Part shown: positions 1 through 64,000 of the stretch, in pieces | Layout: each line of letters opens with the position of its first letter | How positions within the stretch are numbered: position 1 is the stretch's first letter | Origin: Chloroflexota bacterium | GTDB taxonomy: Bacteria; Chloroflexota; Limnocylindria; Limnocylindrales; CSP1-4 | NCBI GenBank assembly: GCA_021813655.1 | Contig: JAKAJU010000189.1 | Coordinates: 2,229 to 66,228, forward strand | Length of the DNA: 64,000 nucleotides | Direction: 5' to 3' | Made by a program: the position numbers and the translations under genes | The notes under the pieces: generated by a model | What the model was told of the DNA's origin: nothing | Seen by the model: the letters and a program-made list of their open reading frames with translations, nothing else | The model's database searches: none

Positions 1-26
1 TCCGAGCGAGGTGGTAGCCTGCCCGG

Positions 27-419
27 ATGCCGCCGCATGATCGGCACGGGCCCGCGCGGGTCCCGCCCGTGCCGACGTACCCGCGCCGTGATCCCGAACC
101 GGGCACCGCCGCGGACGACCCGGCCGTGATCGCGCTCGCGACGGCGTTGGGCGAGGAGCCGGCGTTCGTCTCGCGGACGCTGCGGTCCTTCGTCCGCGAT
201 GGCCGGCTCGAGGCGATCCCGGCGCGCGACCGGAAGCGCCGCGTGATCCTCCGATGGCTCCGCGACAGGGCGTTCCCCGGGGATGGGACGTGGGCCGAGC
301 GGGAGCTGGACGCGCGCCTCGCGCTCATCCACCCGGACGTCTCGGCCCTGCGCCGCTACCTCGTGGATGCCGGCCTTCTCGCGCGAGGCGGGGGCGTGTA
401 CCGGCGCGGGGCGGGCTGA
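27..419 (+). CDS. DUF2087-like protein; the N-terminus may lie upstream of the window
   Basis: The translation ends with ...RKRRVILRWLRDRAFPGDGTWAERELDARL...LRRYLVDAGLLARGGGVYRR, which matches the conserved C-terminal DUF2087 signature as I recall it. The ORF begins 27 nt from the window edge. Confidence 0.4.
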   Translation: MPPHDRHGPARVPPVPTYPRRDPEPGTAADDPAVIALATALGEEPAFVSRTLRSFVRDGRLEAIPARDRKRRVILRWLRDRAFPGDGTWAERELDARLALIHPDVSALRRYLVDAGLLARGGGVYRRGAG

Positions 420-472
420 CGACCAGGCCACGGCTCCCGGGCTGGCCCTGCCCGCCGGCCGGGAGCCGTCCG

Positions 473-1081
473 TCACGCTGACGCGGCCTTCGTCTTCGAC
501 CGGGACGGTCGCGCAGGCGTGTAGTCGCCCCCGACGACCGGCTCGATCAGACCGTATGCGCCGTCGTTGCGGCGGTACAGGACCGCGATGCGTTCCGTCT
601 CCGCGTTGACGAACACGAAGAAGTCGTGGCCGAGGTCGTCCATCCGCTCGATGGCGTCCTCCTCGAACATGGGCTCGATCGCGAACCGCTTCGTCTTCAC
701 GACCCGCCTGTCCCGAGCCTCGTCGGCCGTTCCGTCCGCGATCCTGCGCAGAAGCTCCTTCTCCTCGGGCGGCCGGACGCGATGCGACCGCGGCTTCTCC
801 CGGAAGTCGACGGCGCGCCGCTCGATCTTGTCCACGACCTCGTCGATCCCAGCCTCGTGGGTGGGCCCTGCCGCCCGACCGCGAAGCGGCTCGCCGTCGA
901 TCACGAGCGTGACCTCGACGATCCGGGAGTCCGCCGCGCTGCGGTGCTTCTCGACGGAGAGCTCGACGAGCGCATCCGATCGGTCATCGAGGAACCGTTC
1001 GAGGCGCGCCATCTTTCGCTCGGCGTACTCGCGCGTGCGATCCGGGACGTCGATGTTCTTGCCCTTGACGATCGTCCTCAC
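473..1081 (-). CDS. hpf: Ribosome hibernation-promoting factor (long HPF)
   Basis: The sequence VRTIVKGKNIDVPDRTREYAERKMARLERFLDD...RIVEVTLVIDG... has the sigma54-modulation/RaiA fold signature plus the long-HPF C-terminal dimerisation domain. A GTG start at 1081 sits 6 nt after a GGGAGG SD on the minus strand. The ORF-track start at 1369 is probably an over-extension. Confidence 0.85.
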   Translation of the reverse strand: MRTIVKGKNIDVPDRTREYAERKMARLERFLDDRSDALVELSVEKHRSAADSRIVEVTLVIDGEPLRGRAAGPTHEAGIDEVVDKIERRAVDFREKPRSHRVRPPEEKELLRRIADGTADEARDRRVVKTKRFAIEPMFEEDAIERMDDLGHDFFVFVNAETERIAVLYRRNDGAYGLIEPVVGGDYTPARPSRSKTKAASA

Positions 1082-1248
1082 GGATGACCTCCCATGGGCG
1101 ACGCGGCGCGCGGCGCTGCGGTCGATCCGCAGCGAACGCGCGCCGGCATGGCCGATGTCACGACCCGAGTATAGGTCCGCTGCCCGCGTCCTCCGCCAGC
1201 GCCCGATGGCCGGTCCGCGGGATACCGAGGTCCCGAACGCCGGCCGGC

Positions 1249-1977
1249 TCACCGCTCTCGGGCGAACGTGATGGCCGAGACCGCGACGGCGCCGGCCGAG
1301 TAGATGACGAGGGCGCCTTCCCGGAGCGTCGCGCCGGTCGTCATCACGTCGTCCACGAGGACGACCCACCGGCCGCTGACCCGGGCTGTCACGGATGGAG
1401 GCACCGCGAAGGCTCCGGCGACGTTCCCGGCGCGCCCGGCCCGGTCGAGGTCCGCCTGGCGGCCGGTGCGCCGGGCGCGGACCAGCGCGCCCGCGACGGG
1501 GACGCCTGCCGCCCGACCCGCCTCCCGTGCCAGAAGCTCAGCCTGATCGAAGCCCCGCTCGCGAAGGCGCTCGCGATGGACCGGCACGGGGACGAAGAGG
1601 TCGCCGCGCATCCCGCACGCGGTCCACCTGCGCGCCAGCGCATTCCCGAGCGGCCGTGCGAGCCGCCGTTCGCCGCCGTACTTGAGGGCATGGATCGCGG
1701 CGCGGCCGAGCCCTGCGTACGGGATGCACCACTCGTGGGCGACGAGGGGAAGCGGCACGTCCGAGGGCACGCCGACCGCCACCCCGGGCGGGAGTCCGAG
1801 CCGAACGTCGAGCGCCGCCTCGCACGCATGGCAGAGCACGACCCCCTCCCGGCCGCAACCAGGGCACGTGGGGGGCAGGACCAGGTCGAGGAGGTGCGAG
1901 GCACCGACGCGGACGGCACGCCCGGCGGGAACGAGGGGTGAAGGCGTCATCGGGGGATCATCGGCCGGGGCCGTCAT
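1249..1977 (-). CDS. ComF-family phosphoribosyltransferase-domain protein
   Basis: An N-terminal 4-Cys cluster (CPGCG...CHAC) is followed by the C-terminal PRTase motif VVLVDDVMTTGATL. A comF-like gene next to hpf is the arrangement seen in actinobacteria. The start could be M60 or M69 of the ORF. Confidence 0.7.
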   Translation of the reverse strand: MTAPADDPPMTPSPLVPAGRAVRVGASHLLDLVLPPTCPGCGREGVVLCHACEAALDVRLGLPPGVAVGVPSDVPLPLVAHEWCIPYAGLGRAAIHALKYGGERRLARPLGNALARRWTACGMRGDLFVPVPVHRERLRERGFDQAELLAREAGRAAGVPVAGALVRARRTGRQADLDRAGRAGNVAGAFAVPPSVTARVSGRWVVLVDDVMTTGATLREGALVIYSAGAVAVSAITFARER

Positions 1978-2039
1978 CCGGCGACCACGCTGCGCTGGCC
2001 GCCGGGTCGCCACCGGGTCACCGCGGGGTCGCCGACGGT

Positions 2040-2405
2040 TCAGCGCTCGATCACCACCCTGTCTCCGAGCGCTGTGCCGGAGCGGTCGATGGTCCCGACC
2101 GGGAGCTCGATCGTCCCGGAACCCCCGCGCACCCACCAGACGACGCCGATCCACGGCCGGAGCGCGCGCCGGAGGCCAACGACCGCCCGGGTCCCATCCG
2201 ACTCCTGGCGCCCGACGAAGACGCAGTCGATCGGAAAGCGCATGAAGAGCATGTGGATGCTCGGCGAGCCCGGCAGCCAGAGACCCGCGCCATCGGGTAG
2301 GCCGGGGCGCCCCATGAGCCCCATGAACTTCTCGACGAAGCCCTCGCCGAGCTCGAGGTCCGCGGCGAGGGCGGTCCCCCGCGTCAGGTTCCGGGCGCTC
2401 GCCAC
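2040..2405 (-). CDS. DUF192 (COG1430) family protein
   Basis: The C-terminal 95 aa (MGLMGRPGLPDGAGLWLPGSPSIHMLFMRFPIDCVFVGRQ...GTIELPVGTI) match DUF192. The upstream part of the ORF is low-complexity Ser/Arg junk that overlaps tadC, so the start was placed at an internal GTG. The start is uncertain (2324-2405). Confidence 0.5.
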   Translation of the reverse strand: MASARNLTRGTALAADLELGEGFVEKFMGLMGRPGLPDGAGLWLPGSPSIHMLFMRFPIDCVFVGRQESDGTRAVVGLRRALRPWIGVVWWVRGGSGTIELPVGTIDRSGTALGDRVVIER

Positions 2406-2421
2406 CGACCGGACACCAGCC

Positions 2422-3360
2422 TCACTGAGGCATGCCGGAGAGGCCACGGATGAGGAGGATGATCGCCGGCCCGAGGATGACGATGAAGAGCGTCGGGAAG
2501 ATGCACCCGATGAGCGGGAACAGCATCTTGATCGGCGCCCGCTGGGCCATCTCCTCGGCGCGCTGCCGGCGGTCGATCCGCATCTGCTCGGACTGGACCT
2601 GCAGGACCTTGGAGATCGAGACACCCAGCTGCTCGGCCTGGATGACCGCGGAGATGAAGTTCGTGAGGGCCTGGACCTCGGTCCGCGGGACGATGTCGCG
2701 GAGCGCGTCGCGGCGCGTCTTGCCCATCCGGACCTCGGCGAGCGCGCGGCGGAACTCGTCGGGGAGCGGGCCCTTCATCTTCTCGACGACCTTCGCGAGC
2801 GCGGCGTCGAAGCCGAGGCCGGCGCGCACCGAGATCGTGATGAGGTCGAGCACGTCCGGGAGCTGCAGGACGATGAGCTTCTGGCGGGCCTTCACGCGGC
2901 GCCCGAGCCAGAACTCCGGCGCCATGTATCCGACGGCGATCCCCGCCGCTCCCAGAGCGATGGCCAGGGGGAACCCGACGCCGATGAACAGCCAGAAGAG
3001 GAGGAAGAAGACGACGCCCGCGACGCCCGCCGCGATGACCTTGATCCCCATCCACTCCTGGACGCCGACCTCGCCCGGGTTCCCTGCCTGCGCCAGGCTC
3101 TTCTCCGTGCGGTCGGCGAAGCTTGCCGAGGCGAATCGCTTCGAGAGTCCGGAGAGCCGGAGCGCGAGCGGCCGCAGGGTGCGTTCGGCGAACGGCTGCT
3201 GGAGCTCGAGCTCCTCGAGCGACTTCGCCTGCATCGTGCCGAGCTGAGAAAGGCGCGCCTGGACGGGGTCCGTGGAGCGTCCGCTCGCGACTGCCACGGC
3301 GATGAGGACGATCGACGCGGCGGCCGCGGCGGCGATGATGATCGGGAGGAATGCGCCCAT
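2422..3360 (-). CDS. tadC: Tad pilus assembly inner-membrane platform protein TadC (T2SS-F family)
   Basis: Polytopic membrane protein with the type II secretion F-domain pattern and the C-terminal ...MLFPLIGCIFPTLFIVILGPAIILLIRG. It sits immediately downstream of tadB. Confidence 0.85.
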   Translation of the reverse strand: MGAFLPIIIAAAAAASIVLIAVAVASGRSTDPVQARLSQLGTMQAKSLEELELQQPFAERTLRPLALRLSGLSKRFASASFADRTEKSLAQAGNPGEVGVQEWMGIKVIAAGVAGVVFFLLFWLFIGVGFPLAIALGAAGIAVGYMAPEFWLGRRVKARQKLIVLQLPDVLDLITISVRAGLGFDAALAKVVEKMKGPLPDEFRRALAEVRMGKTRRDALRDIVPRTEVQALTNFISAVIQAEQLGVSISKVLQVQSEQMRIDRRQRAEEMAQRAPIKMLFPLIGCIFPTLFIVILGPAIILLIRGLSGMPQ

Positions 3361-3362
3361 CG

Positions 3363-4379
3363 TCAGACCTGGATGTCCACGATCCTGCGGATGAGGATGA
3401 AGCCGATCGCCATCATGAAGCCGCCGATCGCGAGGATGATGACACCCGCGGGAAGGCCGAGCACCTCGGGCGGCTTCGAGAACATCGGCTCCATGAAGCT
3501 CGGTGCGATGACGAACAGGAGAGCCATGATGCCGATCGGCAGGCCGGCCACGACGTAGCCGGACATCCGCTGCTGCGCAGTGAGGACGCGGATCTCGCCC
3601 TTGATCCGCATCCGCTCGCGGATCGTGAACGCGATCGAGTCGAGGATCTCGGCGAGGTTACCGCCGACCTGGTGCTGGATCGTGATCGCGGTGACCATGA
3701 GCTCAAGGTCGTCCGACCGGACGCGCCGCACCATGTTCTCCATCGCGCCGTCGAACGGGAGGCCGAGGTTGACCTCGCGGATCACCCGGCCGAACTCCAG
3801 CGAGATCGGCGGTCGCGACTCGCGCGTGACGAGCTCGATCGCCTGGAGGAACGACGACCCGGCGCGGAGGGCGTTCGCGATCAGGGTGATCGTGTCGGGC
3901 AGCTGCTTGTTGAACGCATTCAGTCGTCCGTTCTTGCGCCGGCCCACGTAGATCCGCGGCAGGAAGAACCCGACGACGGCCCCGATGACGAGGAAGATCG
4001 GGTTGGCCAGAGTCGGCAGCACGAGCGAGAAGGCGAGCATCACGACCGGGACCGCCACCGTGCTGCCCACCATGATCGCCATGTACTCGCTGACCCGCAG
4101 GTGCAGGTCGGCGCGGGCGAGGTCGCGGGCCATGGTCGCGCCGAAGCTGCGCTGCTCGACCGCCCTGTTGATCTGCGAGAGCGCCTCGCTCTGCTGGAGG
4201 AGCTCGGCGATCGAGGGCGACGCCTCCGTCTTCTTCTGCTCCTTCTGGCGCCGACCGGGCGAGACGTACCGATCGATGCGGCCCGAGACGCCACCGGAGC
4301 CCGCACCGGACAGCGCGAACGCGATGAGGACGATCGCGACGGCCGCGACGACGGCGACGGCGACGGCGACGGGGGACAT
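3363..4379 (-). CDS. tadB: Tad pilus assembly platform protein TadB (T2SS-F family)
   Basis: Paralogue of TadC with the same architecture (NAFNKQLPDTITLIANALRAGSSFLQAIE...). It lies between tadA and tadC. Confidence 0.85.
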   Translation of the reverse strand: MSPVAVAVAVVAAVAIVLIAFALSGAGSGGVSGRIDRYVSPGRRQKEQKKTEASPSIAELLQQSEALSQINRAVEQRSFGATMARDLARADLHLRVSEYMAIMVGSTVAVPVVMLAFSLVLPTLANPIFLVIGAVVGFFLPRIYVGRRKNGRLNAFNKQLPDTITLIANALRAGSSFLQAIELVTRESRPPISLEFGRVIREVNLGLPFDGAMENMVRRVRSDDLELMVTAITIQHQVGGNLAEILDSIAFTIRERMRIKGEIRVLTAQQRMSGYVVAGLPIGIMALLFVIAPSFMEPMFSKPPEVLGLPAGVIILAIGGFMMAIGFILIRRIVDIQV

Positions 4380-4391
4380 GGTCGGACCTCG

Positions 4392-5801
4392 TCAGAAGCT
4401 GAAGCCGAACAGCCCGGGCGGGAGCTGGATGCCCATGACCTCGAACTTCTCGACGAACCGGGGACGGATCCCGGTCGGCTTCAGCCGGCCCTGGATGCGG
4501 CCTTCCACGACGCCCGTCTGCTCGAAGATGAAGACATCCTGCATGACGATGACGTCGCCTTCCATCCCCTGGACCTCGGTGATGTTCGTGATCTTCCGGG
4601 TCCCGTCCTTGAGGCGCGCCTGGTGAACGATCAGATCGACGGCGGAGGCGATCTGCTCGCGGATCGCGCGGAGCGGGAGCTCCACGCCGGCCATGAGGAC
4701 CATCGTCTCGAGGCGGGCGAGCATGTCGCGCGGGCTGTTCGCATGGCCCGTGCTCATCGAACCGTCGTGGCCCGTGTTCATCGCCTGGAGCATGTCGAGC
4801 GCCTCGCCGGACCGGCACTCGCCGACGATGATGCGGTCGGGCCGCATCCGGAGCGAGTTCCGGACGAGCTCCCGGATCGGGATCGCGCCACGACCCTCGA
4901 TGTTCGGCGGTCGGCTCTCGAGCGTGACCACGTGCTCCTGCCGGAGCTGCAGCTCGGCGGCGTCCTCGATCGTGATGATCCGCTCGTCGTTCGGGATGAA
5001 GGACGAGAGGACGTTCAGGGTCGTCGTCTTGCCCGAGCCGGTGCCGCCCGAGACGAACACGTTCATGCGGGCCTCGACACACGCGCGGAGGAAGTCGAAC
5101 ATCTCCGGTGTGGCCGTCCCGAATCGGACGAGGTCCTCGACGGTGAACGGGCTGGCTGCGAACTTCCGGATCGTCAGGACGGGGCCCACGAGCGAGAGCG
5201 GCGGGATGATGGCGTTGACGCGGGACCCGTCCGTGAGCCGGGCGTCGACCATCGGGCTCGACTCGTCGACGCGTCGGCCGATCGGCGCGATGATCCGGTC
5301 GATGATCCGCATGACGTGCTCGTCGTTCTGGAAGACGACGTTCGTCAGCTCGAGCTTGCCGCTCCGTTCGACGTAGACCTGGCGCGGCCCGTTGACCATG
5401 ATCTCGGTGATGCTCTCGTCGCGGAGGAGCGGCTCGAGCGGTCCGAGGCCGATGATCTCGTCGGTGATCTGCTCGAGCATCCGCACGCGTTCGGCGCGGG
5501 TGAGGGCGAGGCCCTCCTCGTCGACGACGCGGCTGAAGATCTCCTCGATCTGCCGGCGGACCTCGACCTGGTTGGAGAGGTCGAGTCGCGGGTCGAGCTC
5601 CTGGATGACGCGGGTCTGGATCCGGAACTTGACGTCGCGGAACGACTCGCGGACCGGCGCGGTGGCCAGGAGGCGCGCGGCCGAGGTCGGGGGTCCCGGC
5701 GGCATCCCGCCCGGCGCCGGAGCGACCGGGCTCGGTGCCGGCTCCGGCGCCCCCCCGGCACCCCCGGGTCTCGCGCTCTCGATGCGCTTCAGCAGGGACA
5801 T
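4392..5801 (-). CDS. tadA: Tad pilus ATPase TadA/CpaF (T2SS-E / VirB11 family)
   Basis: Walker A motif GGTGSGKTT, the ...RIIVGECRSGEA... segment, and the Asp/His boxes typical of CpaF secretion ATPases. Confidence 0.9.
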   Translation of the reverse strand: MSLLKRIESARPGGAGGAPEPAPSPVAPAPGGMPPGPPTSAARLLATAPVRESFRDVKFRIQTRVIQELDPRLDLSNQVEVRRQIEEIFSRVVDEEGLALTRAERVRMLEQITDEIIGLGPLEPLLRDESITEIMVNGPRQVYVERSGKLELTNVVFQNDEHVMRIIDRIIAPIGRRVDESSPMVDARLTDGSRVNAIIPPLSLVGPVLTIRKFAASPFTVEDLVRFGTATPEMFDFLRACVEARMNVFVSGGTGSGKTTTLNVLSSFIPNDERIITIEDAAELQLRQEHVVTLESRPPNIEGRGAIPIRELVRNSLRMRPDRIIVGECRSGEALDMLQAMNTGHDGSMSTGHANSPRDMLARLETMVLMAGVELPLRAIREQIASAVDLIVHQARLKDGTRKITNITEVQGMEGDVIVMQDVFIFEQTGVVEGRIQGRLKPTGIRPRFVEKFEVMGIQLPPGLFGFSF

Positions 5802-5860
5802 CGCTTGGGCCTCGATTCGCTTGGGACGCTCACGTTACATACCCTCGTCCAGCCCGCCCG

Positions 5861-7114
5861 CTAGCGGAGCGAGAAGATCCCTCTCTTCCTCTCGACCTTG
5901 GCGCGCTGGCCCGACGCCTCCGTCTCGCCGCCGAGCAGGAACCGCGCGAGCTTGAGGATGTCCTGCGACACCTGCATCTCGCGGTTGCTCGTCACGAACG
6001 GCACGCCGCGGTTGAGAGCGTAGACGACCGTCCGGCCGTCGCTGATGATCTGGTGGTCGAACTTCCGGCCGATCGACTGCTCGGCGTCGGAGACACGGAT
6101 CCCGAGCGCCGAGTCGGCTCGGTTGAGGACGAGCCTGATGCGGTCCGCCGGGTAGCCGAGCTGCTCCGCGATCTCGAGGAAGAGCCGAACGCTCTTGATG
6201 CTCGTGATCTCCAGGGTCAGGACGGCGAGGATGACGTCCGCCGTGTCGAGGATCGCGAGCGTCGTGTCGCTGAACCATGCCGGACAGTCGACGATGACGA
6301 GGTCGCTCGACTGCCGGAACATCTCGACGACACGCTTGGCGGCCGCGGGCGTGATGAGGTCCGCCGTCTCGGGCGAGGGCGGCGCGAGGAGCACGCGCAG
6401 GCCGGACGAGTGCGACACGGTGAACGTCTCGAGCGACTCCACCTCGCCGCCCTGCATCTCCGGGATGAGGTCCGCGATCGACTTGGACCGCGGGTTGAGG
6501 TTCAGGAGGATCGCGACGTCGCCGAACTGGAACGCGGCATCCATGAGGACGACCTCGCCCGCCCGTTCGGCCGCGGCCGCCACGGCGAGGTTCACCGCGA
6601 CCGTCGTCCGTCCCACGCCGCCCTTCGGGCTGAAGACCGCCACGACGCGACCGGGTTCATGATCCGGCCGGGCGATCGCGTGGGCGTCCGGGCGCACCGG
6701 CACGGGCATCCGGCCCATCTTCTCGCGCTCGCGTTCGTAGACCTGTCGGATCGATGCTGTCAGCTCGTCGCTGCTGAACGGCTTGACGAGGAACTCGCGC
6801 GCGCCGGCGAGCATGGACCTGCGCAGGTAGTCCGCCTCACCCTGGACCGACATCATCACGATCGCCGCCGTGGGCACGATCGCGGCGAGCCGCTCCGTCG
6901 CCGTGATGCCGTCCATCTCGGGCATGTTGATGTCCATGAGCACGACGTCCGGCAGGAGCTTCGGGGCCATCTCGATGGCCTCGGGCCCCGACGCCGCGGC
7001 GCCGACGACCGTGAGATCGCGCTCGAAGCTGAGCAGCTTCGTCAGATGGTCGCGCGTCTCCGCGATGTCATCCACGATGAGGACGCGGATCTGCTCGTCC
7101 ATGGGCCTGCCCAT
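5861..7114 (-). CDS. cpaE: TadZ/CpaE: N-terminal receiver domain fused to a ParA/MinD-like ATPase
   Basis: The N-terminus (RVLIVDDIAETR...VVLMDINMPEMDG...MMSVQG...LVKPF) is a receiver domain that keeps the canonical DD, D, S/T and K residues. The C-terminal part carries the deviant Walker A motif SPKGGVGRTT. The start may be M1 (7114) or M5 (7102). Confidence 0.85.
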   Translation of the reverse strand: MGRPMDEQIRVLIVDDIAETRDHLTKLLSFERDLTVVGAAASGPEAIEMAPKLLPDVVLMDINMPEMDGITATERLAAIVPTAAIVMMSVQGEADYLRRSMLAGAREFLVKPFSSDELTASIRQVYEREREKMGRMPVPVRPDAHAIARPDHEPGRVVAVFSPKGGVGRTTVAVNLAVAAAAERAGEVVLMDAAFQFGDVAILLNLNPRSKSIADLIPEMQGGEVESLETFTVSHSSGLRVLLAPPSPETADLITPAAAKRVVEMFRQSSDLVIVDCPAWFSDTTLAILDTADVILAVLTLEITSIKSVRLFLEIAEQLGYPADRIRLVLNRADSALGIRVSDAEQSIGRKFDHQIISDGRTVVYALNRGVPFVTSNREMQVSQDILKLARFLLGGETEASGQRAKVERKRGIFSLR

Positions 7115-7154
7115 CTGCGACGGAGGCGGCGGCCGGTGATGGTCCGGCAGGCCG

Positions 7155-8036
7155 TCACTTCGTCGGCGGAAGGCTCGCCTCCAGGATCTGAGGAGGAAGG
7201 ACGCCGTACTCGGTGATGAGCGTCTTGAGGACCACGCCGCTCGTCTTGACGTCCGGCGCGTCCTTGTCCTGCGGGGAACGCAGCACCAGGGTGACGTTGT
7301 TGGCGGGGAGCGCGGAGCCCATCGTCAGCCCATCCTGCTGGACGAACTGCAGGACCTCCGCCTGTTGCGGCGTCATCGCCAGGATGACGACCTGCTGGGC
7401 GGTCGCGAGGTCCGTCAGGGCAGGAGCTCCGGTCGTGGCCACGGAGGTGCTCGCGGTCGCCCCCAGGATCGCCCGCACCTCGGCGTTCTGGATGATCACC
7501 TTGGACGAATCGCCCTCGAGGCCGGGGATGTCGATCGACTGCGGCGGCGCCGACGGCTCGGCTCCCGGCGCGAGCAGCGTCTCCTTGATCTTGATCGTCA
7601 TGACGATATCGACGCGGTCACCGGGGAGGATGAGGGTCCCGACGCCCGTGACCGCGTCGACGCGGACGGCGACCGCCACCATGCCGGTCGGCAGGTCCTT
7701 CGACACGCTGGTCTGCCCGGTGCCGCTGAACATCGTCTGCGACAGGTAGGCGCCCTTCGTGATGTCCGTGCGCGCCACCTGGCCCACTACCTCGCCCGGC
7801 TGGGCGAAGTAGTCCGGCTTCTTGTCGGTCACGGGAATCTGCAGCGCGGCAACCTGGCCTTCGCCGATCTTGTCGCCGAGTGGAATGTCCTGCGTCGCGA
7901 CGACCACGCTGGTCATCGGCGTCGCCGTTGGACCTCCGCCTCCGCCCTTGGAGTTGAAGACGAAGATGATGCCGACGAACGCGACGACAGCGAGGAGCAC
8001 CCCGACGACGAGGATCAGCCGGTTCGTGCGCTTCAC
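7155..8036 (-). CDS. cpaB: Flp pilus assembly protein CpaB/RcpC (SAF domain)
   Basis: N-terminal TM anchor, then a SAF-like domain (...TQDIPLGDKIGEGQVA...) and a C-terminal RcpC-like region. It sits between the pilin genes and tadZ. Confidence 0.8.
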   Translation of the reverse strand: MKRTNRLILVVGVLLAVVAFVGIIFVFNSKGGGGGPTATPMTSVVVATQDIPLGDKIGEGQVAALQIPVTDKKPDYFAQPGEVVGQVARTDITKGAYLSQTMFSGTGQTSVSKDLPTGMVAVAVRVDAVTGVGTLILPGDRVDIVMTIKIKETLLAPGAEPSAPPQSIDIPGLEGDSSKVIIQNAEVRAILGATASTSVATTGAPALTDLATAQQVVILAMTPQQAEVLQFVQQDGLTMGSALPANNVTLVLRSPQDKDAPDVKTSGVVLKTLITEYGVLPPQILEASLPPTK

Positions 8037-8230
8037 TCTGTGCCCACCCCCACCTGGTTGGAACCCAACTCTAGCACCGCACCGAACGGCCGGGACTATA
8101 CCAAAGGCCTATCGCGGGACAGGAGTACCGGATGCAGGATCTCGCCGTGTCGGATGGCGCGCTGCCGGCTGCCACATATCGAACGGCCGGCCCGGAAGGC
8201 CGGCCGTTCGATCGTTCGCGGGTCGCCCCG

Positions 8231-8416
8231 TCAGAGCGAGTTGCCGACGGTGCTCAGCAGCGAGCTGATCCCGTTGCCCATGAAGAGCAGGGCGACGATC
8301 GCCAGCACGGCGATGAGGCCCAGGATCAGGGCGTACTCCGCAAGGCCCTGGCCGCGCTCGTCGTGAGTGCCTGCAACGAAGAACGGATCGATGAGTGCAT
8401 GGAGATGGTCGAGCAC
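8231..8416 (-). CDS. flp: Flp/Fap family type IVb pilin
   Basis: The 61-aa protein carries the ...ERGQGLAEYALILGLIAVLAIVALLF... prepilin motif (G/XXXXEY). A GTG start follows a strong SD (GGAAGGAGGT). Confidence 0.8.
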   Translation of the reverse strand: MLDHLHALIDPFFVAGTHDERGQGLAEYALILGLIAVLAIVALLFMGNGISSLLSTVGNSL

Positions 8417-8629
8417 CAGGGCTACCTCCTTCCTGCCCGAGACCCCGGGATCGACGGGGCCGATCCGCCCGGCCGACGGGCGCGGCCGGCGCGACTGTGA
8501 CAGCGATGTGATCCGCGAGAGAGGTCGCCGGGCCGCGCGACGCCCGGCCCACCCTCGAGTCTGCTCACGAAAGCCGACCGCCGGTCAGGCTGTGCCCGGC
8601 CGGCGGTCGAGATCGCGCGTGCGGAGTCG

Positions 8630-8803
8630 TCAGACCGACGAGCCGACGGTGCTGAGGATGGTGCTGATCTGGCCACCGAGGAAGATGAGCGCCACGATGG
8701 CGATGATCGCGATGAGGGCGAGGATGAGCGCGTACTCGGCGAGGCCCTGGCCCTCCTCGTCCCGGCGGATGGACGCGATGAGTGCGGAGAAGTACTGGAT
8801 CAC
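8630..8803 (-). CDS. flp: Flp/Fap family type IVb pilin (second copy)
   Basis: The 57-aa product VIQYFSALIASIRRDEEGQGLAEYALILALIAIIAIVALIFLGG... is preceded by an AAGGAGGTGA SD 7 nt upstream of the GTG. The ORF-track entry 8630..9175 is an over-extension. Confidence 0.75.
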   Translation of the reverse strand: MIQYFSALIASIRRDEEGQGLAEYALILALIAIIAIVALIFLGGQISTILSTVGSSV

Positions 8804-9193
8804 TTGGCTGTCACCTCCTTTCCTCGAAGATCCCCCGGCACCTGCCGGGAGTCGGATGTGACCTGGATCGAAATCCCGGATCGGATGGCGCGACCGCCTC
8901 GGGAAAGATGCCACCGGCGTCAAGTCGAGCGCAAGGTGCGAAGGGAGCGCCGTTCGGCTCGCCACCCGACGTGGCGCGCCGCTCGCGTCCCTCCGGCTGT
9001 TGGGTTCGGGACCTCCCGGATCCGATCGGTTCGCGTGCTCGCGGTCCGAGCACGGCAACCCTAATCCCACGCGGCCGGGTGCGGCATGACCCGTTCGTCG
9101 GGGTGGGGTCTGGTGATTCGGTCCTGGGGGCCGCCTCCACTCGTCCCGCCCCGGGCCTCTCCCGGGCGATCGCACGCCCCGCGCGAGCAGCGT

Positions 9194-9409
9194 CTACTGC
9201 TGGACCTGGGCCCCGATGAAGTCGAGGATCGCCGCCAGCTGCGGCCCGAATACCACGATCGCGATCGTCGCGACGACGACGGCGATCCCGAGGGTGAGAG
9301 CGGCCTCCACGAGGCCCTGCCCGCGTTCGTGGCCGCGGGTGCCGTCCGCCGCGGTCCCGGCCGCGCGGCCGATGCGCGCGGAGGCGACCCGTGCGCAGGC
9401 CGTGTTCAT
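9194..9409 (-). CDS. Flp-like pilin, divergent third copy
   Basis: ...HERGQGLVEAALTLGIAVVVATIAIVVF... keeps the Gly and Glu of the prepilin motif but has Ala in place of the conserved Tyr. The leader is longer. The ATG overlaps the stop codon of the upstream kinase-like gene (ATGA). Confidence 0.55.
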   Translation of the reverse strand: MNTACARVASARIGRAAGTAADGTRGHERGQGLVEAALTLGIAVVVATIAIVVFGPQLAAILDFIGAQVQQ

Positions 9410-10566
9410 CCCTCGGGCAGGTCGATCGCGACGCGGAGTCGATGCCCTTCCTCGTCGATCTCCACGTCCGCGCCGATCGTCTCGGCGCGCTGCTCCACGG
9501 ACCGGATCGTCTCCTCGGGGAGCGCGGTCTCGGCCGCCTCGCGGATCTTCGGCGCCGCGTCCACGACCCGCTGGCGCATCATGGCCGCGAGGGCGGGCGG
9601 GACGTTGTCGCCCTCTGCCGTCTCCGCCTCTGCGACTCCGGCCGCGAGCGCGGCGACCGGCGCCGCGTACGGGGTCGCCATGACCGCGACGAGCCGTGTG
9701 CCCCAGTCGAGACGGAGCGAGACGTGATCCGGATGCGTGGAGATGAATCCCGCGAGCGTCTCGTCGATGATCCGGAACAGCGTGCTCTCGACGTCGATCG
9801 GGAGGCGGCGGTCGGGTCCGAGCGAGTCGAAGTCGATCGGGATCAGCGCGCGGCGGCTCCTCTCGCGCGCCACCCGCCGGAGCGTGGGCACGAGCCCGAG
9901 ATCGTCGAGCACCATGGGCCGGACGTCGAAGATGAACGTCTTCGTCGCTTCGAGCGTCCGCTCGACCATCCGCACCAGCTCGGCGATCTCCGCCGCGGCC
10001 GCGTCGGGGTTCGACGCCTGGAGCCGCTGGACGATCTGGGCCTGGAGGACGATGTTCGTCAGGCTCTGGGCCGGCCCGTCGTGCATCGAGCGTGCGATCT
10101 CGCGCCGCATGTCCTCCTGCGCGGTGAGCACGATCCGGGAGACGCCACCGGAGCGCTCCTTCTCGCCGGCACCGCCGGACGGCAGGTCCATGTCCTCGAG
10201 CTCCGCCCTGATCTCGACGAGCCTGTCGCGGAAGCGGGCGATCGCGCGGCGCTTGCCCTCGAGGACGTCGATCGACGCCTGCATGACGCTGGCCTTGCGG
10301 GTCATGGTCAGGAGCGCCTGGTACGCCTCGGTCAGTTCGTGGATCGCGACCGACCGCCCGCTCGTGACCTGGGCGATCCGTTCTCCGGCCTGCTCCACGC
10401 GCTGCTCGTGACGCGACGTTTCGTTGCGCGCCTGCTGCAGCAGGAGGTCGATCTCGGCGAGCTCAGCCTCGAGCCCCACGACGTCCGACGTGATGCGCGC
10501 GACGAGATCCGGTGCCGTCGCCGGGTCCGTCTCCGCGGGCCGGCCCCGGCTTCGCGCATCAGTCAT
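9406..10566 (-). CDS. HisKA_3-type histidine-kinase paralogue with a degenerate catalytic (ATP-binding) domain
   Basis: Coiled-coil N-terminus, then the H-box REIARSMHDGPAQSL (HisKA_3). In the CA domain the N-box Asn is replaced (DETLAGFISTH versus QEALQNIRKHA in the paralogue). No DxGxG (G1) or GxGL (G2) motif is present. Confidence 0.7.
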   Translation of the reverse strand: MTDARSRGRPAETDPATAPDLVARITSDVVGLEAELAEIDLLLQQARNETSRHEQRVEQAGERIAQVTSGRSVAIHELTEAYQALLTMTRKASVMQASIDVLEGKRRAIARFRDRLVEIRAELEDMDLPSGGAGEKERSGGVSRIVLTAQEDMRREIARSMHDGPAQSLTNIVLQAQIVQRLQASNPDAAAAEIAELVRMVERTLEATKTFIFDVRPMVLDDLGLVPTLRRVARERSRRALIPIDFDSLGPDRRLPIDVESTLFRIIDETLAGFISTHPDHVSLRLDWGTRLVAVMATPYAAPVAALAAGVAEAETAEGDNVPPALAAMMRQRVVDAAPKIREAAETALPEETIRSVEQRAETIGADVEIDEEGHRLRVAIDLPEG

Positions 10567-11299
10567 CGGGCATCTTGATCCAGCCCTGGCGCATGGCGTA
10601 CACGACGGCCTGCGTCCGGTCGTTCACCGACAGCTTCCGCAGGATGCTCGACATGTGGTTCTTCACGGTCTGCTCGCTGATCGAGAGCGTGAACGCCACC
10701 TGCTTGTTCGTCATGCCCTGGGCGATGTTGTCGAGGATCTCGACCTCCCGTGGCGAGAGGGGCGCGAAGATGGGCTGCGCCTCCTGCCCGTAGACGGCGA
10801 GCTCGCGGAACTCCTTGAGCACACGGCCCGCGACGGTGGGCTTGGAGAAGACCTTGTCGTTGATGAGGTACTCGCCGCTGCGGACGCGGCGGATGATCGT
10901 GACGAGATCGTCCGGGCCCACGTCCTTGAGGATGAACGCGGCAGCCCCGGCCTTGATCGCGTCGAAGAGCGCATCCTCGTCCTCCTCGTCGGCGAGGATG
11001 ATGATCCCTGTGGCCGCGAGCTCCCGCTTCAGCCGCTGGGTCGTCTCGATCCCGTTGGACAGGGGCAGCGTGAGGTCCATGAGGACGATGTCCGGCGTCA
11101 GCTCGACCGCCATGTCGAAGGCGTCGCGGGCGTTGTCCGCCTCGCCGACGATGATGAAGTCGACCTCGCGGGCGAGGATGTCCCGGATCCCGATCCGGAA
11201 GAACGCGTGATCGTCGACGATGAGGATCTTGGTGGGCTCTCCGGTCCCGCGTCGATCCGGCCCGCCACGCCGCCGATCCGGCCCGCTGTAATCGGTCAT
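10559..11299 (-). CDS. NarL/FixJ-family response regulator (REC + LuxR-type HTH)
   Basis: Receiver domain ILIVDDHAFFR...IVLMDLTLP... joined to a C-terminal LuxR HTH (LSPREVEILDNIAQGMTNKQVAFTLSISEQTVKNHMSSILRKL). The ATG at 11299 overlaps the stop of the upstream kinase (ATGA). Confidence 0.85.
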   Translation of the reverse strand: MTDYSGPDRRRGGPDRRGTGEPTKILIVDDHAFFRIGIRDILAREVDFIIVGEADNARDAFDMAVELTPDIVLMDLTLPLSNGIETTQRLKRELAATGIIILADEEDEDALFDAIKAGAAAFILKDVGPDDLVTIIRRVRSGEYLINDKVFSKPTVAGRVLKEFRELAVYGQEAQPIFAPLSPREVEILDNIAQGMTNKQVAFTLSISEQTVKNHMSSILRKLSVNDRTQAVVYAMRQGWIKMPDD

Positions 11300-12489
11300 C
11301 CTGGCTGCCCTTCCCCTTCGATGCTGAGTCGGACCACGGTGCCCGCCCCCGGCTTCGATCGGACGACCACGGTCCCCCCGACCAGCTCGGCGCGTTCCCG
11401 CATGAACTGGAGCCCGAAGTTGTGCCGCCCGCGCGACCCGATCGCGTCGACGTCGAAGCCGCGCCCGTCGTCGCGGACCTCGAGCACCCACCCTTCGTCG
11501 GAACGCGACGTGACGATGGCGACCGTCCGGGCGGCCGCGTGCTTGCGGATATTCTGCAGCGCCTCCTGGAGCACACGGAGGACGACGACCTGCTGCATCT
11601 CCGAGAGCGCCTCGGCGGGCCCCTCGAGGTCTGTCTCGGTCCGGACCTCCACGCTCGAGGTGAAGGTGTCCACGGCTTCCCGGATCGCGCCGTCGAGCCC
11701 GACCTCCGCGAGAGCCGGCGGGCGCAGCTGGCCGATGAAGCTCCGGACGTCAGCGAGCTCGCGCCGCATCACCTCGCGCAGGTATCGCAGCTCCGTGCGT
11801 GCGAGCCGTGGGTCGCGGTCCATGAGTCGCTCGACGTAGTCCACCTGGAAGAAGGCGTTCGCGATCGTCTGGGCGGGCCCGTCGTGGATCTCCTGCGCGA
11901 GGCGGACCCGTTCCTGCTCCTGGGCCTCCACGACGCGCATCCGCAGATCCGACGGGCTCAGCGGGACGCCGTCGTCCACGCCGAGCGACGTGTCGTGGCG
12001 CTCCAGGAAGAGCCAGGCGTTCTCGAGGCTCCGCGTGACGATCTCGAGGCGCGACAGGTCGCTCTGCTCGTCGCCGAGCACGGATCCGGTGATCTCCACC
12101 GCGCGCCGGAGCTCCTGGCGGACCGCGCCCTCGGCCGCGCCCTCCGCGGCGAGCGCGAAGGCCTCATCGGATCCGGGCTCCTCAACGCCGCCCGCCGCCT
12201 CGGCTGCCGGCGGCGGGCCGTCGCCGCGGACCAGGCGGCGGTCCATCCGGGCGAGCTCGTCGCGGTCGTGGTGCCAGCGCCGGAGCGCGAGCCGGTGCGT
12301 CTCGCGGTACAGGTCCGTCAGCCCGCGGAACTGGTTCGCCGCGTACCCGAGCGCGCTCTTCGCCTCCGCGTAGAGAGCGTCGAGTCGCTCGGCATCCTCG
12401 GACGGATGCACGACGGGAGCGTCGGAGCCGGGAGAAGCCTCCATCATGCGGAGTATACGGGCGTCCCGAGCCCCTTCCCCGACCTCCAC
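11296..12489 (-). CDS. Cytoplasmic sensor histidine kinase (HisKA_3 + HATPase_c)
   Basis: H-box LAQEIHDGPAQTIANA. The ATPase domain is complete, with an N-box QEALQNIRKHA, a G1 box VRDDGRGFD and a G2 box NFGLQFMRERAELVGG. No TM segment is present. GTG at 12489 follows an AAGGGGG SD. Confidence 0.8.
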   Translation of the reverse strand: MEVGEGARDARILRMMEASPGSDAPVVHPSEDAERLDALYAEAKSALGYAANQFRGLTDLYRETHRLALRRWHHDRDELARMDRRLVRGDGPPPAAEAAGGVEEPGSDEAFALAAEGAAEGAVRQELRRAVEITGSVLGDEQSDLSRLEIVTRSLENAWLFLERHDTSLGVDDGVPLSPSDLRMRVVEAQEQERVRLAQEIHDGPAQTIANAFFQVDYVERLMDRDPRLARTELRYLREVMRRELADVRSFIGQLRPPALAEVGLDGAIREAVDTFTSSVEVRTETDLEGPAEALSEMQQVVVLRVLQEALQNIRKHAAARTVAIVTSRSDEGWVLEVRDDGRGFDVDAIGSRGRHNFGLQFMRERAELVGGTVVVRSKPGAGTVVRLSIEGEGQPG

Positions 12490-12588
12490 GCGACCCCCTT
12501 GCGGGAGGCTGTCGCGTCGTCCGCCCCGGCGAGGCCGTTCGCCGTCACGCCCACGCTCGCGACACGACGGCGCGTGGCTGCGGGCCGG

Positions 12589-14226
12589 TCACGGGCACGC
12601 GATGCGATAGACGCGGATCGCGTCCGAGCCGTCATCGGCGCGCACCGTCGCCTCCGGGACCAGGTCGAAGCAGCCGGCAGCCTCCCCACCCGCATCGAGG
12701 ATCGCCGGCCACTCCCCGTGCGCCGGCTCGACGGAGACGACGAGGAGCTTCGCCCCGAAGGTCCGCGCCAGGTCCAGGACGTCGGCGGGGGACTCCTGCG
12801 GCAGGGCGAGGGCTGGAACACGGGCCGTCTCGGCGAGCCAGATCGGGAAGTCGGCGATCACGGGCGCGTTCTCGGCGAGGGGGATGCCGGCGCCGGTGGT
12901 CGTGTCGAGGAGCGCCCGGTAGCGCCGTTCGGCCTCGGTCGAGACGGCCCCGATCCCGGTGATCGTCACGAAGAGCATCGGGATCGTGAAGAGGATGACC
13001 GCCGCGGGGGCGAGGAGTGCCGACCCGCGTCCCCACCCGCGTCGCGTCGCGACCCACGCCACGAGCATGTCGAGGCCGGCCATCGCGCTGACGACGAGGA
13101 GGACGTGGATCGGGCCGCCGGCGTGGAGGAACGTGCCCCAGAGCGTCGCGACGGGGAAGACGAGCGTGGTCGCGAGGAACGTGAGCGCCGCCCCGACCAG
13201 AAGCGGTCGGAGGACGACGGAGCGCAGGAACCAGGGAAGGGCGACGATCCCGATCGGGCCGACCGGGAGTGCCGGGATCAGCAGGACGGCGAGGGTGTTG
13301 TGCAGGAACGCGTCCACGCGGTCCGAGACGAGCTTCGCGGGACCCTGGGCGAGCCAGGCACCGAGCGTCGGCTTGTCCGCCCAGCCGAAGACGTCGTTGC
13401 CCGTGCGGAAGTAGGCGTTGGAGAGCGCCTGCCCGGGCAGCGGGGTGCCGAAGACGGCCCACTGCCGGATCGTCCACGGCACGTAGACGGCGATCGCCGC
13501 GAGGGCCGGGGTGGCGAGCAGGCGGACGTACGCGCGGATCCGCGCCCCCTCGCCCGCGACGGCTCGCGTGGCCCCCCACGCGACCCCGACCCACGCGAGC
13601 GCGTACCAGGCCGCCTCGTTCCGGGTCAGCGCGGCGAGGCCGAGGAGGAGTCCGATGCCCAGCAGGCGGGGATCGGCGAGGCGTGCGCCCCGTGGATCGC
13701 GGACGACGCGCTCCATGAGGATGCAGGCGGAGACCGCCGCGACCGTGAAGGGCGCCGTCGAGTCCGGGAGCGCGCCGTAGAGGACGAGCGGGCCGTAGAG
13801 CGCGGCGACGATGCCCGACCCGACGGCGAGCACGCGCCCGCGGAGCGGGGCGAGCCGCCGCTCCTCGGCGAGGTCAGCGGCAAGGCGCCATGCCAGGACC
13901 GGCACGATCGCGCTCACGAGGACGCCGGCGACCTGTGCGGACCGGAATGTCGTCCCGAGGACCGCGAGGAACGGGAGCGAGAGGAACGTGGGCAGCGGGA
14001 GCCAGATCTCGAACGCCGGACGCGGGAGCGTGAGCGGCGGCAGGTAGTACGACCAGAGTGCGTCGCTCACGAGCCCGCGCCCTTCGACGGCGTTGCGCGC
14101 GACGCCCCAGTAGTACGCGGTGTCCTCGGGGACCGCGAAGGGGACGGCCGCGGCGGCGACGATCCGGACCGCGACGGCGAGCCCGAAGATCGCCGCCGCT
14201 GAGACGATGGCCTCGCGTCGGGTCAT
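12589..14226 (-). CDS. GT39/ArnT-PMT-like polytopic glycosyltransferase (GT-C fold)
   Basis: 545-aa multi-TM protein with an N-terminal AVPEDTAYYWGVARNAVEGRGL loop that resembles the PMT/ArnT DE-motif loop. Confidence 0.7.
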   Translation of the reverse strand: MTRREAIVSAAAIFGLAVAVRIVAAAAVPFAVPEDTAYYWGVARNAVEGRGLVSDALWSYYLPPLTLPRPAFEIWLPLPTFLSLPFLAVLGTTFRSAQVAGVLVSAIVPVLAWRLAADLAEERRLAPLRGRVLAVGSGIVAALYGPLVLYGALPDSTAPFTVAAVSACILMERVVRDPRGARLADPRLLGIGLLLGLAALTRNEAAWYALAWVGVAWGATRAVAGEGARIRAYVRLLATPALAAIAVYVPWTIRQWAVFGTPLPGQALSNAYFRTGNDVFGWADKPTLGAWLAQGPAKLVSDRVDAFLHNTLAVLLIPALPVGPIGIVALPWFLRSVVLRPLLVGAALTFLATTLVFPVATLWGTFLHAGGPIHVLLVVSAMAGLDMLVAWVATRRGWGRGSALLAPAAVILFTIPMLFVTITGIGAVSTEAERRYRALLDTTTGAGIPLAENAPVIADFPIWLAETARVPALALPQESPADVLDLARTFGAKLLVVSVEPAHGEWPAILDAGGEAAGCFDLVPEATVRADDGSDAIRVYRIACP

Positions 14227-14233
14227 CGCCCCG

Positions 14234-15922
14234 TCATCCGCATCGCGTGTCGCTCGGGTCCAGGCAGACCGGATAGAGGGCGAGCCGCGGGATGCCCCCG
14301 TCGGTGGATGGCACCGCGAAGACGGGCGCCCCGATCCACGACGGCCTCGCCGCTCCCTCGAGGACGGGCACGAGGCTCGACGCGACGGCGTCGCGCTCGA
14401 GCACGAGCCAGCGGATCCCGTACGCGCGCGCCACGGCCTCGATCGTCCCGATCGGGTCGTTGGGCGTCACGACACCCGGTCGTCCGGTCCAGTAGTGCAT
14501 CCCCGCCGCGTCGATCGACAGCAGCCGGTCATCCGGCGCCACGCCGAGCCGGTCCATCTCGGACGCGAGCGCGATCCTCGGCTGGCGCTCCGCGTCCCAA
14601 GCCCGGAGCGTCCCCAGCCCGAACGGGATGGAGGTCAGGACGACGAAGCCGACCGTCACCCACACGAACACGCGCCCCGCCGACCCTTCGCGCCACGACG
14701 GCCGGCGCCGGGCCACGAACGCGACTGCAGCGAGCACGCCCTCGAGGCCGAGGATGTACGCGTAGGGAGCCAGCCCGATGGCGGAATGGATGAACGCGCC
14801 CCCGGGCACGTGGAGCGGATAGACGAGCGTCGCACCGGCGAACACGACAGCGGCGTAGACGAACCATGGCGCGAAGTCGATTGACCGCCGCCGTTCCCAT
14901 GCGCCGACGATCACCAGCGGCAGCAGGACGACCGAGCAGATGACAACCGCGAAGTTGGCGACCGCCGCGACGAGCCCGCCGAGGCGGCTCGCGAGGATCG
15001 GCCCCGGCCCCTGCGCGAGGAACCGTCCGAGCGTCGGGTCCACCGTGATCGAGTTCCACTCCGAGATCGTGCGGATCCACATCGCGGCCCCGTTCGAGCT
15101 GGTCGGGGAGATCGATCCGAACGTGGCCAGCTGGCGGAGCCACCACGGCCCCATGACCGCGAGGAACAGCGCGACGGCTCCGACGGCGGCGAGGACGCTG
15201 ACGGGCCGGCGGGTGGCGGGCGACCCCGAGGGTGCGGACGGCTCCCCGTGGGCGGCGGCGGCACCGCTCATCCGGTCGCGGCGGACGGCGAGCCACCAGC
15301 GGAGCCGGTCCCCGAGCCACACGAGCCCGATGGCGCCCATCAGGAGGACGCCGTCGTTCCGGGCGAGCGAGGCGAGGCCCGCGAGCAGCCCCGCGAGCGC
15401 GAACGACCACGCGCTCCCCTTGAGGCCGCGTGCGACGAGCCAGAGGGTCGCCGCGACGAGCGGCAGGAGCAGCGCGAAGTTCTCGGGCTGGCCCATGAAG
15501 ACCGTCCCGGCCGCCGGGATCGCGGCGAGGACGCCGGCGCCGGCCCCCACGATCGGCTGGGCGCCGGCATCCTTCGCGATCTTCCACGTGAGCGGCGCTG
15601 CCGTCGCGGAGATGAGGGCGAGCGGGAGCGCCGAGGCGAAGCCGGTGGGTCCGAGCAGGAGGATGAACGGGACCTGGATGAACGACGCGAGCGGGAGCCA
15701 GTGGGCGTTCGAGGGGACCGGGAGGACGGGTACGGCCGGGATCCGGTTCCCCACCTCGGCGAAGATCCAGACGAACGGGACGGTGAGGCCGTGGCCTCCC
15801 GCGATCGACCGCGCGACCTCGACGTAGTAGTAGGAATCGGGATACGCGGCGTCCGGGTAGATCGCGATGAGCGCGAGGCGGACGATGAGGGCCAGCCCGA
15901 ACAGGAGCAGGGGCGTGCGCAC
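14234..15922 (-). CDS. GT39/ArnT-PMT-like polytopic glycosyltransferase (paralogue)
   Basis: 562-aa multi-TM protein with IYPDAAYPDSYYYVEVARSIAGGHGL in its first loop, which fits PMT_2/ArnT-family architecture. Confidence 0.7.
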   Translation of the reverse strand: MRTPLLLFGLALIVRLALIAIYPDAAYPDSYYYVEVARSIAGGHGLTVPFVWIFAEVGNRIPAVPVLPVPSNAHWLPLASFIQVPFILLLGPTGFASALPLALISATAAPLTWKIAKDAGAQPIVGAGAGVLAAIPAAGTVFMGQPENFALLLPLVAATLWLVARGLKGSAWSFALAGLLAGLASLARNDGVLLMGAIGLVWLGDRLRWWLAVRRDRMSGAAAAHGEPSAPSGSPATRRPVSVLAAVGAVALFLAVMGPWWLRQLATFGSISPTSSNGAAMWIRTISEWNSITVDPTLGRFLAQGPGPILASRLGGLVAAVANFAVVICSVVLLPLVIVGAWERRRSIDFAPWFVYAAVVFAGATLVYPLHVPGGAFIHSAIGLAPYAYILGLEGVLAAVAFVARRRPSWREGSAGRVFVWVTVGFVVLTSIPFGLGTLRAWDAERQPRIALASEMDRLGVAPDDRLLSIDAAGMHYWTGRPGVVTPNDPIGTIEAVARAYGIRWLVLERDAVASSLVPVLEGAARPSWIGAPVFAVPSTDGGIPRLALYPVCLDPSDTRCG

Positions 15923-15944
15923 GGCCCGACTCTAGCATCGGGAG

Positions 15945-16874
15945 ATGCCCCGGCGGCCGGGTCACCCGGGGCGCGGACCGAGAGCGGTCGCGGCGGGGCC
16001 GTACGATGCGGGCGTGACGTTGACCGGGGCCGTCGGGCGATCGCCGCTCCTCCGTGCGCTGCGCGACGGCGCGATCCTGGTCGGTCTCCTCTTCGCGGCC
16101 TTCCTCTTCCTCGTCGTCGCTCCGAGGGCGCAGACCTTCGGGTTCGACGCGTACGCGTACTGGGCTGTCGATCCAGCCGAACCGTACGGACGGACCGCGG
16201 GGGCGCTCGGGGCCTTCACATACTCGCCGCCGATCGCGTGACCGTTCGGCTGGTTCAAGCTCGTCCCGTTCTCCACCTTCCTGGTGCTCTGGACCGCGCT
16301 CCAGGTGGGGACGACCTCCTGGCTGGGGGGCCGCTGGGCGGTCGCGCTGTTCGCGTTCCCGCCGGTCGCCCTCGAGATCCACCACGGGAACATCCACATC
16401 CTCCTCGCGGCGGCGATCGTCCTCGGGTTCCGTTGGCCGGCGACGTGGGCGTTCGTCCTCCTCACGAAGGTGACCCCGGGTGTCGGTCTCGTCTGGTTCG
16501 CCGTCCGGCGGGAGTGGCGGCGCCTCGCCATCGCGCTCGCGGTGACCGGAGCGATCGCCGGGGTCTCGCTCGTGCTCGAGCCGCAGGTCTGGCGGTCCTG
16601 GGTCGAGGACAGCCTCCTCGTCACGGCAGAGGGCTCGCCGCTGAACCAGTTCTCGCTGCCGATCCCGCTCGCGCTCCGCCTGCCCGCTGCCGCGATCCTC
16701 GTCGCATGGGGCGGCCTGACCGATCGGCCGTGGACCGTCCCCGCGGCGGCCACGCTCGCGCTCCCCGTCCTGTGGCCCACGGGATTCGCGGTCCTCGCCG
16801 CGCTCTGGCCGATCGCACAGCGGCGCCCGGGGCTCACGGACGACGCGATGCTCGGGCCGTCGCGAGCGAGCTGA
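15945..16874 (+). pseudogene. GT87/DUF2029 family mannosyltransferase-like gene interrupted by one in-frame TGA at 16239-16241
   Basis: ORFs 15945..16241 and 16284..16874 share a reading frame and are separated only by a TGA. The interrupted motif reads GFDAYAYWAVDPAEPYGRTAGALGAFTYSPPIA*PFGWFKLVPF, which matches the DUF2029 N-terminal signature also seen in the intact paralogue at 17725. Confidence 0.55.
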
Positions 16875-16945
16875 GGCGATCCCGGAGCGGTTCGAGGCGA
16901 TCCCAGTGCGGCCCGAGGCCCGGGACTCCGTCTAGACTCCACGCG

Positions 16946-17728
16946 ATGCCGCCTGCCTCGCTCGCGATCGTCCTGCCCGCGTACAACGAGGAGGCCCGCC
17001 TCGGGCCGGGCCTCGACGAGCTCTTCACGTTCATCGACGGAGACGCCGGCCGCGCGGCGCTCCCACCGGACGTGCGCGTCCTCGTTGTCGACGACGGGAG
17101 CACGGACGGGACGGCGGCGATCGTCCATCACCGTCCGGAAGCGGTCGCCCGCGCCGGTGACCGGCCCCGTCTCGCCGTGCTGAGCGTCCCCCACGGCGGC
17201 AAGGGATCGGCCGTCCGGGCCGGCATGCTCGCGTCGGACGCCGACCTCGTCGTCTTCGCCGACGCGGACATGGCGACGCCGCCGGACGAGCTCGGGAAGC
17301 TCGTCGCGGCGCTCGGCGATCGGGACGTCGCGCTCGGGAGCCGGATCCAGGCGGACGGCTCCGACATGCGCGCGAGCCAGCCGCTGTTCCGGCGGCTGCT
17401 CGGGAAGGCGTTCCACGCGTTCGCGTCGGTGTGGGTGGTCGGGCCGGTCCAGGACACCCAGTGCGGCTTCAAGGGATTCTCGCGCGACGCCGCGCACGAC
17501 CTGTTCGGCCTGCAGAGGGTCGGGAGCATCGTCTTCGACGTCGAGATCATCTACCTCGCGCGCCGGCGCGGGTACTCGATCGCGGTGGTCCCGATCCGGT
17601 GGGCGGACCGCCGGGGATCCCGGATGCATCCACGGCCGGGACTCGCGCTGCGCGTCGCGTGGGACCTCCTTCGGATCCCGCTGATCCACCGCCGCGACGC
17701 TCGTCCTCGGAGGAGGGCGGCGGGGTGA
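16946..17728 (+). CDS. GT2-family polyprenol-phosphate sugar synthase (Ppm1/DPM1-like)
   Basis: LAIVLPAYNEEARL...VLVVDDGSTDGT...ADADMATPPDEL...VQDTQCGFK are the GT-A DxD/QxxRW-like motifs typical of dolichyl/polyprenyl-phosphate mannose or glucose synthases. Confidence 0.8.
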   Translation: MPPASLAIVLPAYNEEARLGPGLDELFTFIDGDAGRAALPPDVRVLVVDDGSTDGTAAIVHHRPEAVARAGDRPRLAVLSVPHGGKGSAVRAGMLASDADLVVFADADMATPPDELGKLVAALGDRDVALGSRIQADGSDMRASQPLFRRLLGKAFHAFASVWVVGPVQDTQCGFKGFSRDAAHDLFGLQRVGSIVFDVEIIYLARRRGYSIAVVPIRWADRRGSRMHPRPGLALRVAWDLLRIPLIHRRDARPRRRAAG

Positions 17729-18861
17729 CCGAGCCGGCCGAGCCGCCCGTCGGCCGCGCCATCGCCGACTCCTCGCGCTCCGCGGCGTCTCCCCCGGAGC
17801 CCGCGCCGCCGTTGCTCGTCGCCGCGGCCGTCGTGGTCCCGATCCTCACGACGGGGCTCATCCTCCTCGTGGCGGGCGACACGCTCGGCTACGACTTCCG
17901 CGCCTACCTCGACGCCGCCCGACGCCTGATGGACGGAGGGGCGCTCTACGAGACGGGCGTGACGTCGTCCGGCGTCGTCGGCCTCTTCCAGTACCCACCG
18001 CCGGTCGCCGTGGCGCTCGTCCCCATCGCGCTCCTCCCGGAGACGCTGGCGCCCACCCTCGTGTGGCTCGGCCTCCTGCTCGCCGCCCTCGCGGGAGCCG
18101 TCGTCGCGCTCCCGGTCCGAGCGTGGGTCCGCTGGGCCGTGCTCCTGGTCGCGGGCCTCACATGGCCGGTCCTCTACGCAGTCAAGCTCGGGCAGGTCGG
18201 GCCGCTGCTGGTCCTCCTCTTCGCGCTCGCCTGGCGCTGGCTCGACCGGCCCGTCCCGCTGGGGCTGTCGATCGCCGCCGGAACGATCCTGAAGCTCCAG
18301 CCGGTCCTCCTGGTCCCGTGGGCCCTCGCGACGGGACGATGGCGGGCCGCCGCCGTCGCGACGGGAGCCATCCTCGTCATCTGCGCCGCGTCGGTGCCGA
18401 TCGTCGGGACCGGCGCCTGGCTCGATTGGATCGGCCTCATCCGCGGCGTGGGCGCGACGGTCGAGACCGCGCACGCTGTCAGCCCCGGGGCGATCGCGCT
18501 GGGGCTCGGCGCGGACTCCACGGTCGCCACGGCGATCCAGTGGGCGTTCGTCGCGGCCGTCGCGATCGTCACGATCCTCGCCTGGCTCCGACGGGACGCG
18601 GCGTCGAGCCTCGTCGTGACTGCCGTCGCGTCCCAGTGCGTCTCGCCGCTGGTCTGGGACCACTACGCCGTCGTCCTCCTCCTGCCGGTCGCTCTCGTCC
18701 TCGACCGCCTCGGCCCGCGCGCCTGGCCGATCGCGCTCCTTCCGATCGCCGGCTGGCTTCCGGCGCCCGTCTACCCGATCCTCTTCGCGGTCGGGCTCGC
18801 GGCCGCCTGGGGCGCCGGCCGACCGCGCGGCGCGATCTCCCTGCGTACGCTTGCCGCATGA
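17725..18861 (+). CDS. GT87/DUF2029 family membrane glycosyltransferase
   Basis: A GTG start overlaps the GT2 stop (GTGA) and follows a GGAGGAGGG SD. The N-terminal motif GYDFRAYLDAARRLMDGGALYE...GLFQYPPPVAVALVPIALLP is the DUF2029 signature. Confidence 0.7.
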   Translation: MTEPAEPPVGRAIADSSRSAASPPEPAPPLLVAAAVVVPILTTGLILLVAGDTLGYDFRAYLDAARRLMDGGALYETGVTSSGVVGLFQYPPPVAVALVPIALLPETLAPTLVWLGLLLAALAGAVVALPVRAWVRWAVLLVAGLTWPVLYAVKLGQVGPLLVLLFALAWRWLDRPVPLGLSIAAGTILKLQPVLLVPWALATGRWRAAAVATGAILVICAASVPIVGTGAWLDWIGLIRGVGATVETAHAVSPGAIALGLGADSTVATAIQWAFVAAVAIVTILAWLRRDAASSLVVTAVASQCVSPLVWDHYAVVLLLPVALVLDRLGPRAWPIALLPIAGWLPAPVYPILFAVGLAAAWGAGRPRGAISLRTLAA

Positions 18862-20102
18862 GGAGCGCCCGGCCCCAGGCCCTGTCGGTCCCGTCGACGC
18901 CGGCCGTCGCGTCGGCTCTCGTCGTCTGGATCCTCGCGGCCATCACGTATCTCGCGGCGAGCTGGGTCTTCGCGCCCGGCGGCAAGCTCTTCGATGCGGG
19001 CCGCCCGGACTTCTTCTGGCTCGCCGACGCGTTCCTCCACGGCAGGACGTGGCTGACCCACTCGCTCGGCGCGTGGGACACGGTCGTCATCGACGGCCGG
19101 GCCTACGTCCCGTTCGCCCCGGGCCCGGCGTTCGTCCTCATGCCGCTCGTGGCCGTCGCAGGGCTCGCGACCTCTGTGGCGTGGGAGCCCGTCGTCAACG
19201 CCGTGCTCTCCGGTGCGGGGGTGGCGCTCTGCTGGTCGCTCGCCCGGCGTCTCGGCGTCAGCCGCACCTCGGACCGCGTCTGGGTGGTCGTCCTCTTCGC
19301 GTTCAGCACCGTCACGTGGTGGGTGACGTCGCGAGGCGGCGTCTGGCACACCGCCCAGCTCGTCGCCTCGATCGCGACGTTCCTCGGCCTGATGGAAGCG
19401 TTCGGGCGACGGCGCCCGCTGGTGCTCGGGCTCCTCTCCGGCGCCGGCTTCCTCGCGCGCGCCCCTCTCGCGGCGGCGCTCCCGTTCTGGGCGTGGGCGG
19501 TCATGCCCCGCCACGGCGACCGCGGGTGGGAGGGGGGCCGGCACCCATCGGTCGTCCGCCGGTGGATCGTCCTCGCCGCCGGCTTCGCCCCCGCGTTCGT
19601 CTTCGCGCTCTGGTACAACGCGACGCGCTTCGGGTCGCCGTTCGAATCGGGCTACGGGCTCGCCGGGCTACCCGACTGGCTGGCCGCCCAGCGTGCCCAG
19701 GGCCTCTTCGCGCTCGTCCACGTCCCGATGAACATCGACTACCTGCTCCTCAAGCTGCCGGCGTTCATCGCGACGTTCCCGTTCATCAAGCCCGACTGGC
19801 TCGGCATGTCCGTGCTCTTCACGAGCCCGGGTCTCCTGCTCGCGATCCGCGCGGACTGGCGTGACCGGACGTCCTGGGCGCTGCTCGGGGCGGCGCTCCT
19901 CGTCCTCGTCCCGACCCTCCTGTACTACGGCGGGGGCTGGCTGCAGTTCGGGTACCGCTACTTCCTCGACTCGATCCCGTTCGTGATCGCGCTGGTCTCG
20001 CTCGCCGCAGCCCGCGTCCGCGTGGGGTGGGTCTGGCGGATCCTCATCCTGTTCGGGGTGGCGGTGAACGTCGCGAGCGTCTACTGGGTCTACCACTCGT
20101 AG
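18858..20102 (+). CDS. Polytopic membrane protein, putative GT-C glycosyltransferase (family unassigned)
   Basis: The ATG overlaps the previous stop (ATGA). The protein is multi-TM. It is a paralogue of the gene at 46821..48035 (shared ...RFGSPFE.GY.L... and ...QFGYR.FLD..P... segments). Confidence 0.6.
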   Translation: MRSARPQALSVPSTPAVASALVVWILAAITYLAASWVFAPGGKLFDAGRPDFFWLADAFLHGRTWLTHSLGAWDTVVIDGRAYVPFAPGPAFVLMPLVAVAGLATSVAWEPVVNAVLSGAGVALCWSLARRLGVSRTSDRVWVVVLFAFSTVTWWVTSRGGVWHTAQLVASIATFLGLMEAFGRRRPLVLGLLSGAGFLARAPLAAALPFWAWAVMPRHGDRGWEGGRHPSVVRRWIVLAAGFAPAFVFALWYNATRFGSPFESGYGLAGLPDWLAAQRAQGLFALVHVPMNIDYLLLKLPAFIATFPFIKPDWLGMSVLFTSPGLLLAIRADWRDRTSWALLGAALLVLVPTLLYYGGGWLQFGYRYFLDSIPFVIALVSLAAARVRVGWVWRILILFGVAVNVASVYWVYHS

Positions 20103-20113
20103 CGGAGGGGATC

Positions 20114-21454
20114 GTGCCGGAGCGGAACGTCGACGCGGTCGTCGTCGGGGGCGGCATGGCCGGACTCGCGGCCGCCGATGCCCTCGCGGCTTCCGGCATC
20201 AGCGTCGCCGTCATCGAAGCGGCGCCCGACGTGGGCGGGCTTGCGCGCGCGACTGTCGTGGGCGGCGAGCCGATCGAGCCCTACTACCACCACGTCTTCC
20301 CCCAGGACCGCGAGACGCTCGAGCTCATCGCGCGACTCGGTCTCTCCGGACGCCTCGAATGGCTGCCCGCGAGCATGGGGATCCTCCACCGGGGTCGCGT
20401 CCTCGCGTTCGACAGCCCGCTCGATCTCCTCCGGTTCTCCGCGGTCTCTCCGCTCGATCGCGTCCGGATGGGCGCGGCGACCGCGTACCAGCTCGTTCGG
20501 CGCGATCGAGAGCGCCTCGATGCCGTCTCCGTGGGGCGGGACGGCCCGCACTGGTTCGGGCGGCGCGGGTATGCCGTCCTGTGGGAGCCGCTGCTCACGG
20601 CGAAGTTCGGACCGTACGCGGATCGCGTCGCCATGGCCTGGCTCGTCGCACGGATCCGCCAGCGCGCCGGCGGGAGGCGGGCGACCGGCGACCGCCTCGG
20701 CTACCTGCGTGGCAGCCTGGGCACCTTGGCGGCCGCCCTTGCCGCCGACCTCGACGGACGTGGGGTCGCGATCATGACGGGGACGCGCGTCGGCTCGATC
20801 GTTCCGTCGGACGGAGGGTTCGTCGTCTCGGTGGACGGCGACACCGAGGGGACGATCCGGTCCCGCGCGGTCGTCGCATGCACGAGCGGCGGCATCCTCG
20901 GCAGCGTCGTCCACCTGCCGCCCGCGTACGCGCGGGCGATGGCCGCCATCCCCCACCGCGGCATCGCGTGCGTCCTCGTCGAGATGGACCGGCCGCTCAG
21001 CCCGTACTACTGGATCAACGTCACCGACCGGCTCGGGATGGGCTGCGTCGCGATCATCGAGCACACGAACCTCGTGGACCCCGAGCGGTACGGCGGCCGG
21101 TCGCTGCTCTACCTCGCGCACTACGTCGGGGAGGGGGATCCCGCCTGGACCGCGAGCGCCGAGGACCTGGTGCGCGCGGCGGTCCCGGGGATCCGGGCCG
21201 TGAACCCGCGGTTCGACGAGGGATGGATCACGGGGCTCCACCTCGCGCGCGACCGGTTCGCGCAGCCGGTCCCCCTGGTGGGCGGGCCGATGCCGAGCCT
21301 GACCGTCGAGACCGGGATCCCCGGCCTTCTTCACGCGAGCCTCGCGCACGTGTACCCGGATGACCGGGGCGTGTCGAAGGCCATCGGCGCCGGGCGGCGC
21401 GCCGCGGCGGGCGCGCTCGCGCACCTGGCCACGGCGGGAGCGCCCCGGCCATGA
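20114..21454 (+). CDS. NAD(P)/FAD-dependent oxidoreductase (amine-oxidase/desaturase-like fold)
   Basis: N-terminal Rossmann motif VVVGGGMAGLAAADALAASGISVAVIEAAPDVGG. GTG follows a GGAGGGGA SD. Confidence 0.7.
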   Translation: MPERNVDAVVVGGGMAGLAAADALAASGISVAVIEAAPDVGGLARATVVGGEPIEPYYHHVFPQDRETLELIARLGLSGRLEWLPASMGILHRGRVLAFDSPLDLLRFSAVSPLDRVRMGAATAYQLVRRDRERLDAVSVGRDGPHWFGRRGYAVLWEPLLTAKFGPYADRVAMAWLVARIRQRAGGRRATGDRLGYLRGSLGTLAAALAADLDGRGVAIMTGTRVGSIVPSDGGFVVSVDGDTEGTIRSRAVVACTSGGILGSVVHLPPAYARAMAAIPHRGIACVLVEMDRPLSPYYWINVTDRLGMGCVAIIEHTNLVDPERYGGRSLLYLAHYVGEGDPAWTASAEDLVRAAVPGIRAVNPRFDEGWITGLHLARDRFAQPVPLVGGPMPSLTVETGIPGLLHASLAHVYPDDRGVSKAIGAGRRAAAGALAHLATAGAPRP

Positions 21455-23148
21455 CTGCCATGACGCCGCCCGGCTCCGCGCCGGGGGCCAGCGGCCCCGT
21501 GTCCGCGTCGGCCGATCCGCCGGGTCGTGACATGTCGGCGGCTGCCGAGATCGCGGCCGTCGCCGTCGCAACGGGCGTCGGCGCGCTGACGCGCCTGGTC
21601 CCGGTCGTCACGGCGGGCTTCCCGCTCAACGACGGTGGCCTCTTCCTCGCGATGGCGGACGATGTCCGGAGGTCGGGCGCGCTCATCCCGTCGACGGCCT
21701 CGTACAACGGGCTCGGCATCCCCTTCGCGTATCCGCCGCTCGCCCTCGACCTGACGGGGATCGCGATGGGGCTTACCGGAAGCGACGGGATCTGGATCCT
21801 TCGCTTCGTCCCGGCGCTCGTCGCGCTCGCCACCATCCCGGTCGTCTACCTTCTCGGCCGGGCGATCCTCCCCTCGCGGTTCCACGCGTTCGTCGCCGCC
21901 CTGCTGTTCGCGTTCGTCCCGCGGTCGTTCGAGTGGCTCGTGATGGGCGGGGGGATCACGCGGGCGCCGGGCTTCCTGCTCGCGGCTCTGGCGATCCTCG
22001 CGACGATCGGCGTCGCAAGGCGCGCCTCGGCGCGGTCGGCCATGGCTGCAGGCGTCTGCATCGGGCTGACGGGACTGACCCACCCGCAGGCGCTCGTCTT
22101 CGCTCTCGTGAGCATCGCGATCATCACGGCGGCGTACGCGCGGTCGAGGCGCGCCCTCGGCCTTGCCGCCGGAGCCGTCGCGATCGGCGCGGCCGTCCTC
22201 CTTCCCTGGGTTGCGCTCATCGTCGCCGAGCACGGGACCGGGCCCCTTCTGTCCGCTGCCTCGTCCGGGGCCAACCCGATCCAGAGCATCGCCTACCTGA
22301 CATCGCTCGCCCTCACCGACGAGACGTTCTGGCGGATCGTCGCGCCGCTCGGGCTCGTCGGGTTCCTGTTCGAGCTCTCGCGACGCCGCTGGCTCCTGCC
22401 GGCCTGGACCGTCGTGCTCGTGCTCGCGGATCCTCGGTCGGCCGCCAACTTCACGATGGTCCCGCTCTCGCTCCTCGCCGCGGTCGGGTTCGTGGACGTG
22501 CTCGTGGAGAGGCTGTTCCCGGGGGCGTTGCCGTTCGACGCCCGGAGCGTGTGGCCCCCGTCGGTCGTCCGGCGCCGAGGGTTCGAGGCCCTGTTCGCCG
22601 CGGTCGTGATCCTCGGCATCGTCACCGGGTCGTTCGCTGCCGTCTCGCCGGGGTACATGATCCCGGTCCCGGCCGCCACCCGCGACGCGATGGCGTGGGC
22701 ACGGGCGAACACGGAGCCGCAGGCGTCCTTCCTCGTGGTGTCGGGCCGGGACTGGTTCGACGACGCCACGGCCGAGTGGTTCCCGACGCTCACGGGGCGC
22801 CGCAGCGTCGGGACGCTCCAGGGGTACGAGTGGCTCGGGCGGGACGCATGGCTGGCGCAGAACGCCGCGGCCGACGAGCTCGTCAAGTGCGCGCCCCGGA
22901 CCGTCTCGTGCGTGGATGCGTGGATGCGTGACCACCGGGCCGCCGACTACGTCTTCATCCCGAAGGGCAGGGTCGCCGGCCCGGCCGGCCCGGACGACTG
23001 CTGCGTGCCCCTGCGCGAGACCGTGCGGACGTCGCCCCGGTACGAGGTCGTGTACGACGGCGACGGCGCGACGATCGCGCGCATCCTCCCGGACCCGAGC
23101 GCGGTCGTGGGGCCGCCGAAGCCCGCGGTGCTATCCTCGCGGCCGTGA
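21451..23148 (+). CDS. Large polytopic membrane protein, putative glycosyltransferase
   Basis: 565-aa multi-TM protein. The ATG overlaps the stop of the oxidoreductase (ATGA). No confident family assignment was possible by eye. Confidence 0.55.
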   Translation: MTAMTPPGSAPGASGPVSASADPPGRDMSAAAEIAAVAVATGVGALTRLVPVVTAGFPLNDGGLFLAMADDVRRSGALIPSTASYNGLGIPFAYPPLALDLTGIAMGLTGSDGIWILRFVPALVALATIPVVYLLGRAILPSRFHAFVAALLFAFVPRSFEWLVMGGGITRAPGFLLAALAILATIGVARRASARSAMAAGVCIGLTGLTHPQALVFALVSIAIITAAYARSRRALGLAAGAVAIGAAVLLPWVALIVAEHGTGPLLSAASSGANPIQSIAYLTSLALTDETFWRIVAPLGLVGFLFELSRRRWLLPAWTVVLVLADPRSAANFTMVPLSLLAAVGFVDVLVERLFPGALPFDARSVWPPSVVRRRGFEALFAAVVILGIVTGSFAAVSPGYMIPVPAATRDAMAWARANTEPQASFLVVSGRDWFDDATAEWFPTLTGRRSVGTLQGYEWLGRDAWLAQNAAADELVKCAPRTVSCVDAWMRDHRAADYVFIPKGRVAGPAGPDDCCVPLRETVRTSPRYEVVYDGDGATIARILPDPSAVVGPPKPAVLSSRP

Positions 23149-24359
23149 CCCATCCAGCTCCCGCCGGCGTCGGGCCCGCACGTTCCGCAGCGGGGGCCCC
23201 AGCCCCGCTCACGCGCCCGGCCCCGGGCACTCTCGTGGCGCGCCGGGCGATCGTGGATGCGGTCCCGCCCGCGACATGGGACGCGCTCGCAAGCCGCAAC
23301 CCGTGGGCAACGCCGTTCGCGCGGTGGGCGTTCCATCGCGCGTGGTGGGACGGGTACGGCGAGAACGCCCACGACGAGACGGTTCTCGTCGTGGACCCGG
23401 CGGCCGAGGCCCGCGGTGACGCCGCCCTCGTAGCGATCGTGCCGCTCATGCACCGCCACGGCGTCGAGCCCACGGACGCGGCCCGCCACACGATGCTCCG
23501 CCGTGAGTCCGACGAGGCGCTCACGCCGATCGCACCGGCGGCGAAGGTCGTGTTCTTCGGCGCCTCCTATCACGCCGACTACGCGACCGTGCTCGCCGAC
23601 CCGTCGGATCTCCCGGCGGTCGCGGAGGCACTCGTCGACCTCCTCGCGTCGGACGCGGGACCGTTCGACGCGCACCCCGATCCGTGGGACATCGTGGACC
23701 TCCGCCGCCTCCGCGATGGAGATCCCGCTCTCGACGCGCTCCGGTCGGCGTTCTCGGTGCGCGCCGCCGCTGCCGGCTGGGACGTGCGCGTCGAGGCCGA
23801 GGACGTGTGCCCGGTGGCGACGCTCCCGGCTGACGCCGACATCGAGGCCTTCCTCGGAACGCTCGGGAAGAAGGAACGCCACGAGATCCGCCGGAAGGTC
23901 CGGCGAGCCGAGGCCGCCGGATCGATCGACCTGGTCCCCTCGGCCGACCCGCTCGCGGACCTCGACGCCTTCGTCGACCTCCACCAGAAGCGGTGGGGTG
24001 CCGAGGGCCTCTTCCCGCCCACGGAGGGCGGCGCGATGAGCCGCCGGTTCTTCGCTCGCCTCATCGAGCTCCTCGCCCCGGACGGGACTCTCGACCTCCG
24101 CTTCCTCGAGATCGACGGTCGACGGATCGCGGCCGGCGTGGGCTTCGCGGACGCATCGTCGGTCTACTACTACAACGCCGGCGTTGATCCCGACGCCCGG
24201 GAGCTCTCGCCGGGCGTCGTCATGGTGGAGCGCTACGTGCGCGGCGCCCTCCAGCGCGGGAAGCGGCGTCTCGACTTCCTCCGAGGTGACGAGGCGTACA
24301 AGTACGAGTGGGGCGCCGTGGACGAGCCGATCCGCCGCCTGCTGGTCGTGCGGACGTAG
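23145..24359 (+). CDS. FemAB-like/BcsL-like GNAT acyltransferase (Acetyltransf_6-type)
   Basis: 404-aa soluble protein with the C-terminal ...YYYNAGVDPDARELSPGVVMVERYVRGALQRGKRRLDFLRGDEAYKYEWGA pattern typical of FemAB-like GNATs. GTG overlaps the upstream stop. Confidence 0.6.
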   Translation: MTHPAPAGVGPARSAAGAPAPLTRPAPGTLVARRAIVDAVPPATWDALASRNPWATPFARWAFHRAWWDGYGENAHDETVLVVDPAAEARGDAALVAIVPLMHRHGVEPTDAARHTMLRRESDEALTPIAPAAKVVFFGASYHADYATVLADPSDLPAVAEALVDLLASDAGPFDAHPDPWDIVDLRRLRDGDPALDALRSAFSVRAAAAGWDVRVEAEDVCPVATLPADADIEAFLGTLGKKERHEIRRKVRRAEAAGSIDLVPSADPLADLDAFVDLHQKRWGAEGLFPPTEGGAMSRRFFARLIELLAPDGTLDLRFLEIDGRRIAAGVGFADASSVYYYNAGVDPDARELSPGVVMVERYVRGALQRGKRRLDFLRGDEAYKYEWGAVDEPIRRLLVVRT

Positions 24360-24362
24360 GCT

Positions 24363-25565
24363 GTGGGCGCTCCTCTCCCCGACGACCCGCGGTACATCAT
24401 GCCTCCGCGCGGGCCGCTCCCCCCGGGCGGGCCCGTCCGCGTCGTGGAGCTCCTCGCGACGGGGACGAACGGCGGCGCCCAGGAGCACGTCTACGGGCTT
24501 CTCTCGCGCCTCGACCGCGAGCGGTACCTCCCGACCGTCGTCTCGCTCTCGCCCGGTTCGGCTGTCCGACGGATCGCCGCTCTCGGCGTCCCCACGCTGG
24601 TGCTCGACGAGCCCGACGACGCGATCGCGGTCGGCGCGCTCGCGGCACACCTGGCCGACGTCCGGCCGGACGTGCTCCACAACCACATGTACCGGGCGGA
24701 GCTCGTGGGGACGCGCGCGGCCATCGCGCTCGGCGAGATCGGCAAGCGACGGCCGTACGTCATCTCCACCGTCCATTCGAGTCGCGTCCGATCGCCCGAG
24801 GACCGGGCCGAGCTGCGTCGCCTCACGCCCTGCATCGACCTCCTGGTGGCGGTCTCGCACGCGATCGTGCAGAAGATCCGCCACGAGGAGCGCGAGGGGT
24901 CGCCGGTCCGGCTCGTCTACAACGGGGTGGACCTCCATCGGTACGACCACCAGGAGCCGTGCTGCACCCTGCGGGAGGAGTACGGCATCGAGGAGGGCGC
25001 GCCGATCGTCGGTGTGGTCGCGCGTCTCGAGCCGGAGAAGGGCCACCGCACGCTGCTCGACGCGTGGCCGCAGGTCCTCCGCAGCGTCCCCACGGCGTGC
25101 CTCATCGTGGTCGGGGAGGGATCCCTGCTCACCGAGCTGGTCTGGCAGGCACGTGAGCTGGGGATCGAGCGGCGCGTGATCTTCACCGGCCGCCGCGACG
25201 ACATTCCCGCCGTGACGGCCGCGCTGGACATCGCCGTTCTGCCCTCGTACCGCGAGGCACAGGGCATGGTGGTCCTGGAGGCGATGGCGCTGTCACGACC
25301 CGTCGTCGCGACGAACGTCGGCGGGATCCCCGAGATGATCGAGGATGGCGTCAGCGGCGTGCTGGTGCCGCCGCACGACCCGGATGCGCTCGCAGCCGCG
25401 ATCGCTCGCCTCCTCCTCGACCATCCGCTCGCGGACACGATCGCCCGCAACGGCCACGACGTGGTCCACGAGCGCTTCTCGATCGAGTTCATGGTGCGCG
25501 CCGTCGAGGACGCGTACGACGAGGGAGCGCGGGCGGCGCGTCTCCGGGACGCGATCGCGGTCTGA
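24363..25565 (+). CDS. GT4-family glycosyltransferase (Glycos_transf_1)
   Basis: The C-terminal GT-B domain carries ...LIVVGEGSL...ERRVIFTGRRDD...AQGMVVLEAMALSRPVVATNVGGIPEMIEDGVSGVLV, which includes the E-x7-E-like signature. Confidence 0.8.
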   Translation: MGAPLPDDPRYIMPPRGPLPPGGPVRVVELLATGTNGGAQEHVYGLLSRLDRERYLPTVVSLSPGSAVRRIAALGVPTLVLDEPDDAIAVGALAAHLADVRPDVLHNHMYRAELVGTRAAIALGEIGKRRPYVISTVHSSRVRSPEDRAELRRLTPCIDLLVAVSHAIVQKIRHEEREGSPVRLVYNGVDLHRYDHQEPCCTLREEYGIEEGAPIVGVVARLEPEKGHRTLLDAWPQVLRSVPTACLIVVGEGSLLTELVWQARELGIERRVIFTGRRDDIPAVTAALDIAVLPSYREAQGMVVLEAMALSRPVVATNVGGIPEMIEDGVSGVLVPPHDPDALAAAIARLLLDHPLADTIARNGHDVVHERFSIEFMVRAVEDAYDEGARAARLRDAIAV

Positions 25566-25614
25566 CGGATCGTCGGGCGGCCGAGCGGCGCGCCCGCCCA
25601 TGTAGCATCCTCTC

Positions 25615-27198
25615 GTGCGCTCTCTCCGGGTCTCGATCGACGCCGTCTGGGTCGCCGCTGCGGTCGCGCTCCCGGCGCTCGGGGCGCTCCTCGCCCCGCT
25701 GACGAGTGAGGACCTCGCCTACCAGGTCCGCACCGGGGACATGATCCTCGCGAGTCGGTCGATCCCGTCGGTCGACACACTCACCTTCTCCGCGGCCGGC
25801 CTGCCGTGGACCGTCCAGCAGTGGGCCGCGGCCGTCGCCCTCGCGGCCGGGTTCGCGCCCGCCGGGTGGACGGGACTCCTGGTCCTGCGGGCCGTCGTCG
25901 TCGCGGCCATCTTCGGCCTGGTCGTCCTCGCCTGTGCCCGGATGGGCGTCCGGAACCGCACCGCTGCTCTTCTCGCGATCGCCTCGTTCGTGGTGGCGCT
26001 CGGTGGCCTCGCGCTGCGGGCACAGCTGTTCGGGGTCCTCTGCTTCGCCGCGATCCTCGCCCTGGTCGCCGGGCGCTCGCGGTCGCCCCGCGCGTTCCTG
26101 GCCGTCCCTCTCGTGGTCCTGGCATGGGCGAACGTGCATGGCACCTTCCCGCTGGGGCTCGCCGCCGTGGCGTGGGTGCTCCTCGAGGACGTGGCAGCCG
26201 CTCGCCTCCCGACCGGCTCGCCTCTCGGCGCTGCGGCCGACGACGGCGCGCAGGCGGCGGATGCGGGGCCAGCGCCAGACCCCCGAGCTCTGTCGAGCGC
26301 GGTTCGCCGCGACATGGCGATCCTCGTGCTCTCGCTCGTCGCGACGTTCGTCACCCCGTTCGGCGCGGGTGTCTGGTCGTACGTCGCGGGCCTCGTCACG
26401 ACGCCGGCCGTCGCGGGCCTGGTGTCGGAGTGGCAGCCCACGACCATCCAGACGTTCGCCGGCGCCACGTTCGTCGCGTCCGTCGTCGGTGTGGCGGTCG
26501 TGCTCGGCGCGCGTCGGCGCGGCGCGACCTGGCCGACGCTCCTCTGGCTCGCAGGCCTCTTCGTGCTTGGCGCGTGGACCGAGCGCGGGATCGTCTGGTG
26601 GGCGGTCGGTGGCGCGGTGGCCATCGCTGGGGTCCTGGGGCGCGCGGAGGCCGCGGGCGGCACCGCGCACGAGGCCGGGGGCTCGACGAGGGGCGCGGGG
26701 AGCATCGGCGCCGGGCCGCGCGGGGGGGCGCGGCCAGTCTCCATCGTCAACGGCGTCCTCGCGCTCGCGATCGCCGCCGCGCCCGCCGTCCTCGCGGTGG
26801 CGATCCTGTCCCGCCCGTCCGACCCGGTCACGGGTCCCGCCGGGGTCCTCGTCGACGCTCCGGCCGGGATCACCGCCGCGGTCCGCGAAGCCGCACCGCC
26901 CGGGACCCGCATCCTCAACGCCCAGCGCTGGGGATCGTGGCTGGAGTGGGCCGTGCCTGACGCGCTCGTCTACACCGACTCGCGGTTCGAGGTGATCCCC
27001 GCCGACGCGTGGCGCGACCAGGTCGCCGTCTCGAGCGGGCGCTTCGACTGGCGGGAGATCATCGACCGGATCGCGCCCGACCTCATCGTCGCGTCACGCC
27101 ACGATCAGCAGGGGCTGCTCGACGCGATCGCGGCCGACCCGGCTTCGGGCTGGCGCCGGGTCTACGCCGACGACGACGGTGTGGTGCTCGTCCGGTGA
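25615..27198 (+). CDS. Polytopic membrane protein with a C-terminal extracytoplasmic domain (unassigned)
   Basis: 527 aa. At least 10 predicted TM helices are followed by a roughly 120-aa soluble tail. It is co-directional with the GT cluster. Confidence 0.5.
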   Translation: MRSLRVSIDAVWVAAAVALPALGALLAPLTSEDLAYQVRTGDMILASRSIPSVDTLTFSAAGLPWTVQQWAAAVALAAGFAPAGWTGLLVLRAVVVAAIFGLVVLACARMGVRNRTAALLAIASFVVALGGLALRAQLFGVLCFAAILALVAGRSRSPRAFLAVPLVVLAWANVHGTFPLGLAAVAWVLLEDVAAARLPTGSPLGAAADDGAQAADAGPAPDPRALSSAVRRDMAILVLSLVATFVTPFGAGVWSYVAGLVTTPAVAGLVSEWQPTTIQTFAGATFVASVVGVAVVLGARRRGATWPTLLWLAGLFVLGAWTERGIVWWAVGGAVAIAGVLGRAEAAGGTAHEAGGSTRGAGSIGAGPRGGARPVSIVNGVLALAIAAAPAVLAVAILSRPSDPVTGPAGVLVDAPAGITAAVREAAPPGTRILNAQRWGSWLEWAVPDALVYTDSRFEVIPADAWRDQVAVSSGRFDWREIIDRIAPDLIVASRHDQQGLLDAIAADPASGWRRVYADDDGVVLVR

Positions 27199-27259
27199 GG
27201 ACCGTCGGCCGGACCTTCGAGGGGTACCGCATGCATCGCAGGTTGGTACGCTCGCTCAC

Positions 27260-28459
27260 ATGAGCGAACCGGACCTCGACGTCGTCGTCCTCGGAGGAGC
27301 CGGGCACGTCGGCTTGCCGTTGAGTCTCGCCTTGGCGGCCAGCGGCCTCCGTGTCGGCATCTACGACACGAATGCCGCCACGCTCGCCCTGGTCTCCGAG
27401 GCGCGGATGCCCTTCCGCGAGAACGGCGCGGAGGAGCTTCTGCGCGACGTCCTCCCCACGGGCAGGCTCGTGTTGTCCGCAGACGCCGCCACCATCCGGC
27501 GCGCGGAGGCGCTCGTCATCGTCATCGGGACCCCCGTGGACGAGTTCCTCGGGCCCTCCATGACGCTCTTCGAGCGGACGGTCGAGCAGATCGCAGTCCA
27601 CGTGCAGGACGGCGCACTCGTCGTGCTCCGGAGCACCGTCTACCCGGGTACGACCGAGTACGTCGCCAACGCGCTCGCCGTCCACCATCGCCGCGTCCAG
27701 GTCGCCTTCTGCCCCGAGCGCGTCGCGGAGGGGCACGCTCTCGAGGAGTTCCGGACCCTGCCGCAGATCATCGGCGCGGACGACCCCGCCGTATCAGACC
27801 GCGCCGCGGCGCTCTTCGCCCGGCTCGGCGGCGAGATCGTCCGAACCACCTCCCGCGAGGCGGAGCTCGCCAAGCTCTTCACGAACACGTGGCGATACAT
27901 GAAGTTCGCGATCGCGAACCAGTTCCTCATGGTCGCGGACCAGGCCGGCCTCGACTACGCGCACATCCTCGAAGCGATCCGCCACGACTACCCGCGCGCC
28001 GCGGACCTCCCCGGCCCGGGCTTCGCCGCCGGGCCGTGCCTCTTCAAGGACACGATGCAACTCGCGGCCTTCACGAGCGACCACTTCCCGATGGGTCAGG
28101 CGGCGATGCAGGTGAACGAGGGCCTGCCCGCCTACATCGTGAGCGCGCTCGAGCGGCGCCACGGGACACTGCGGGGCAGGACGGTCGGGATCCTCGGCAT
28201 GGCGTTCAAGGCCGAGTCGGACGACAATCGGGCGTCGCTCAGCTACAAGCTTCGCAAGTTGCTCGCCTGGGCCGGGGCGCGCGTCCTGTGCACGGACCCG
28301 TACGTGCCCGACCCGCGCCTCGTCCCGCTCGAGGTGGTCCTCGAGGAGTCCGACACGATCATCCTCGGCGTCCCGCATCGCGCGTACCGAGGCCTCGAGA
28401 TCGGCGACCGCGACGTCGTGGACATCTGGGACGCCTTCGGCCGCGGGATCACGCTGTAG
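27260..28459 (+). CDS. UDP-glucose/GDP-mannose dehydrogenase family protein
   Basis: N-terminal Rossmann motif VVVLGGAGHVGLPLSLALAASG, a catalytic Cys in GPGFAAGPCLFKDT, and a C-terminal UDP-binding domain. Confidence 0.85.
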   Translation: MSEPDLDVVVLGGAGHVGLPLSLALAASGLRVGIYDTNAATLALVSEARMPFRENGAEELLRDVLPTGRLVLSADAATIRRAEALVIVIGTPVDEFLGPSMTLFERTVEQIAVHVQDGALVVLRSTVYPGTTEYVANALAVHHRRVQVAFCPERVAEGHALEEFRTLPQIIGADDPAVSDRAAALFARLGGEIVRTTSREAELAKLFTNTWRYMKFAIANQFLMVADQAGLDYAHILEAIRHDYPRAADLPGPGFAAGPCLFKDTMQLAAFTSDHFPMGQAAMQVNEGLPAYIVSALERRHGTLRGRTVGILGMAFKAESDDNRASLSYKLRKLLAWAGARVLCTDPYVPDPRLVPLEVVLEESDTIILGVPHRAYRGLEIGDRDVVDIWDAFGRGITL

Positions 28460-29285
28460 GGTCTCCCGGGGGAGCGTGCGGCGCTTCAGGCGCGGCATCT
28501 GACGGCGCTGGTGAACGGGTCGCCGGAGCGCTCGACCGGCCCGGCCATCGCCACCCGAGAGATGAGGCCGACCGGCGCCGTGTGCGGCCGAACCACGCGA
28601 CGATCGGCACGAGCAGGAGCGGCACGGTGACGAGCGCGTGAGCCGGCCCGAGCGAGGAATTCCGTATCGCCACGACGTAGTCCGCCCAAAGCGCGCCGAA
28701 CGATGCGGAGGCGAGGATCAGCACCGCGAGCGCGATCCACCACCCGCGGGTCCGCACGCCCACCAGCGCGAACGGTGCGAGCGATGGCTTGAGGAGGACG
28801 AAGACGCTCGGCCATCCCCAGACGACGCCGGCCGCGAGCGCGGCCGCGATCCACATGTTCGTGTTCCCGTAGAGGAGCGGCGATATCGTAGGCGGGTACG
28901 CGATCCCGGCGGCCATCAGCGGCCATGTCCACGGAGCCGGTCGGAGTTGCCAGAGCGACCAGGTGAACACGCCGATCGGGACGGCCCACCAGAGCGGCCA
29001 GGGCAGGAAGAGGAAGGGGACGAACAGAAAGAGCGCGTTGGGCGGGTAGAGAACGTCGACGTTCGATTCGACGATGTAGGGCCCGGCCAGCTGGCGAGGC
29101 AGGTAGAACTCGCCGGTGTCCAACCACCGCTCGGCGATCGACCGGAAGTACGCGAGGTCCAACCCGAGCGCGTGCTGGCCGTCGACGTATCTCCAGAGCC
29201 AGACGGATTCGGCGATGCCGACGACGACGAACAGGCCCGTCGTGGTGAGGATCGCGACACGGGCGACGCGGGGGAGACCTGCCAC
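28449..29285 (-). CDS. Short GT87/DUF2029-like membrane protein
   Basis: The ...LAYFRSIAERWLDTGEFYLPR...VDVLYPPNALFLFVPFLFLPWP motif resembles the DUF2029 N-terminal region. The C-terminal 50 aa is low-complexity, so the true extent is uncertain. Confidence 0.45.
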   Translation of the reverse strand: MAGLPRVARVAILTTTGLFVVVGIAESVWLWRYVDGQHALGLDLAYFRSIAERWLDTGEFYLPRQLAGPYIVESNVDVLYPPNALFLFVPFLFLPWPLWWAVPIGVFTWSLWQLRPAPWTWPLMAAGIAYPPTISPLLYGNTNMWIAAALAAGVVWGWPSVFVLLKPSLAPFALVGVRTRGWWIALAVLILASASFGALWADYVVAIRNSSLGPAHALVTVPLLLVPIVAWFGRTRRRSASSLGWRWPGRSSAPATRSPAPSDAAPEAPHAPPGDPTA

Positions 29286-29420
29286 GACCGCAGTCTACGG
29301 ACCGCCCTGCGCGCGCGATGGCCGCACGAGCGCGCTGACCCCCGGGAGCGGTTCGTCCCGGCTGGCCGCGCCCGTCTGCTAGAGTCGGGCGCGATCCGTT
29401 CGCAGGAGGCGCGTGGTCGG

Positions 29421-30446
29421 TTGGTGAGAATCCTTGTCACCGGCGCCGCCGGATTCATCAACGGATATCTCGTTCCCGAGCTGCTCGGGGCGGGGCACGA
29501 GGTCATCGGCCTCGACGACTTCAGCAAGTACGGCCCCGCCCGTCGCAGCTACGACGACCACCCCGCGTACACCTTCGTCGAGGGGGACGCGAAGGACGTC
29601 GCGCTCCTGCGCGAGCTGATCCGCGGCTGCGACCAGGTCGTGGCGGCTGCCGCGATGATCGGCGGCATCAGCTACTTCCACCAGTTCGCGTACGACCTCA
29701 TCGCCGAGAACGAGCGGATCCTCGCCGCGACGTTCGATGCCGCGATCGACGCGCACCTCGACGGCAGCCTCCGGCGGATCGTCGTCCTGAGCTCGTCGAT
29801 GGTCTACGAGTCGGCGACCGTCTTCCCGACGCCGGAGGGGGCGCAGCTCTCGTCGCCGCCGCCGGTCTCGACGTACGGCTTCCAGAAGCTGGCCTCGGAG
29901 TACTTCGCGCGAGGAGCATGGGAGCAGTACCGGCTGCCGTACACGATCCTGCGGCCGTTCAACTGCGTCGGGATCGGCGAGCGGCGTGCCGTCCGCGACA
30001 GCACCGTCATGAGCGGGAACGTGAAGCTCGCGCTCTCGCACGTCGTCCCGGACCTCGCGCTCAAGGTCCTCCGCGGACAGGATCCGCTTCACATCCTCGG
30101 CGACGGGACGCAGGTCCGCTGCTATACGTACGGCGGCGACCTGGCCCGCGGGATCCGGCTCGCGATGGAGTCGGAGGCCGCCGTCAACGAGGACTTCAAC
30201 CTCTCGACGCCCGTGAGCACGACGGTGCTCGACCTCGCGCGCCTCATCTGGCGGACGATCCACGGGCCGGATCGCCGGTTCTCATGGGTCTCCGATCCGC
30301 CGTTCGACCACGACGTCCAGCACCGGGTCCCCGACGTGCGAAAGGCGCGCGAGATCCTCGGCTTCACGGCTGACACGACGCTGGCCGAGATGCTGGACGA
30401 GGTCGTCCCGTGGATCCGCGCCGAGGATGCAGCCGGGGCCATCTGA
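29421..30446 (+). CDS. NAD-dependent epimerase/dehydratase (extended SDR)
   Basis: N-terminal motif ILVTGAAGFINGYLVPELL and the catalytic YxxxK (STYGFQK). A TTG/GTG start lies downstream of an AGGAGG SD. Confidence 0.8.
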   Translation: MVRILVTGAAGFINGYLVPELLGAGHEVIGLDDFSKYGPARRSYDDHPAYTFVEGDAKDVALLRELIRGCDQVVAAAAMIGGISYFHQFAYDLIAENERILAATFDAAIDAHLDGSLRRIVVLSSSMVYESATVFPTPEGAQLSSPPPVSTYGFQKLASEYFARGAWEQYRLPYTILRPFNCVGIGERRAVRDSTVMSGNVKLALSHVVPDLALKVLRGQDPLHILGDGTQVRCYTYGGDLARGIRLAMESEAAVNEDFNLSTPVSTTVLDLARLIWRTIHGPDRRFSWVSDPPFDHDVQHRVPDVRKAREILGFTADTTLAEMLDEVVPWIRAEDAAGAI

Positions 30447-31102
30447 TGACCGACCTTGGCCGTGTCTACCGCGCGCGATTCGACGACGCCGACCATCGCG
30501 CGAAGATGGCGCTGTGGCGTGAGATCGTGCCGTCGATCGCACGGATCGTCCCGATCGACGGCCCGGTGCTCGACCTCGCCTGCGATCGCGGCTACTTCAT
30601 CGCGCACGTGCGCGCTCAGGACCTGTGGGCGTGCGACGTCCGCGACGTCGCCGCCGATCTCCCGGCGGGCGTGCGGTTCGTCCGCGCATCCGGGCTCGCG
30701 CTCGACGACGCCGTTCCCGCGGGCCACTTCGCGACCGTCTTCGCGAGCAACTACCTCGAGCACCTCGCCTCGTCGGACGAGGTGCTCGACCAGATGCGCG
30801 CGGTCGAGCGCGTCCTCCGGCCCGGCGGCCGGTTCGTCGTCCTCCAGCCGAACATCCGGCTCGTCGGGGGTGCCTACTGGGACTTCATCGACCATCACGT
30901 CCCCCTGACGGAGCGCAGTCTCCAGGAGGCGGGCTCCCTCGCCGGGCTGCCGACCGAGCGCACCATCGTCCGCTACCTGCCCTACTCGACGAAGGGACGC
31001 CTGCCCGCCGACCCGCGCCTCGTCCGCGCGTACCTGCGATTCCCACCCGCGTGGCGCATCCTCGGGCGGCAGACGCTCTGGGTGGGACGGAAGCCCGCGT
31101 GA
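30446..31102 (+). CDS. Class I SAM-dependent methyltransferase
   Basis: VLDLACDRGYF (motif I) ... LRPGGRFVV. The ATG overlaps the upstream stop (TGATG). Confidence 0.7.
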   Translation: MTDLGRVYRARFDDADHRAKMALWREIVPSIARIVPIDGPVLDLACDRGYFIAHVRAQDLWACDVRDVAADLPAGVRFVRASGLALDDAVPAGHFATVFASNYLEHLASSDEVLDQMRAVERVLRPGGRFVVLQPNIRLVGGAYWDFIDHHVPLTERSLQEAGSLAGLPTERTIVRYLPYSTKGRLPADPRLVRAYLRFPPAWRILGRQTLWVGRKPA

Positions 31103-31866
31103 CGGACGCGCGCGTGGCGACGGCCGGGCGGCCCGATCGGCCGGATCTCACGATCGTCATGCCGGTCTACGAGGAGGGCGCCGCCGTCGTGCCGGTGCTG
31201 CGCGCGCTGGAGGCCGCGCTCTCCACCCCGCACGAAACGCTCGTCGTGTACGACTTCGACGCGGACACCACCGTGCCTCCGGTCCGCGCACTCGCCGCGG
31301 AGCTTCCGGCGGTGCGGCTCGTGCGCAACGACCTGGGGCGCGGCGTGCTCAACGCGATGAAGGCCGGCTTCGCAGCGGCTCGCGGGACATGGATCCTCGT
31401 CACGATGGCTGACGGATCGGACGACCCCGCGGTCGTGGAGGCGATGGTCGCGCTCGCCCGGGATGGCGCGGACCTCGTCGCCGCCAGCCGGTACATGCAT
31501 GGCGGGCATCAGTACGGCGGCCCGCTCGTCAAGCGGACGCTCTCGCGCGCCGCCGGCCTCTCGCTCCACCGGCTCGCGGGTGTCCCCGTGCACGACGCGA
31601 CGAACAACTTCAAGCTCTACAGTCGTGAGTTCCTCGAGTCCACGACGATCGAGAGCACGGCCGGCTTCGAGCTCGCCACCGAGCTGACCGTGAAGGCAGC
31701 GCTCGCGCGACGCCCGATGGCGGAGGTCCCGGCGACCTGGCGCGACCGCACCGCCGGGCAGAGCCGGTTCCGCCTCGGCGCATGGCTCCCGCACTACCTG
31801 CGCTGGTATCGGGCCGCGTTCATCGGGAGGGCGCGGGCGGCCATTCGGATGCCCAGGTCGGGCTGA
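31099..31866 (+). CDS. GT2-family polyprenol-phosphate sugar synthase-like glycosyltransferase (second copy)
   Basis: LTIVMPVYEEGAAV...ETLVVYDFDADTT...ILVTMADGSDDP. A GTG start overlaps the methyltransferase stop (GTGA). Confidence 0.8.
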   Translation: MTDARVATAGRPDRPDLTIVMPVYEEGAAVVPVLRALEAALSTPHETLVVYDFDADTTVPPVRALAAELPAVRLVRNDLGRGVLNAMKAGFAAARGTWILVTMADGSDDPAVVEAMVALARDGADLVAASRYMHGGHQYGGPLVKRTLSRAAGLSLHRLAGVPVHDATNNFKLYSREFLESTTIESTAGFELATELTVKAALARRPMAEVPATWRDRTAGQSRFRLGAWLPHYLRWYRAAFIGRARAAIRMPRSG

Positions 31867-31882
31867 GTCGCCACCTGCGCGG

Positions 31883-33187
31883 TCAGGCCGAGGGTATGGC
31901 GGGCGTCGTCGTCGCCTCGTCGGACCGGTCAGGCGTCCCGCGGACGAGGATCGCGAGCACGTAGACGGCGACGCACGTGATCGCGAGCGAGCCGACGATC
32001 CCGACCGGACCTCCGAGCGGGACCAGCGAGCCGGGCCCGCCCCCGGGCGGAGCCGCGGCCAGGTAGTTCGCCGACGTCGCGACGACCAGCACGACCCACG
32101 CCACCAGGATCCGCCGGTCGGCGAGGAGGAGCGCGAGGAAGACGACGGCCGGATAGGCGTACCGCTCGTGCATCGCAGTGAGGAGGCAGTAGGCCACGAG
32201 GACGGATGCCGCGAGCGCGAGGTAGAGCGCGTTCCCGGTCGGCCTTCGCCGGAGCGCGACGAAGACGAGGGCGAGGCCGACGGCGGCCGCCGCGTATCCG
32301 AGGAGCCGCGGAGTGAGCGGCCCGACGATCGCGCCGGTGTCCGCGAGGAGCCCGTCGCCTGCTGTGGCGAGCGACTGGAGGATCCACCAGGGGTTCCAGG
32401 CGCGCAGCGAGAGGATCGCGAACGTCTCGCCCTGGTACGCAAACGCCGACCGCAGGTAGGCCACGGGGCCACCCGCAGCAAGGAAGGGGAGCCAGAGCAG
32501 GACGAGGGTCGCCGCGGTCGCGGCCACCGGCAGCGCGGCTCGGCGAACGCCGATGCGCGCGACGGCGTACGCGGCGAGGGGGACGACGAATGGAATCGCC
32601 TGAGGCTTCGTTCCCAGCGCGAGCCCGAGCATCACGCCGGCGAGGGCCCAGCGGCCCCGGAGCGCGAGGACCGCGGCGAGGAGGCCGAAGAGCGTGTAGA
32701 TCGACTCGGACTGCCCCCAGAAGGCGCTGAGGTACCACGTGACCGGCACGAAGGACAGCGCGAGCGCGGACGCGACGGCGATGCGCGGCCGGTCCTTCAG
32801 GGCGTACGCGATGACGAGCGCGATCGCGATGTCCGCGGTCGACGCGGGGATCTTGAGCCAGATCCGGACGGTCGGGTCGGCTGCGTCGGTCGCGGTCTGG
32901 AATGCCGCCTGCAGGTGTCCGATCGCCCAGAAGAGGTAGGCCATGACCGGCCCGAATGAGAGGCCGTGCTCGTAGATGCGATCGAGGGGAACGCCCATTG
33001 CCAGCAGATGCGTCCACAGGGCGAAGACGTCCAGATCGCCCGGCAGGCCCTCCGTCGGCAGGAGCAGGAGGCGGAGGATCGCTGCGCCGGCGAGCCCGAG
33101 GGCGAGCGTGGCGATGAGAGCGGGGGTCCAGGTGCCGCCTCCGGCGGGGGCGACCCCGGCCGTGGATCGCCCGGCCCCGACGCTCAT
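31883..33187 (-). CDS. GT-C membrane glycosyltransferase, GT22 (Alg9/PIG-B)-like
   Basis: Multi-TM protein with an HERYAYP motif near the C-terminus that resembles the H(K/Q)ExRF signature of GT22 mannosyltransferases. The ATG at 33187 lies 4 nt after the PIG-L stop. Confidence 0.55.
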   Translation of the reverse strand: MSVGAGRSTAGVAPAGGGTWTPALIATLALGLAGAAILRLLLLPTEGLPGDLDVFALWTHLLAMGVPLDRIYEHGLSFGPVMAYLFWAIGHLQAAFQTATDAADPTVRIWLKIPASTADIAIALVIAYALKDRPRIAVASALALSFVPVTWYLSAFWGQSESIYTLFGLLAAVLALRGRWALAGVMLGLALGTKPQAIPFVVPLAAYAVARIGVRRAALPVAATAATLVLLWLPFLAAGGPVAYLRSAFAYQGETFAILSLRAWNPWWILQSLATAGDGLLADTGAIVGPLTPRLLGYAAAAVGLALVFVALRRRPTGNALYLALAASVLVAYCLLTAMHERYAYPAVVFLALLLADRRILVAWVVLVVATSANYLAAAPPGGGPGSLVPLGGPVGIVGSLAITCVAVYVLAILVRGTPDRSDEATTTPAIPSA

Positions 33188-33191
33188 GGCG

Positions 33192-34271
33192 TCAGAGGAG
33201 GCTCGTCGCCCAGTACCGTTCCGCGCCGCCCGGCACCGCCCCCAGCCGGCCGATCCGCGCCGCGTGCGCGCGTACTGCATCGGCCATCGGGTCCACGCCG
33301 CCGAAGAGCCGGTCCATCTGGCTCTCGTAGAGCGCGATCCCCCGGATCTTCCGCTCTACGACCTCCGAGATCGCCGCGTACTCGGGCGTGAGCGCCACGT
33401 CCGACGCGATGCCGTCCAGCGCCCCAGCGGGCAGGTCTTCCAGACGTGTGAACTCACCCCAGTACGCGTACGGGAAGTCCTCATAGAAGGCCACGCTCCC
33501 GGCCCACCGAGGACCTGGCATCACCCAGTCCTCGCGCTCGGTCAGGAGCGCGACTCCAACCTGCCGCATGAGCTGGTGGTCGACATGGCCGCCGATCCCG
33601 AGCGGCAGGTACACCTTCTGGGGTTCGAGTCGTGCGATCTCTGTCCGGAGGATCTCGATCGGCGCGCGGTCGTCGGGCCGCGGGGCGCCCAGGAGCTGGT
33701 CGTCGCCCTCGTAGCCCCGGAAGACCGCGTCGGGGAGGTCGAGGAAGATGACGGAGGCCTCGGCGAACGCCGCGTACCGCTCGTCCTCGAGCCGGCGCTC
33801 GGCCATGACGTCGCCGGCGATCCCCGCGTCGACCAGCGCGTCGGTCAGCACCGCGCCCTGCTGGGCGACGTCGTCCGGAGCCGTCCCCGAAGCCTGCGAC
33901 CCGGCGTGGATGTCGGCGCGCCGATACCACGATGCGCGCTGCCAGAACCGACGTGCGCTCGCATCGGCCGCCGTCTGGGTGGCGGCGAGGCGATCGTCTG
34001 CGGCGAGCCACGGAGCGAGCGCGCCGTCGGTGGACGACGGGTAGTCGTTGCCCACGTTGGCGCGGTTGAACGCCTCGGTGTTGGGCCAGACCGCCTTGTT
34101 CCCGAAGCCGAGAGCCTCGCGCTGGTACCCGGTGAGCGTGCCCACTGCGCCCATCCCGGAGAAGACCGTGACGATCGCAACGTTCTGTCCGAGCTCCCGC
34201 AGACCGGCGATGAGCCCGCCGCAGGAGAGGGCGACGTCGTCGGGGTGGGGCGCGACGAAGACGTGGGTCAT
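33192..34271 (-). CDS. PIG-L/LmbE-family N-acetylglucosaminyl deacetylase
   Basis: N-terminal VFVAPHPDDVALSCGG (the HPDD zinc-binding motif of the PIG-L/MshB/LmbE family). Confidence 0.8.
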   Translation of the reverse strand: MTHVFVAPHPDDVALSCGGLIAGLRELGQNVAIVTVFSGMGAVGTLTGYQREALGFGNKAVWPNTEAFNRANVGNDYPSSTDGALAPWLAADDRLAATQTAADASARRFWQRASWYRRADIHAGSQASGTAPDDVAQQGAVLTDALVDAGIAGDVMAERRLEDERYAAFAEASVIFLDLPDAVFRGYEGDDQLLGAPRPDDRAPIEILRTEIARLEPQKVYLPLGIGGHVDHQLMRQVGVALLTEREDWVMPGPRWAGSVAFYEDFPYAYWGEFTRLEDLPAGALDGIASDVALTPEYAAISEVVERKIRGIALYESQMDRLFGGVDPMADAVRAHAARIGRLGAVPGGAERYWATSLL

Positions 34272-34344
34272 GGCCCGGCGAGTATACCGGCGCCTGCAGG
34301 CGTCGAGACCGGGGTCGCAGCGACCGCCCGGCGCGGCCCCGGAC

Positions 34345-34875
34345 TCAGGACGGCGAGGGCGTGGGCGCCGCGCTGGCGGAGACCGCCGGGGAGGCGGACG
34401 TCGCCGGGCTCGCGCTGGCGGACGTCGCCGGGCTCGGCGAGACGATCGGGACGAGCGTCGGCAGCGAGGCCGACGGAGCCGGCGTCACCGGTGCCGGGGT
34501 GACGACGGGCGCCGGGGTCGGCTTCGCGATCGGCGTGAAGAAGCCGCCGTGACCGAAGAGCAGCGCGTAGAGCGCGATGAGGACGAACGCCGCGACGGAG
34601 ATGCCCACGAAGAGCATCGAGATGCGATCGTCCACGTGGCGGCCGACCTCGGATGGCTTCGCGGGGGCGGCCGGCGCCTGGCCTCGGGCCGGAGGCTTCG
34701 CCGGTGCCCTGCCCGGCGCGGGCTCCGTCGGCGCGCCTTCCGCCGCACCGCCCCCACCGCCCGCGGCGGCAACGACGATCGTCGCGGCGGCCACGGCCTC
34801 TTCCCCCGCGAGGCCCTCCTCGTCGACGACCTCGTCGTCCTCTTCGATCGCGCCCTGCGTGTCGTTGTCCGTCAT
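34345..34875 (-). CDS. Hypothetical single-pass membrane protein: acidic N-terminus, Pro/Ala/Thr/Ser-rich C-terminus
   Basis: The sequence runs MTDNDTQGAIEEDDEVVDEEG... then the TM helix MLFVGISVAAFVLIALYALLF... then ...PTPAPVVTPAPVTPAPSASLP.... A 22-bp direct repeat lies in the DNA. Confidence 0.5.
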   Translation of the reverse strand: MTDNDTQGAIEEDDEVVDEEGLAGEEAVAAATIVVAAAGGGGGAAEGAPTEPAPGRAPAKPPARGQAPAAPAKPSEVGRHVDDRISMLFVGISVAAFVLIALYALLFGHGGFFTPIAKPTPAPVVTPAPVTPAPSASLPTLVPIVSPSPATSASASPATSASPAVSASAAPTPSPS

Positions 34876-35025
34876 CGCGTCGTCATGCTCCGTGTCGGCC
34901 GTGCCCGGTCGAGGGGCCCTCGTGTGCAGCGATATCGCGGGCCGCAGGCGCGCGGGGACGGCGCCGAAGCCTCACGGCAGGCGCCAGTGTACCCAACGCG
35001 CGTCACCGCGGCAGCCGCACAGGGC

Positions 35026-37005
35026 TCAGGCGGCTCGGACCGACCGCGTGAGCAGCCCGGCGAGACCGGTCGACAGCGTGACGAGCCCCGAGATCGCGAG
35101 GACCGTCGAGATCCCGATCCCTGCGGCGAGCAGGCCCGCGACGGCCATCGCGGCGCTCATCGACGCGGTGACCAACGCGAACCGGAAGCTCACGACACGC
35201 CCCATGAGCTCCTGCGGCGTCCGCTCCTGGAAGAGCGTCTGGCTCGGGATCACGTAGACCATGTTCGCGACGCCACAGCCCGCCATGAGGCCGATCGCGA
35301 TGGGCACGTTCCCAGTGAGGCCGAGGGCCGCCGTGCATGCGCCGTACAGCACGAATCCCAGGATCACCATCCTCCCCCGCGCGAAGCGCATCCCCACGAG
35401 GCCGACGAGGAACCCTCCCACGAGGTTGCCGACGCCCACCGCCGTCTCCAGGAGCGCGTACGTCGTGGAGGCGTCGAGCTGGCCCAGCTCGAGGACCTGG
35501 GCTGCATAGACCGGGGTCAGGGCGATCGTCGTGCCCACGCTCACCTGGGCGATCGCCCCCTGGAGCGTGTTGGCGAGCAGGACCGACTCGCTCCTGAGGA
35601 ACCGCCATCCCTCGCGGAGGTCCTCGATGACCCCCCGAACGCCAACGCTCGCTCGCCCGGCCGCACGCACCACGGGCGGGATCGCCATCGTCGCGATCAG
35701 GATCGCGGACGCAACGAACGTGAGCGCGTCGAGCCAGAAGGCGAGGGCGAGCGCCGATCCCAGGAACGCGACGAAGAGACCCGCGATCGGGTACCCCACC
35801 ACGTCTGCGAGCGTCTCGCCGATCCACGTCGCCGAGTTGGCGGTCACGAGCTCGTCGTCCCCGACGATCCGCGGGATCACCGCCGTCCGAGCCGGTCGGA
35901 AGAAGATCGTGATGCTCGTGACGAGGAACACGAGCGGGTAGACGAGGAGGACGTTCACCGTCGCCGCCGCGGGGACGAGGAGGACCGCCGCCGCCCGGAG
36001 GAGGTCGCTCACGACCATCACCTCCCGATGGTCCCAGCGATCCACGAACGCCCCGGCGACGGGTCCGAGGAGGAGACTCGGGAGGAAGGCGGCGACGAAG
36101 ACCGCGCTCACCGCGATGGGGGACCCCGTGAGCCCGAGGACCAGGAAGACGATCGCGATCTGGTTGACCCGATCGCCGAAGAAGCTCACAAGCTGGCCGA
36201 CCCACAGCGCCGAGAAGTCCCCGTTGAGCGCGAGCCGGACGTACGGGTGACGGAGGACGCGCCTCCCGATCGAGGGCGCCGCCCGTTCCGCCGAGACCGA
36301 GGGTCCGCCGCCAAGGCCTCCGAGGAGCCGCGCGCGTGGGAGTGCCGCGGCCTCGCTCATCTCCGCGATCCCCGCGGCGACCGCACCGAGGCGCAGCGTG
36401 GCGCGCCCGCCGGCCGCGGCGGGCGGGGCGGCCGGCGTCGGCGCCTCGTCGAGCCACGCCGGATGGCCCACTACGGCGGCGAAGAGGAACGTGCCCAGGC
36501 CGGCGGCGATGAATACGTCCCCGATGGAGGCGACGTTGCGGACCACCGGGAGCGGGATCGGGATGACGTCGCTCAACGGCCCCAGGTGGAGCAGGAAGGA
36601 CGTGTCGAGCGTCCCCGGCAGCAGGACGTGGAGCGCCGGGCTCACGTCGCCGACCGTGAAGCCGGCCGCGAGGAGGCTCGGCTCCCAGACCGGCATCCGG
36701 CCCGCGTTCCACAGGATGACGATCCCGTTGCTCAGGACGCCCACGAGCGCAAGGAGGAAGCCCGGGTAGCGCCGATTGGCCGCGAGCCCCACGACCAGGA
36801 AGCCGTACGCCACGGTCAGGAGCGCGGTCCGCGCCGGCTCCGGGACCGGCCACCCTGCTCCGACGCCGAACTCGACGATCGCGCGCATGACGAGCGCGCC
36901 GAAGATCATCCAGACGTACGCGATCCGGACCGACGCCAGGCGCCAGATCGAGCCGCCGGCCGCAAGCCCCGCGACCAGGCCCAGGACGATCGCCCCGGCG
37001 AGCAC
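35026..37005 (-). CDS. Fusion protein: N-terminal polytopic membrane domain of unknown function + C-terminal MFS transporter
   Basis: The first roughly 190 aa form 5-6 TM helices (possibly DUF5317-like). From ...LRHPYVRLALNGDFSALWVGQLVSFFGDRVNQ onward the protein is a 12-TM MFS fold. It is a single ORF with no stop between the two parts. Confidence 0.65.
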   Translation of the reverse strand: MLAGAIVLGLVAGLAAGGSIWRLASVRIAYVWMIFGALVMRAIVEFGVGAGWPVPEPARTALLTVAYGFLVVGLAANRRYPGFLLALVGVLSNGIVILWNAGRMPVWEPSLLAAGFTVGDVSPALHVLLPGTLDTSFLLHLGPLSDVIPIPLPVVRNVASIGDVFIAAGLGTFLFAAVVGHPAWLDEAPTPAAPPAAAGGRATLRLGAVAAGIAEMSEAAALPRARLLGGLGGGPSVSAERAAPSIGRRVLRHPYVRLALNGDFSALWVGQLVSFFGDRVNQIAIVFLVLGLTGSPIAVSAVFVAAFLPSLLLGPVAGAFVDRWDHREVMVVSDLLRAAAVLLVPAAATVNVLLVYPLVFLVTSITIFFRPARTAVIPRIVGDDELVTANSATWIGETLADVVGYPIAGLFVAFLGSALALAFWLDALTFVASAILIATMAIPPVVRAAGRASVGVRGVIEDLREGWRFLRSESVLLANTLQGAIAQVSVGTTIALTPVYAAQVLELGQLDASTTYALLETAVGVGNLVGGFLVGLVGMRFARGRMVILGFVLYGACTAALGLTGNVPIAIGLMAGCGVANMVYVIPSQTLFQERTPQELMGRVVSFRFALVTASMSAAMAVAGLLAAGIGISTVLAISGLVTLSTGLAGLLTRSVRAA

Positions 37006-37008
37006 TCT

Positions 37009-38430
37009 CTAGCTGTTCTTGGCGGGTGCCGGCGTGGTGTCGGGACCCCCACCGGAGGTGGCGGTCGCGAGTCGGTCGGCGACGTCGCGGATGAGCGGGA
37101 CGGGGTGGTTCTCGTTCGGGCGTCCCGGGTCCGGCACATCGCGAACCCAGTGCGTCTTCGCGAACGCCTCGACCATCTGCGGGTCGAACTGGATGCCGGC
37201 GAAGCGTCGCAGCTCGGCGAGAGCCTGCGTGTGCGTCAGCGGCGTCATCCGGTACGGGCGGGCGGCCGTCATCGCCTCGTACGCGTCCGCCACCGCGAGG
37301 ATCCGCGCGAGTTCCGGGATCTCCATCCCCACGAGGCGGTCCGGGTAGCCCGACCCGTTGAACCATTCGTGGTGGTGGCGGATGAGGGGCACGACCGGGG
37401 CCAGCTTCGTGACCGGGCCGATGATGTTCGCACCCATGACCGGGTGCGCGTTCATCAGCGCGCGCTCCTCCTTCGTGAGCGTCCCCGGCTTCAGGAGCAC
37501 CGAATCCGGCACGCCGATCTTCCCGACGTCGTGCAGCAGGCCGCCCCACTCGAGAGAGTCGAGATCGGCCGCGGAGACCTTCCGGACGCGCCCGATGTCG
37601 ACAGACATCGTCATCACCCGGCGGCTGTGGTTCGACGTGAACTTGTCGCGGGCGTCGACTGCCTCGGCCAGCACCTCGATCGTCTGCGTGAACATCTCGC
37701 GCATCTCGACGAAGCGGTGATACGCGACGCGGGTGGTGTAGAGCGGGACGGCGAAGAGAAGCGTGGCCCAGGAGAGCACCTGATACATCTGTGCCATGAG
37801 CCACGCGAGCGGGACAAGGAACAGCAGGTTCGTGTACAGCTCAGCGTCTGCGCGGATGATTGTCGACAGTCGGGCGCCCGTCCGGAGAGCGACCACATTG
37901 CTGGCGAGCACCAAGTTCAGCACAAAGAAGACGGATGCTCCGACAGCAGCCGTAGCGATCCCCAGAAGCGCCTGGAGCGGGTCGGCCGATGGCTGGCTCG
38001 GCTGCAAGCCAAAGGCCGATCCGGCACCCCAGATGACCAGTCCTCCGACGATCGCGGGCAGCACCACCCCGGCGTGGTTCGATAGCGTCCCGTACCACGG
38101 GATGTCGCCGCGGAGTTCCCGCATCTCCGTCGCGCCGATGAGCGCGACCCACCCAGCCGCGGTGGGTCCGCCAAGAATCATGGCAACAACCACGGGGGCC
38201 GTGGCTACGTTCACCCGCGTCCCACTGGCCAGCTGAACTGGCATCGCAGATAGCAGCAGAGTCACAAACGTCCAGAACGCGACGCCTGCGATGAGCCCAG
38301 CCTGAGCCGACAGATCGATGCCGCTGGGCGCGATCCATTCCTGAATAGGAATCGTGAGGCTCGTGGCTGCCAGCGCGACGGCGCTGACGCCCACGAGCCC
38401 CGAGATGTAGGCCTTGAGGGGTGTCGTCAC
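37009..38430 (-). CDS. 7TM-receptor HD-GYP domain cyclic-di-GMP phosphodiesterase
   Basis: The N-terminal 7TM region is followed by HDVGKIGVPDSVLLKPG...HHEWFNGSGYPDRL, which gives the HD and GYP signatures. Confidence 0.85.
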   Translation of the reverse strand: MTTPLKAYISGLVGVSAVALAATSLTIPIQEWIAPSGIDLSAQAGLIAGVAFWTFVTLLLSAMPVQLASGTRVNVATAPVVVAMILGGPTAAGWVALIGATEMRELRGDIPWYGTLSNHAGVVLPAIVGGLVIWGAGSAFGLQPSQPSADPLQALLGIATAAVGASVFFVLNLVLASNVVALRTGARLSTIIRADAELYTNLLFLVPLAWLMAQMYQVLSWATLLFAVPLYTTRVAYHRFVEMREMFTQTIEVLAEAVDARDKFTSNHSRRVMTMSVDIGRVRKVSAADLDSLEWGGLLHDVGKIGVPDSVLLKPGTLTKEERALMNAHPVMGANIIGPVTKLAPVVPLIRHHHEWFNGSGYPDRLVGMEIPELARILAVADAYEAMTAARPYRMTPLTHTQALAELRRFAGIQFDPQMVEAFAKTHWVRDVPDPGRPNENHPVPLIRDVADRLATATSGGGPDTTPAPAKNS

Positions 38431-38944
38431 CTGTGCCAGTACCGCTCCCTCGGTGCGCCGCTCCGGTAGAGACTACCTCCCGGTGGCGCCTGGGGGAACG
38501 GAACGCGGGCTAGAAACCCTTCAGAGAGGCCCCACCAGCCAGCGCAGCTGCAGCAACCGCGCCGACGGCCGTGATGAGGCGGAGGATCCTGAACTTCATC
38601 TAGCGATACCTCTGCCGCTCTCGACCTGCCTACCAGCCCTTGACGAAGGACTCGATCCGCACGCTCGTACCTCCTGCGGCCTCCTGTTCGCAAAACAGGA
38701 AACCGACCTGACTCGGGGTCGGTCGGTTGCACTAGTCGCTCTGCCCTTCCCTAAGTGCCCAGTTCAGGAGGGGCTTCGAAGCGTCCGAGCGTCAATTCGT
38801 GCCGCTAGTACTTTCGTACTGCCAGCGCACCGGACTATAGGCGGCCGCTCGCGGAAGGGTCAATAAGCACGCATGCCTATCGACTCTCCGCCGTCTGCCG
38901 TATTCTCGACCGACAGCCGCCAACCGTCGCACACCAGTTGCGGG

Positions 38945-41900
38945 CTACAGCGCGTCTATGGGAGGCACCTCAAGACCGAACTCGGCTCTCTGTACCTGCG
39001 CGTAGTGCGCGTACTGCTCGGCCGCCGCCGCGAAGGCGCCCATGCACCGGTAGAGCCGTATCGCAGTTCGCTCAATGCTCTCCGCCGTGGAGTCCACATC
39101 CAGCACACGGTGCGCCAGGTACAGTGCGTTGGGGTAGTCCCCAGCTTCGGTGAACCGCAGGATCGCTCGCTCCATCGCCTCGAGATACCGCGCGTGCAGG
39201 TAGTCTCGATGCGTTGTCGCCCAGTCCTCGTACTCGAAGTCCAGTGCGAACCGACCGCCGTAGCTCTCCGCGAGGATCGAGACGGAGTCGTCGGATTCCG
39301 CGGACGCCTTCGACCTGAGCAGGACGAGGCAGGATTGGGAATCCGCCTTTACCAATTCCGTGTCGAACCACACCATGTCCTGGTCGCTCATCACGTACCC
39401 AGGCGTGGTCTCGTCGTGGTAGTCAGGCTCGAGGACGCGTCGGAGGAAGTACACCGTTTGGTTCAGCGAATTGGACGCCAGCTCTGGTGTGAGGTCAGGC
39501 CAGATCGCGTCAAGCACCTGCTCGCGCGTTGCCGTCATCTCGGGGCGGGTACACAGGTAGCACACCAAGCTGAGCACCTTGCGCCTGATGCTGGAGCCCG
39601 CGAGGACGGTGTCCCCGACGGCTACGGAGACCGCGCCAAGGTCGTGTATCTCTACCCGCGGTGCCACTCGACGGGCAAGTCGCCGCACGCTCACGTCGAC
39701 TTCGCGGAGTCTCCGGACGCGTCTCCCTGCTTCACGGAGCGGCGCAACGTCACGACTCGAACCCACCGATTCGAGCACCCTGGCTGCTTCGACGACCGAC
39801 TCCGCGGACCCTGTCGCCAGAACGTCGCGCAAGGCAGACGCCCACCGCGCGGGACGCTCCCCAGCGGCCGTCGCCACGACCGCCTCGGATTCTGTGTTGA
39901 GTAGCGGAAGATAGGGCGCAACGACCTCAGCGAAGGCCGACAGAAGCGCTGCGTCACGTCGAGCAATGTCGAGGACGGCATGCGACATCACGCTCCGGTC
40001 CGCACTGGACGCCGCCAAGGCGAGTTGTGCCTTGGCGGCCCAGTAGTCGGCGCCCTGTGCCCTTGCCACCGACAGGGCCCTCCGACACAGTGAGGCGGCT
40101 TCGGGTTGTCCTCGTCGCACGGCCAAGACGGCAACGGAGGCGGCAAGGTGACTAACGGCGCCGACATCGAGAGCCCCGCTTGACGGCTCAGCCTGCTCAA
40201 GAAGCCTGGCAGCATCCTCGAGGGCGCCGAGGCGAACCGCGTTCTCCGCGCGAGCAAGGGGCAGCATCGCGTCACCGGGAACCCAACCCGACGGCAGATT
40301 CTCGCTTCCTAGCTGCAGCCACGAGTCGGCCTGCTCCGGGTCGATGTACGCACCGAGCACGTCCGCGCCCTCAGCGAGCACCTCGTCCATGATTCCCAGA
40401 CTGCCGAGATCGCGTGCGGCCTCCAGGTCGCTCATCGCTTCCTGCGGCCGGTTCAGGTGGGCGAGGGCCCACGCCCGAGCAAGGTGAGCGGAGCTCCGCT
40501 CGATTGACGCGGCCGAGTCGCCGAACGCCGCCAGCGCCTCGTTGGCACACTCGAGCGCTGCGTCTGCGCGGCCCTGAACGCGACAGACGAACGCGAGGTT
40601 GAGGAGCGTTACGCCCCGGTAGTGGCGGCCGGACGCCTCCGTCTGAAGAGTGAGGGCGGCCCGCAGCCGCTCCTCCGCGAGTGTCAGGCTGCCGCCCCGC
40701 GACACGTCAATAAGGGCACTCGTGCCGAGTGCGATCGGGACAAGGTACGGCTCGTCCTCCAGCTCGCTCACGGTCGCCGCCAGTGCCCGGGCCTTCTCGA
40801 AGTCGCCCGCGAAGAAGTGGATCGTCATCAGGTTCGCGAGCGCCAGGTGCCGGTCCGGGCCCGGGGCCTCGAGCTCCGCGACCGCGCGCTCCGCGCGCAG
40901 GATCGCGTCGTCCACGCGGCCGCTCCGGAGCTCGCGGCGCGAGAGGATGATGTCGAACCAGGGCGTCTCGTCCGCCGTCGGGAACCGGCTGATGTAGCTC
41001 TCGGCGTAGGAGTAGTCGCCGGCGGACATGATCGAGCGCGTGGCGGCGACGAGCACTCGGTGGAGGTCGTCGGCGTCGCCGGCCTCGGCGTAGTGGTGTG
41101 CTGCACGCCGCCAGTCGATCGGCTCGGCGGCCGCCGCGATCCGCAGGTGGACAGCCCGCACGCCGTCGGCGCCGATCTCCCGCGCCAGCCGCGCGGTGAG
41201 GAACCCGCGCACGAGCGGGTGATACTGGGCGCCGCTGCGCGCGGAGCGACCGCGGCCCATCGACAGGAGGCCGAGGCGCTGCGCCTGCGCGATGTCCTCG
41301 ACCGCGGTCGCCCGGTCGACGTCCGCGGCATCCATCGCGGGGCCGACCTCGACGTCGACGAGCAGTGACGTCCGCATGAGGAAGGACCGGAGGTCCGGGT
41401 CGAGGTCCCCCACGACCTCCTCGGCGAGGTAGTCGTAGAGGGGACCCTCCGTCGCGGAGAGGTCGCGGATGAAGCGGCGGACCTCGCGGTCCGAACGGTC
41501 ACGGATCGCGGCGCGCACGAGGTTGAGGGAGGCGACCCATCCTTCGGTGCGCTCCTCGAGCGCGGCGAGGGACTCACGATCGAGCGGGCGCCGGTACGTC
41601 TCGCGAAAGAGAGTCTCGGTCTCGGCGTGATCGAACCGGAGGTCGTCCGCCGTGAGTTCCGCGACCTCTCCGTGCGTGCGCAGACGCGCGAGCGCGACCG
41701 GCGGGCGCTGGCGGCCCGAGAGGACGACTGTCATCCGGTCCGGCGCGCGGGCGACGATCTCGCGGAGTGCGTGCTGGACCTCCGGTGCGTGGTCGAGTGC
41801 CTGGACGTCGTCGAAGATCAGCACCGTGGGCTCGTCCGTGAGTGCCGAAAGCTCCCGGACGAAGGTGTCGACGAGCACGCTCGCGGGCGTGGCGAGCGTG

Positions 41901-42202
41901 CCGATGTCACGAAGGAGTCCCGCAGTCGTCTCGCCGACCTCGGGCGCCACCCGGCGGCAGGCGGTGAGCAGGTATCGGACGAACGTGACGACGTCGCCGT
42001 CGTCCTCGTCGAGCTGGTGCCAGATGGTCCGGATCCGCGTCCGCCGGGCGAAGTCGGCCAGAAGCGTGGTCTTCCCGTAGCCGGCCTCGGCGACGACCGT
42101 GACCACGCGCCGGTGGATCTTCGCGTCGAGCCAGTCCAGCAGCCGTGATCGCGACAGGACGTCCGCTCGGAGCTGGGGCGGCTGGGTCTTGCTCAACCGC
42201 AT
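38945..42202 (-). CDS. STAND NTPase transcriptional regulator with a C-terminal SARP module (wHTH + BTAD)
   Basis: The MalT-like N-terminus (MRLSKTQPPQLRADVLSRSRLLDWL...VVTVVAEAGYGKTTLLADF) carries Walker A and B motifs, and is followed by TPR-like helical repeats. The C-terminus is an OmpR/PhoB-type winged helix (RRKVLSLVCYLCTRPEMTATREQVLDAIWPD...LNQTVYFLRRVLEPD) followed by BTAD (FEYEDWATTHRDYLHARYLEA...). The start is uncertain (M at 42202 or 42289, no good SD). Confidence 0.7.
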   Translation of the reverse strand: MRLSKTQPPQLRADVLSRSRLLDWLDAKIHRRVVTVVAEAGYGKTTLLADFARRTRIRTIWHQLDEDDGDVVTFVRYLLTACRRVAPEVGETTAGLLRDIGTLATPASVLVDTFVRELSALTDEPTVLIFDDVQALDHAPEVQHALREIVARAPDRMTVVLSGRQRPPVALARLRTHGEVAELTADDLRFDHAETETLFRETYRRPLDRESLAALEERTEGWVASLNLVRAAIRDRSDREVRRFIRDLSATEGPLYDYLAEEVVGDLDPDLRSFLMRTSLLVDVEVGPAMDAADVDRATAVEDIAQAQRLGLLSMGRGRSARSGAQYHPLVRGFLTARLAREIGADGVRAVHLRIAAAAEPIDWRRAAHHYAEAGDADDLHRVLVAATRSIMSAGDYSYAESYISRFPTADETPWFDIILSRRELRSGRVDDAILRAERAVAELEAPGPDRHLALANLMTIHFFAGDFEKARALAATVSELEDEPYLVPIALGTSALIDVSRGGSLTLAEERLRAALTLQTEASGRHYRGVTLLNLAFVCRVQGRADAALECANEALAAFGDSAASIERSSAHLARAWALAHLNRPQEAMSDLEAARDLGSLGIMDEVLAEGADVLGAYIDPEQADSWLQLGSENLPSGWVPGDAMLPLARAENAVRLGALEDAARLLEQAEPSSGALDVGAVSHLAASVAVLAVRRGQPEAASLCRRALSVARAQGADYWAAKAQLALAASSADRSVMSHAVLDIARRDAALLSAFAEVVAPYLPLLNTESEAVVATAAGERPARWASALRDVLATGSAESVVEAARVLESVGSSRDVAPLREAGRRVRRLREVDVSVRRLARRVAPRVEIHDLGAVSVAVGDTVLAGSSIRRKVLSLVCYLCTRPEMTATREQVLDAIWPDLTPELASNSLNQTVYFLRRVLEPDYHDETTPGYVMSDQDMVWFDTELVKADSQSCLVLLRSKASAESDDSVSILAESYGGRFALDFEYEDWATTHRDYLHARYLEAMERAILRFTEAGDYPNALYLAHRVLDVDSTAESIERTAIRLYRCMGAFAAAAEQYAHYAQVQRAEFGLEVPPIDAL

Positions 42203-42499
42203 CGGAGGATCGGTCACCGCCCAGTACGCGGCCGTCCGACCCTGGTGCGGCGGCGCGCCCCCGGGTCCGACCGGGACGCGTGCCGCCATCCCCCCAGCGC
42301 CGGAATCGGCCTGTGCGGACGATACAGGCGTTTCGAACGGCGCGTGACTCTCCCGCGTCGTGCACGGACGTTGAGTTGTCGCTGAGATTCGGTAGGAGGG
42401 CGGCATGGTCGGGCGATGGTGCCCGACCCGAATCACCCGCGGATCACCACGGACACGCCGAGGCCACTCCTCGGGGGGCTACTCAGCCCCCCGCGCGGG

Positions 42500-42703
42500 T
42501 CAGCTCTCGTATTCGAAGGTGATCTTCACCTCGACGAGGTACTCGACGATCTCTCCGTCCTCGACGCGCGCGGTGGACTTCACGACCTCCACCTGGCGGA
42601 TGTTCCTGACAGTCCGGGACGCCCGGGTGACAGCCTGACGCGCCGCGTCGCTCCACGACGTGGGGCTCGTTCCGACCATCTCGCGGATGATGAGAACTCC
42701 CAT
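42500..42703 (-). CDS. Dodecin family flavin-binding protein
   Basis: 67 aa. MGVLIIREMVGTSPTSWSDAARQAVTRASRTVRNIRQVEVV...EYLVEVKITFEY matches dodecin. An AGGAGG SD lies 7 nt upstream. Confidence 0.75.
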   Translation of the reverse strand: MGVLIIREMVGTSPTSWSDAARQAVTRASRTVRNIRQVEVVKSTARVEDGEIVEYLVEVKITFEYES

Positions 42704-42748
42704 CGAAGCCTCCTGTTCGGGACGCCGCTCTGGGGCGCCCCGGGCAGT

Positions 42749-44098
42749 CTAGGCGGCCCCCGCCGCCGCCCTGTCCCCGGCGTACCCCACGAAGCGCGTC
42801 TGTCGCTTCTTGAACCAGAGCTGGAGCTCTCCCGTCGGTCCGTTGCGGTGTTTGGCGAGACGGACGTTCACCATCTCGCCGTCGGCGTCCGCGTCGTCGG
42901 GCTTCTCCTTGTCGCGCCAGAGGAAGATGACGAGGTCGGCGTCCTGCTCGATCGCGCCCGATTCGCGCAGGTCGGAGAGCCGCGGCTCCTTGGACTCGCG
43001 CATCTCGGCCTGGCGCGAGAGCTGCGAGAGAGCGACGACCGGGATGCTCAGCTCGCGCGCGAGCGCCTTGAGCCCGCGCGAGATCTCGGAGACCTCCTGG
43101 ACCCGGTTCGCGTCGCGGCTCTGCACGGTCGCCTGCATGAGCTGGAGATAGTCGACGACGATCAGGTCGAGGCCCGATTCCGCCTGCAGCCGTCGGGCCT
43201 TGGTGCGCAGCTCCATCGTGGAGATGTTGGGCGTGTCATCGATGTAGATGGGCGCCTCGGACAGGGCATTCATCGCGGGTGCGATGCGGGCGAAGTCCAT
43301 CTCCTCGAGGAATCCGCTCCGAAGCCGCTGGGAATCGATGTTCGCCACGCTCGAGAGGAGGCGCAGGACGAGCTGCTCCTTGCTCATCTCGAGGCTGAAG
43401 ATGCCGACCGACTTCCCGTCGCGGACGGCCGCGTGCTCGGCGACGTTGAGAGCGAAGCTTGTCTTGCCCACGCTCGGGCGCGCCGCGAGGACGACGAGGT
43501 CGCTCTTCTGGAGGCCGGTCGTGAGGGCGTCGAGGTCCGCGAACCCGGTGCGGACGCCGCTCACCTCGCCGCGGTGCGCGTGGAGATAGTCGAGGCGGTC
43601 GTACGCGTCATGGAGGAGGATGCGCAGCCGCGCGAAGCCGTCGTCCACCCGGCGCTGGCTGACGGCGAACAGCTCCTGTTCGGCTCGGTCGATCGCCGCC
43701 TGCACGTCCGCGCCGTCCTCGTACCCGATCGCAGCGACCTTCCCGGCCGCGGCGATGAGGTTGCGGAGGACTGCCTTGCGCTCGACGATCCGTGCGTAGT
43801 GCATCGCGTGGACGGCGGTGGGCGTCCGGTTCGAGAGGGTCGACAGGTATGCGCGACCGCCGACCGCCTCGAGCTGGTCGGCGCGCTCGAGTGTCTCGGC
43901 GACGGTGACGATGTCGACCGGCTCGCGCCGCTCGAAGAGCTCGAACATCGCGCCGTAGACGGTCCCGTTCGCCTGCCGGTAGAAGTCCTCGGGGCGCAGG
44001 AACTCGGCGATCTCGACGATCGCGTCGCGGTCGATGAGGATGGCGCCGAGGACCGATTCCTCGGCTTCGACGCTCTGGGGCGGCAGGCGGTCGATCAC
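42749..44098 (-). CDS. dnaB: Replicative DNA helicase DnaB
   Basis: N-terminal PPQSVEAEESVLGAILID, Walker A motif ARPSVGKTSFALN, and the RecA-like motifs ...IVVDYLQLM... No intein is present. Confidence 0.9.
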   Translation of the reverse strand: MIDRLPPQSVEAEESVLGAILIDRDAIVEIAEFLRPEDFYRQANGTVYGAMFELFERREPVDIVTVAETLERADQLEAVGGRAYLSTLSNRTPTAVHAMHYARIVERKAVLRNLIAAAGKVAAIGYEDGADVQAAIDRAEQELFAVSQRRVDDGFARLRILLHDAYDRLDYLHAHRGEVSGVRTGFADLDALTTGLQKSDLVVLAARPSVGKTSFALNVAEHAAVRDGKSVGIFSLEMSKEQLVLRLLSSVANIDSQRLRSGFLEEMDFARIAPAMNALSEAPIYIDDTPNISTMELRTKARRLQAESGLDLIVVDYLQLMQATVQSRDANRVQEVSEISRGLKALARELSIPVVALSQLSRQAEMRESKEPRLSDLRESGAIEQDADLVIFLWRDKEKPDDADADGEMVNVRLAKHRNGPTGELQLWFKKRQTRFVGYAGDRAAAGAA

Positions 44099-44264
44099 TC
44101 GTGACTCCGGTCTGGGGTGCGACGGGACCGATCATGCGTCCCCGCCCGGCCGGAAGCCACCGACTTACCCACGACCTCGTCCACGAAGATCGGATACCCG
44201 GCTCGCCGTCGTGGGCGGCGTGTGCACAGACTGTGGATTCCGCGCACGGTCCCGCCGACGCGGG

Positions 44265-44945
44265 TCAGTCGAGCCGGCGGATGACGCCGATGAGCTTCCC
44301 CTGGATCCGCACCTCGTCGTAGAACTGCGGCGGGTAGTCCGGGTTGGCCGGCTGGAGGCGGATGCGCCCCTGCTCGCGGAAGAACCGCTTGAGCGTGACT
44401 GCGTTCTCCTCCACCTGGGCGACGACGATGTCCCCGTTCCTGGCCGTCTGCTGCGGCCGGATGACGACGTAGTCCCCGTCGGTGATGTGCGCCTCGATCA
44501 TCGAGTCGCCCCGGACGCGGAGGAGATAGGCGTCGCCGTCCGGAGACAGCATCCCCGGCACCGGCACCGTCTCGGAGACATCCTGGTAGGCCTCGATCGG
44601 TCCACCGGCGGCGATCTCGCCGACGACCGGCAGCACGTGGGAGGCGCCCGCTGTGGAGGACTGGGCGATCTCCAGCTGCAGGCCGAGCATGATCGCGGCT
44701 GCCGGGGTGAGCCGCAGGGCGCGTGGCTGCGCGGCCCGATGGGCAGCATCCGGGCCGTCGAGATAGACACGCTCGAGGTACCCGTCGCGCTCCAGGGCCT
44801 GGAGATGGTGGTGGACGGCCGACGTGGACGCGAGGTCCACGGCGCGCGCGATGTCCCGGATGGACGGAGGGAAGCCGGTCTCGCGGGTGGTGGCCGCGAT
44901 GTACTCGAGGATCCGCCGCTTACGCTCAGCGTCGTGCTTGGTCAC
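44265..44945 (-). CDS. lexA: LexA repressor
   Basis: N-terminal wHTH (RETGFPPSIRDIARAV), a cleavage site in ...VPVVGEIAAGGP..., and the S24 peptidase Ser/Lys (VRGDSM...KRF). Confidence 0.9.
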   Translation of the reverse strand: MTKHDAERKRRILEYIAATTRETGFPPSIRDIARAVDLASTSAVHHHLQALERDGYLERVYLDGPDAAHRAAQPRALRLTPAAAIMLGLQLEIAQSSTAGASHVLPVVGEIAAGGPIEAYQDVSETVPVPGMLSPDGDAYLLRVRGDSMIEAHITDGDYVVIRPQQTARNGDIVVAQVEENAVTLKRFFREQGRIRLQPANPDYPPQFYDEVRIQGKLIGVIRRLD

Positions 44946-44972
44946 CGGGACCTCCTTCGGACGCCAGACTAC

Positions 44973-44986
44973 CGAACGGGTGTTCG
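44973..44986. promoter_or_regulatory. LexA (Cheo-type) box CGAACGGGTGTTCG, embedded in the lexA promoter spacer
   Basis: Perfect CGAAC-N4-GTTCG palindrome. On the minus strand it lies between TTGACA (44989-44994) and TAGTCT (44966-44971), 17 nt apart. That is the classic architecture of an autoregulated SOS promoter. Confidence 0.6.
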
Positions 44987-45107
44987 ATTGTCAAGGGCCG
45001 GCGGGATCGCGCGCGGGCGACGGACGCCGCTGCTGGTACACTTCCGGTCCCCGGGTGCGCCGGCGATACCCGCGCGTCCGCGAAGACAGCATGGAGGATT
45101 CTCTCGC

Positions 45108-45554
45108 GTGAAGGTCATCCTGACCGCCGACGTGGCGAAGCTCGGCAAGTCGGGCGAGATGCGTGACGTCGCGGACGGCTACGCCCGCAACTTCCTCATC
45201 CCGCAGCGCAAGGCCGTGCCGGCGTCGGGCGGCGCGTATCGCGCCTGGCAGCACGACATCGCCAGCCGCGAGGAGAAGCGCAAGCGCGAGCGCGAGGAGG
45301 CCGAGGTCGCCGCGAACCGGATCTCGAGCACGACGCTGACCATGGGCGTGAAGGTGGGCGAGGGCGGCAAGCTCTACGGCTCGATCACCGCCCAGGACAT
45401 CGCCGACGCGCTCGGCCGCCGCGGGATCACGGTCGACAAGCACAAGATCGACCTCGAGGCGCCGCTCAAGACCCTCGGCACGTACAAGGTGCCGGTGAAG
45501 GTCCACGCGGGCATGACGCCCGAGGTGACCATCGTCGTCGAGCCGAAGGGCTGA
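45108..45554 (+). CDS. rplI: 50S ribosomal protein L9
   Basis: VKVILTADVAKLGKSGEMRDVADGYARNFLIPQ... is the canonical L9 N-terminus. GTG start follows a GGAGGATT SD. Confidence 0.9.
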   Translation: MKVILTADVAKLGKSGEMRDVADGYARNFLIPQRKAVPASGGAYRAWQHDIASREEKRKREREEAEVAANRISSTTLTMGVKVGEGGKLYGSITAQDIADALGRRGITVDKHKIDLEAPLKTLGTYKVPVKVHAGMTPEVTIVVEPKG

Positions 45555-45611
45555 CGGCCCGGCGATCCGATCCGGGGTCACGGCCCGGGCGGCGGATCGC
45601 CCGTCACGCGC

Positions 45612-46793
45612 GTGAGCGCCGCGCCGTCCTCCGGCAGGGCCCTGGCCGGTTCCATGCGACCCCTCGCGTCGGCGCGCGCCTGGCTCCGCGGTGACGAGGC
45701 GCGCGACGCGGCGCTGCCCGCCGTCCTCTTCGTCGCGGGAATCCACCTGTTCGCGGTTGTGGCCGCCGCCGTGGCGACGCCGCCGGCCGGCGTCGACCTC
45801 CGAGCGGTCTGGACCCACTGGGACGTCGGGCAGTACCTCGGGATCGTCGCCGACGGGTACAGCGCGACGACCTCGCCTGAACGGATCGTCTTCTTCCCGC
45901 TCTATCCCGCGTTGATCCGCCTGGGGTCCGCCCTCGCGGACCCACTCCTCGTCGCGAGCGCCATCTCGGCCGTCGCCACGGTCGCCGGCGCCGTCGGCCT
46001 GTACCGGCTGGCCCGCATGGATGCTTCCCGGTCGGTCGCCCGCTGGTCGGTCGTCTTCCTCCTCGCCTACCCGGCCTCGTTCAGCCTCGTCGCGCCGTAC
46101 ACCGAGGCGCTCTTCCTCGCGGCCGCCACGTGGTCGCTCGTCCTCGCCCGTCGCTCGGCCATGGCCCGCGCCGGCGTCGCCGGCTTCCTCGCCGCCCTTA
46201 CGCGGCTGCAGGGGATCCTGCTGGTCCCATCCCTCGTGTTCGAAGCGTGGCGCGGCAGGCGCTCGGGGCGCTCCGGGCGCTCCGGGCGGGCGATCCGCCC
46301 CCTCCTCTGGGCGCTCCTCCCGGTCGCGGCCTTCGGGCTCTACCTCGGGGTCAACGTCGCCGTGTTCGGCGATCCGCTCGCGTTCCTCCGGATGCAGCGC
46401 GAGTACTGGTTCCACGAGAACGCGATGCCCTGGGTCGTGGTGGGCGGTCTCGTGAACGGCGTCGTCGCTGGCCCGCGGAACGAGGAATGGGCGACCGTCT
46501 TCGTCGCGCCCCTCCTCGCGTTCGGGCTCCTCGCGGTCGCAGCGGTCTGGTCGGTGGTGTCGCGCCGGTCGAGGGCCTCCTACGCCGCGTACACCATCCT
46601 CACCCTCGTGACCCTGCTGACCCTGACGTGGCCGATCAGCGTCCCGCGGTACGTCATCGGCGTCGTACCGGTCTTCCTGATGCTCGGCGGGCTCGCGCGA
46701 TGGCCGGTCGTGGCGGCCGTCCTCGCGCTCGTCTCGGCCGCTTGCATGCTCGCGCTCACGGCGATCTTCGTCACCGGCGGCTGGGCGTTCTAG
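45612..46793 (+). CDS. Polytopic membrane protein, PIG-V (GT76)-like putative mannosyltransferase
   Basis: The ...WTHWDVGQYLGIVADGYSATTSPERIVFFPLYP... motif resembles the WD..HF..IA..GY...AFFPLYP signature of the GPI mannosyltransferase-2 family. A 9-bp tandem repeat (SGRSGRSGR) lies in a loop. Confidence 0.5.
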   Translation: MSAAPSSGRALAGSMRPLASARAWLRGDEARDAALPAVLFVAGIHLFAVVAAAVATPPAGVDLRAVWTHWDVGQYLGIVADGYSATTSPERIVFFPLYPALIRLGSALADPLLVASAISAVATVAGAVGLYRLARMDASRSVARWSVVFLLAYPASFSLVAPYTEALFLAAATWSLVLARRSAMARAGVAGFLAALTRLQGILLVPSLVFEAWRGRRSGRSGRSGRAIRPLLWALLPVAAFGLYLGVNVAVFGDPLAFLRMQREYWFHENAMPWVVVGGLVNGVVAGPRNEEWATVFVAPLLAFGLLAVAAVWSVVSRRSRASYAAYTILTLVTLLTLTWPISVPRYVIGVVPVFLMLGGLARWPVVAAVLALVSAACMLALTAIFVTGGWAF

Positions 46794-46820
46794 GAGAGCG
46801 GCACCGGCCGCCGCCGATCC

Positions 46821-48035
46821 TCAGAAGTCGACGTACCCCGCGCCGATTGCCCACGCCCCGTAGGTGCACGCCGCGATCGAGAGGACCGCCGCGACGACGG
46901 CCAGCCGCGGCATCCCGCGCTCGAAGACGGTGGCGAGGACGACGAAGAGGAGCGGCTGGAGATCGAGGCTGAAGCGGTACCCGAACTGCGTGAAGCCCAC
47001 GTTGCCGTGCGTCACGAGCGGGATGAGGGCCAGTCCCACGCCGACGGCCGACCAGGCGACCCGCGGATCGCGCCACCGCGCCTTCAGGAGCCACAGGAAG
47101 AGCGGCGTGGTGAGAGGCACCGCGAGACCCCACCACGACGGCGTGATCCACGGGAAGTCGTCGCCGTACTTCCACGACTGGAAGAGGATCGCGTACACAT
47201 GGCGCGGGATGTACGCGATCGAGAAGATCCCCTGCTGGTAGTAGGGCTCCTGCAGGACACCCGGGATGAGGCTGTAGCCGAGCTCGAACGGGCTCCCGAA
47301 GCGCGCCACGTCGTACAGGGCGAGGACGACCAGCGGGACCGCGAGGCCGGCGCCGAAGAGGATGGCCGATCGAAGAGCGGCCGGACGGTCGGCCGGCAGG
47401 CGGGGAGGCCAGCCGAGCCCCACCAGGAGCGCCGCGTAGGCGGGCGCCGTGAGGACGACCGGAAGGCGCGAGAGCACGGCGAGCCCGAGGAGGACGCCGA
47501 CCGCGAGGGGCAGTCGCCGCTCGAGCGCGAGGAGGAGCGCGGCAGTCGCGAACACGACCGCGACGACGTGGCTGAGGTACCACGTGTTGCCCGCCTCCGC
47601 CGTGTAGAAGAAGCACGTCCCGAACGCGAAGACCAGGGCGAGGAGGACCCGGACCCGCTCCTCGAGCGCGAACCGGCAGAGGACGAGGTAGGTGAGGCCC
47701 ACCCCGATCCCGCCGAAGATCGCGCTCGCGATCTGCTCATGCAGGTCGGGGCCGAGGAGGGCGACGAACGGGATGAGCATGACCGCCGGCATCGGCGGGT
47801 ACGCGACGTACCAGACGCCGTCGCGCGGGATCAGCTCGGTGAGCCAGGACGGCGCCTCGGTGAGGTACAGGCGCCCGTGCATCATCGCGTCCGCGAGCCG
47901 GACGAAGTAGTCGAGGTTCTCCCTGTCCCGCGACGAGGCGTAGAGGTAGACGGCCGCCGCGAGCGCACCGAGCCCGGCCGCGATCGCGACGTTCCGCGAC
48001 GGACGCCAGCGGGCGCCGGCGACTGCGGCCGTCAT
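46821..48035 (-). CDS. Polytopic membrane protein, putative GT-C glycosyltransferase (paralogue of 18858..20102)
   Basis: Shares the ...ARFGSPFELGYSL... and ...FTQFGYRFSLDLQPLLFVVLA... segments with the gene at 18858. Start assigned at M17 (48035). Confidence 0.55.
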   Translation of the reverse strand: MTAAVAGARWRPSRNVAIAAGLGALAAAVYLYASSRDRENLDYFVRLADAMMHGRLYLTEAPSWLTELIPRDGVWYVAYPPMPAVMLIPFVALLGPDLHEQIASAIFGGIGVGLTYLVLCRFALEERVRVLLALVFAFGTCFFYTAEAGNTWYLSHVVAVVFATAALLLALERRLPLAVGVLLGLAVLSRLPVVLTAPAYAALLVGLGWPPRLPADRPAALRSAILFGAGLAVPLVVLALYDVARFGSPFELGYSLIPGVLQEPYYQQGIFSIAYIPRHVYAILFQSWKYGDDFPWITPSWWGLAVPLTTPLFLWLLKARWRDPRVAWSAVGVGLALIPLVTHGNVGFTQFGYRFSLDLQPLLFVVLATVFERGMPRLAVVAAVLSIAACTYGAWAIGAGYVDF

Positions 48036-48088
48036 GCGGCGCGTACCTGTCTCGTCCCGGGCATCGCGCGCCCGACGATACACTCGCC

Positions 48089-49390
48089 GTGGGCATGCCG
48101 GAGAGTCCGTCGATCGTCGCTCCCGACGGCGCGCGGCCCCGGCCGCGCGCCGTGTGGTCCCGTGCGCTCGCCTCCCGGATCCCGCGCTCCTGGCGCGAGG
48201 CGATCTGGATCACGCTCATCGTCCGGATCGGGCTCCTTCTCGTGGGCGTCGTCGTCTGGCTCCAGGCCGGCGCGCCCGGCCCGTGCCACTTCGAGGTCGC
48301 GCGGAACGGCTGGGCCACGATCCCCCCGCTCGACGGCTCGGGGGCCGCATTCCCGCTCGTCGGGGTCTGGCAGCGGTGGGACGCGTGCTGGTACACGAAG
48401 ATCGCCGCGTTCGGCTACGAGCCGGGCACCGACGCGACGGCATTCTTCCCGGCCTTCCCGCTCCTCATGCGGGCCGTCGCCGCGCCGCTCGCGGGCGACG
48501 TGGCGCTCGCCGGGATGGTCCTCAACCTGGTGCTGTCCGTCGTCGGGCTCGCGGGCCTGCACCGTCTCGTGACGCGCGACCTGGGGGTCCGCGTCGCGGA
48601 CAGGACCGTCGTCTACCTCTCGGTCTTCCCGGCCGCCCTGTTCCTCTACGCGCCGTTCACCGAGGCACTCTTCCTCGCGACGACGGTCTGGGCGTTCGTC
48701 GGCGCCCGCGAGCGGCGCTGGTGGCTCGCGGCGGCGGCCGCTCTCGTCGCCGGGCTGACGCGGCCCCAGGGCGTGCTCCTCGTCCTGCCGATCGCGTGGG
48801 AGGTCGCCGTCGCGTGGCGGTCGGGCGATCTCGTTCGGCCCCGCGCCGCGCCACGAGCCCTCGCCGTCCTGGACATCGTGCGTCCGTCGATCGTCGATCG
48901 GCTCGCGCCGGTCTGCGCCATCGGCGCGCCGATCGCCGGTATCGCGATCTTCGGGTGGTACACGTCCGCCGTGGCGCGCCTCCCGTTCTTCGACGCGCAG
49001 GACGCATGGGGTGGCCGCGAGTTCCACCCGCCCTGGGAGACGCTCGGGGCGGCGATCGACTGGGTCCGGGCCGGCGGCCAGTCGGCGGGGATCGAGCTCC
49101 TGAACGTGGGGCTCCTCGTGCTCTTCGCGGTCGTCGTCGTCCTCGCCGCCCGACGGCTTCCGGTCTCGTACACGCTCTACGCGACGGCATCGCTCCTGCT
49201 CATCGCCATCCGCATCCAGCCGATCCCGCTCACCTCGACCCTGCGGTTCCTCCTCGTCCTGTTCCCCGTCTTCGCCGCTCTCGGGATCGCCGGCCGGAGC
49301 CGCCGCTTCGACCTCGCGTGGACGATCGGCTCCACGCTCCTGCTCGGGCTGGCCGCAGCGACATTCGTCCGCGGGGACTTCGTCGCATGA
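48089..49390 (+). CDS. Polytopic membrane protein, PIG-V (GT76)-like paralogue
   Basis: ...WQRWDACWYTKIAAFGYEPGTDATAFFPAFP... repeats the motif of the gene at 45612. It is transcribed divergently from the gene at 46821..48035, across a 54-bp gap. Confidence 0.5.
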   Translation: MGMPESPSIVAPDGARPRPRAVWSRALASRIPRSWREAIWITLIVRIGLLLVGVVVWLQAGAPGPCHFEVARNGWATIPPLDGSGAAFPLVGVWQRWDACWYTKIAAFGYEPGTDATAFFPAFPLLMRAVAAPLAGDVALAGMVLNLVLSVVGLAGLHRLVTRDLGVRVADRTVVYLSVFPAALFLYAPFTEALFLATTVWAFVGARERRWWLAAAAALVAGLTRPQGVLLVLPIAWEVAVAWRSGDLVRPRAAPRALAVLDIVRPSIVDRLAPVCAIGAPIAGIAIFGWYTSAVARLPFFDAQDAWGGREFHPPWETLGAAIDWVRAGGQSAGIELLNVGLLVLFAVVVVLAARRLPVSYTLYATASLLLIAIRIQPIPLTSTLRFLLVLFPVFAALGIAGRSRRFDLAWTIGSTLLLGLAAATFVRGDFVA

Positions 49391-50781
49391 GCGGGACGCC
49401 CCCGCCCACCCGGCGACCGGGCCGGGGACCCGGAGATGCGCGCGCGCCGCGGATCGGCACCCCCGGCGGCCCTGGCGCCTCTCGCGCCCCCGGCACCCCT
49501 GCGACGATCCTCCATGTGGACCTCGACGCCTTCTTCGCGGCGGTCGAGCAGCGCGACCGTCCCGAGCTGCGGGGGAAGCCCGTCATCGTCGGGGGCGGCG
49601 GCCCGGACGACCGCGGCGTCGTGAGCACCGCGAGCTACGAGGCCCGGAAGTTCGGCGTCCGCTCCGCGATGCCGCTGCGCACGGCCGGCCGGCTCTGTCC
49701 CGACGGGATCTTCCTGCCGGTGGACGGCACCAAGTACCAGGCGGAGAGCCGGCGCGTGATGACGATCCTCCGGCGCTTCACGTCGCGCGTCGAGCAGGTC
49801 TCGATCGACGAGGCGTTCCTCGACGTCGCCGGGTCGGAGGCGCTCTTCGGCCCTCCCGAGCAGATCGCCCGACGGATCAAGGCCGCCATCCACGATGAGA
49901 CCGGACTCACCGCGAGCGTGGGCGTGGGGACGTCCAAGCTGATCGCGAAGATCGGCTCCGACCTGCGCAAGCCGGACGGGCTGGTGGTGGTGCCGCCGGG
50001 GGAGGAGGCCGCCTTCCTCGCGCCCCTGCCCGTCTCGCGCCTGTGGGGCGTGGGCCCGGCCACGGCCACTGCCCTCGCCGAGCTCGGCGTCGCGACGATC
50101 GGCGATCTCGCCGTCCTGCCGCCCGACGCCCTCACCCGCCGGTTCGGGAAGCATGGGGCCGACCTCGTCGAGCGCGCCCACGGCATCGACCGCGATCCGG
50201 TCCACGAGCCCGACGCCATGAAGTCGGTCGGGCACGAGACGACATTCGACCACGACACGAGCGACCCCGAGGTGCTCGAGCGGACCCTCCTCGGCCTCTC
50301 CGATGGCGTCGCATGGCGTCTGCGCGGGATGGGGATCCGTGCCGGGACGGTCGTCGTGAAGGTCCGCGATTCGGGCTTCCGCACCGTCACCCGTCAGGCC
50401 CCTCTGCCCGAGCCGACGGACCTCGCCGAGCCGATCTACCAGGCCGCCCTCGCCCTGGCGCGACCCGAGATGCGGGGGAAGCGCATCCGACTTCTGGGTG
50501 TCACCGCGACGCACCTCGACGCGCCCGACCAGCTCGGGCTCTTCTCAGCCGACGAGGATCGACGGCACCGGGCGATGGAAGCCGCCGACGCACTCAAGCG
50601 GAAGTTCGGCGACCGGACGATCGTCCGGGCGCGCCTCCTCGACAAGGGGCTGCCGGCGCCGTTCGAGCGCGACCCGTCGTCGCCACTGGCGCGTCGCGGT
50701 GTGGACGAAGCGTCCGACGAGCCGGAGCCGGTGACACGCGAGCGCGAGCCGGACGCGGATGCAGGCACGGAGGACGTGTAG
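49387..50781 (+). CDS. dinB: DNA polymerase IV (Y-family, DinB)
   Basis: ...ILHVDLDAFFAAVEQRDRPELRGKPVIVGG...SIDEAFLDV... gives the Y-family catalytic motifs. The ATG overlaps the stop of the upstream membrane-protein gene (ATGA). Confidence 0.85.
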   Translation: MSGTPPPTRRPGRGPGDARAPRIGTPGGPGASRAPGTPATILHVDLDAFFAAVEQRDRPELRGKPVIVGGGGPDDRGVVSTASYEARKFGVRSAMPLRTAGRLCPDGIFLPVDGTKYQAESRRVMTILRRFTSRVEQVSIDEAFLDVAGSEALFGPPEQIARRIKAAIHDETGLTASVGVGTSKLIAKIGSDLRKPDGLVVVPPGEEAAFLAPLPVSRLWGVGPATATALAELGVATIGDLAVLPPDALTRRFGKHGADLVERAHGIDRDPVHEPDAMKSVGHETTFDHDTSDPEVLERTLLGLSDGVAWRLRGMGIRAGTVVVKVRDSGFRTVTRQAPLPEPTDLAEPIYQAALALARPEMRGKRIRLLGVTATHLDAPDQLGLFSADEDRRHRAMEAADALKRKFGDRTIVRARLLDKGLPAPFERDPSSPLARRGVDEASDEPEPVTREREPDADAGTEDV

Positions 50782-50796
50782 GGCGGCCCTTCCCCT

Positions 50797-50853
50797 CTTG
50801 ACATCGAACATCCGTTCGGTCTACAGTCGTCGTCGTAATCGAACGGTTGTTCA
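50797..50853 (+). promoter_or_regulatory. SOS-type promoter with two LexA (Cheo) boxes: CGAACATCCGTTCG (50805-50818) and CGAACGGTTGTTCA (50840-50853)
   Basis: TTGACA (50797-50802) and TACAGT (50822-50827) bracket the first, perfect palindrome. A second box with one mismatch lies just downstream of the -10 element. Confidence 0.55.
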
Positions 50854-50901
50854 GTCGCCGAGTGCCCCGCGCGACGCTGCAATGCCGAAAGGAGCCGACC
50901 G

Positions 50902-51177
50902 ATGGCGATGGTCCGCGTGCAGCCGATCCGCGTGGACGTGCGCACCGACTGGTTCACCGGGACTCCGCGCGAGATCGTCGTGGACGGCCTGCGGGTCCCG
51001 GTCATGAAGGTGTCGGCGGTCCGCAGGGAGGTCTCCGCGTTCCCGGTCTCGACCGGACCGCGCACCGTCTTCGAGGTCCTCACGCGCGAGGCGCGCGTGG
51101 CGCTGTCGTTCCGCCACCGCTCCCGCAAGTGGGAGATCGAGGCGTACGAGCGGGTGGGGGATCTGCGCGCCGCCTGA
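50902..51177 (+). CDS. Hypothetical 91-aa protein, predicted LexA-regulated
   Basis: ATG preceded by an AAGGAG SD 8 nt upstream. The ORF starts about 50 bp downstream of the tandem Cheo boxes. The protein (MAMVRVQPIRVDVRTDWFTGTPREIVVDGLRVPVMKV...) is not a family I recognise. Confidence 0.5.
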   Translation: MAMVRVQPIRVDVRTDWFTGTPREIVVDGLRVPVMKVSAVRREVSAFPVSTGPRTVFEVLTREARVALSFRHRSRKWEIEAYERVGDLRAA

Positions 51178-51404
51178 GCCCGGTCCATCGCCGGGCGCTG
51201 ACCGGCGGGTCCGCGCGCGTCTCGCGCGTGCGGGCGTGGCGCCCGCACCATATTTGCGGTCGCGCGCCGACGCGGCTGCACCGTGACCTTGGGAGGACGC
51301 GGCCGGTACGCGCCCTTCCAGGGTCGCCACTTTCGGGCCGAAGCGGCCCCCGGGCACGGTCCGTCGGCCGTGTCGCGGCACGCGCGTGTCGCTACGATCG
51401 GCGC

Positions 51405-52067
51405 ATGGCGGAACGGCATGGCGCGTTCGGCGACGAGACGCTCAGAGGCTTCGTCGCGCACCTCTCCTCGGCCGAGCCCATCCCGGGAGGCGGAAGCGCC
51501 GCGGCGGTGGGAGCCGCCATCGCGGCAGCGCTCGTCGCGATGGTCGCGTCGCTCTCGCGGGATCGACCCCTGTATGCGCAGTACCTCGTGTCGATCGAGC
51601 GATGCGAAGCGGAGGGCAGGCGGCTCTCCGAACGCTGCCTCTCGCTCGCGGACGAGGATTCGGCGGCGTACGGACGCTTCGCCGCCGCCATGAAGATGCC
51701 GCGGGAGACGGACGACGAGAAGGCGCGCCGCACGGCCGCTCTCGGGGAGGCCGCGACGGTGGCGGCACAGGTCCCGCTGGCGGTCGTCCTCGCCTGCCGC
51801 GAGATCGCGTCCGCCGCGGAGGAGCTCGCCGGCCGCAGCAACCGCAACGCCGCGAGCGATCTCGGCGTCGCGGCGCACTTCTCCGTCGCGGCTGCGCACT
51901 CCGCCGCCGAGAACGTGCGCGTGAACCTTCCGTCCGTCCCTGATCGGGAGCTCGCTGACGACCTGGAGTTCCGCACGACCGAGGCGCTCGCGGACGTCGA
52001 GCGCATCGCCCGCGCCGTTCGCGCGGTCGTCGCCGCCGGGAGTCTCCGCGAGCCCGTCGCGGAATGA
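51405..52067 (+). CDS. fchA: Methenyl-THF cyclohydrolase / formimino-THF cyclodeaminase (FTCD_C/FchA family)
   Basis: ...FVAHLSSAEPIPGGGSAAAVGAAIAAALVAMVASLS... is the cyclodeaminase-domain signature. Confidence 0.7.
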   Translation: MAERHGAFGDETLRGFVAHLSSAEPIPGGGSAAAVGAAIAAALVAMVASLSRDRPLYAQYLVSIERCEAEGRRLSERCLSLADEDSAAYGRFAAAMKMPRETDDEKARRTAALGEAATVAAQVPLAVVLACREIASAAEELAGRSNRNAASDLGVAAHFSVAAAHSAAENVRVNLPSVPDRELADDLEFRTTEALADVERIARAVRAVVAAGSLREPVAE

Positions 52068-52981
52068 GCCCGCGCGGGGGGCCTCGTCTTCTCGCGGGCG
52101 CGCCGATCGCCGCGGAGATCCGGGCCGGCGTGAAGGAAGCCGTCGGGGCCTACGAGCGCCGCCAGGGGTATCGCCCGTCGCTCGCCGTCGTCCTCGTCGG
52201 AAAGGACGCGCCCTCCGCCGTGTACCTCCAGCAGATCCTCCGGAGCTGCCGGAGCGTCGGGGTCCACGGGCGGATGGTCGAGGTCTCCGGCCGCGCGTCG
52301 AACGCGCACCTTCGGTCGGTGCTCGCCGACCTCAACGGGGATCCCCTCATCAACGGGATCATCGTCCAGATGCCCCTCCCTCGGCACCTCGACCTCGAGA
52401 CGGTCGCCGAGACGCTCGACCCGGCGAAGGACGTGGACTGCATCACGCCCCTGAACGCGGGGCTTCTCTCGCTCGGCAAGGAGGGCTTCCAGCCCGCGAC
52501 AGCCCGCGCGTCGGTGGAGATCCTCGTCCGCTCCGGCATCGAGCTCGAGGGCAGGCGGGTCGTGGTCGTGGGCCGATCGAACGTCGTGGGGAAGCCGGCG
52601 GCCCTCCTGCTCCTCCGCCACCACGCGACGGTCTCGATCGCGCACTCGAGGACCGCCGACCTGCGGGGTCTCCTTCGATCCGCCGACGTCGTGGTCGTCG
52701 CGATCGGCCGGCCCGGCTTCGTGACCGGATCGATGCTCAAGCGTGGGGCCGTGGTCGTGGACGTGGGGATCAACGTCGTGGACGGGACGATCGTCGGCGA
52801 CGTGGACCAGGCGTCGGCACGCGAGGTCGTCTCGGCGATCACCCCCGTCCCTGGCGGTGTGGGACCCGTCACGAACGCGATCCTGTTGACCCAGCTGATG
52901 ACCGCTGCCGAGCGCCAGGCGGCAGCCGAACCGCGCGGGCGGCGTGCGCTCCGGACCGGTGCGGCGCAGGCACTCCACTGA
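52064..52981 (+). CDS. folD: Bifunctional methylene-THF dehydrogenase / methenyl-THF cyclohydrolase
   Basis: ...AVYLQQILRSCRSVGV...NGIIVQMPLP...VVVVGRSNVVGKPAALLL...PVPGGVGPVT. The ATG overlaps the fchA stop (ATGA). Confidence 0.85.
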   Translation: MSPRGGPRLLAGAPIAAEIRAGVKEAVGAYERRQGYRPSLAVVLVGKDAPSAVYLQQILRSCRSVGVHGRMVEVSGRASNAHLRSVLADLNGDPLINGIIVQMPLPRHLDLETVAETLDPAKDVDCITPLNAGLLSLGKEGFQPATARASVEILVRSGIELEGRRVVVVGRSNVVGKPAALLLLRHHATVSIAHSRTADLRGLLRSADVVVVAIGRPGFVTGSMLKRGAVVVDVGINVVDGTIVGDVDQASAREVVSAITPVPGGVGPVTNAILLTQLMTAAERQAAAEPRGRRALRTGAAQALH

Positions 52982-53078
52982 CATCTCTCGATCCGGGCCC
53001 GCGGACGGCGGAGATGCGGTCCGGGCCCCGGAGATACGCGCCCGGCCCGTCCGGCCGCCAACCGTCCTGGAGGACCCG

Positions 53079-54785
53079 ATGAGCTTCCCCTCCGATCTCG
53101 AGATCGCGCGTTCGGTCACGCCCCTGCCCATCGTCGACATCGCCCACGACCTCGGGCTCCGCGACGACGAGATCGAGCTGTACGGCTCGACGAAGGCGAA
53201 GGTGACACTCGAGGGCCTCCACCGCGTGGAGGCCGAGGGCCATCGCGGGAAGTACGTGGTCGTGACGGCGATCACACCGACACCCCTCGGCGAGGGGAAG
53301 TCCACGACGACCGTCGGGCTCGCGCAGGGCCTCAACCGGATCGGGCATCGCGCGGCGGTCACGATGCGCCAGCCGTCGCTCGGTCCGGTCTTCGGGATCA
53401 AGGGCGGCGCCGCGGGCGGCGGCTACAGCCAGATCATCCCGATGGAGGACTTCAACCTCCACCTCACGGGCGACGTCCATGCGATCGGCGCGGCGCACAA
53501 CCTCGCGTCGGCCTTCCTCGACAACAGCCTCCACCACGGCAACCCTCTCGGGATCGACGTCCACGGCATCCTCTGGCCGCACGTCGTGGACATCAGCGAT
53601 CGCGCCCTCCGCCATGCCGTCATCGGCCTGGGGGGTCGCGAGGACGGGATCCCGCGCGAGACCGAGTGGTTCATCACGGTCGCGTCCGAGGTCATGGCGA
53701 TCCTCGCGCTCGCCAGTGACCTGCGGGACCTCCGCGAACGGCTGGGGCGCGTTGTCCTCGCGCGGACGCGGGACGGGGGGCCGGTCACCGCCGAGGACCT
53801 GAAGGTCGCCGGCGCGATGACGGTCCTTCTCAAGGACGCGATCAAGCCGAACCTCCTGCAGACGCTCGAGGGCGGCCCCGCGTTCGTGCACTGCGGACCG
53901 TTCGCGAACATCGCGCACGGGAACAACAGCATCCTCGCGGACCGCGTCGCCCTTGCCACGAACGAGATCGTCTGCACCGAGGCTGGCTTCGGCGCGGACA
54001 TGGGCGCCGAGAAGTTCTTCGACATCAAGTGCCGCGCGTCGGGGCTCCGGCCGGATGCCGCTGTCATCGTCGCTACCGTCCGCGCGTTGAAGATGCACGG
54101 CGGGGTGGGCCGGATCGTCGCCGGCAAGCCGCTCGACCCCGCGCTCACACAGGAGAACGTCGAGGCGGTCCGGAAGGGCGCCGAGAACCTCGCGGCGCAC
54201 GTGGAGATCGTCCGCAGGTACGGCGTCCCTGTGGTCGTCGCGATCAACGCGTTTCCCACGGACACCGATGCGGAGTACGCGGCGATCCGCGACGTCGCGC
54301 TCGCCGCCGGAGCCCACGACGCCGTGGTCACGCGCAACTTCGCGGAGGGCGGCAAGGGCGCCGAGGATCTCGCCCATGCGGTCTGGTCGGCCGCCGAGGA
54401 GGGTGCCCCGGGCTTCCACTTCCTCTATCCCGACGAGATGCCGCTCCGCGAGAAGATCGAGACCATCGCCCGCGAGATCTACGGGGCAGCCGGGGTGGAC
54501 TTCGCACCGGGGGCGTCGAAGAGGATCGCCGACTACGAGGCGCTCGGCTACGGATCGCTCCCGGTCTGCATGGCCAAGACCCACCTCTCGCTGTCGCACG
54601 AGCCGTCGCTCAAGGGGCGCCCGACCGGGTTCCGTTTCCCGGTGCGCGACGTGCGCCTCTCTGCGGGAGCAGGGTTCGTCTACCCGCTCGCCGGCGACAT
54701 GCGGACGATGCCCGGGCTCCCGTCGAAGCCCGCGGGGAACGACATCGACATCGACGCGAACGGTGAGATCGTCGGGTTGTTCTAG
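53079..54785 (+). CDS. fhs: Formate--tetrahydrofolate ligase
   Basis: ...VTAITPTPLGEGKSTTTVGL...FDIKCR...LPVCMAKTHLSLS... Confidence 0.9.
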   Translation: MSFPSDLEIARSVTPLPIVDIAHDLGLRDDEIELYGSTKAKVTLEGLHRVEAEGHRGKYVVVTAITPTPLGEGKSTTTVGLAQGLNRIGHRAAVTMRQPSLGPVFGIKGGAAGGGYSQIIPMEDFNLHLTGDVHAIGAAHNLASAFLDNSLHHGNPLGIDVHGILWPHVVDISDRALRHAVIGLGGREDGIPRETEWFITVASEVMAILALASDLRDLRERLGRVVLARTRDGGPVTAEDLKVAGAMTVLLKDAIKPNLLQTLEGGPAFVHCGPFANIAHGNNSILADRVALATNEIVCTEAGFGADMGAEKFFDIKCRASGLRPDAAVIVATVRALKMHGGVGRIVAGKPLDPALTQENVEAVRKGAENLAAHVEIVRRYGVPVVVAINAFPTDTDAEYAAIRDVALAAGAHDAVVTRNFAEGGKGAEDLAHAVWSAAEEGAPGFHFLYPDEMPLREKIETIAREIYGAAGVDFAPGASKRIADYEALGYGSLPVCMAKTHLSLSHEPSLKGRPTGFRFPVRDVRLSAGAGFVYPLAGDMRTMPGLPSKPAGNDIDIDANGEIVGLF

Positions 54786-54797
54786 CCAGAGGCGCGA

Positions 54798-55719
54798 GTG
54801 AGGCGGTTCGCAGAACTCCTCGCGGGCGCGGTTCTCGTGGGCACGGTCCTCGGGCTGCGTCCCTGGTGAGCACGGACCCGCCGGGGTCCGGGGCAGCACC
54901 GGCGCGCGGTCCAGCGGGCGCTCCCCGGACCTCGACCTCTTCGACACGCCCGCCTCCGTCGTCGCGACGCTTCACGCGATCCGGCGACACGCCGTCTGCT
55001 ACATGAGCGCCGGGAGCCTCGAGGGCTGGCGGCCCGACGCTGCGCGGTTCCCACCTCAGGTCATCGGGCGGTCGCTGCAGGGCTGGAGCGACGAGCGCTG
55101 GCTGGACATCCGGACGATCGACGTCCTCGCGCCGATCATGCGCGCCCGCCTGGACCTCTGCCACATGAAGGGCTTCGACGCGGTGGACCCGGACAACGTG
55201 GACGGCTGGGTCAACGGGACGGGCTTCGCGCTCACCGCCGACGACGAGGCGCGCTTCATCGCCTGGCTGGCCAACGAGGCGCACGGGCGCGGTCTCGCGG
55301 TGACGCTGAAGAACGATCTGCACCAGGCGGCGCGGCTCGCCGGATACGTGGACGCGGCCGTGGTCGAGCAGTGCTTCGTCTGCGGCGAGTGCGACCTTGC
55401 GCGACCGTTCGTCGCAGCCCGCAAGCCCGTATGGGAGATCGAGTACGCGCTGGCGCCGGGGGCATTCTGCGCGAAGGCGCGAGCCTCGGCTTCGACGCAG
55501 TTCGCAAGAAGCTGGACCATGGTGCGTGGCGGATCGCCTGCGGCCACGCGAGATGGCCACGCGCGTGACGGTCCTCGTCCTCGGGCGCAGGGCCGCGCGG
55601 CCGACGGCGACGGTCGCATGCGAATCCGGGATGGTGGGCCGATCACACCAGGTACCACCACGCCTCGCCACGTCGGACGAACGAGAGGGACTCCGCGCCC
55701 GTCGAGCCGCCGATCGTGA
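54798..55719 (+). pseudogene. GH114 (endo-alpha-1,4-polygalactosaminidase-like) gene disrupted by a frameshift after the signal peptide
   Basis: GTG at 54798 (AGAGG SD) encodes a signal-peptide-like VRRFAELLAGAVLVGTVLGLRPW and then stops at 54868. The GH114 catalytic motifs continue in the +1 frame (...DLDLFDTPASVVATLHAIRRHAVCYMSAGSLEGWRPD...ERWLDIR...GFDAVDPDNVD...EIEYA). That frame has no start codon before 55003. The C-terminal end is ill-defined. Confidence 0.45.
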
Positions 55720-58700
55720 GCCGGAACGGGACCGCCGAGGCCAGGTCGGCGGCCGACGGCGTCGGGCCGATCCCACCGAGCGCCCAGGCGCCGGTCTTCG
55801 GATAGAAGGCCACGTTGGCGATGAAGCCCCGCCCCGATCGGGGGCGCACGTATGTGCAGACGCCATGGATGGACCGGAACGTCGCGCCGGGGACCGTTTC
55901 CGACAGCGAGCCGACGGTAACGGTGACGTCCTGACCGCACTGAAGGCCGGCGCCCCGCGGCGGCGTCAACGACCCGAGTGCCGCGAGGAGCGGCCCGGCG
56001 CGCCTGGCCTCGGGACGGATCATCGCGATGCGGACGCTGAGCGTTGCGTTGCCCGTCACGCGCACCGTCACGATGGCCGGATCGCTGGTTGCCAGTCCAT
56101 CAGTCGCGGCATACGTGAACGTGACGGTGTCCACGAATGGGGCCGCCAGTGCCGTGAATCGGATCATGCCGCCGACAACGGACGCCGAGCCGGTCGTGGG
56201 CACCGAACTGATGGATACCGTCATGGTGTCGCCATCCGCGTCGATGCAGCCGGGCGCGATCTCCGCGGTCTGACCTGCGATGACGGTCGCGCTGAGAGCC
56301 TGGCAGGAGGGCGTCGCGTTGGTGACGGTGATGCGGAATGTCAGCGGACCCGAATCGCCGACCAGGCTCGTCGCCGTGCTGACGACATGGACCGACCGGA
56401 ACGTGAACAGGTCGGGACCCGCGTATCCGGCCGCCGGCGTGTAGACGAACGATCCGTCGGAAGCGAGCTCAAGAGTGCCGTGCGACGGGGCCTGCATCAG
56501 CGAGTAGCGACGATCGCCATCGTCCGGGCAGCGCGTCGTTGCCGTGAGCCGGTGACCCCGGGCGGTCGTCGCCTCCAGGTCACACGTGCCGGGGGCACCC
56601 GGCGCCAGGACGACGATCTGCTCGCCGGCCGGGTGGGCGAAGCGCAGGGGCGCCGCGACCACGATCGAGCCGTGCTGGCTGTACTCCACCAGCTCCTGGT
56701 TCGGGCCGCCGCCGTTGATCCGGAGACGATCGCCGGGATTGAGTCCGTCGATATTGGCGTCGAGGTGGGCGCTACCGGCGTCGGCCGGTGTGCCCAGCAG
56801 CGCCGAGCGCGCATCACCGCCGAGAATCACCTTCGCCGCCGCCCAGGACACGCGCCCGTCCGGACGCTGCCGCCACGGCCCGTAGACCCTGCCAACGCCT
56901 CCGTCCTGCACCGGAAGCCCGCGGACCAGGATATGTTCGGGATAGTTCGCGACGAATTCGATGTCGCCGAAGACGCCGTAGACATCGACACCGAAGCCAG
57001 GTGCGATGATCCACAGGCCCTCGTAGCCGGGGAACGGGGGCTCGCCGAACGTCCCCGGGTACGACCCGCGATAGAACCTGCCATCGCCGCCGGCGTCCTG
57101 GACCACGAGCACGGCGGCGGGATCCTTGAACTCGGCCCGCCAACCCACGCATTCCCAGGAGTTGCTGACGGCGAACCCACCGGTCACCCGGTTCACGTGA
57201 TAGGCATACGCGACGAGATCCGCGTGAGGCCCATCGATGTGGAACCGCCGCTGGACTCCGTCCTGGGTCGCGACGAGCTCGTTCGCGCAGTCGGGGTTCA
57301 CGCTCGGCCGCGTCAGGATCGGGAAGTCCACGGTGAATGCGGCCTCGAACGTCTCCGCTGGAGCGAACGTCTGGACGTAGTCCTGGCCGGCGCCATGGCC
57401 GGGCATCCGCACCTCGATCGGTCCGCCCTCGGGGTCCCAGCCCGTCCCCCGATATTGGAGCATCTCACCGACACTGATGTCGTATGCCGCGCCGCTGCGG
57501 ACGGCGCTCGAGGTGTCGATGGGGGTATCGACGCCCACCTTGTAGACCGCGAGCTTCTGTTCGAACACGCCGGCTTCGTGGGTCGCCGAGACCTCCGGCG
57601 CCGGGACGGTCGCCCCGTTGTATGTCCCGGTGCCCGAGAAGGTGATGGTGTAGAGGCCCGGCTCCGTCGGCGTGAACGTGTAGTGAAGTTGCAGCCCGCT
57701 GCCGGGGTCGAGCGAACCCATTGACGCCGACGGCGGCACGGTCAGGACGCCGCTGGGGCCCTCGATCGACACCGCGGGTGTGACGTCGTCAAGCGTCACC
57801 AGGCCGGTGTTCGAGAGACCGGCGGAGAGCGCGACGAGGTTGTTCACTTTGAACCGCGCTGGTTCGATGGACGTGAAGCTCGCCTCGAGGCGAGCACCCG
57901 CCACGTCGACCTGCTGTTCGGTGCTGTTGGTGCGGCCGCGGTCGTCGGTCACCACCAGCGTCACGGTGAACGTCTCGAACGCCGGGAAGTCGAATTCGAC
58001 GACCTCGCCGTCCAGGACCTCGGCCGGATGGTCGGCATTGCCGACGGCCCAGCGCCACGTCGTGACCTGCCCGTCCGGGTCGGACGAGCCCGAGCCGTCG
58101 AACCGCCAGTGGAGCAGGTCGTCGCCCTGCTGCGTGGCCATGAAGGACGCCACCGGCGGCTGGTTGTCGCCGAGCTCGAAGTCGGCCGTGGCGTCGCCGG
58201 TCGAGAGGTCCGCCGTTCGGCTCTCAGGTCGGCCGTCGACGTGCCGGATTGTGCAGTCGCCGCTGTCGGGCGGACAGTCCTCGATGTCGGCCGAGGCACG
58301 CACTCGATACGTGCCGCGCTTCAGCCACGTCTCGTAGAACCCCGTCCCGTCGGTCGTGACCGATCGCGACGGGTTCGCGGCGGCGGGCGGGTCGGCGTCG
58401 ATCGTGATCTCCGCGTTTGCCACCCCTTCGCCGTCGTTGCCGCGTACGTATCCCGACAGCCGGTAGCCATCGAACTCGAAGTTCGCGATCGCATCGGGTA
58501 CGAACTCGTTGGAAACGTCGCGGTAGACGGGAACCATCCCGTATGAGTCGTCCGGGCAGGCCTCGTAGTCGGCCGGATCGTCGACGAAGGCCTTGTACGA
58601 GCCATCGGGGCCGGTGCGCGGTACGGTCAACGGCGACGGACGCGGGTCCGCGGTGCAGGGCGAGTCGGTCGCGCCGGCACGTTCATAGATCAGCACGCCC

Positions 58701-59542
58701 CGGTCGGACAGGGGCCGGCCGGCAGCATCGCGAATCGTGCCCGAGACGGACGGATCGAGCAGGTACACCTGCGTCCGCGGATCGCCCGGTTGCGGCCAGA
58801 ACCTGATGGTCTCCTGCGGGGACGGGCGCCGGAACGGCGTGTAACCGAGGTTGGTCACGCAGCCGTCGCACGACGGATCGGGGCCAAGCTCGGGCGTTCC
58901 CGCCGAGAACCAGGCCGCCGCCGTCCGGGCGCCGACGAACGGAGCTTCGGCCTGGGTGATGGGCTCGAACCAGGTCGCAGGGATCTCGTCATGCCGGAGG
59001 ACCGTGAACTCCGCCCAGAGCTCGCTGCCCGGCTGGATGCCGCACAGCGGGAGGTTGTTGTCCATCGCTGCGCCGGCGCGAACGCACCCGTCATCGGAGA
59101 ACGCCCAGATGATCGTGCTCTGCGCGGCGGAGCTGCTCGTGACCACCGCGTTCGACGGTCCGCCCCAGCCCGTGAGGCGGCCGCCCGGGAAGCGAAGCAC
59201 CACGTTCCATGTGCCGGTCGTGTTGAAGACCGGGTGCGGAATGGCGTCAAGCGGGTCGTACTCCCAGATCAGGCGCTGGACGGGCGGATACTCGACGCGA
59301 ACCGCGATCCGCACCGTGTCGCCCGGCTTCGGGTTCGCCTGGTCCACGCTGATCGTGCCGACGAGATGCCCATTCCAATAAGCATCGCAGGTCGATCCCG
59401 GGCCGGTAGCATGCGGCAGAGCACAGTCGGTGCCGCCTGCCGCGGCGCGCGTCGTCTGGACACCAAGTCCGGGGGGTGCAATCGTTGACGTGAGTGCGAG
59501 CAGCAACGCCGGCAGGACGGCACCGAGGCGGGGGTGACGCAT
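55643..59542 (-). CDS. Large secreted multidomain surface protein (PKD, carboxypeptidase-regulatory-like and cadherin/Ig-like beta-sandwich domains)
   Basis: Signal peptide MRHPRLGAVLPALLLALTSTIAPPG follows a GGAGGAA SD. PKD-like segment WRFDGSGSSDPDGQVTTWRWAVGN...TVTLVVTDDRGRTNS. CarboxypepD_reg-like segment YRLSGYVRGNDGEGVANAEITID...TDGTGFYETWLKRGTYRVRA. Several Ig/cadherin-like repeats follow. Product is about 1,299 aa. Confidence 0.75.
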   Translation of the reverse strand: MRHPRLGAVLPALLLALTSTIAPPGLGVQTTRAAAGGTDCALPHATGPGSTCDAYWNGHLVGTISVDQANPKPGDTVRIAVRVEYPPVQRLIWEYDPLDAIPHPVFNTTGTWNVVLRFPGGRLTGWGGPSNAVVTSSSAAQSTIIWAFSDDGCVRAGAAMDNNLPLCGIQPGSELWAEFTVLRHDEIPATWFEPITQAEAPFVGARTAAAWFSAGTPELGPDPSCDGCVTNLGYTPFRRPSPQETIRFWPQPGDPRTQVYLLDPSVSGTIRDAAGRPLSDRGVLIYERAGATDSPCTADPRPSPLTVPRTGPDGSYKAFVDDPADYEACPDDSYGMVPVYRDVSNEFVPDAIANFEFDGYRLSGYVRGNDGEGVANAEITIDADPPAAANPSRSVTTDGTGFYETWLKRGTYRVRASADIEDCPPDSGDCTIRHVDGRPESRTADLSTGDATADFELGDNQPPVASFMATQQGDDLLHWRFDGSGSSDPDGQVTTWRWAVGNADHPAEVLDGEVVEFDFPAFETFTVTLVVTDDRGRTNSTEQQVDVAGARLEASFTSIEPARFKVNNLVALSAGLSNTGLVTLDDVTPAVSIEGPSGVLTVPPSASMGSLDPGSGLQLHYTFTPTEPGLYTITFSGTGTYNGATVPAPEVSATHEAGVFEQKLAVYKVGVDTPIDTSSAVRSGAAYDISVGEMLQYRGTGWDPEGGPIEVRMPGHGAGQDYVQTFAPAETFEAAFTVDFPILTRPSVNPDCANELVATQDGVQRRFHIDGPHADLVAYAYHVNRVTGGFAVSNSWECVGWRAEFKDPAAVLVVQDAGGDGRFYRGSYPGTFGEPPFPGYEGLWIIAPGFGVDVYGVFGDIEFVANYPEHILVRGLPVQDGGVGRVYGPWRQRPDGRVSWAAAKVILGGDARSALLGTPADAGSAHLDANIDGLNPGDRLRINGGGPNQELVEYSQHGSIVVAAPLRFAHPAGEQIVVLAPGAPGTCDLEATTARGHRLTATTRCPDDGDRRYSLMQAPSHGTLELASDGSFVYTPAAGYAGPDLFTFRSVHVVSTATSLVGDSGPLTFRITVTNATPSCQALSATVIAGQTAEIAPGCIDADGDTMTVSISSVPTTGSASVVGGMIRFTALAAPFVDTVTFTYAATDGLATSDPAIVTVRVTGNATLSVRIAMIRPEARRAGPLLAALGSLTPPRGAGLQCGQDVTVTVGSLSETVPGATFRSIHGVCTYVRPRSGRGFIANVAFYPKTGAWALGGIGPTPSAADLASAVPFRLTIGGSTGAESLSFVRRGEAWWYLV

Positions 59543-59728
59543 CGCGATGATTCCTCCGATGGGCGCCGCGTCGATCGTCCCCGCACCCCTCGGTACGTCG
59601 TGGCCCAACGGACCGGCACCGATCCCGCGCCAGCGTCCACGCATACCTTCCTGCGAGTTGCGCACGGGCGATAGCTCGCGATTCCACCCAGTGCGGCAAT
59701 CGAGTGTTATGACAGTTGCCGGCGTGAC

Positions 59729-62224
59729 ATGAGCGACGGGGACACGCACGCGCTGCCCTCGACGGAGATCCGGCGAATGCGCCACGCGCTCTCGCTCAGC
59801 CAGGAGCAGTTGGCCCGACGGGTCGGCGTCTCCTTCGCGACCGTCAATCGCTGGGAGCGCGGCCGCTCACGGCCTCGCGGAGCGGCGCTGCAGCGGCTCG
59901 AAGTGATCCGATCGCTTGCGCCCATCCCGTCGGCGCCCGCCGCGGCGCGAGGCCCGGTGGGCTTCCCGGCCCCGATGACGAGTTTCATCGGCCGGGCCGC
60001 AGAACTGGAGCGGTTGCGCCAACTCCTTGGGACCGTTCGGCTCGTCACGCTGGTGGGCGCCGGCGGGAGCGGGAAGACGCGGCTGGCCGTCGAGGTGTTG
60101 ACGAGCAGCACGCCAGAGCCTGCTGGCGAGGTGCGATTCGCCAGCCTCGAAGCACTCGTGGCAGACGACGATCTCGCCGGCTCCCTCGTCGCGCAGGTTG
60201 GCGACGCTGCCGGCGGCGCGGATGGCGGTGACGCGCTCGCGCAGGCGTTTGCCGGGACGCGGCTGCTGGTGCTCGACAACTGCGAACACGTCCTCGAGGC
60301 GTCGCGCAGGGTCGTCACGCGTCTGCTGGCGGACCGTCCCGACCTTCGCATCCTCGCCACGAGCCGGGAGCCGCTGGGACTGGCGGCCGAATCGGTCGTC
60401 CGCGTGAGCGGGCTGGGAGCCGACGATCCGCAGCATTCCGACGCGGTCGCGCTGTTCATCGACCGCGTCCAGAAACGCATGAGCAGCTACGGGCCGGGTG
60501 CCGGTGAGGTCGACGCGATCGCGGTGCTCTGCCGGCGCCTCGACGGCCTGCCACTCGCGATCGAGCTCGCCGCGGCGTTCTTGCCGGCCCTGTCGCCGGC
60601 GGAGATCTCCGAACGGCTCGACCATCGGTTCCAGCTTCTCGTGTCGCACGACCCTGGTTCAGCGCAGCGACACAGGGCGCTCCAGGCCACGGTCGCGTGG
60701 AGCTACGACCTACTCGAGCCTGCCGAACAGCGGCTCTTCGAACGCCTGTCGATCTTCCCCGCAAGCTTCTCCTTCAATGCGGCCGAGGCGGTCGGCGCAC
60801 GCAACGACGACGAATCCGACGCGTCGGATGTCTTCCTGGGCCTCGCGTCGCTGGTCGACAAGTCGATGGTGGAGGTCCGGACGGACGGCTCAGGTTGGCG
60901 ATATGAGCTGCTCGAGAGCCTCCGCGAGTTCGGCCGCGAGCGGCTGGCGGAACGTGGCCGGCTCGATGAAGCGTCGGCGCTGCTCTTCGCGTGGGCGCAC
61001 GACTTTGCCGGCCGTGCGGCCACGGGGATGGTAGGGCCTGAGCAGCGGACGTGGCTGGTGGCCGCCGCCCTCGAAGCCGACACAGCCGAGTCGGCGCTCG
61101 CGTGGGCCGTGGCTCGCGGCGACGCAGCGCGGGCGGTTGGGCTTGCCGGCCGTTTCTGGCGCTACTGGTATTCGCGCTCCGACATTCGGGGCGGGCTGCG
61201 GCGTCTGGACGCCGCACTCGCGCTGCCAGGCGAGGTCCCGGGAGCGGACCGGGCACGGGCCCTGCTGGGAGCCGGCGCGCTCGCCCGGCAGCGCGGCGAC
61301 TATGCCGCCTCCGTCCGGTATCTCCGCGAGCACCTCACGCTGGCGCGGCAGTTGGGCGACGACAACGCCATCGCTGACGGCTACAACAGCCTCGCGGGCG
61401 CACTCCACGGCGCGGGCGACACCTGCCGTGCGCGCGCGATCCTCCAGGAAGGCGTCGCGTGGTGGGAGAGCCGGCACGATCGCCACGGGCTCGCGTCCGC
61501 GCTCAGCAACCTCGGGGTGCTTGCGTCCGACGACGGCGACTACCAGGCGGCGCGGCGATTCGGAGAACAGGCGCTCGCGATGCGGCTTGCCCTCGGCCAC
61601 GAGGAGAGCATCGCGATCTCGTACGAGAACCTGGCCACGGCGGCGCTTCGCGGCGGCGACCGCGGCGAGGCCCGACATCACTTCCGGGAGGCCCTGGCGC
61701 GGTATTCGGCCCTCAACGAACCCGACGGGATCGCGACCGCGCTCGAAGGCCTCGCGGCGCTGGCCGCCGCCGGCGTCGCCGTGACGCTGTACGCCGCCGC
61801 GGCCCGACTCCGGCGCGACATCGAGGTGCCATCGACCCCCGCCGACGAGGCGTTCCACCGCGACCGCCTCGTGGATCTGCGCCACGAGGTCAAGACGGCG
61901 GAGTTCGACGCGCGTTGGGCGGCTGGCGAAGGACTCGGTGTGCCGGCCGCGACGTCGCTGGCTCTGGCGTCATCACTGGGGGAGGACCGTGGCGCCGCCG
62001 CGCAGCCGTCGGCTGGCCGCCTGACGCGCCGTGAGCGGCAGGTCCTCGAGCTCATGACGCACGGGCACACATCGAAGGAGATGGGGGCCCAGCTCCGTCT
62101 CAGCCCGAGGACAGTGGAGCGCCACCTTGCCAGCATCTACGGCAAGGTGGGTGCCCGCGGTCGAGCCGACGCGATCGCGTTCGGCCTGCGCACCGGAACC
62201 GGAACGCCCGATGCTGAGCCATAG
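59729..62224 (+). CDS. XRE-HTH / NB-ARC (STAND) ATPase / TPR / C-terminal LuxR-HTH transcriptional regulator
   Basis: N-terminal XRE HTH ([32 protein letters not shown]). Walker A motif [15 protein letters not shown] and Walker B motif [12 protein letters not shown]-like repeats. C-terminal LuxR HTH ([44 protein letters not shown]). Confidence 0.8.
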
Positions 62225-62948
62225 GCGGCGTCTGCGCCCACGAGCAGGCCGCCGGTAAGGTCGGCGCTGATCGTCGTCACGAGGATCGGCGGTGGCGGTG
62301 TGCTTCGGTCCGACGGACGCGTCCGTGACGAGGTTCCCGGCGATGATGGCGGCGTCCGATCCGGTGAACCGCCCTGACTTCGGTGGAGACTCTGAGGTGC
62401 CCTGAGTGGCGTGAAGTCGCAACACCTTGCCCTCTCGGGTCGGATGCTCGGTGCACCCCCCTCGACTCACGTGCGAGGGTTCGCTCGCGGGGGCGACTCG
62501 CTCGAACGTCCGACGGGCGATCGCTATCCTCCGCCGGACCTCGGATCCTTCTCATATGGTCGCCCGGCGGACGCAAGACGACTCCCGGCCCCGATCGGCG
62601 CCTGACACCGGACCATCGGGTGCCTCCGCCACGCTTGTCACGCACTCGCACGGGCGCGCGGGGCGCGCGATCGAGCCTCGCCGGCTCTCTACGGTCCGCC
62701 GGGCGACCGTATGAGGTCGTGTGGACCGTGGCGCATGCCGCCCGCTCGCCGCGTTCCCAGTCCACGCCATCCATACACCAGGAGAATGTGTGCCGGGCGG
62801 GCGGGTCCCGGACGCGGCTGGCCGCGCTCTGGAGGCGAGGTCAGGCGCCCGGTCGGAGCTCGAGATCGGCCCGCGCCCTGGCCGGGCGGTGCGTCAGCCC
62901 TGCCGCCCATTCTCCGCGTGCAGATCCGGCCGGCGCGGTCCGGATCGG

Positions 62949-63458
62949 CTAGAGGCGGGCCCCACTCGGGTCGTCCGGGTCGGCCGCGGCCTGTTCGGCG
63001 ATCGCGTCGAGGTCGGCCTCTCCGTCGCCGGCCTCGAGCTCCTCCCACGCGGCCGTGAGCACGGCCACGTCCACCTCGCCGACAATCCCGGTCCCGATGT
63101 AGGCGAGGGCCGCGTCCAGGACAGCGGGAACCGCATCCATGCGCTGGTCGAGTCGCCGGAGTCCATCGGTACCGCCGAGGAAGCCCGAGACCTCCCCGCC
63201 GCCGACCTTCTCCGCCCACCGCGCGATCGTATCGCGCGCCTTCGCGAGGGCGGCATCGCGGCCGGCGCCCGTGACCGCCGCCTCTGCACGTCCGCGCGCG
63301 GAGGCGAGCGCAGCGGCGTCCTCGCCCGCCCGGAACCCGGCGAGCGCCATGATGTCGCCGTCCGTGAGGTGCCGCAGCTCGGCGAGGAGATCCTCCAGCG
63401 GAGCCGCACCGGCCGACGTGCTCTCTGCGGGGCGCTCGGGATCCTGGCCGGCCGTCAC
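62949..63458 (-). CDS. Hypothetical acidic protein (translationally coupled to the upstream gene)
   Basis: A GTG start overlaps the upstream stop (GTGA). The 169-aa Ala/Asp/Glu-rich product has no recognised domain. A GATCCGG-N10-CCGGATC inverted repeat lies 3 nt after the stop. Confidence 0.4.
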   Translation of the reverse strand: MTAGQDPERPAESTSAGAAPLEDLLAELRHLTDGDIMALAGFRAGEDAAALASARGRAEAAVTGAGRDAALAKARDTIARWAEKVGGGEVSGFLGGTDGLRRLDQRMDAVPAVLDAALAYIGTGIVGEVDVAVLTAAWEELEAGDGEADLDAIAEQAAADPDDPSGARL

Positions 63459-63829
63459 AGCACGATGTATCCGGTCGTCACCGCGAGGACGGCCGCGACG
63501 GCGAGCCCGAGAGCCGCCCCGACGATGCCCGCGCCGTACGCGCGCCAATCGATGGGGCCGAGCGCACGTCCGCCGTGGCCGCCGTGGGCGTCATCCGCGG
63601 CATGGTTGTCCTGGGCGTGCGGCAGACCCTCGACATCGCCTCCGACACCCGCGTCCGCGTCGTGATCCGCGACCGCTGCGGCATGGGCGTCGTGTGCGCC
63701 GCTCGTCGCAGCGCCGCGCGCCTGTGCGAGCGCTTCGTCGCGTGCCGCGTCCTCGGCGGCCGCGAAGTCGGACACCACCTCGGGCCCGGGCTCGGGGCCC
63801 GACGTGCCGGCCGTCGTTTCGTCGGACAT
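63455..63829 (-). CDS. Hypothetical His/Asp-rich protein with a C-terminal TM anchor
   Basis: ATG at 63829 lies 7 nt after a GGAGG SD. The product is MSDETTAGTSGPEP...HDAHAAAVADHDADAG...HAQDNHAADDAHGGHGG...GAGIVGAALGLAVAAVLAVTTGYIVL. Confidence 0.45.
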   Translation of the reverse strand: MSDETTAGTSGPEPGPEVVSDFAAAEDAARDEALAQARGAATSGAHDAHAAAVADHDADAGVGGDVEGLPHAQDNHAADDAHGGHGGRALGPIDWRAYGAGIVGAALGLAVAAVLAVTTGYIVL

Positions 63830-64000
63830 CTGTGGCCTCCGCGTGCGTCGTCGAGGCATTCTCGCACGCTAGACTCCATCCCGTGCTCACCCTCGTCGCC
63901 ACGCGACACGGCCTCACCACCCGCTCAGTGCCGGAGCAGCACATCGGTCAGCGGATCGACGTCCCCCTCTCCACCCAGGGGCTGCGACAGGCCCACGCCC

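Follow-up and report, generated by a model that had tools for sequence, protein, structure and literature searches.

A PIG-L deacetylase and an adjacent GT-C glycosyltransferase may serve different layers of a surface glycan locus in Candidatus Limnocylindria

A PIG-L-family deacetylase and a GT-C glycosyltransferase that are encoded side by side in an uncultured Chloroflexota may act in different layers of one glycan locus, the former in a conserved core pathway and the latter in an optional decoration cassette. This is the reading that we tentatively favour. The window analysed here comprises 64,000 nucleotides of a Ca. Limnocylindria genome (GCA_021813655.1, JAKAJU010000189.1:2229-66228), and both genes lie inside a glycoconjugate locus that spans about 22 kb, from roughly 12.6 to 34.3 kb of the window. 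Besides the PIG-L deacetylase, which is class-specific, this locus codes for a GT4 glycosyltransferase, a FemAB-like transferase, two polyprenol-phosphate sugar synthases and about nine GT-C enzymes. These genes probably hold most of the instructions for the surface glycoconjugate of Ca. Limnocylindria, an abundant class of uncultured Chloroflexota. A first-pass annotation had interpreted the two genes as a coupled pair following the logic of eukaryotic GPI assembly. Our results indicate a rather ordinary locus for envelope glycans and no two-step unit dedicated to GPI-like synthesis, because the GT-C gene belongs to an optional decoration cassette and the PIG-L gene is its conserved neighbour. 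The gene pair itself is no surprise, and represents operon packaging inside a variable glycan island.

The PIG-L gene (33192-34271, minus strand) codes for a PIG-L/LmbE-family de-N-acetylase of 359 residues, whose N-terminus reads MTHVFVAPHPDDVALSCGG. Its assignment to this family, made earlier on the basis of the HPDD motif, holds: the protein scores 56.3 bits against Pfam PF02585, for which the cut-off is 28.2, and the metal site formed by H9-P-D11-D12 and H232 (within HVDH, residues 229-232) is intact. Moreover, H9, D11, D12, H229, D231 and H232 are invariant in all 81 PIG-L sequences aligned. In the LmbE-like/PIG-L superfamily, the motif is HXD1D2 plus H, with the two His and D2 as metal ligands and D1 as general base (PMC4101496). 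The protein has neither a signal peptide nor a transmembrane segment, and is hence cytoplasmic. It represents a long form specific to Ca. Limnocylindria, in which an insert of about 100 residues (roughly 58-150) separates the HPDD strand from the DLPD motif; short-form relatives lack this insert. The insert is Trp/Arg-rich and conserved (RFWQRxSWYRRA), and is modelled with low confidence (pLDDT below 50, compared with about 75-95 in the core). This lineage-specific insert accounts for the 220 residues between D12 and H232, a spacer outside the 97-148 residues found between metal ligands 2 and 3 in characterised members (PMC4101496). The long insert makes this protein a variant of the superfamily, not a non-member.

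A Foldseek search with the PIG-L model returned LmbE folds (Rossmann-like alpha/beta) for all of the top 42 matches. The closest solved relatives are Orf2* and Dbv21, the pseudoaglycone deacetylases of teicoplanin and A40926 from the LmbE superfamily (Foldseek E about 1e-11, TMt 0.70-0.80; sequence profile 7e-07). The shared regions include the C-terminal EDxPYA segment, and in Orf2* and Dbv21 an extra insertion caps the active site (PMC4101496). Unlike these enzymes, with which it shares an identity of about 18-19%, the PIG-L of the window has a much larger insert and sits among envelope glycan genes rather than antibiotic synthesis genes. The enzymes of low-molecular-weight thiol synthesis were tried as candidates and rejected. 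The score against the MshB model TIGR03445 is 15.9 bits for a cut-off of 224.35, and MshB folds rank 32nd or lower (TMt about 0.42), behind Orf2* and Dbv21. Similarly, the BshB1 (TIGR04001, 34.7 versus 182.5) and BshB2 (TIGR04000, 15.6 versus 195.25) models match the N-terminal 50 residues alone. A tight relationship to MshB or Mca, the outcome named beforehand as fatal to the GPI-like proposal, was thus not found, and the protein is distinct from MshB, Mca and BshB.

On the same strand, the TGA of the PIG-L gene is followed by CGCC (33188-33191) and by the ATG of the GT-C gene at 33187, and this direct reading of the sequence bears out the spacing of 4 nt described before. The public gene calls for the contig give identical products of 359 and 434 residues. 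The 20 nt 5' of the GT-C start codon show no Shine-Dalgarno sequence of the GGAGG type, which is compatible with translational coupling and is not proof of it. The two genes are very probably co-transcribed. This arrangement recurs in related genomes. Among the 69 species-level genomes with enough downstream sequence, 38 carry a GT-C homologue downstream of PIG-L on the same strand, 32 of them in direct adjacency, with an estimated spacing of -27 to +97 nt. When metagenome loci are anchored on GT-C instead, PIG-L lies upstream in 40 of 52 (77%) and is adjacent in 30. Taken by themselves, the 4-nt junction and the 77% of GT-C homologues preceded by PIG-L fit a direct partnership of the two enzymes equally well.

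The second protein (31883-33187, minus strand, 434 residues) is a GT-C enzyme, as initially proposed. The AF2 model displays a multi-helix GT-C fold (pLDDT 89.7, pTM 0.90), and the top PDB fold matches found with Foldseek are all GT-C enzymes. The closest ones are ALG6 (GT57, TMq 0.70), Gpi14/PIG-M (GT50), which is the second-best match, PimE (GT87) and ALG3 (GT58), with TM-scores of 0.57-0.70. In agreement with these data, the best PDB match of the family profile is ALG6 (E = 0.0014), with GDLD aligned to the YGDFE of ALG6. The protein shows the polytopic fold with a conserved N-terminal TM module and the acidic residue in the first outer-loop helix that define the GT-C superfamily. This residue, D51, is invariant among 57 aligned homologues and opens the helix 49-63; together with D53, in the first outer loop, it is likely the catalytic Asp. 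In addition, K194 (in TKPQ) and H340-E-R-Y343 are likely donor-phosphate contacts. PimE and ALG6 show this layout too: an Asp opens the first outer-loop helix, a Lys sits in a TKPQ-like turn, and a His follows TM9. In PimE, D58, K195 and H322 have roles equivalent to those that D51, K194 and H340 would have here, and H322 contacts the donor phosphate (PMC12041525).

The assignment to GT22 had rested on the HERY motif (LLTAMHERYAYP, residues 340-343), reminiscent of the H(K/Q)ExRF signature. This signature lies in the loop after TM9 and includes R370 of ALG9 and R312 of ALG12. Both residues are donor-phosphate contacts, as is H371 of ALG3 (PMC13503287). We found that HERY is not coincidental: it is invariant in 57 of 57 aligned homologues, in which the mean column identity is 54%, and it follows the helix 318-335, a place equivalent to that of the donor-phosphate contacts by helix order, without superposition. 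By this criterion the motif sits at the donor-phosphate His/Arg position and is therefore probably functional, but it is not diagnostic of GT22, since ALG3 (H371) and PimE (H322) carry a phosphate-binding His at the same place. None of the 57 homologues matches Pfam GT22 at E <= 0.01, and the GT22 enzymes ALG9 (rank 18, E = 0.026, TMq 0.48) and ALG12 (rank 38, E = 0.41) come behind ALG6, Gpi14, PimE and ALG3 as folds. The description as GT22-like was not supported. Instead, GT87 (PF09594) is matched by 28 of the 57 homologues at E <= 0.01 (best 8.4e-06), and the GT57 family Alg6_Alg8 (PF03155) by 24 of 57 (best 1.5e-09). Unlike PimE and ALG6, the protein of the window falls below both Pfam thresholds, scoring 17.5-18 bits against GT87 for a cut-off of 25 and giving no Alg6_Alg8 match. 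Although this family passes no curated threshold, its catalytic Asp, Lys and His are arranged as in PimE and ALG3, which makes it a clean new family for a CAZy-type classification.

The genes that accompany the GT-C gene suggest what it may use as donor. An optional cassette is located where two operons converge, and its GT2 gene (31099-31866, plus strand, 255 residues; Pfam Glycos_transf_2) runs toward the GT-C gene, the two stop codons being 16 nt apart. This GT2 is a polyprenol-monophosphate sugar synthase of the DPM1/PpgS/ArnC class. The best NCBIfam matches are Dol-P hexose transferase, PgfS, AglJ, PpgS and ArnC, and the best PDB match is the Dol-P-Man synthase 5mlz (1.5e-16), followed by ArnC and GtrB. 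Next to it are a SAM-dependent methyltransferase (30446-31102, plus strand, 218 residues; Pfam Methyltransf_23/11), found in only a subset of cassettes, and an SDR nucleotide-sugar epimerase/dehydratase (29421-30446, plus strand, 341 residues; Pfam Epimerase), with an identity of 76-88% across species. The closest PDB entries of the SDR are 8vr2, an unnamed NAD-dependent epimerase/dehydratase, and then 6wjb and 6wj9 from the epimerase/dehydratase family, which we take to be the UDP-GlcNAc 4-epimerase PelX; further matches are the UDP-glucose 4-epimerase 4zrm, MoeE5 and UDP-glucuronate decarboxylase. Its activity is most likely that of a 4-epimerase. A nucleotide-sugar 6-dehydrogenase (27260-28459, plus strand) scores 264.7 bits against TIGR03026, above the cut-off, and is closest to the UDP-ManNAc/UDP-HexNAc group, with the UDP-ManNAcA dehydrogenase 4r16 as best PDB match and Cap5O and 3g79 ranking high. 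Between the dehydrogenase and SDR genes lies a gene for a polytopic membrane protein of 278 residues (28449-29285, minus strand) that matches no Pfam or NCBIfam family. It is weakly GT87-like, with 28% identity over 71 residues to a GT87-like ORF of the window, and its homologue sits between PIG-L and GT-C in some species.

Across related genomes, the presence of the GT-C gene goes together with that of the convergent GT2, SDR and nucleotide-sugar dehydrogenase genes. We compared 80 related species genomes, covering 8 kb on either side of PIG-L in each. The GT2 gene is present in 27 of 29 PIG-L-anchored loci with GT-C versus 3 of 24 without it (Fisher p = 2e-9). Likewise, GT2 is found downstream of GT-C in 43 of 55 GT-C-anchored loci, and in 12 of 12 of those with long flanks. 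These data indicate that GT-C most likely provides the transferase of an optional cassette for extracytoplasmic glycosylation. It would work at the outer face of the membrane, where a surface glycan, lipid or protein would receive a single sugar from a polyprenyl-monophosphate carrier; D51 would be the base, and K194 and H340/R342 would hold the departing phosphate. On the cytoplasmic side, the GT2 would produce this donor from a nucleotide sugar previously modified by the dehydrogenase and the 4-epimerase-like SDR, and in some species also by the methyltransferase. The GT-C, GT2 and sugar-tailoring genes would represent an optional decoration cassette of the three-component type. Three-component systems such as GtrA/B/C combine a GT2 polyprenol-phosphate sugar synthase, a flippase and a GT-C transferase (PMC11127046). 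The likeness lies in a GT2 of the DPM1/ArnC/GtrB class that is linked to and co-varies with a GT-C enzyme, and in the optional nature of the module, which varies between related genomes. Unlike those systems, the module of the window has its own dehydrogenase, SDR and sometimes methyltransferase, and its GT-C passes no curated threshold. A GtrA-like flippase was not matched by any protein scanned between 12.6 and 38.4 kb, the 278-residue membrane protein resembling GT87 and not GtrA; another transporter could replace it.

PIG-L does not follow the cassette. GT-C, GT2 and SDR are all absent within 8 kb of PIG-L in 21 of 53 species (about 40%), where the cassette may lie elsewhere in the genome since the view spans 8 kb to each side. 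The catalytic residues of PIG-L are identical with or without a nearby cassette, and its mean identity is 0.710 within cassette-positive, 0.699 within cassette-negative and 0.700 between both groups. Cassette-less loci collapse to PIG-L followed by a variable GT-C gene and by genes for GT4, GNAT, GT-C, GT87 and a second GT2. Furthermore, none of the seven short-form PIG-L relatives examined is directly beside a GT-C or GT2 gene. The notion of PIG-L and GT-C as an obligate two-step unit is at odds with these findings. On the reading that we favour, the 4-nt junction would reflect a cassette transferase riding on the PIG-L transcript, and not a dedicated two-enzyme step.

These observations also bear on a possible, though rather doubtful, alternative in which PIG-L acts on the donor side, in the ArnD/NaxD role of Arn-, NaxD- or PpgS-like pathways. 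The dehydrogenase and the SDR would make UDP-HexNAc(A), the GT2 would load it onto polyprenyl phosphate, PIG-L would remove the N-acetyl group on the cytoplasmic face and, once the product is flipped, GT-C would add the amino sugar to a surface polymer. ArnD and NaxD belong to families other than PIG-L/LmbE, and we know of no PIG-L-family enzyme that acts on a polyprenyl-phosphate sugar. All five activities are contiguous, from 27260 to 34271, so that a dehydrogenase/epimerase, a GT2 loader, a deacylase-type enzyme and a GT-C enzyme are found in one block, as in ArnC/ArnD/ArnT, FlmF2/NaxD/FlmK and PpgS/Rv3779. The dehydrogenase being nearest to UDP-ManNAc/HexNAc dehydrogenases, the presence of 6wj9/6wjb (presumably PelX) among the close relatives of the SDR, the PpgS and ArnC matches of the GT2, and the 4-nt junction with PIG-L upstream of 40 of 52 GT-C homologues all speak in its favour; the RFWQRxSWYRRA insert could be a membrane-interface element. 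In addition, the mycobacterial GalN pathway (epimerase, PpgS and the GT-C enzyme Rv3779) was without an identified deacetylase in 2022 (PMC9671496). A PIG-L acting on polyprenyl-phosphate HexNAc would represent a new enzyme class for that step. Unlike in the Arn and NaxD systems, however, the deacylase candidate is of the PIG-L/LmbE (CE14) type and does not co-vary with the rest of the block: PIG-L is intact and equally conserved in the 21 of 53 species without GT-C, GT2 and SDR within 8 kb, and the short-form relatives are directly beside GT2 or GT-C in none of seven cases. Adjacency to the cassette is frequent, but co-variation is absent.

In our preferred reading, PIG-L probably serves the conserved core of the 22-kb locus, as suggested by analogy with known PIG-L pathways. 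A retaining GT4 glycosyltransferase (24363-25565, plus strand; Pfam Glycos_transf_1), with 62-89% identity across species, matches the group 1 glycosyltransferases 2jjm/3mbo (5e-31), which we take to be B. anthracis BshA, and the predicted glycosyltransferase 3c4q (2e-23), presumably MshA, and then 5d00 (N-acetyl-alpha-D-glucosaminyl L-malate synthase, BshA), PimB' and PimA. Its closest solved relatives are therefore the UDP-GlcNAc-using BshA and MshA. The stop codon of a FemAB-like GNAT gene (Acetyltransf_6; 23145-24359, plus strand, 404 residues; PF13480, 1.6e-30) lies 3 nt before the GT4 start codon. Downstream of the GT4 gene is another element of the conserved backbone, syntenic in many loci, which codes for a polytopic membrane protein of 527 residues (25615-27198, plus strand) without family match that is probably a GT-C enzyme. 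PIG-L would be the cytoplasmic zinc de-N-acetylase of this core pathway, most likely acting on GlcNAc that the BshA/MshA-like GT4 has attached to a membrane-bound precursor. The resulting amine would either stay free or undergo (amino)acylation by the FemAB-like GNAT. After export, GT-C enzymes encoded in the locus would lengthen the product, and the 434-residue enzyme would be an optional one among them. The link from PIG-L to GT4 and GNAT draws on co-location within 1-8 kb and on analogy: the products of BshA and MshA are substrates of PIG-L-family enzymes, and Orf2* and Dbv21 act between a GlcNAc transferase and an N-acyltransferase, just before the latter. Similarly, 4 of 7 Chloroflexales short forms have a FemAB/Acetyltransf_6 gene directly next, whose start codon overlaps the PIG-L stop codon or lies no more than 13 nt from it. 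The GNAT of the window is, however, only distantly related to these FemAB partners, with 28% identity over 152 residues (E = 2e-6) to the one after the Oscillochloris short form. As in MshA/MshB and BshA/BshB, a GT4 nearest to BshA/MshA is accompanied by a PIG-L with HXDD plus H. Unlike in those pathways, PIG-L misses the MshB, BshB1 and BshB2 equivalog models widely, the MshB fold ranks low, and no Cys ligase was seen at the locus.

The composition of the locus also brings back the original GPI-like proposal, in which PIG-L would act on a GlcNAc-lipid such as GlcNAc-PI and a GT22-like GT-C would mannosylate the resulting GlcN-lipid from polyprenol-P-mannose. We consider this improbable. The enzyme classes of eukaryotic GPI assembly (the GT4 PIG-A, PIG-L, the GT-C enzymes PIG-M/V/B, and DPM1) are all found in one locus: two of the four best fold matches of GT-C are Gpi14/PIG-M and PimE, the cassette GT2 has a Dol-P-Man synthase as its best solved match, a GT4 of the family of PIG-A and PimA is present, and PIG-L is cytoplasmic like its eukaryotic counterpart. 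Unlike in GPI assembly, however, GT22 membership of the GT-C beside PIG-L is not supported, and this GT-C is optional, whereas PIG-L is not. Moreover, mannosyltransferase activity is only putative, and the UDP-HexNAc-type dehydrogenase and 4-epimerase-like SDR genes that travel with the co-varying GT2 argue for a sugar other than mannose. Pfam and NCBIfam scans of the genes between 12.6 and 38.4 kb of the window revealed no match to phosphatidylinositol synthase, inositol-phosphate synthase, ethanolamine-phosphate transferase or transamidase, and thus no inositol-lipid, ethanolamine-phosphate or transamidase gene. The GlcN-lipid intermediate suggested earlier may still exist. There is also a slim chance that the locus as a whole builds a GlcN-containing glycolipid anchor by GPI-like logic. 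In that case, the BshA/MshA/PimA-like GT4 would put GlcNAc on a membrane lipid, the long-form PIG-L would de-N-acetylate it on the cytoplasmic face, and the many GT-C enzymes of the locus, including the 434-residue one, would extend it outside the cell from polyprenol-phosphate sugars. Such an anchor would be an independent bacterial counterpart of GPI or of archaeal GlcN-inositol-lipid synthesis in an uncultured Chloroflexota class.

Finally, the position of PIG-L is relevant to whether it shares a pathway with its neighbours at all. PIG-L is always at the edge of the glycan island. The upstream genes are functionally unrelated to it and code for HD-GYP, DUF5317-MFS and, in many species, protein-isoaspartate methyltransferase (Pcm), so the edge position could be inherited synteny alone. 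PIG-L could have a housekeeping role in amino-sugar metabolism, either soluble or of the cell wall, for instance on a GlcN conjugate resembling low-molecular-weight thiols, in editing peptidoglycan precursors or in recycling GlcNAc, and would then simply mark a conserved edge for variable glycan insertions. The conserved upstream order (HD-GYP in 46 of 52 loci, MFS in 45 of 52, Pcm in many) and the wide variation in family and strand of the genes downstream of PIG-L are consistent with this explanation, as are the neighbours of the short forms, either genes for a Mur ligase and FemAB or GH3/SIS/ROK genes for recycling. Nevertheless, we regard it as unlikely: of the 69 loci with sufficient downstream sequence, nearly all have glycan genes flanking PIG-L and about two thirds have a membrane glycosyltransferase-like gene after it in the same orientation, and the BshB and MshB model scores are far under the cut-offs. 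Of note, an ORF 73 nt upstream of PIG-L (34345-34875, minus strand) codes for a single-TM protein of 176 residues with a Pro/Thr/Ser/Ala-rich C-terminal tail, and its equivalent lies between the MFS gene and PIG-L in 42 of 54 loci.

The PIG-L/LmbE-family deacetylase gene (PIG-L; 33192-34271, minus strand) encodes a 359-aa protein with the N-terminus MTHVFVAPHPDD. It is followed by the gene of a 434-aa membrane glycosyltransferase (31883-33187, minus strand), hereafter the GT-C protein. The first-pass annotation correctly placed the end of PIG-L 4 nt before the GT-C ATG: the junction reads TGA-CGCC-ATG, and both ORFs match public gene calls; the window corresponds to the metagenome-assembled genome GCA_027347925.1. 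No GGAGG-like Shine-Dalgarno sequence precedes this ATG. The nearest relatives of both proteins belong without exception to Chloroflexota genomes, and many of these bear the label Candidatus Limnocylindrales or Limnocylindria. The junction is real and recurrent; the glycan island that contains it is variable, and the lineage is uncultured. Scans of 31.5-35.3 kb for consensus sigma-70 promoters and intrinsic terminators returned no match, and are uninformative because of the G+C content, which is 72% in the window. A TATACT hexamer 9 nt upstream of the PIG-L ATG (within 34272-34300, minus strand) may be a -10 box with a very short leader.

A stretch of about 22 kb is dense with envelope-glycan genes and has the pair at one end. 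This region codes for at least nine GT-C-like membrane proteins (about nine such genes between 12.6 and 34.3 kb), two DPM1/ArnC-class GT2 enzymes, one GT4, a FemAB-like Acetyltransf_6 protein, a nucleotide-sugar dehydrogenase, an SDR and a methyltransferase. The GT-C gene lies tail-to-tail, at 16 nt, with an operon ending in the SDR, the methyltransferase and a GT2 (31099-31866, plus strand). Further inside, the Acetyltransf_6 gene (23145-24359, plus strand) is packed tightly against that of the GT4 (24363-25565, plus strand). Among solved structures, BshA and MshA are the nearest to this GT4, and these two enzymes produce the substrates of PIG-L-family deacetylases. The second GT2 (about 16960-17728), a GT87-type protein (about 17.7-18.86 kb) and a further GT-C-like membrane protein (about 18870-20102) follow one another on the plus strand. 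Upstream of them, a 196-aa ORF (16284-16874, plus strand) matches only positions 46-213 of the 237 of the GT87 model and may be a truncated or frameshifted GT87 gene; a short ORF (15936-16241) directly precedes it. In addition, an FAD-dependent amine-oxidase-fold protein (20027-21454, plus strand) matches NCBIfam PRK07233, a 'hypothetical protein' model (381 bits against 252), and its stop codon overlaps the start of the following gene in the glycan operon, a GT-C gene of the PMT_2 type.

PIG-L passes the Pfam PIG-L threshold (56.3 bits against 28.2), and its residues H9, D11, D12, H229, D231 and H232, which make up the HXDD+H site, are invariant in 81 of 81 sequences. This site defines the LmbE superfamily, and characterised members have metal-ligand spacers of 97-148 residues (PMC4101496). 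In PIG-L, the spacer is lengthened to 220 residues by an insert of about 100 residues, which carries conserved Trp/Arg-rich segments and is poorly modelled in the predicted structure. Scores against the MshB, BshB1 and BshB2 equivalog models fell far under the cut-offs. By both profile and fold, the closest solved relatives are the Orf2* (teicoplanin) and Dbv21 (A40926) deacetylases, followed by diacetylchitobiose deacetylases, TT1542 and BshB. MshB ranks low. An MshB, Mca or BshB identity is rejected on equivalog scores and fold ranking, and the tight clustering with MshB or Mca that would have refuted the first-pass annotation did not appear. An exhaustive search of 1.84 billion cluster representatives yielded only about 75 matches at E <= 1e-30, mostly fragments, so that the long form seems, judging from sequence searches, essentially confined to this lineage. 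Two sequences taken at first for distant full-length long forms (P0266 and P0272, 44% identity) are actually frameshifted assemblies of the same family. The next-nearest relatives are short forms of 250-290 aa, which lack the insert and are common in Chloroflexales. Altogether, PIG-L is a lineage-specific long-form enzyme.

Pfam gave only sub-threshold matches for the GT-C protein itself (ALG3, PMT_2 and GT87). We aligned 57 homologues, 46-70% identical to it, and found D51, K112, D119, Q159, K194-P-Q, R262-A-W-N and H340-E-R-Y343 to be invariant, with D51 lying within a GDLD turn directly after TM1. The AlphaFold model is confident (pLDDT 89.7, pTM 0.90), and the PDB folds nearest to it are those of yeast ALG6 (TMq 0.70), Candida Gpi14/PIG-M, PimE, ALG3 and PIG-U, the last being a GT-C-like subunit. 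The family profile found a single meaningful match among PDB sequences, again ALG6 (E = 0.0014), with GDLD aligned to YGDFE. The protein had been described as GT22-like. This is not borne out: Pfam scans of each of the 57 homologues gave GT87 in 28, Alg6_Alg8 in 24 and GT22 in none, and the GT22 enzymes ALG9 (E = 0.026) and ALG12 (E = 0.41) came far behind in the fold search. The GT-C protein is a new member of the GT-C superfamily.

In solved GT-C structures, the first outer-loop helix opens with the catalytic base (PimE D58, ALG3 D71, ALG9 D82). Contacts to the donor phosphate come from a Lys/Arg that precedes TM6 and from a His/Arg in the loop that follows TM9 (PimE K195 and H322, ALG3 H371, ALG9 R370, ALG12 R312) (PMC12041525; PMC13503287). 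The helix order of the model puts D51, K194 and H340/R342 at these places, and for this reason the HERY motif is very probably functional. The equivalence of HERY is drawn from helix order and published contacts only, because a search of the PDB sequences with a profile built from the 94 residues around HERY, meant to line the motif up with ALG6, PimE or ALG9, found no match even at E <= 10. The earlier likening of HERY to the GT22 signature is thus reasonable as to position, but the feature is common to several GT-C families and does not make the protein GT22-like.

Across 80 species-level genomes anchored on PIG-L, the genes after PIG-L vary. Of 69 loci, 38 have a GT-C homologue downstream of PIG-L, which it directly adjoins in 32. 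Among the 53 loci with at least 7.5 kb downstream, GT-C and GT2 occur together in 27, 24 of them with the SDR too; GT-C stands alone in two, GT2 and SDR occur without GT-C in three, and 21 have none (GT-C versus GT2, Fisher p = 2e-9). A second set comprised 80 metagenome loci anchored on GT-C. There, GT-C is followed by GT2 in 43 of 55 cases, including all 12 with long flanks, and preceded by PIG-L in 40 of 52. Loci without these genes collapse to a core order of PIG-L, a variable GT-C, GT4, GNAT, further GT-Cs and a second GT2. Hence, GT-C, GT2, SDR and dehydrogenase behave as a single optional cassette, which may also include the methyltransferase and is located where the PIG-L and GT4 operons converge. 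PIG-L is indifferent to this cassette: its catalytic residues do not vary, and mean pairwise identity is 0.710 in cassette-positive species, 0.699 in cassette-negative species and 0.700 between groups. Two MAGs each contain two contigs with near-identical PIG-L loci (L006/L008 and L034/L043), which could be strain mixtures or real duplications.

We consider a layered scheme the best reading, with GT-C in the optional cassette and PIG-L in the conserved core. A role of GT-C as the outer-face transferase of an optional decoration cassette of the three-component type is well supported; on that face, it would transfer a sugar as part of the cassette. PIG-L would act as a cytoplasmic zinc de-N-acetylase in the core pathway of the same locus, before (amino)acylation by the FemAB-like enzyme or export; its most plausible substrate would be a membrane precursor that carries GlcNAc and is produced by the GT4. 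The chief competing scheme resembles the Arn/NaxD/PpgS pathways: PIG-L would deacetylate a polyprenyl-phosphate HexNAc made by the cassette GT2. In its favour, all the activities are contiguous, and the mycobacterial galactosamine pathway still lacked its deacetylase in 2022 (PMC9671496), but the scheme leaves unexplained why PIG-L is unchanged where the cassette is absent. The adjacent pair does not show the GPI-like two-enzyme logic of the first-pass annotation; a GPI-like version is less probable, as is a reading in which PIG-L and GT-C share no pathway.

As for the donor sugar of the cassette, the dehydrogenase is nearest to UDP-ManNAc/HexNAc dehydrogenases. The closest solved relatives of the SDR include 4-epimerases, among them 6wj9/6wjb, which we take to be the UDP-GlcNAc 4-epimerase PelX, with MoeE5 and UDP-glucuronate decarboxylase also ranking high. 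For the GT2, the top solved match is Dol-P-Man synthase, followed by ArnC and GtrB. Mannose is no more likely as the donor sugar than an N-acetylated hexosamine or hexosaminuronic acid.

Upstream of PIG-L, two genes 3 nt apart (35026-38430, minus strand) encode an HD-GYP protein whose N-terminal half is a membrane region and a DUF5317-MFS fusion. In PIG-L-anchored genomes they are kept in 46 and 45 of 52 loci, respectively, and about 88% of related loci have the pair ahead of PIG-L. The gene next to PIG-L on its upstream side, at a distance of 73 nt (34345-34875, minus strand), encodes a 176-aa protein with a single TM segment and a C-terminal tail rich in Pro/Thr/Ser/Ala. Of 54 related loci, 42 have an equivalent ORF (one TM, P/T/S/A making up at least 60% of the tail) between PIG-L and the MFS gene, and the neighbouring GT-C enzymes could O-glycosylate this protein. 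Many species also carry a gene for protein-L-isoaspartate O-methyltransferase immediately before PIG-L; the window has none at this position. This synteny gave no functional clue because HD-GYP, DUF5317-MFS, the Pro/Thr-rich protein and the methyltransferase are mutually unrelated.

Finally, seven contexts of the short-form PIG-L were compared. In four, a HEAT-repeat protein, PIG-L and FemAB/Acetyltransf_6 occur in order, with the FemAB start overlapping the PIG-L stop or at most 13 nt away, and a Mur ligase comes next in three of these. The fifth locus has a polyprenyl synthase, a Mur ligase and PIG-L, and the remaining two lie among glycoside hydrolase and amino-sugar genes. A GT-C or polyprenol-phosphate synthase directly adjoins the short form in none of the seven. 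The window Acetyltransf_6 protein is a distant relative of the short-form FemAB partners, and orthology was rejected, the similarity being at superfamily level only. In Chloroflexales (Oscillochloris, Viridilinea and metagenome contigs; L164:9001-12541, L166:7001-10530, L167:7001-8920 and L168:6798-10400), the short-form operon is conserved and runs ROK, a protein without family match (about 700 aa), HEAT-repeat, PIG-L, FemAB/Acetyltransf_6 and usually a Mur ligase. This arrangement suggests an undescribed deacetylation-then-aminoacylation pathway, possibly acting on a peptidoglycan precursor.

Follow-up and report, generated by a model that had tools for sequence, protein, structure and literature searches.

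The gene described here encodes a regulator in which a MalT-clade STAND NTPase and a TPR-like sensor are followed by a complete C-terminal SARP module, consisting of an OmpR-type wHTH and a bacterial transcriptional activation domain (BTAD). The usual DNA-binding end of a MalT-type, ATP-driven switch protein has thus been exchanged for the SARP activator module that is familiar from antibiotic regulators. We consider it reasonably probable that this MalT-clade STAND transcription factor, its LuxR HTH replaced by a SARP, acts on its own leaderless promoter. The window referred to throughout is the whole 64-kb stretch of DNA that was analysed.

Reading frame and domain architecture

The ORF survey of the window found the minus-strand ORF 38945-42436 unbroken. 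The first-pass annotation had taken this ORF in full, and its continuity stands; its start most likely does not, since an ATG that is open and in frame with the gene is kept in 73 of 77 related loci, which favours ATG at 42406 over GTG at 42436. The ATG is retained even though the N-terminal extension behind it varies from 43 to 96 codons across these loci, always by a multiple of three. The features of the gene and of its first three domains are as follows.

38945..42406, minus strand: regulator gene, 1153 aa plus stop (ATG 42404-42406, TAG 38945-38947; coordinates verified)
42203..42406, minus strand: N-terminal extension, residues 1-68 (low-complexity, with conserved short motifs)
40979..42178, minus strand: MalT-type nucleotide-binding oligomerisation domain (NOD) plus winged-helix domain, residues ~77-476 (8bob matches)
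42065-42082, minus strand: Walker A, GYGKTT
41807-41824, minus strand: Walker B, VLIFDD
41210-41224, minus strand: YHPL histidine motif
39665..41113, minus strand: all-helical TPR-like (SUPR) sensor, residues ~432-914 (TPR_12; AfsR TPR profile; 1hz4)

The extension carries the motif PVGPG and, in most relatives, SVDT...SVSFAPP, and is either modelled by AF2 with low confidence or lies outside the model. The full-length model is otherwise confident and continuous (pLDDT 86.2), and a Foldseek search with it returned as top matches MalT 8bob (8bob_C first), the archaeal STAND-TPR protein 6mfv and MalT domain III. In the NTPase, GYGKTT and VLIFDD fit the STAND patterns GxxxxGK[ST] for Walker A and hhhhDD for Walker B; across 40 homologues, Walker A G-Y-G-K-T-T, the DD of Walker B and the YHPL histidine are all invariant, a conservation that shows the NTPase to be, on sequence grounds, catalytically competent. 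Pfam AAA_16 and AAA_22 both match above their cut-offs at residues 98-242 of ORF 38945-42436, and the NCBIfam MalT model aligns its positions 5-558 with ORF residues 82-635 (E 3.6e-58), at a score of 197 bits that lies under the equivalog cut-off of 537. The MalT structure 8bob is matched by the single sequence at E 2e-30 (query 9-408) and by the profile at 3.4e-58, and in the 8bob alignment the YHPL of the regulator falls on that of MalT. Since Pfam gives no NB-ARC match in the protein, and since AfsR chains align with the regulator profile through their TPR and SARP segments only and not through the NOD, the NTPase is, by these profile comparisons, of the MalT clade and not NB-ARC. The sensor region is all-helical in the AF2 model (helix map); it contains a Pfam TPR_12 match at residues 582-638 of ORF 38945-42436, MalT domain III (1hz4) superposes on it with a TMt of 0.68, and the TPR region of AfsR matches the regulator profile at E 8.7e-8.

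The C-terminal SARP module

The last ~235 residues, in the regulator and in all of the top 150 representatives, form an OmpR-type wHTH with a BTAD directly after it, which is the arrangement that defines a SARP.

39344..39655, minus strand: OmpR-type wHTH, residues ~918-1021 (Trans_reg_C; topology; AfsR/EmbR fold matches)
39437-39472, minus strand: recognition helix NSLNQTVYFLRR
38948..39343, minus strand: BTAD, residues ~1022-1153 (Pfam; AfsR profile; fold)

Pfam BTAD scores 30.9 bits at ORF residues 1055-1156, above its cut-off of 22.1, and Trans_reg_C scores 25.9 bits at ORF residues 952-1008, just below its cut-off of 26.2. Thus, of the Pfam domains that the first-pass annotation had named, AAA_16 and BTAD are recognised, Trans_reg_C falls marginally short and NB-ARC is absent. 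The models give the wHTH the expected topology of beta-sheet, three helices and wing, and its recognition helix has the invariant residues N, S, Q, T, Y, F, L, R and R. Residues 71-273 of the AfsR SARP align continuously with the regulator profile over both sub-domains (E 6.7e-7). The last 248 aa, modelled separately (pLDDT 91.6), have significant fold matches only in the AfsR SARP (8k60, 8hvr) and in EmbR (2ff4, 2fez), at E 1e-6 to 2e-5 and TM 0.60-0.65, with generic TPR proteins coming next at E > 1e-2. There is no Pfam GerE match, and hence no sign of a GerE/LuxR HTH, in the regulator; relatives that carry GerE score clearly. The domain order proposed from the first pass, with a MalT-like NTPase, a helical sensor and a wHTH plus BTAD in the place of MalT's LuxR HTH, is therefore borne out by Pfam, NCBIfam, PDB profiles and fold matches alike. 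At the positions of the base-contacting AfsR residues T88 and R92, the alignment places Q and F, so that the DNA contacts of AfsR are not simply transferable to the regulator.

Distribution and genomic context

At least 587 species-level genomes contain full-length relatives, and nearly all of these genomes are Chloroflexota (Ca. Limnocylindria); more than 120 full-length homologues from independent assemblies, with 42-100% identity, are among the matches listed. The host genomes are MAGs of this group, with soil Chloroflexota among them by the hundred. In 300 cluster representatives at E<=1e-30, the SARP module is always at the C-terminal end. As the closest N-terminal relatives, in Cupriavidus, Streptomyces and Burkholderia, terminate in GerE/LuxR, and as the same NOD-TPR-BTAD order recurs in a Deinococcus plasmid protein and in a Chloroflexota ZRK35 plasmid protein, comparison of these relatives shows an effector swap in which the LuxR-type HTH of MalT/LAL regulators gave way to a complete SARP module. 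The regulator is no orphan: it is a member of a large conserved family that databases already label generically, the JGI pipeline calling relatives 'MalT / DNA-binding SARP family' and RefSeq naming the Deinococcus relative 'BTAD domain-containing putative transcriptional regulator'. An earlier impression that it belongs to no standard family holds only for the published SARP classes (small, medium, large and SARP-LAL), which have the SARP module N-terminal in all cases and do not include the C-terminal order.

The neighbours of the regulator are lexA, dnaB, dodecin, HD-GYP and MFS genes, not a secondary-metabolite cluster, and this synteny is stable in ~70 of 80 loci. The usual SARP, by comparison, comes from an actinomycete and is linked to such a cluster. 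Two readings of the protein itself can be weighed against this background. If the ORF were an assembly or annotation fusion of a MalT-like ATPase with a small SARP, or if its C-terminus were merely more TPR, the sub-threshold Trans_reg_C score and the fall in GC content to 0.62-0.63 across 38500-39500 would be accommodated. The chance of this is practically negligible, given that the frame is continuous across the family in independent assemblies, that the AF2 model shows high confidence and no break and that the C-terminal fold is that of complete AfsR and EmbR SARP domains, wHTH included. Both doubts had been raised in the first-pass annotation; the BTAD match and the AfsR/EmbR fold refute the one, and the full-length relatives in at least 587 genomes the other. 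We also regard as highly improbable an anti-phage, Avs-like STAND sensor in place of a housekeeping transcription factor: the architecture of STAND NTPase and TPR would suit such a role, and an Avs4 match occurs, weakly, far down the Foldseek list, but PADLOC yields just a weak P-loop match to mad8 (E 2.7e-5), the locus is held stably between dnaB/dodecin and the HD-GYP operon and is no variable defence island, and the effector is a transcription-activation module, neither nuclease nor protease.

Comparison with known systems

The N-terminal two-thirds of the regulator are shared with MalT (P-loop NOD, winged-helix with the YHPL histidine, helical TPR-like/SUPR sensor), and in both proteins the DNA-binding effector is C-terminal. 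The two differ in that effector, a GerE/LuxR HTH of roughly 60 aa in MalT against a wHTH plus BTAD of ~235 aa here, and in the extra disordered N-terminal extension of 43-96 aa. AfsR of S. coelicolor, one of the large SARPs, likewise combines a complete SARP module (8k60, 8hvr; TM 0.60-0.63) with a STAND ATPase and TPR repeats, and the candidate site described below follows the rules of its afs box, with repeats of 11 bp, a weak -10 at a distance of 8 bp and no -35. In AfsR, however, the SARP is N-terminal and an NB-ARC ATPase stands between SARP and TPR, whereas the regulator has a MalT-clade ATPase and its SARP at the C-terminus; the recognition helices differ at T88/R92 (Q/F in the regulator), and the host here is a member of the Chloroflexota in which the context is no biosynthetic cluster. 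The description of the regulator as the reverse of the AfsR order is right about the position of the SARP, but the NTPase is not of the AfsR type, and the better description is of a MalT/LAL chassis whose effector has been exchanged.

The SARP-LAL regulators PimR, FilR and SanG are also hybrids of a SARP module and a LAL/MalT-like ATPase (PMC10972967), with the SARP first and the LAL half second, whereas here the LAL/MalT half is first and the SARP last. EmbR of M. tuberculosis has the same wHTH+BTAD fold (2ff4 and 2fez, TM 0.62-0.65), in an N-terminal SARP joined to a C-terminal FHA domain without an ATPase. The order of the regulator is matched by WP_124875136.1 (1013 aa, Deinococcus psychrotolerans plasmid) and QRN84570.1 (1069 aa, Chloroflexota ZRK35 plasmid), in which an AAA_22/MalT-like NOD and TPR precede a C-terminal (Trans_reg_C +) BTAD. 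These two differ in having only 26-32% identity over partial alignments and other genomic contexts, and no repeats comparable to those described next were found upstream of either of these distant homologues.

A candidate SARP box at the predicted promoter of the regulator

In published SARP promoters, direct repeats are spaced by 11 or 22 bp, 8 bp separate the 3' repeat from the -10, and within each 11-bp repeat the SARP contacts the first 8 bp; at afsS the -10 reads CACTGT and the -35 is poor (PMC10936776). An element of the same geometry lies directly upstream of the regulator ATG in 78 of 81 loci.

42441..42448, minus strand: direct repeat 1, candidate SARP box, GGTGATCC (GCTAATCG in most relatives; repeat search)
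42430..42437, minus strand: direct repeat 2, candidate SARP box, GGTGATTC (GGTGAGCG in most relatives; repeat search)
42416..42421, minus strand: -10-like hexamer CACCAT, 8 bp past repeat 2, with the ATG 9 nt further on

The repeats have a period of 11 bp, with 8 positions conserved and 3 variable in each, and independent repeat finding also reported the 11-nt-spaced pair. Repeat 2 is separated from the -10-like hexamer CAYCAT by exactly 8 bp (78/78 loci), the hexamer is followed by the ATG after 6-7 nt (69/77), and a Shine-Dalgarno-like motif precedes the ATG in 3 of 77 loci, as against 72 of 75 for dodecin. From this match to the published geometry we predict that the regulator activates its own promoter and that its mRNA is leaderless or nearly so. 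The pattern was not found in the rest of the 64-kb window, nor elsewhere in the related loci (1.1 Mb). As it was built from these same sequences, its occurrence before the gene follows in part from the way it was made, and its absence elsewhere is the only independent information.

The element may nevertheless be something else: a different factor may bind there, or it may be a 5'-UTR element, an RNA element or the end of the upstream operon, with the regulator acting on unlinked promoters only. We hold this to be rather unlikely, though it deserves to be taken seriously. The majority-clade repeats GCTAATCG and GGTGAGCG are only ~5/8 identical to one another, and the most conserved block, CGCAGCTAATCG, reaches past repeat 1 and is longer than a SARP half-site, so that the element could belong to another factor. 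Around the -10-like hexamer lies a covarying palindrome, though a weak one (mean stem 4.08 vs 3.53 +/- 0.12 in permutations); should it form an RNA hairpin, some transcripts would have to begin further upstream. Furthermore, a near-consensus TTGACA-N17-TATCGT within the N-terminal extension, present in 53 of 73 loci, could be the main promoter of the regulator. Against these points stand the invariance of the 11-bp period and of the distances to the hexamer and to an ATG without Shine-Dalgarno, just as the published SARP rule predicts (PMC10936776), the absence of any known Rfam RNA family at the element, and the fact that the element accompanies the regulator and not dodecin, staying with it where dodecin is absent, elsewhere or inverted.

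Dodecin and the downstream riboswitch operon

Two neighbours could be supposed to be targets in place of the regulator's own promoter.

42500..42703, minus strand: dodecin gene, upstream neighbour of the regulator on the same strand (Pfam Dodecin E 1e-23)
38712..38795, minus strand: c-di-GMP-II riboswitch aptamer (Rfam RF01786, 61.3 bits, gathering 53.5, E 3e-11)

The first-pass annotation took dodecin for the only gene downstream and for a candidate target; dodecin is upstream, and what lies downstream is the riboswitch, a small ORF and an HD-GYP-type gene. Dodecin is within 6 kb of the regulator in 75 of 80 loci, in most of them adjacent and on the same strand, which is what would speak for its regulation. 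That it is the regulated gene we judge very unlikely. It probably forms part of the dnaB transcript, as it starts 45 nt past the dnaB stop with its own Shine-Dalgarno (a GC-rich hairpin follows the gene), and the repeat search, which located the 11-nt-spaced pair before the regulator, found no direct repeats at the start of dodecin (42704-42760). The two genes are also separable: in ~10 of the 75 loci dodecin is elsewhere or inverted, the inverted copies adjoining dnaB ~1.9 kb away, and the regulator retains its own element. Its upstream position, the lack of repeats and these loci rule against dodecin as a target.

The riboswitch, directly downstream of the regulator, belongs to the neighbouring operon. 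A consensus promoter precedes it and a terminator-like hairpin follows; the small ORF and the HD-GYP gene come next, and the riboswitch controls both. A covariance model recovers it at the same position in 9 of 9 related loci tested, and nhmmer in 71 loci. The operon promoter begins 1-3 nt past the regulator stop codon in most genomes. Were this riboswitch / small ORF / HD-GYP / DUF5317-MFS operon the main target, the regulator would belong to a module for c-di-GMP control. Throughout the class the two are neighbours (HD_5 in 69 of 80 loci, with a gap of 427-522 nt in most), and a near-invariant block, GATAGGTA-N8-GTATTGACC, covers the operon -35 and the positions immediately before it and holds one half-site-like GGTAAG. 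We find this reading improbable all the same: the promoter elements TTGACC and TATAGT are near-consensus, which is atypical for SARP-dependent promoters, the operon promoter has no 11-bp-phased direct repeat, nothing 8 bp from the -10 and nothing of the regulator-promoter pattern, and synteny alone may reflect slow rearrangement near dnaB.

Proposed mechanism and implications

We posit, by analogy with MalT and AfsR, that the closed, ADP-bound form of the regulator would be inactive, and that a ligand at the TPR-like domain together with ATP binding would lead to opening and oligomerisation, oligomerisation that depends on inducer and ATP being a mark of the MalT/LAL family. In the oligomer, a pair of SARP modules would come to lie next to each other on 11-bp-phased repeats, which would replace the -35 element, and RNA polymerase would be recruited as in the AfsR complex. 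The predicted target is the regulator's own promoter, with two 8-bp repeats, 8 bp, CAYCAT and an ATG 6-9 nt further on without Shine-Dalgarno, and self-activation would amount to positive autoregulation.

It is also conceivable, if doubtful and a shade more so than the operon as main target, that the regulator, the riboswitch promoter and the riboswitch/small peptide/HD-GYP/DUF5317-MFS operon make up a single, conserved signalling module of the Ca. Limnocylindria. The STAND sensor would then read a second messenger or metabolite, such as c-di-GMP or a dodecin-linked flavin, and ATP-driven oligomerisation of the MalT-type scaffold would bring the C-terminal SARP modules to the 11-bp-phased repeats of the leaderless promoter. 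If this were true, STAND oligomerisation would be coupled to sigma-adaptation-type activation, a coupling that is not described for MalT or AfsR.

Gene start and neighbours

The regulator, a MalT-clade STAND NTPase ending in a SARP module (winged helix-turn-helix, wHTH, plus BTAD), is encoded by an uninterrupted ORF on the minus strand (38945-42436) of a window with 71% G+C. The ATG at 42406 is M11 of the long ORF. In 73 of 77 loci it shares the reading frame of the MalT-like domain with no stop in between, so that the gene most likely spans 38945-42406, giving a protein of 1153 aa; the stretch from ATG to domain runs from 43 to 96 codons and is invariably a multiple of three. A co-directional series of genes was picked out by codon-position GC:

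44265-44945, co-directional with the regulator, lexA
42749-44098, co-directional with the regulator, dnaB
42500-42703, minus strand, co-directional with and upstream of the regulator, dodecin
37009-38430, co-directional with the regulator and 514 bp past it, HD_5/HD-GYP-type gene
35026-37005, co-directional with the regulator, DUF5317-MFS fusion gene

The first-pass annotation had placed dodecin downstream of the large ORF, as a candidate target; the gene order on the minus strand puts it upstream. Only 45 nt separate the dnaB stop from the dodecin start (42704-42748, minus), where there is a strong AGGAGG, and a GC-rich hairpin, GGGGGGCT-GAGT-AGCCCCCC, follows dodecin without a U tract (42465-42500, minus). 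The short gap, the AGGAGG and the trailing hairpin therefore make dodecin look like the last gene of the lexA/dnaB-side transcript rather than a separately regulated one.

The neighbourhood is widely kept. Among 80 related loci dodecin is found in 75, dnaB in 70, the HD_5 gene in 69, lexA in 66 and the DUF5317-MFS gene in 58, the missing neighbours falling mostly at contig ends, and the gap from regulator to HD_5 gene is 427-522 nt in most of them. Class-wide identity is only 40-45% for the regulator, as against 55-85% for its neighbours; its sequence diverges much faster than the flanking genes. Its GC3 is 0.83 (neighbours higher, at 0.86-0.94), and G+C falls from the window mean of 0.71 to 0.62-0.63 at 38500-39500, across the SARP-coding end and the riboswitch leader.

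Domain content and family spread

Pfam assigns AAA_16/AAA_22 to residues 98-242, TPR_12 to residues 582-638, Trans_reg_C to residues 952-1008 (25.9 bits, just under the cut-off of 26.2) and BTAD to residues 1055-1156 (30.9 bits, cut-off 22.1). Positions 5-558 of the NCBIfam MalT model align with residues 82-635 (E 3.6e-58), and because this score lies under the equivalog cut-off we regard the regulator as MalT-like, not as MalT. The MalT structure 8bob is matched with E 2e-30, YHPL motif included, and a 40-sequence profile improves the match to MalT to E 3.4e-58; the same profile matches AfsR at two separate places, the TPR region and the SARP domain. Domain and profile searches found no NB-ARC or GerE signal in the regulator. 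Across the 40 homologues Walker A, Walker B and the histidine of YHPL are invariant, leaving the NTPase intact and conserved. The NOD, the winged-helix domain next to it and the sensor are all of the MalT type. The C-terminal SARP module is complete, with an invariant recognition helix, NSLNQTVYFLRR.

With 40 homologues as input, AlphaFold gave a full-length model (mean pLDDT 86.2) in which the NOD is followed by a long helical solenoid, a sheet of three strands, three helices, a wing formed by a beta-hairpin and six more helices. Among PDB entries the model best matches MalT (8bob), 6mfv (an archaeal STAND-TPR protein) and MalT domain III. A separate model of the last 248 residues (pLDDT 91.6) returned only six significant PDB matches, all of them the AfsR SARP domain (8k60, 8hvr) or EmbR (2ff4, 2fez), over the whole length, with E 1e-6 to 2e-5 and TM 0.60-0.65; generic TPR proteins came next in the list at E > 1e-2. 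Residues 71-273 of the AfsR SARP align with the C-terminal profile in one unbroken stretch (E 6.7e-7). The C-terminal wHTH and BTAD first proposed from the sequence alone are thus borne out by Pfam, by the AfsR/EmbR fold matches and by the continuous AfsR alignment.

A protein search gave 1404 relatives (E<=1e-5), and nearly all of the best 120 have full length, at about 1080-1170 aa and 42-100% identity, and an identical Pfam set. JGI labels these proteins 'MalT / DNA-binding SARP family transcriptional activator' or 'LuxR family maltose regulon positive regulatory protein'. A one-genome-per-species scan found at least 587 loci, of which the best 80 are all in Chloroflexota MAGs, many labelled Ca. 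Limnocylindrales or Limnocylindria. Given these numbers, and the full length of nearly all of the best 120 relatives, the concern that the ORF might be a fusion artefact of two genes can be set aside. Searched against 1.84 billion representatives, the C-terminal module profile retrieved 300 proteins at E<=1e-30 (the regulator's own subfamily), 10,329 at <=1e-10 and 39,707 at <=1e-3; in all 150 of the top 150 matches the module stands at the C-terminal end of the protein. Outside the orthologous group the same order is shared by a Deinococcus psychrotolerans plasmid protein (RefSeq 'BTAD domain-containing putative transcriptional regulator') and by a Chloroflexota ZRK35 plasmid protein labelled 'tetratricopeptide repeat protein'.

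Another STAND-type regulator in the window (59729-62224, plus strand, 831 aa) has an unusual double output, with an N-terminal XRE-type HTH_3 followed by AAA_16, TPR and a C-terminal GerE/LuxR HTH.

A candidate SARP box at the regulator start

Directly 5' of the regulator ATG, 78 of 81 loci have in common an element with the consensus CGCAGCTAATCG-nnn-GGTGAGcg-(8 nt)-CAYCAT-(6-7 nt)-ATG. In the window's own clade it consists of two nearly perfect repeats and a hexamer:

42448-42441, minus strand, repeat 1, GGTGATCC
42437-42430, minus strand, repeat 2, GGTGATTC
42421-42416, minus strand, hexamer CACCAT, 8 nt past repeat 2, with the ATG 9 nt further on

Repeat 2 and the hexamer stand 8 bp apart in 78 of 78 loci, and the hexamer and the ATG 6-7 nt apart in 69 of 77. 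An independent repeat search of the window DNA reports the 11-nt-spaced pair at the regulator start and nothing at the dodecin start or the riboswitch promoter; 42704-42760, the stretch near the dodecin promoter where a search for direct repeats had been proposed, contains none. The pattern occurs once in the 64-kb window, and every occurrence in 1.1 Mb of related loci lies upstream of the regulator, also where dodecin is found elsewhere.

SARP sites are direct repeats 11 or 22 bp apart, of which only the first 8 bp per 11-bp repeat are contacted, with the 3' repeat 8 bp from the -10, and their promoters combine a weak -10 (CACTGT in afsS) with a poor -35 (PMC10936776). Judged by its sequence, the element would fit all of these published rules. 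Only 3 of 77 loci have a Shine-Dalgarno-like motif ahead of the regulator ATG, whereas dodecin has one in 72 of 75; this, together with the hexamer-to-ATG distance, fits a leaderless transcript. We predict that a leaderless, SARP-dependent promoter lies at the regulator start. Repeats 1 and 2 of the majority clade agree at only about 5 of 8 positions, and conservation runs 4 nt past repeat 1. The leaderless-promoter model also does not explain a palindrome, TCGGGC ... GCCCGA, that brackets the CACCAT hexamer (42407-42429, minus) and whose arms vary and partly covary across loci; the effect is modest, the mean stem being 4.08 and that of permutations made without regard to phylogeny 3.53 +/- 0.12. 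Another covarying hairpin, at the GGTGAG of the element, was dropped as inconsistent across loci on inspection.

Within the coding sequence of the N-terminal extension, 53 of 73 loci contain a near-consensus TTGACA-N17-TATCGT, of which the window clade retains only TGTATCGT (42319-42326, minus). The sequence coincides with the peptide motifs SVDT and SVSFAPP (related loci L004-L080). Its codons (GTT; GTA, ATA or CTA) are rare ones at a genomic GC of 71%, which points to selection at the nucleotide level. An in-frame GTG/ATG/TTG is conserved 5 codons ahead of the MalT-like domain, and it could be that the internal sequence is a second, constitutive promoter for a shorter product.

Elsewhere in the window, tandem repeat analysis (TRF) found a period-11 array at 1998-2038 (3.7 copies, core GGYGACCC), where 65 nt separate a DUF192 gene from a comF-like phosphoribosyltransferase gene (1252-1974):

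2026-2033, minus strand, array repeat
2015-2022, minus strand, array repeat
2004-2011, minus strand, array repeat

Its core and the GGTGATCC repeats of the regulator agree at 6-7 of 8 positions. We rejected it as a second target, upstream of the comF-like gene: two of the three copies have C at the invariant-T position, a -10-like hexamer stands 11 nt away instead of 8, and in a metagenome scan the closest relatives available (53% identity) do not keep the array. The upstream regions of the Deinococcus and ZRK35 homologues showed no convincing repeats of 11 bp. The Deinococcus homologue has a TAGCAT hexamer 6 nt ahead of its ATG, a leaderless-type arrangement (3395-3437 of L081, the D. psychrotolerans plasmid locus), and a weak GT[TC]AG pair with 10-nt spacing ends 8 bp ahead of the hexamer; we take this as too weak to serve as support.

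The riboswitch operon

The sole Rfam hit in the window is a c-di-GMP-II riboswitch, RF01786, which scores 61.3 bits against a gathering score of 53.5. The covariance model finds it at this position in 9 of 9 related loci, and nhmmer finds it in 71 loci. Its promoter is almost invariant, GATAGGTA-N8-GTATTGACC-N17/18-TATAGT.

38863-38858, minus strand, TTGACC of the riboswitch promoter
38839-38834, minus strand, TATAGT of the riboswitch promoter
38712-38795, minus strand, c-di-GMP-II riboswitch
38728-38691, minus strand, terminator-like hairpin 3' of the riboswitch, its 5' arm overlapping the aptamer 3' end
38510-38599, minus strand, conserved 29-aa hydrophobic ORF, MKFRILRLITAVGAVAAAALAGGASLKGF, between riboswitch and HD-GYP-type gene

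The 29-aa ORF has no Pfam match, and its C-terminal motif ALAGGASL[RK]GF is kept in essentially all of 31 loci inspected. Just past the terminator there is a second tiny ORF, with a KGW end in many loci (window about 38629-38661). The riboswitch ahead of a small ORF, an HD-GYP-type phosphodiesterase and the DUF5317-MFS gene suggests a c-di-GMP feedback loop.

The GATAGGTA-N8-GTATTGACC block (38858-38881, minus) lies upstream of and over the -35, about 1-60 nt past the regulator stop in L001-L080 and starting 1-3 nt past it in most genomes; from its sequence it could be an UP-like element or the site of another factor. The class-wide adjacency leaves room for a functional link between regulator and operon, which may exist. 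That the regulator acts on this promoter through a SARP site is nevertheless an unlikely, low-probability alternative, because both consensus elements are present and phased repeats are lacking: the block contains no phased direct repeat, the promoter no 11-bp-phased repeat, and nothing lies 8 bp from its -10.

Discussion

Much is known about SARP activators and about MalT/LAL switches, and cryo-EM structures exist for both. The regulator would resemble MalT/LAL proteins in the working of its switch but lacks their defining LuxR-HTH, and it resembles AfsR in the type of its output. In all published SARP classes the DNA-binding module comes first, and they are discussed almost only for actinomycete antibiotic clusters; the regulator shows neither the N-terminal module nor the actinomycete and gene-cluster features. 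On these grounds we suggest that it should be filed in neither family.

The first-pass annotation had read the architecture as the reverse of AfsR. The C-terminal SARP module stands; an AfsR turned round does not, for there is no NB-ARC signal and the chassis is of the MalT/LAL type. The proteins closest to its N-terminal part, from Cupriavidus, Streptomyces and Burkholderia, are MalT/LAL proteins of the ordinary kind with a GerE end. The simplest reading is an effector swap on a MalT/LAL chassis. IniR (M. tuberculosis Rv0339c) was ruled out as a characterised member, its C-terminus being LuxR/SdiA-like. In literature searches whose scope did not extend to the 2004 STAND classification of Leipe et al., which may depict such architectures, no description or test of a MalT-type ATPase with a SARP at its C-terminus came to light. 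The architecture is already visible in automatic annotations and so is not categorically new.

By analogy with MalT and AfsR, we posit that ligand and ATP would release autoinhibition and allow oligomerisation, that two SARP modules would then settle side by side on the phased repeats in place of a -35, and that they would contact sigma region 4 and the polymerase core. The regulator's own leaderless promoter is predicted to be one target, resulting in positive feedback. The prediction is concrete and cheap: a repeat box of 19 bp is followed by a spacer of 8 bp, a weak -10 and an ATG that is leaderless.

For annotation, the family argues for a dedicated model, replacing 'BTAD domain-containing putative transcriptional regulator', 'tetratricopeptide repeat protein' and 'LuxR family maltose regulon positive regulatory protein', the names now given to its members. 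It is also a natural test case for the question whether an AfsR-type side-by-side SARP dimer can be driven by STAND oligomerisation when the module is tethered from the other end. The family shows that a MalT-type chassis can also carry the SARP output as its C-terminal effector, outside the Actinomycetota, and the regulator is a conserved core-genome gene of an abundant, uncultured class of soil and freshwater bacteria.

Follow-up and report, generated by a model that had tools for sequence, protein, structure and literature searches.

A predicted LexA-repressed, ImuB-C-like protein as a putative accessory of Pol IV in Limnocylindria-type Chloroflexota

Why would a gene for a protein of only 91 residues, placed between dinB and a group of folate genes in a Chloroflexota genome, carry two LexA boxes in its promoter, and what might its product do? 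The locus lies in a 64-kb stretch of DNA (hereafter, the window), and the initial annotation of this stretch, made from the sequence alone, described tandem LexA boxes in a consensus-like promoter, regarded the product as a candidate new member of the SOS regulon without a recognizable family, and offered division inhibitor, toxin and polymerase accessory factor as possible roles. We followed up these proposals by computational analysis of the window and of the related loci.

Reading of the sequence between 50500 and 51500 located every element of the proposed promoter where the initial annotation had placed it, all on the plus strand. A −35 hexamer, TTGACA (50798-50803), which was also recovered by a scan for sigma-70-like promoters, is followed by LexA operator 1, CGAACATCCGTTCG (50805-50818), a perfect palindrome that occupies the 18-nt spacer, and by the −10 hexamer TACAGT (50822-50827), likewise found by the promoter scan. 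Operator 2, CGAACGGTTGTTCA (50840-50853), falls in the early transcribed region, at approximately +6 to +19 if transcription starts ~7 nt past the −10 hexamer, and a Shine-Dalgarno sequence, GAAAGGAG (50887-50894), precedes the ATG at 50902 by 7 nt. The distance of 22 bp originally given for the second box is roughly right when counted from the end of box 1 (21 nt) but not when counted from the −10 hexamer (12 nt). The operators thus overlap the core promoter and the early transcribed region, with box 1 filling the −35/−10 spacer and box 2 starting 12 nt past the −10 hexamer. Box 1 is a perfect CGAAC-N4-GTTCG, and box 2 has one outer-base mismatch to this pattern. The promoter of the 91-residue protein is the sole sigma-70-like site between 50300 and 51700, with 10 of 12 positions matching (0.0 in shuffled sequences).

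Perfect copies of GAAC-N4-GTTC are rare in the window: there are three in 64 kb, as against a chance expectation of ~0.4 (an estimate from the G+C content of 71.4%), and they are boxes 1 and 2 and a site at 44974-44985. When one mismatch is allowed, 23 matches are found with 18.7 expected, that is, there is no enrichment, and so only the perfect boxes are informative. The third perfect box belongs to the promoter of a gene on the minus strand (44265-44945) whose product has LexA_DNA_bind and Peptidase_S24 domains, and therefore provides an in-genome reference for the motif. This lexA promoter has a single operator (44973-44986, minus strand) between TTGACA (44989-44994) and TAGTCT (44966-44971) and reads TTGACA-ATCGAACACCCGTTCGG-TAGTCT on the minus strand; the shared architecture that had been claimed for the two promoters is thus borne out, and the operator motif of the 91-residue protein's gene is the one present at the organism's own lexA promoter.

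We then asked how far these operators are retained among relatives. In each of the ∼90 related loci examined, including those whose proteins are no more than ∼30% identical, the orthologue is preceded by both boxes and a TTGAC(A) element, and both boxes are perfect GAAC-N4-GTTC sequences in all loci but L036, in which the second box has a single core mismatch. TTGAC stands 8 nt before box 1 in all related loci; box 1 follows TTGAC(A/G) by 1-3 nt and lies within the −35/−10 spacer, and in 79 of 88 loci the two boxes start 33-35 bp apart. The relatives have a −10 element at the same place (TAGNGT, TACTGT or TAGCCT) and keep the (G)AAGGAG Shine-Dalgarno sequence. Three loci that at first appeared to be exceptions (L050, L064 and L083) merely have a longer 5′ UTR, of ∼150 nt. 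Around the operators the sequence diverges between related loci while the boxes persist, and they are kept even where insertions break the adjacency to dinB or fchA, as well as in L075, a locus without a downstream fchA.

The boxes are also almost confined to this position and to lexA. In 92 loci covering 815 kb, 182 perfect boxes were counted upstream of the small gene, 46 at lexA, and 3 elsewhere; two of these last are box 1 of L091 and L092, which falls just past the limit used for counting and belongs to the small gene, so that a single perfect box in the whole set has a genuinely different location. No perfect LexA box was seen upstream of dinB in the window or in the related loci, with the exception of L085 and L086, where dinB directly follows lexA. 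Taken together, this conservation is strong phylogenetic footprinting evidence for two functional LexA operators, and the match to the lexA promoter, the overlap with the core promoter and the family-wide retention of both boxes all argue that the operators are genuine, as had been proposed. LexA would accordingly be predicted to bind at both boxes, and the gene to be induced by DNA damage. Because lexA has one box and the small gene has two, the latter is likely to be repressed more tightly and, by analogy with the E. coli SOS system, is likely to be induced later than lexA.

The open reading frame itself (50902-51177, plus strand, with the stop codon at 51175-51177) encodes a protein of 91 residues with a pI of 11.2 and shows the expected marks of a protein-coding gene: G+C at third codon positions is 0.97 compared with 0.49 at second positions, and dN/dS relative to close relatives is 0.10-0.13. 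A sequence search yielded 194 homologues and a profile search 582, and relatives are encoded in 351 species-representative genomes, nearly all of them labelled Chloroflexota, Limnocylindria or Limnocylindrales. An exhaustive search of 1.84 billion cluster representatives with a hidden Markov model (HMM) returned just 159 clusters, meaning that the family is narrow. Its members fall into three subfamilies with a mutual identity of ∼30-40%, across which M1, P22, R41, E43, A46, G52-P53-R54, R76 and W77 are kept, and where the source annotation names them at all it does so as "hypothetical protein". Pfam and NCBIfam scans gave no real match to the 91-residue protein, in agreement with the original statement that it belongs to no recognizable family; a match to StbC scored 15 bits, where the cutoff is 100, and was dismissed as noise. 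Judged by these sequence signatures, the open reading frame is a real gene under purifying selection. With its conserved operators, it stands as a credible new candidate for the SOS regulon.

One possibility raised at the outset was that the open reading frame is merely the 5′ UTR of fchA. The fchA gene (FTCD_C domain; 51405-52067, plus strand) is followed by folD and fhs, and has a −10 element of its own, TACGAT (51393-51398), 6 nt before its ATG, in a layout typical of leaderless transcripts; by eye, the same layout is seen in five relatives (L084, L085, L087, L089/L090 and L091). Between the two genes lies a terminator-like hairpin with a 9-bp G+C-rich stem, GTGCGGGCG-TGG-CGCCCGCAC, followed by CATATTTG (51228-51256, plus strand), which is just under the T-run threshold of the terminator scan, and for this reason the scan listed no terminator here; a second conserved hairpin is also located between the small gene and fchA. 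The conservation of the encoded protein, the separate −10 element of fchA and the intergenic hairpins together reject the identification as a 5′ UTR, and the last two of these suggest that the small gene is most likely monocistronic rather than an fchA leader.

To what, then, might the 91-residue protein be related? The initial annotation had pointed to structure prediction as one way of finding out. An AF2 model based on a 34-sequence alignment is confident (pLDDT 87.8, pTM 0.77) and shows six beta strands and one short helix, with the last few residues disordered; a Foldseek search with this model found no PDB match at E < 0.2. A lead came from the literature in the form of the ImuB-C domain. 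This domain was defined by Aravind et al. (PMC3765255), is most often encoded together with Pol IV (DinB) and LexA, and is marked by two or more conserved basic residues together with a tryptophan, highly conserved, close to its C-terminal end (PMC3765255). It has been described as a beta-barrel of apparently novel fold without PDB relatives (PMC12926913), and Timinskas and Venclovas have reported modules made up of an active PolY, a free-standing ImuB-C and RecA (PMC6511836, PMC12926913).

Our ImuB-C profiles were built from the C-termini of ImuB: ImuB genes were recovered from actinobacterial plasmids, 120 C-terminal fragments made up the actinobacterial set, and four C-termini, from Nitrospirota and from Alpha-, Beta- and Gammaproteobacteria, formed a second, independent set. 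In hhalign comparisons, the family profile matched three ImuB-C sequences with P = 0.024 and the 120 actinobacterial sequences with P = 0.0013 (score 22.6 over 65 columns; P = 0.0026 when a second alignment was used). The proteobacterial/Nitrospirota set gave P = 0.0012 in the same register, and with the merged ImuB-C profile the score rose to 31.2 over 64 columns (P = 2.3e-5, 75.9% probability), an increase such as true remote homologues should produce. For comparison, the reversed profile scored 11.2, and 200 column shuffles, which served as the null, averaged 10.9 (sd 2.15) and went no higher than 19.8; in each of two tests none of the 200 shuffles reached the real score. Reciprocal HMM-to-sequence scores were 10.7 and 13.7 bits, compared with at most 6.9 for reversed or shuffled decoys. 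To put these values on a scale, the two bona fide ImuB-C groups match each other only with P = 1e-6. A probability of 76% is nevertheless below the level that is usually accepted from sequence alone.

The predicted structures point in the same direction. An AF2 model of an actinobacterial ImuB-C domain (pLDDT 86.2) has six strands and is likewise without a PDB match at E < 0.2, and when the two models are compared under the hhalign register, the strand order is the same and the strand lengths are similar. Both domains close with an R/x-W-x-V/L-E/H-G/A motif. Across the three subfamilies W77 and R41 are invariant and R54 and R76 are at least 90% conserved, and this combination of a tryptophan near the C-terminus with conserved arginines fits the published ImuB-C signature (PMC3765255). 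In contrast, the 91-residue family has AVR(D/R)E...A(F/Y)P where ImuB-C has its WAGPW/ERWW motifs. On balance, the family probably belongs to the ImuB-C superfamily, a relationship that is not proven and for which the comparison was made with ImuB C-termini. In the Deinococcus deserti plasmid NC_012527, no annotated lexA/imuY/dnaE2 cassette was present in ∼317 of the 325 kb (seven stretches), local tblastn searches with LexA, DinB and DnaE2 on 241 kb of it returned nothing, and a DnaE2 tblastn search of plasmids gave no Deinococcus record among the matches listed.

Other small SOS-linked protein families were also considered. UmuD′, YolD and YqjX resemble the 91-residue protein in being small, beta-rich, SOS-linked proteins encoded beside a Y-family polymerase with proposed docking onto its C-terminal tail, and UmuD, as we propose for the 91-residue protein, is cleared by proteolysis. 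UmuD′ and YolD, however, have an SH3-like core that ImuB-C is without (PMC12926913), and the 91-residue protein differs from UmuD in having neither an S24 peptidase domain nor a self-cleavage site. Matches to Peptidase_S24 or YolD (PF08863) were absent for the 91-residue protein at E ≤ 10 and for 59 family members at E ≤ 1. Seven of these 59 members had weak matches to DUF6504 (PF20114) that cover most of the model (best E = 0.0045); all are below the gathering score, which Pfam sets at 24.2 bits, one match scoring 16.4 bits. DUF6504 was matched neither by the 91-residue protein of the window nor by the ImuB C-termini, and we found no mention of it in the literature.

The gene neighborhood provides a candidate partner. 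Immediately upstream lies dinB (49387-50781, plus strand), which encodes a Pol IV with IMS, IMS_HHH and IMS_C domains and with its catalytic motifs intact (DxD and DE are present); the preceding open reading frame, for a membrane protein, ends in a stop codon that overlaps the dinB ATG. The C-terminus of DinB has a clamp motif, QLGLF (50530-50544), followed by a RecA-NT-like motif (50560-50640; RRHRAMEAADALKRKFGDRTIVRA / RRHRAMEAADALKRKFGDRTIVRARLL) that aligns with the RecA N-terminus and corresponds to the motif described in PMC6511836, and then by a conserved LPAPFERDP tail (50650-50676), all on the plus strand; the protein besides has an acidic end. A second subfamily has RRFDFGERP in place of the LPAPFERDP segment. 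The acidic DinB tail fits a basic partner such as the small protein with its pI of 11.2, and we infer that the latter docks on this tail. In ImuB, the RecA-NT motif and ImuB-C are on one chain, whereas here they would be provided by the end of DinB and by the product of the next gene, an arrangement that looks like a split ImuB.

Wherever the locus sequence extends far enough, dinB is upstream on the same strand and within 5 kb, in most cases directly adjacent, with insertions between dinB and the small gene in ∼12 loci and between the small gene and fchA in ∼9. The order dinB-small gene-fchA-folD(-fhs) is common to all three subfamilies, the outer flanks of which differ, and the linkage of the small gene to fchA-folD is about as constant as that to dinB; in L075, the dinB-small gene pair is kept in the absence of fchA downstream. 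Since all members come from one lineage, common descent, and not selection, may account for the synteny with dinB. A lexA gene lies within 5 kb in about half of the loci, no dnaE2 is found in the small gene's neighborhood, and the 64-kb window is without tRNA or tmRNA genes. Because dinB is without its own LexA box, the pair departs from the co-regulation known from umuDC and the Geobacter operon; for the majority of these genomes it is the small gene, not the polymerase, that is predicted to be under direct SOS control.

Two further features emerged that the initial annotation did not include. One is a hairpin in the 5′ UTR, GTCGCCG-AGTGCCC-CGCGCGAC (50854-50875, plus strand), directly after box 2, the GUGCCC loop of which is conserved. 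Of 88 loci, 84 have the loop motif [GA]TG[CT][CT]C, and the stems vary by lineage with their complementarity kept. In a loop-anchored ungapped alignment, 81.6% of the cells pair as compared with 53.5% in shuffles, and the covariation score, obtained with 14 seeds picked by eye, is 0.736 versus 0.264, with none of 500 shuffles as high; double changes are seen in six of the seven hairpin pairs, and slid registers score 0.09-0.23. Because the seeds were picked by eye, an arm-swap test was run on all 58 distinct sequences: the folding energy is −9.54 kcal/mol with a sequence's own arms and −7.63 kcal/mol (sd 0.29) with swapped arms, and none of 200 permutations was as low. A covariance model places the hairpin at the expected position in ∼60 loci, the match in the window being 50854-50875. 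RNAalifold found no structure in a MAFFT alignment of the 5′ UTRs, in which the stems are misaligned, and the anchored alignment and the arm-swap test took its place. Between 50700 and 51500 there is no match to any Rfam family, the ZTP and THF riboswitches among them. The hairpin could stabilize the mRNA, gate translation or bind a factor.

The other feature, also absent from the earlier description, is the C-terminus of the protein. An Ala-Ala end is found in 216 of 220 family members, with an Ala frequency of 12%; the residue before it is variable (K, R, P, Q or E), as is the length of the linker, and in the AF2 model residues 89-91 have pLDDT < 50 and form a disordered tail. In E. coli, ClpXP degrades the SOS protein RecN, whose C-terminus is -LAA. 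The small protein resembles RecN and its ssrA-like C-terminus in being an SOS-linked protein that ends in Ala-Ala but differs from it in the variable preceding residue, which is Leu in RecN, and it differs from ImuB, which ends at the barrel with no Ala-Ala tail. This pattern suggests the Ala-Ala end as a candidate ssrA-like degron, short of proof.

How does the 91-residue protein compare with free-standing ImuB-C proteins as a group? It shares with them its small size (80-100 residues), an all-beta structure without PDB relatives, a tryptophan in the C-terminal region, conserved basic residues, a gene adjoining that of a Y-family polymerase with a RecA-NT-like motif, and predicted LexA control. 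It differs in that the similarity is remote, no Pfam or NCBIfam model detecting the family; in that the gene has its own two-operator promoter next to an unboxed dinB instead of belonging to a lexA-led operon; in the added disordered Ala-Ala tail and 5′-UTR hairpin; and in being confined to Limnocylindria-type Chloroflexota, with no dnaE2 nearby. [quoted passage not shown]

The reading we favor, with a probability of roughly 0.55, is that the gene encodes an SOS-inducible, free-standing and divergent ImuB-C relative that serves as an accessory of the adjacent DinB (Pol IV). In an undamaged cell, two LexA dimers would keep the gene off, one at box 1, where LexA bound between the −35 and −10 hexamers would block RNA polymerase, and one at box 2, where it would act as a roadblock just past the start site; the double operator would make repression tighter than at the single-box lexA promoter. 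Upon DNA damage, RecA-stimulated cleavage of LexA would free the promoter, and the 91-residue protein would be made from its strong ribosome-binding site and join DinB, probably via the conserved tail that follows the RecA-NT-like motif. The result would be a PolY/ImuB-C(/RecA) assembly of the kind inferred in Geobacter, Clostridia and Deinococcus. Once LexA re-forms, the near-invariant Ala-Ala on its disordered tail could lead to rapid removal of the protein by a ClpXP-type protease, and the conserved 5′-UTR hairpin may add control at the RNA level.

Of the three roles originally suggested, the evidence thus favors the polymerase accessory factor, in the form of a dinB-linked, ImuB-C-like protein, over the division inhibitor and the toxin. 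A small gene held under tight repression by double operators, with a C-terminal Ala-Ala suited to rapid clearance, would also fit an SOS checkpoint protein analogous to SulA, YneA or ChiZ, that is, one made late, blocking division or replication initiation and quickly proteolysed, with the dinB link merely inherited. The window contains no other LexA-boxed candidate for a division inhibitor, and the dinB synteny is broken by insertions in some loci. Against this stand the absence of any similarity to SulA in Pfam and the soluble, all-beta AF2 model, which has no membrane-spanning helix or LysM domain such as are found in the Gram-positive inhibitors; moreover, the ImuB-C profile similarity and the shared strand order would have to be coincidental, and we regard a checkpoint role as unlikely. 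Another alternative is an SOS-induced toxin or growth inhibitor silenced by two operators and a structured 5′ UTR. The combination of double repression, 5′-UTR hairpin and possible degron is reminiscent of the layered control of TisB or SymE, but we identified no antitoxin or antisense partner, with promoters scanned between 50300 and 51700 of the window, and no hydrophobic or nuclease features; moreover, the gene is a core gene present in single copy, inherited vertically and fixed in its synteny, unlike a mobile toxin module, making this the least probable of the alternatives.

An ImuB-C-like protein need not be a polymerase subunit. The pI of 11.2 and the conserved arginines would also suit a sensor that binds damaged or single-stranded DNA in general repair; sensing of DNA damage was proposed for the domain by Aravind et al., free-standing ImuB-C genes are also found with Ku/ligase, photolyase or SRAP in place of a polymerase (PMC3765255), and the small gene has a promoter separate from that of dinB. 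We consider this improbable given that an upstream dinB on the same strand is found within 5 kb in every case, that the conserved acidic DinB tail suits a basic partner, and that in ImuB the domain has been modelled as a protein interface for DnaE2/ImuA, not as a DNA binder (PMC12926913). Finally, the LexA promoter might mainly serve fchA-folD-fhs, raising nucleotide supply after damage, with the small open reading frame as a leader or regulator. The order small gene-fchA-folD(-fhs) is kept in most loci and no canonical terminator was found by the scan; but the −10 element 6 nt before the fchA ATG in the window and in five relatives, the strong conserved hairpins ahead of fchA, the retention of the boxes in the ∼9 loci with intervening insertions and in L075, and the purifying selection on the small protein make it very doubtful that the promoter exists for the folate genes. 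Each of these rivals is less well supported than a role as an ImuB-C-like accessory of Pol IV.

A more speculative extension of the accessory role, which we offer tentatively and as something that may well not hold, is that the small protein is a licensing switch for a constitutive Pol IV, itself controlled at three levels by the LexA operators, the 5′-UTR hairpin and the Ala-Ala degron. If so, translesion activity would follow the coming and going of a 10-kDa ImuB-C-like subunit and not the amount of polymerase, and the SOS gene would have in its hairpin a cis-regulatory RNA element of a new type.

Small LexA-controlled accessories encoded beside a Y-family polymerase are already in the literature, and the present findings therefore refine current views and do not overturn them: proteins of this kind have been described by comparative genomics in other phyla, and it is the Limnocylindria-type variant that is new. 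On the comparative evidence, the gene product of these Limnocylindria-type Chloroflexota is best described as an ImuB-C-like accessory of Pol IV that is predicted to be repressed by LexA and is probably short-lived. Its gene pairs with that of an active Pol IV, is the sole member of the pair under direct predicted LexA control, and encodes an apparent degron. ImuB-C is the least understood module of the bacterial mutasome, with no solved structure, assay or agreed role, and a compact, free-standing ImuB-C-like protein offers a convenient handle on what the domain does. Two regulatory elements of the locus, the tandem operators and the covarying 5′-UTR hairpin, also lend themselves to testing, and the gene would extend the SOS regulon to the Limnocylindria, a class of soil and freshwater Chloroflexota whose sequences in these searches were all metagenome-derived.

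Directly 3' of LexA box 2, the second predicted LexA operator of the small gene (an ImuB-C-like coding sequence between dinB and fchA), the 5' UTR carries a conserved hairpin (window positions 50854–50875), whose GUGCCC loop hardly varies and whose stems show covariation from one lineage to another; a comparison with Rfam returned no match for this hairpin. The 5' UTR from LexA box 2 to the ATG extends over ∼150 nt in the loci L050, L064 and L083 (about 4800–5000), as against the usual ∼55 nt.

Two further hairpins lie between the small gene and fchA. Starting 51 nt past the small-gene stop codon, a terminator-like hairpin (51228–51256) is formed by a 9-bp G+C stem, GTGCGGGCG/CGCCCGCAC, and followed by CATATTTG; the hairpin falls slightly short of the T-run threshold of the terminator scan. 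The second, also conserved (51287–51323), has a long G+C-rich stem and a CCGGTAC loop, and its motif recurs in 45 of the 87 related loci with differing stems; it could be a terminator without a U-tail or a regulatory element of fchA. The fchA gene itself appears to be leaderless (51393–51407), with TACGAT placed 6 nt 5' of its ATG in the window. When the corresponding intergenic region of five relatives was inspected by eye, it showed the −10-like elements TACAAT, GAGAAT and CCAGAAT, and, likewise by eye, a −10-like element is located immediately 5' of the called fchA start in L089–L091 and about 50–65 nt 5' of it in L084, L085 and L087.

Five contigs with the same lexA/dinB/small gene/fchA locus as the window (L015, L027, L037, L040 and L053) bear among them the labels Deferrimicrobiaceae, Dormiibacterota, Eisenbacteria, Patescibacteria and Methylomirabilota, and are probably mis-binned Limnocylindria. 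Two entries of the small-gene family stand out (P0182, P0270). In one 516-aa representative, the C-terminal half of the family follows an N-terminal region unrelated to it, either a genuine fusion or an artefact of gene calling. One cluster carries the source name "ATP phosphoribosyltransferase," likely a misannotation. [quoted passage not shown] Manganitrophus plasmid with a lexA-imuA-like-imuB-dnaE2 cassette and a nearby gene for an SOS response-associated peptidase (SRAP), an arrangement that agrees with published associations.

The tail of the window DinB (50530–50781) has an acidic end and carries, besides QLGLF and a RecA-NT-like motif, a PFERDP segment that is conserved. A 433-aa membrane-protein ORF lies upstream of dinB, its stop codon overlapping the dinB ATG (ATGA, 49387–49390), and the two genes are therefore probably co-transcribed. 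Whereas no LexA box was found upstream of dinB in the window, in one sublineage (L085/L086, 2890–4873) lexA and dinB are neighbors in the same orientation and are preceded by a LexA box; this pair is an operon, placing dinB, unlike its window counterpart, under predicted SOS control.
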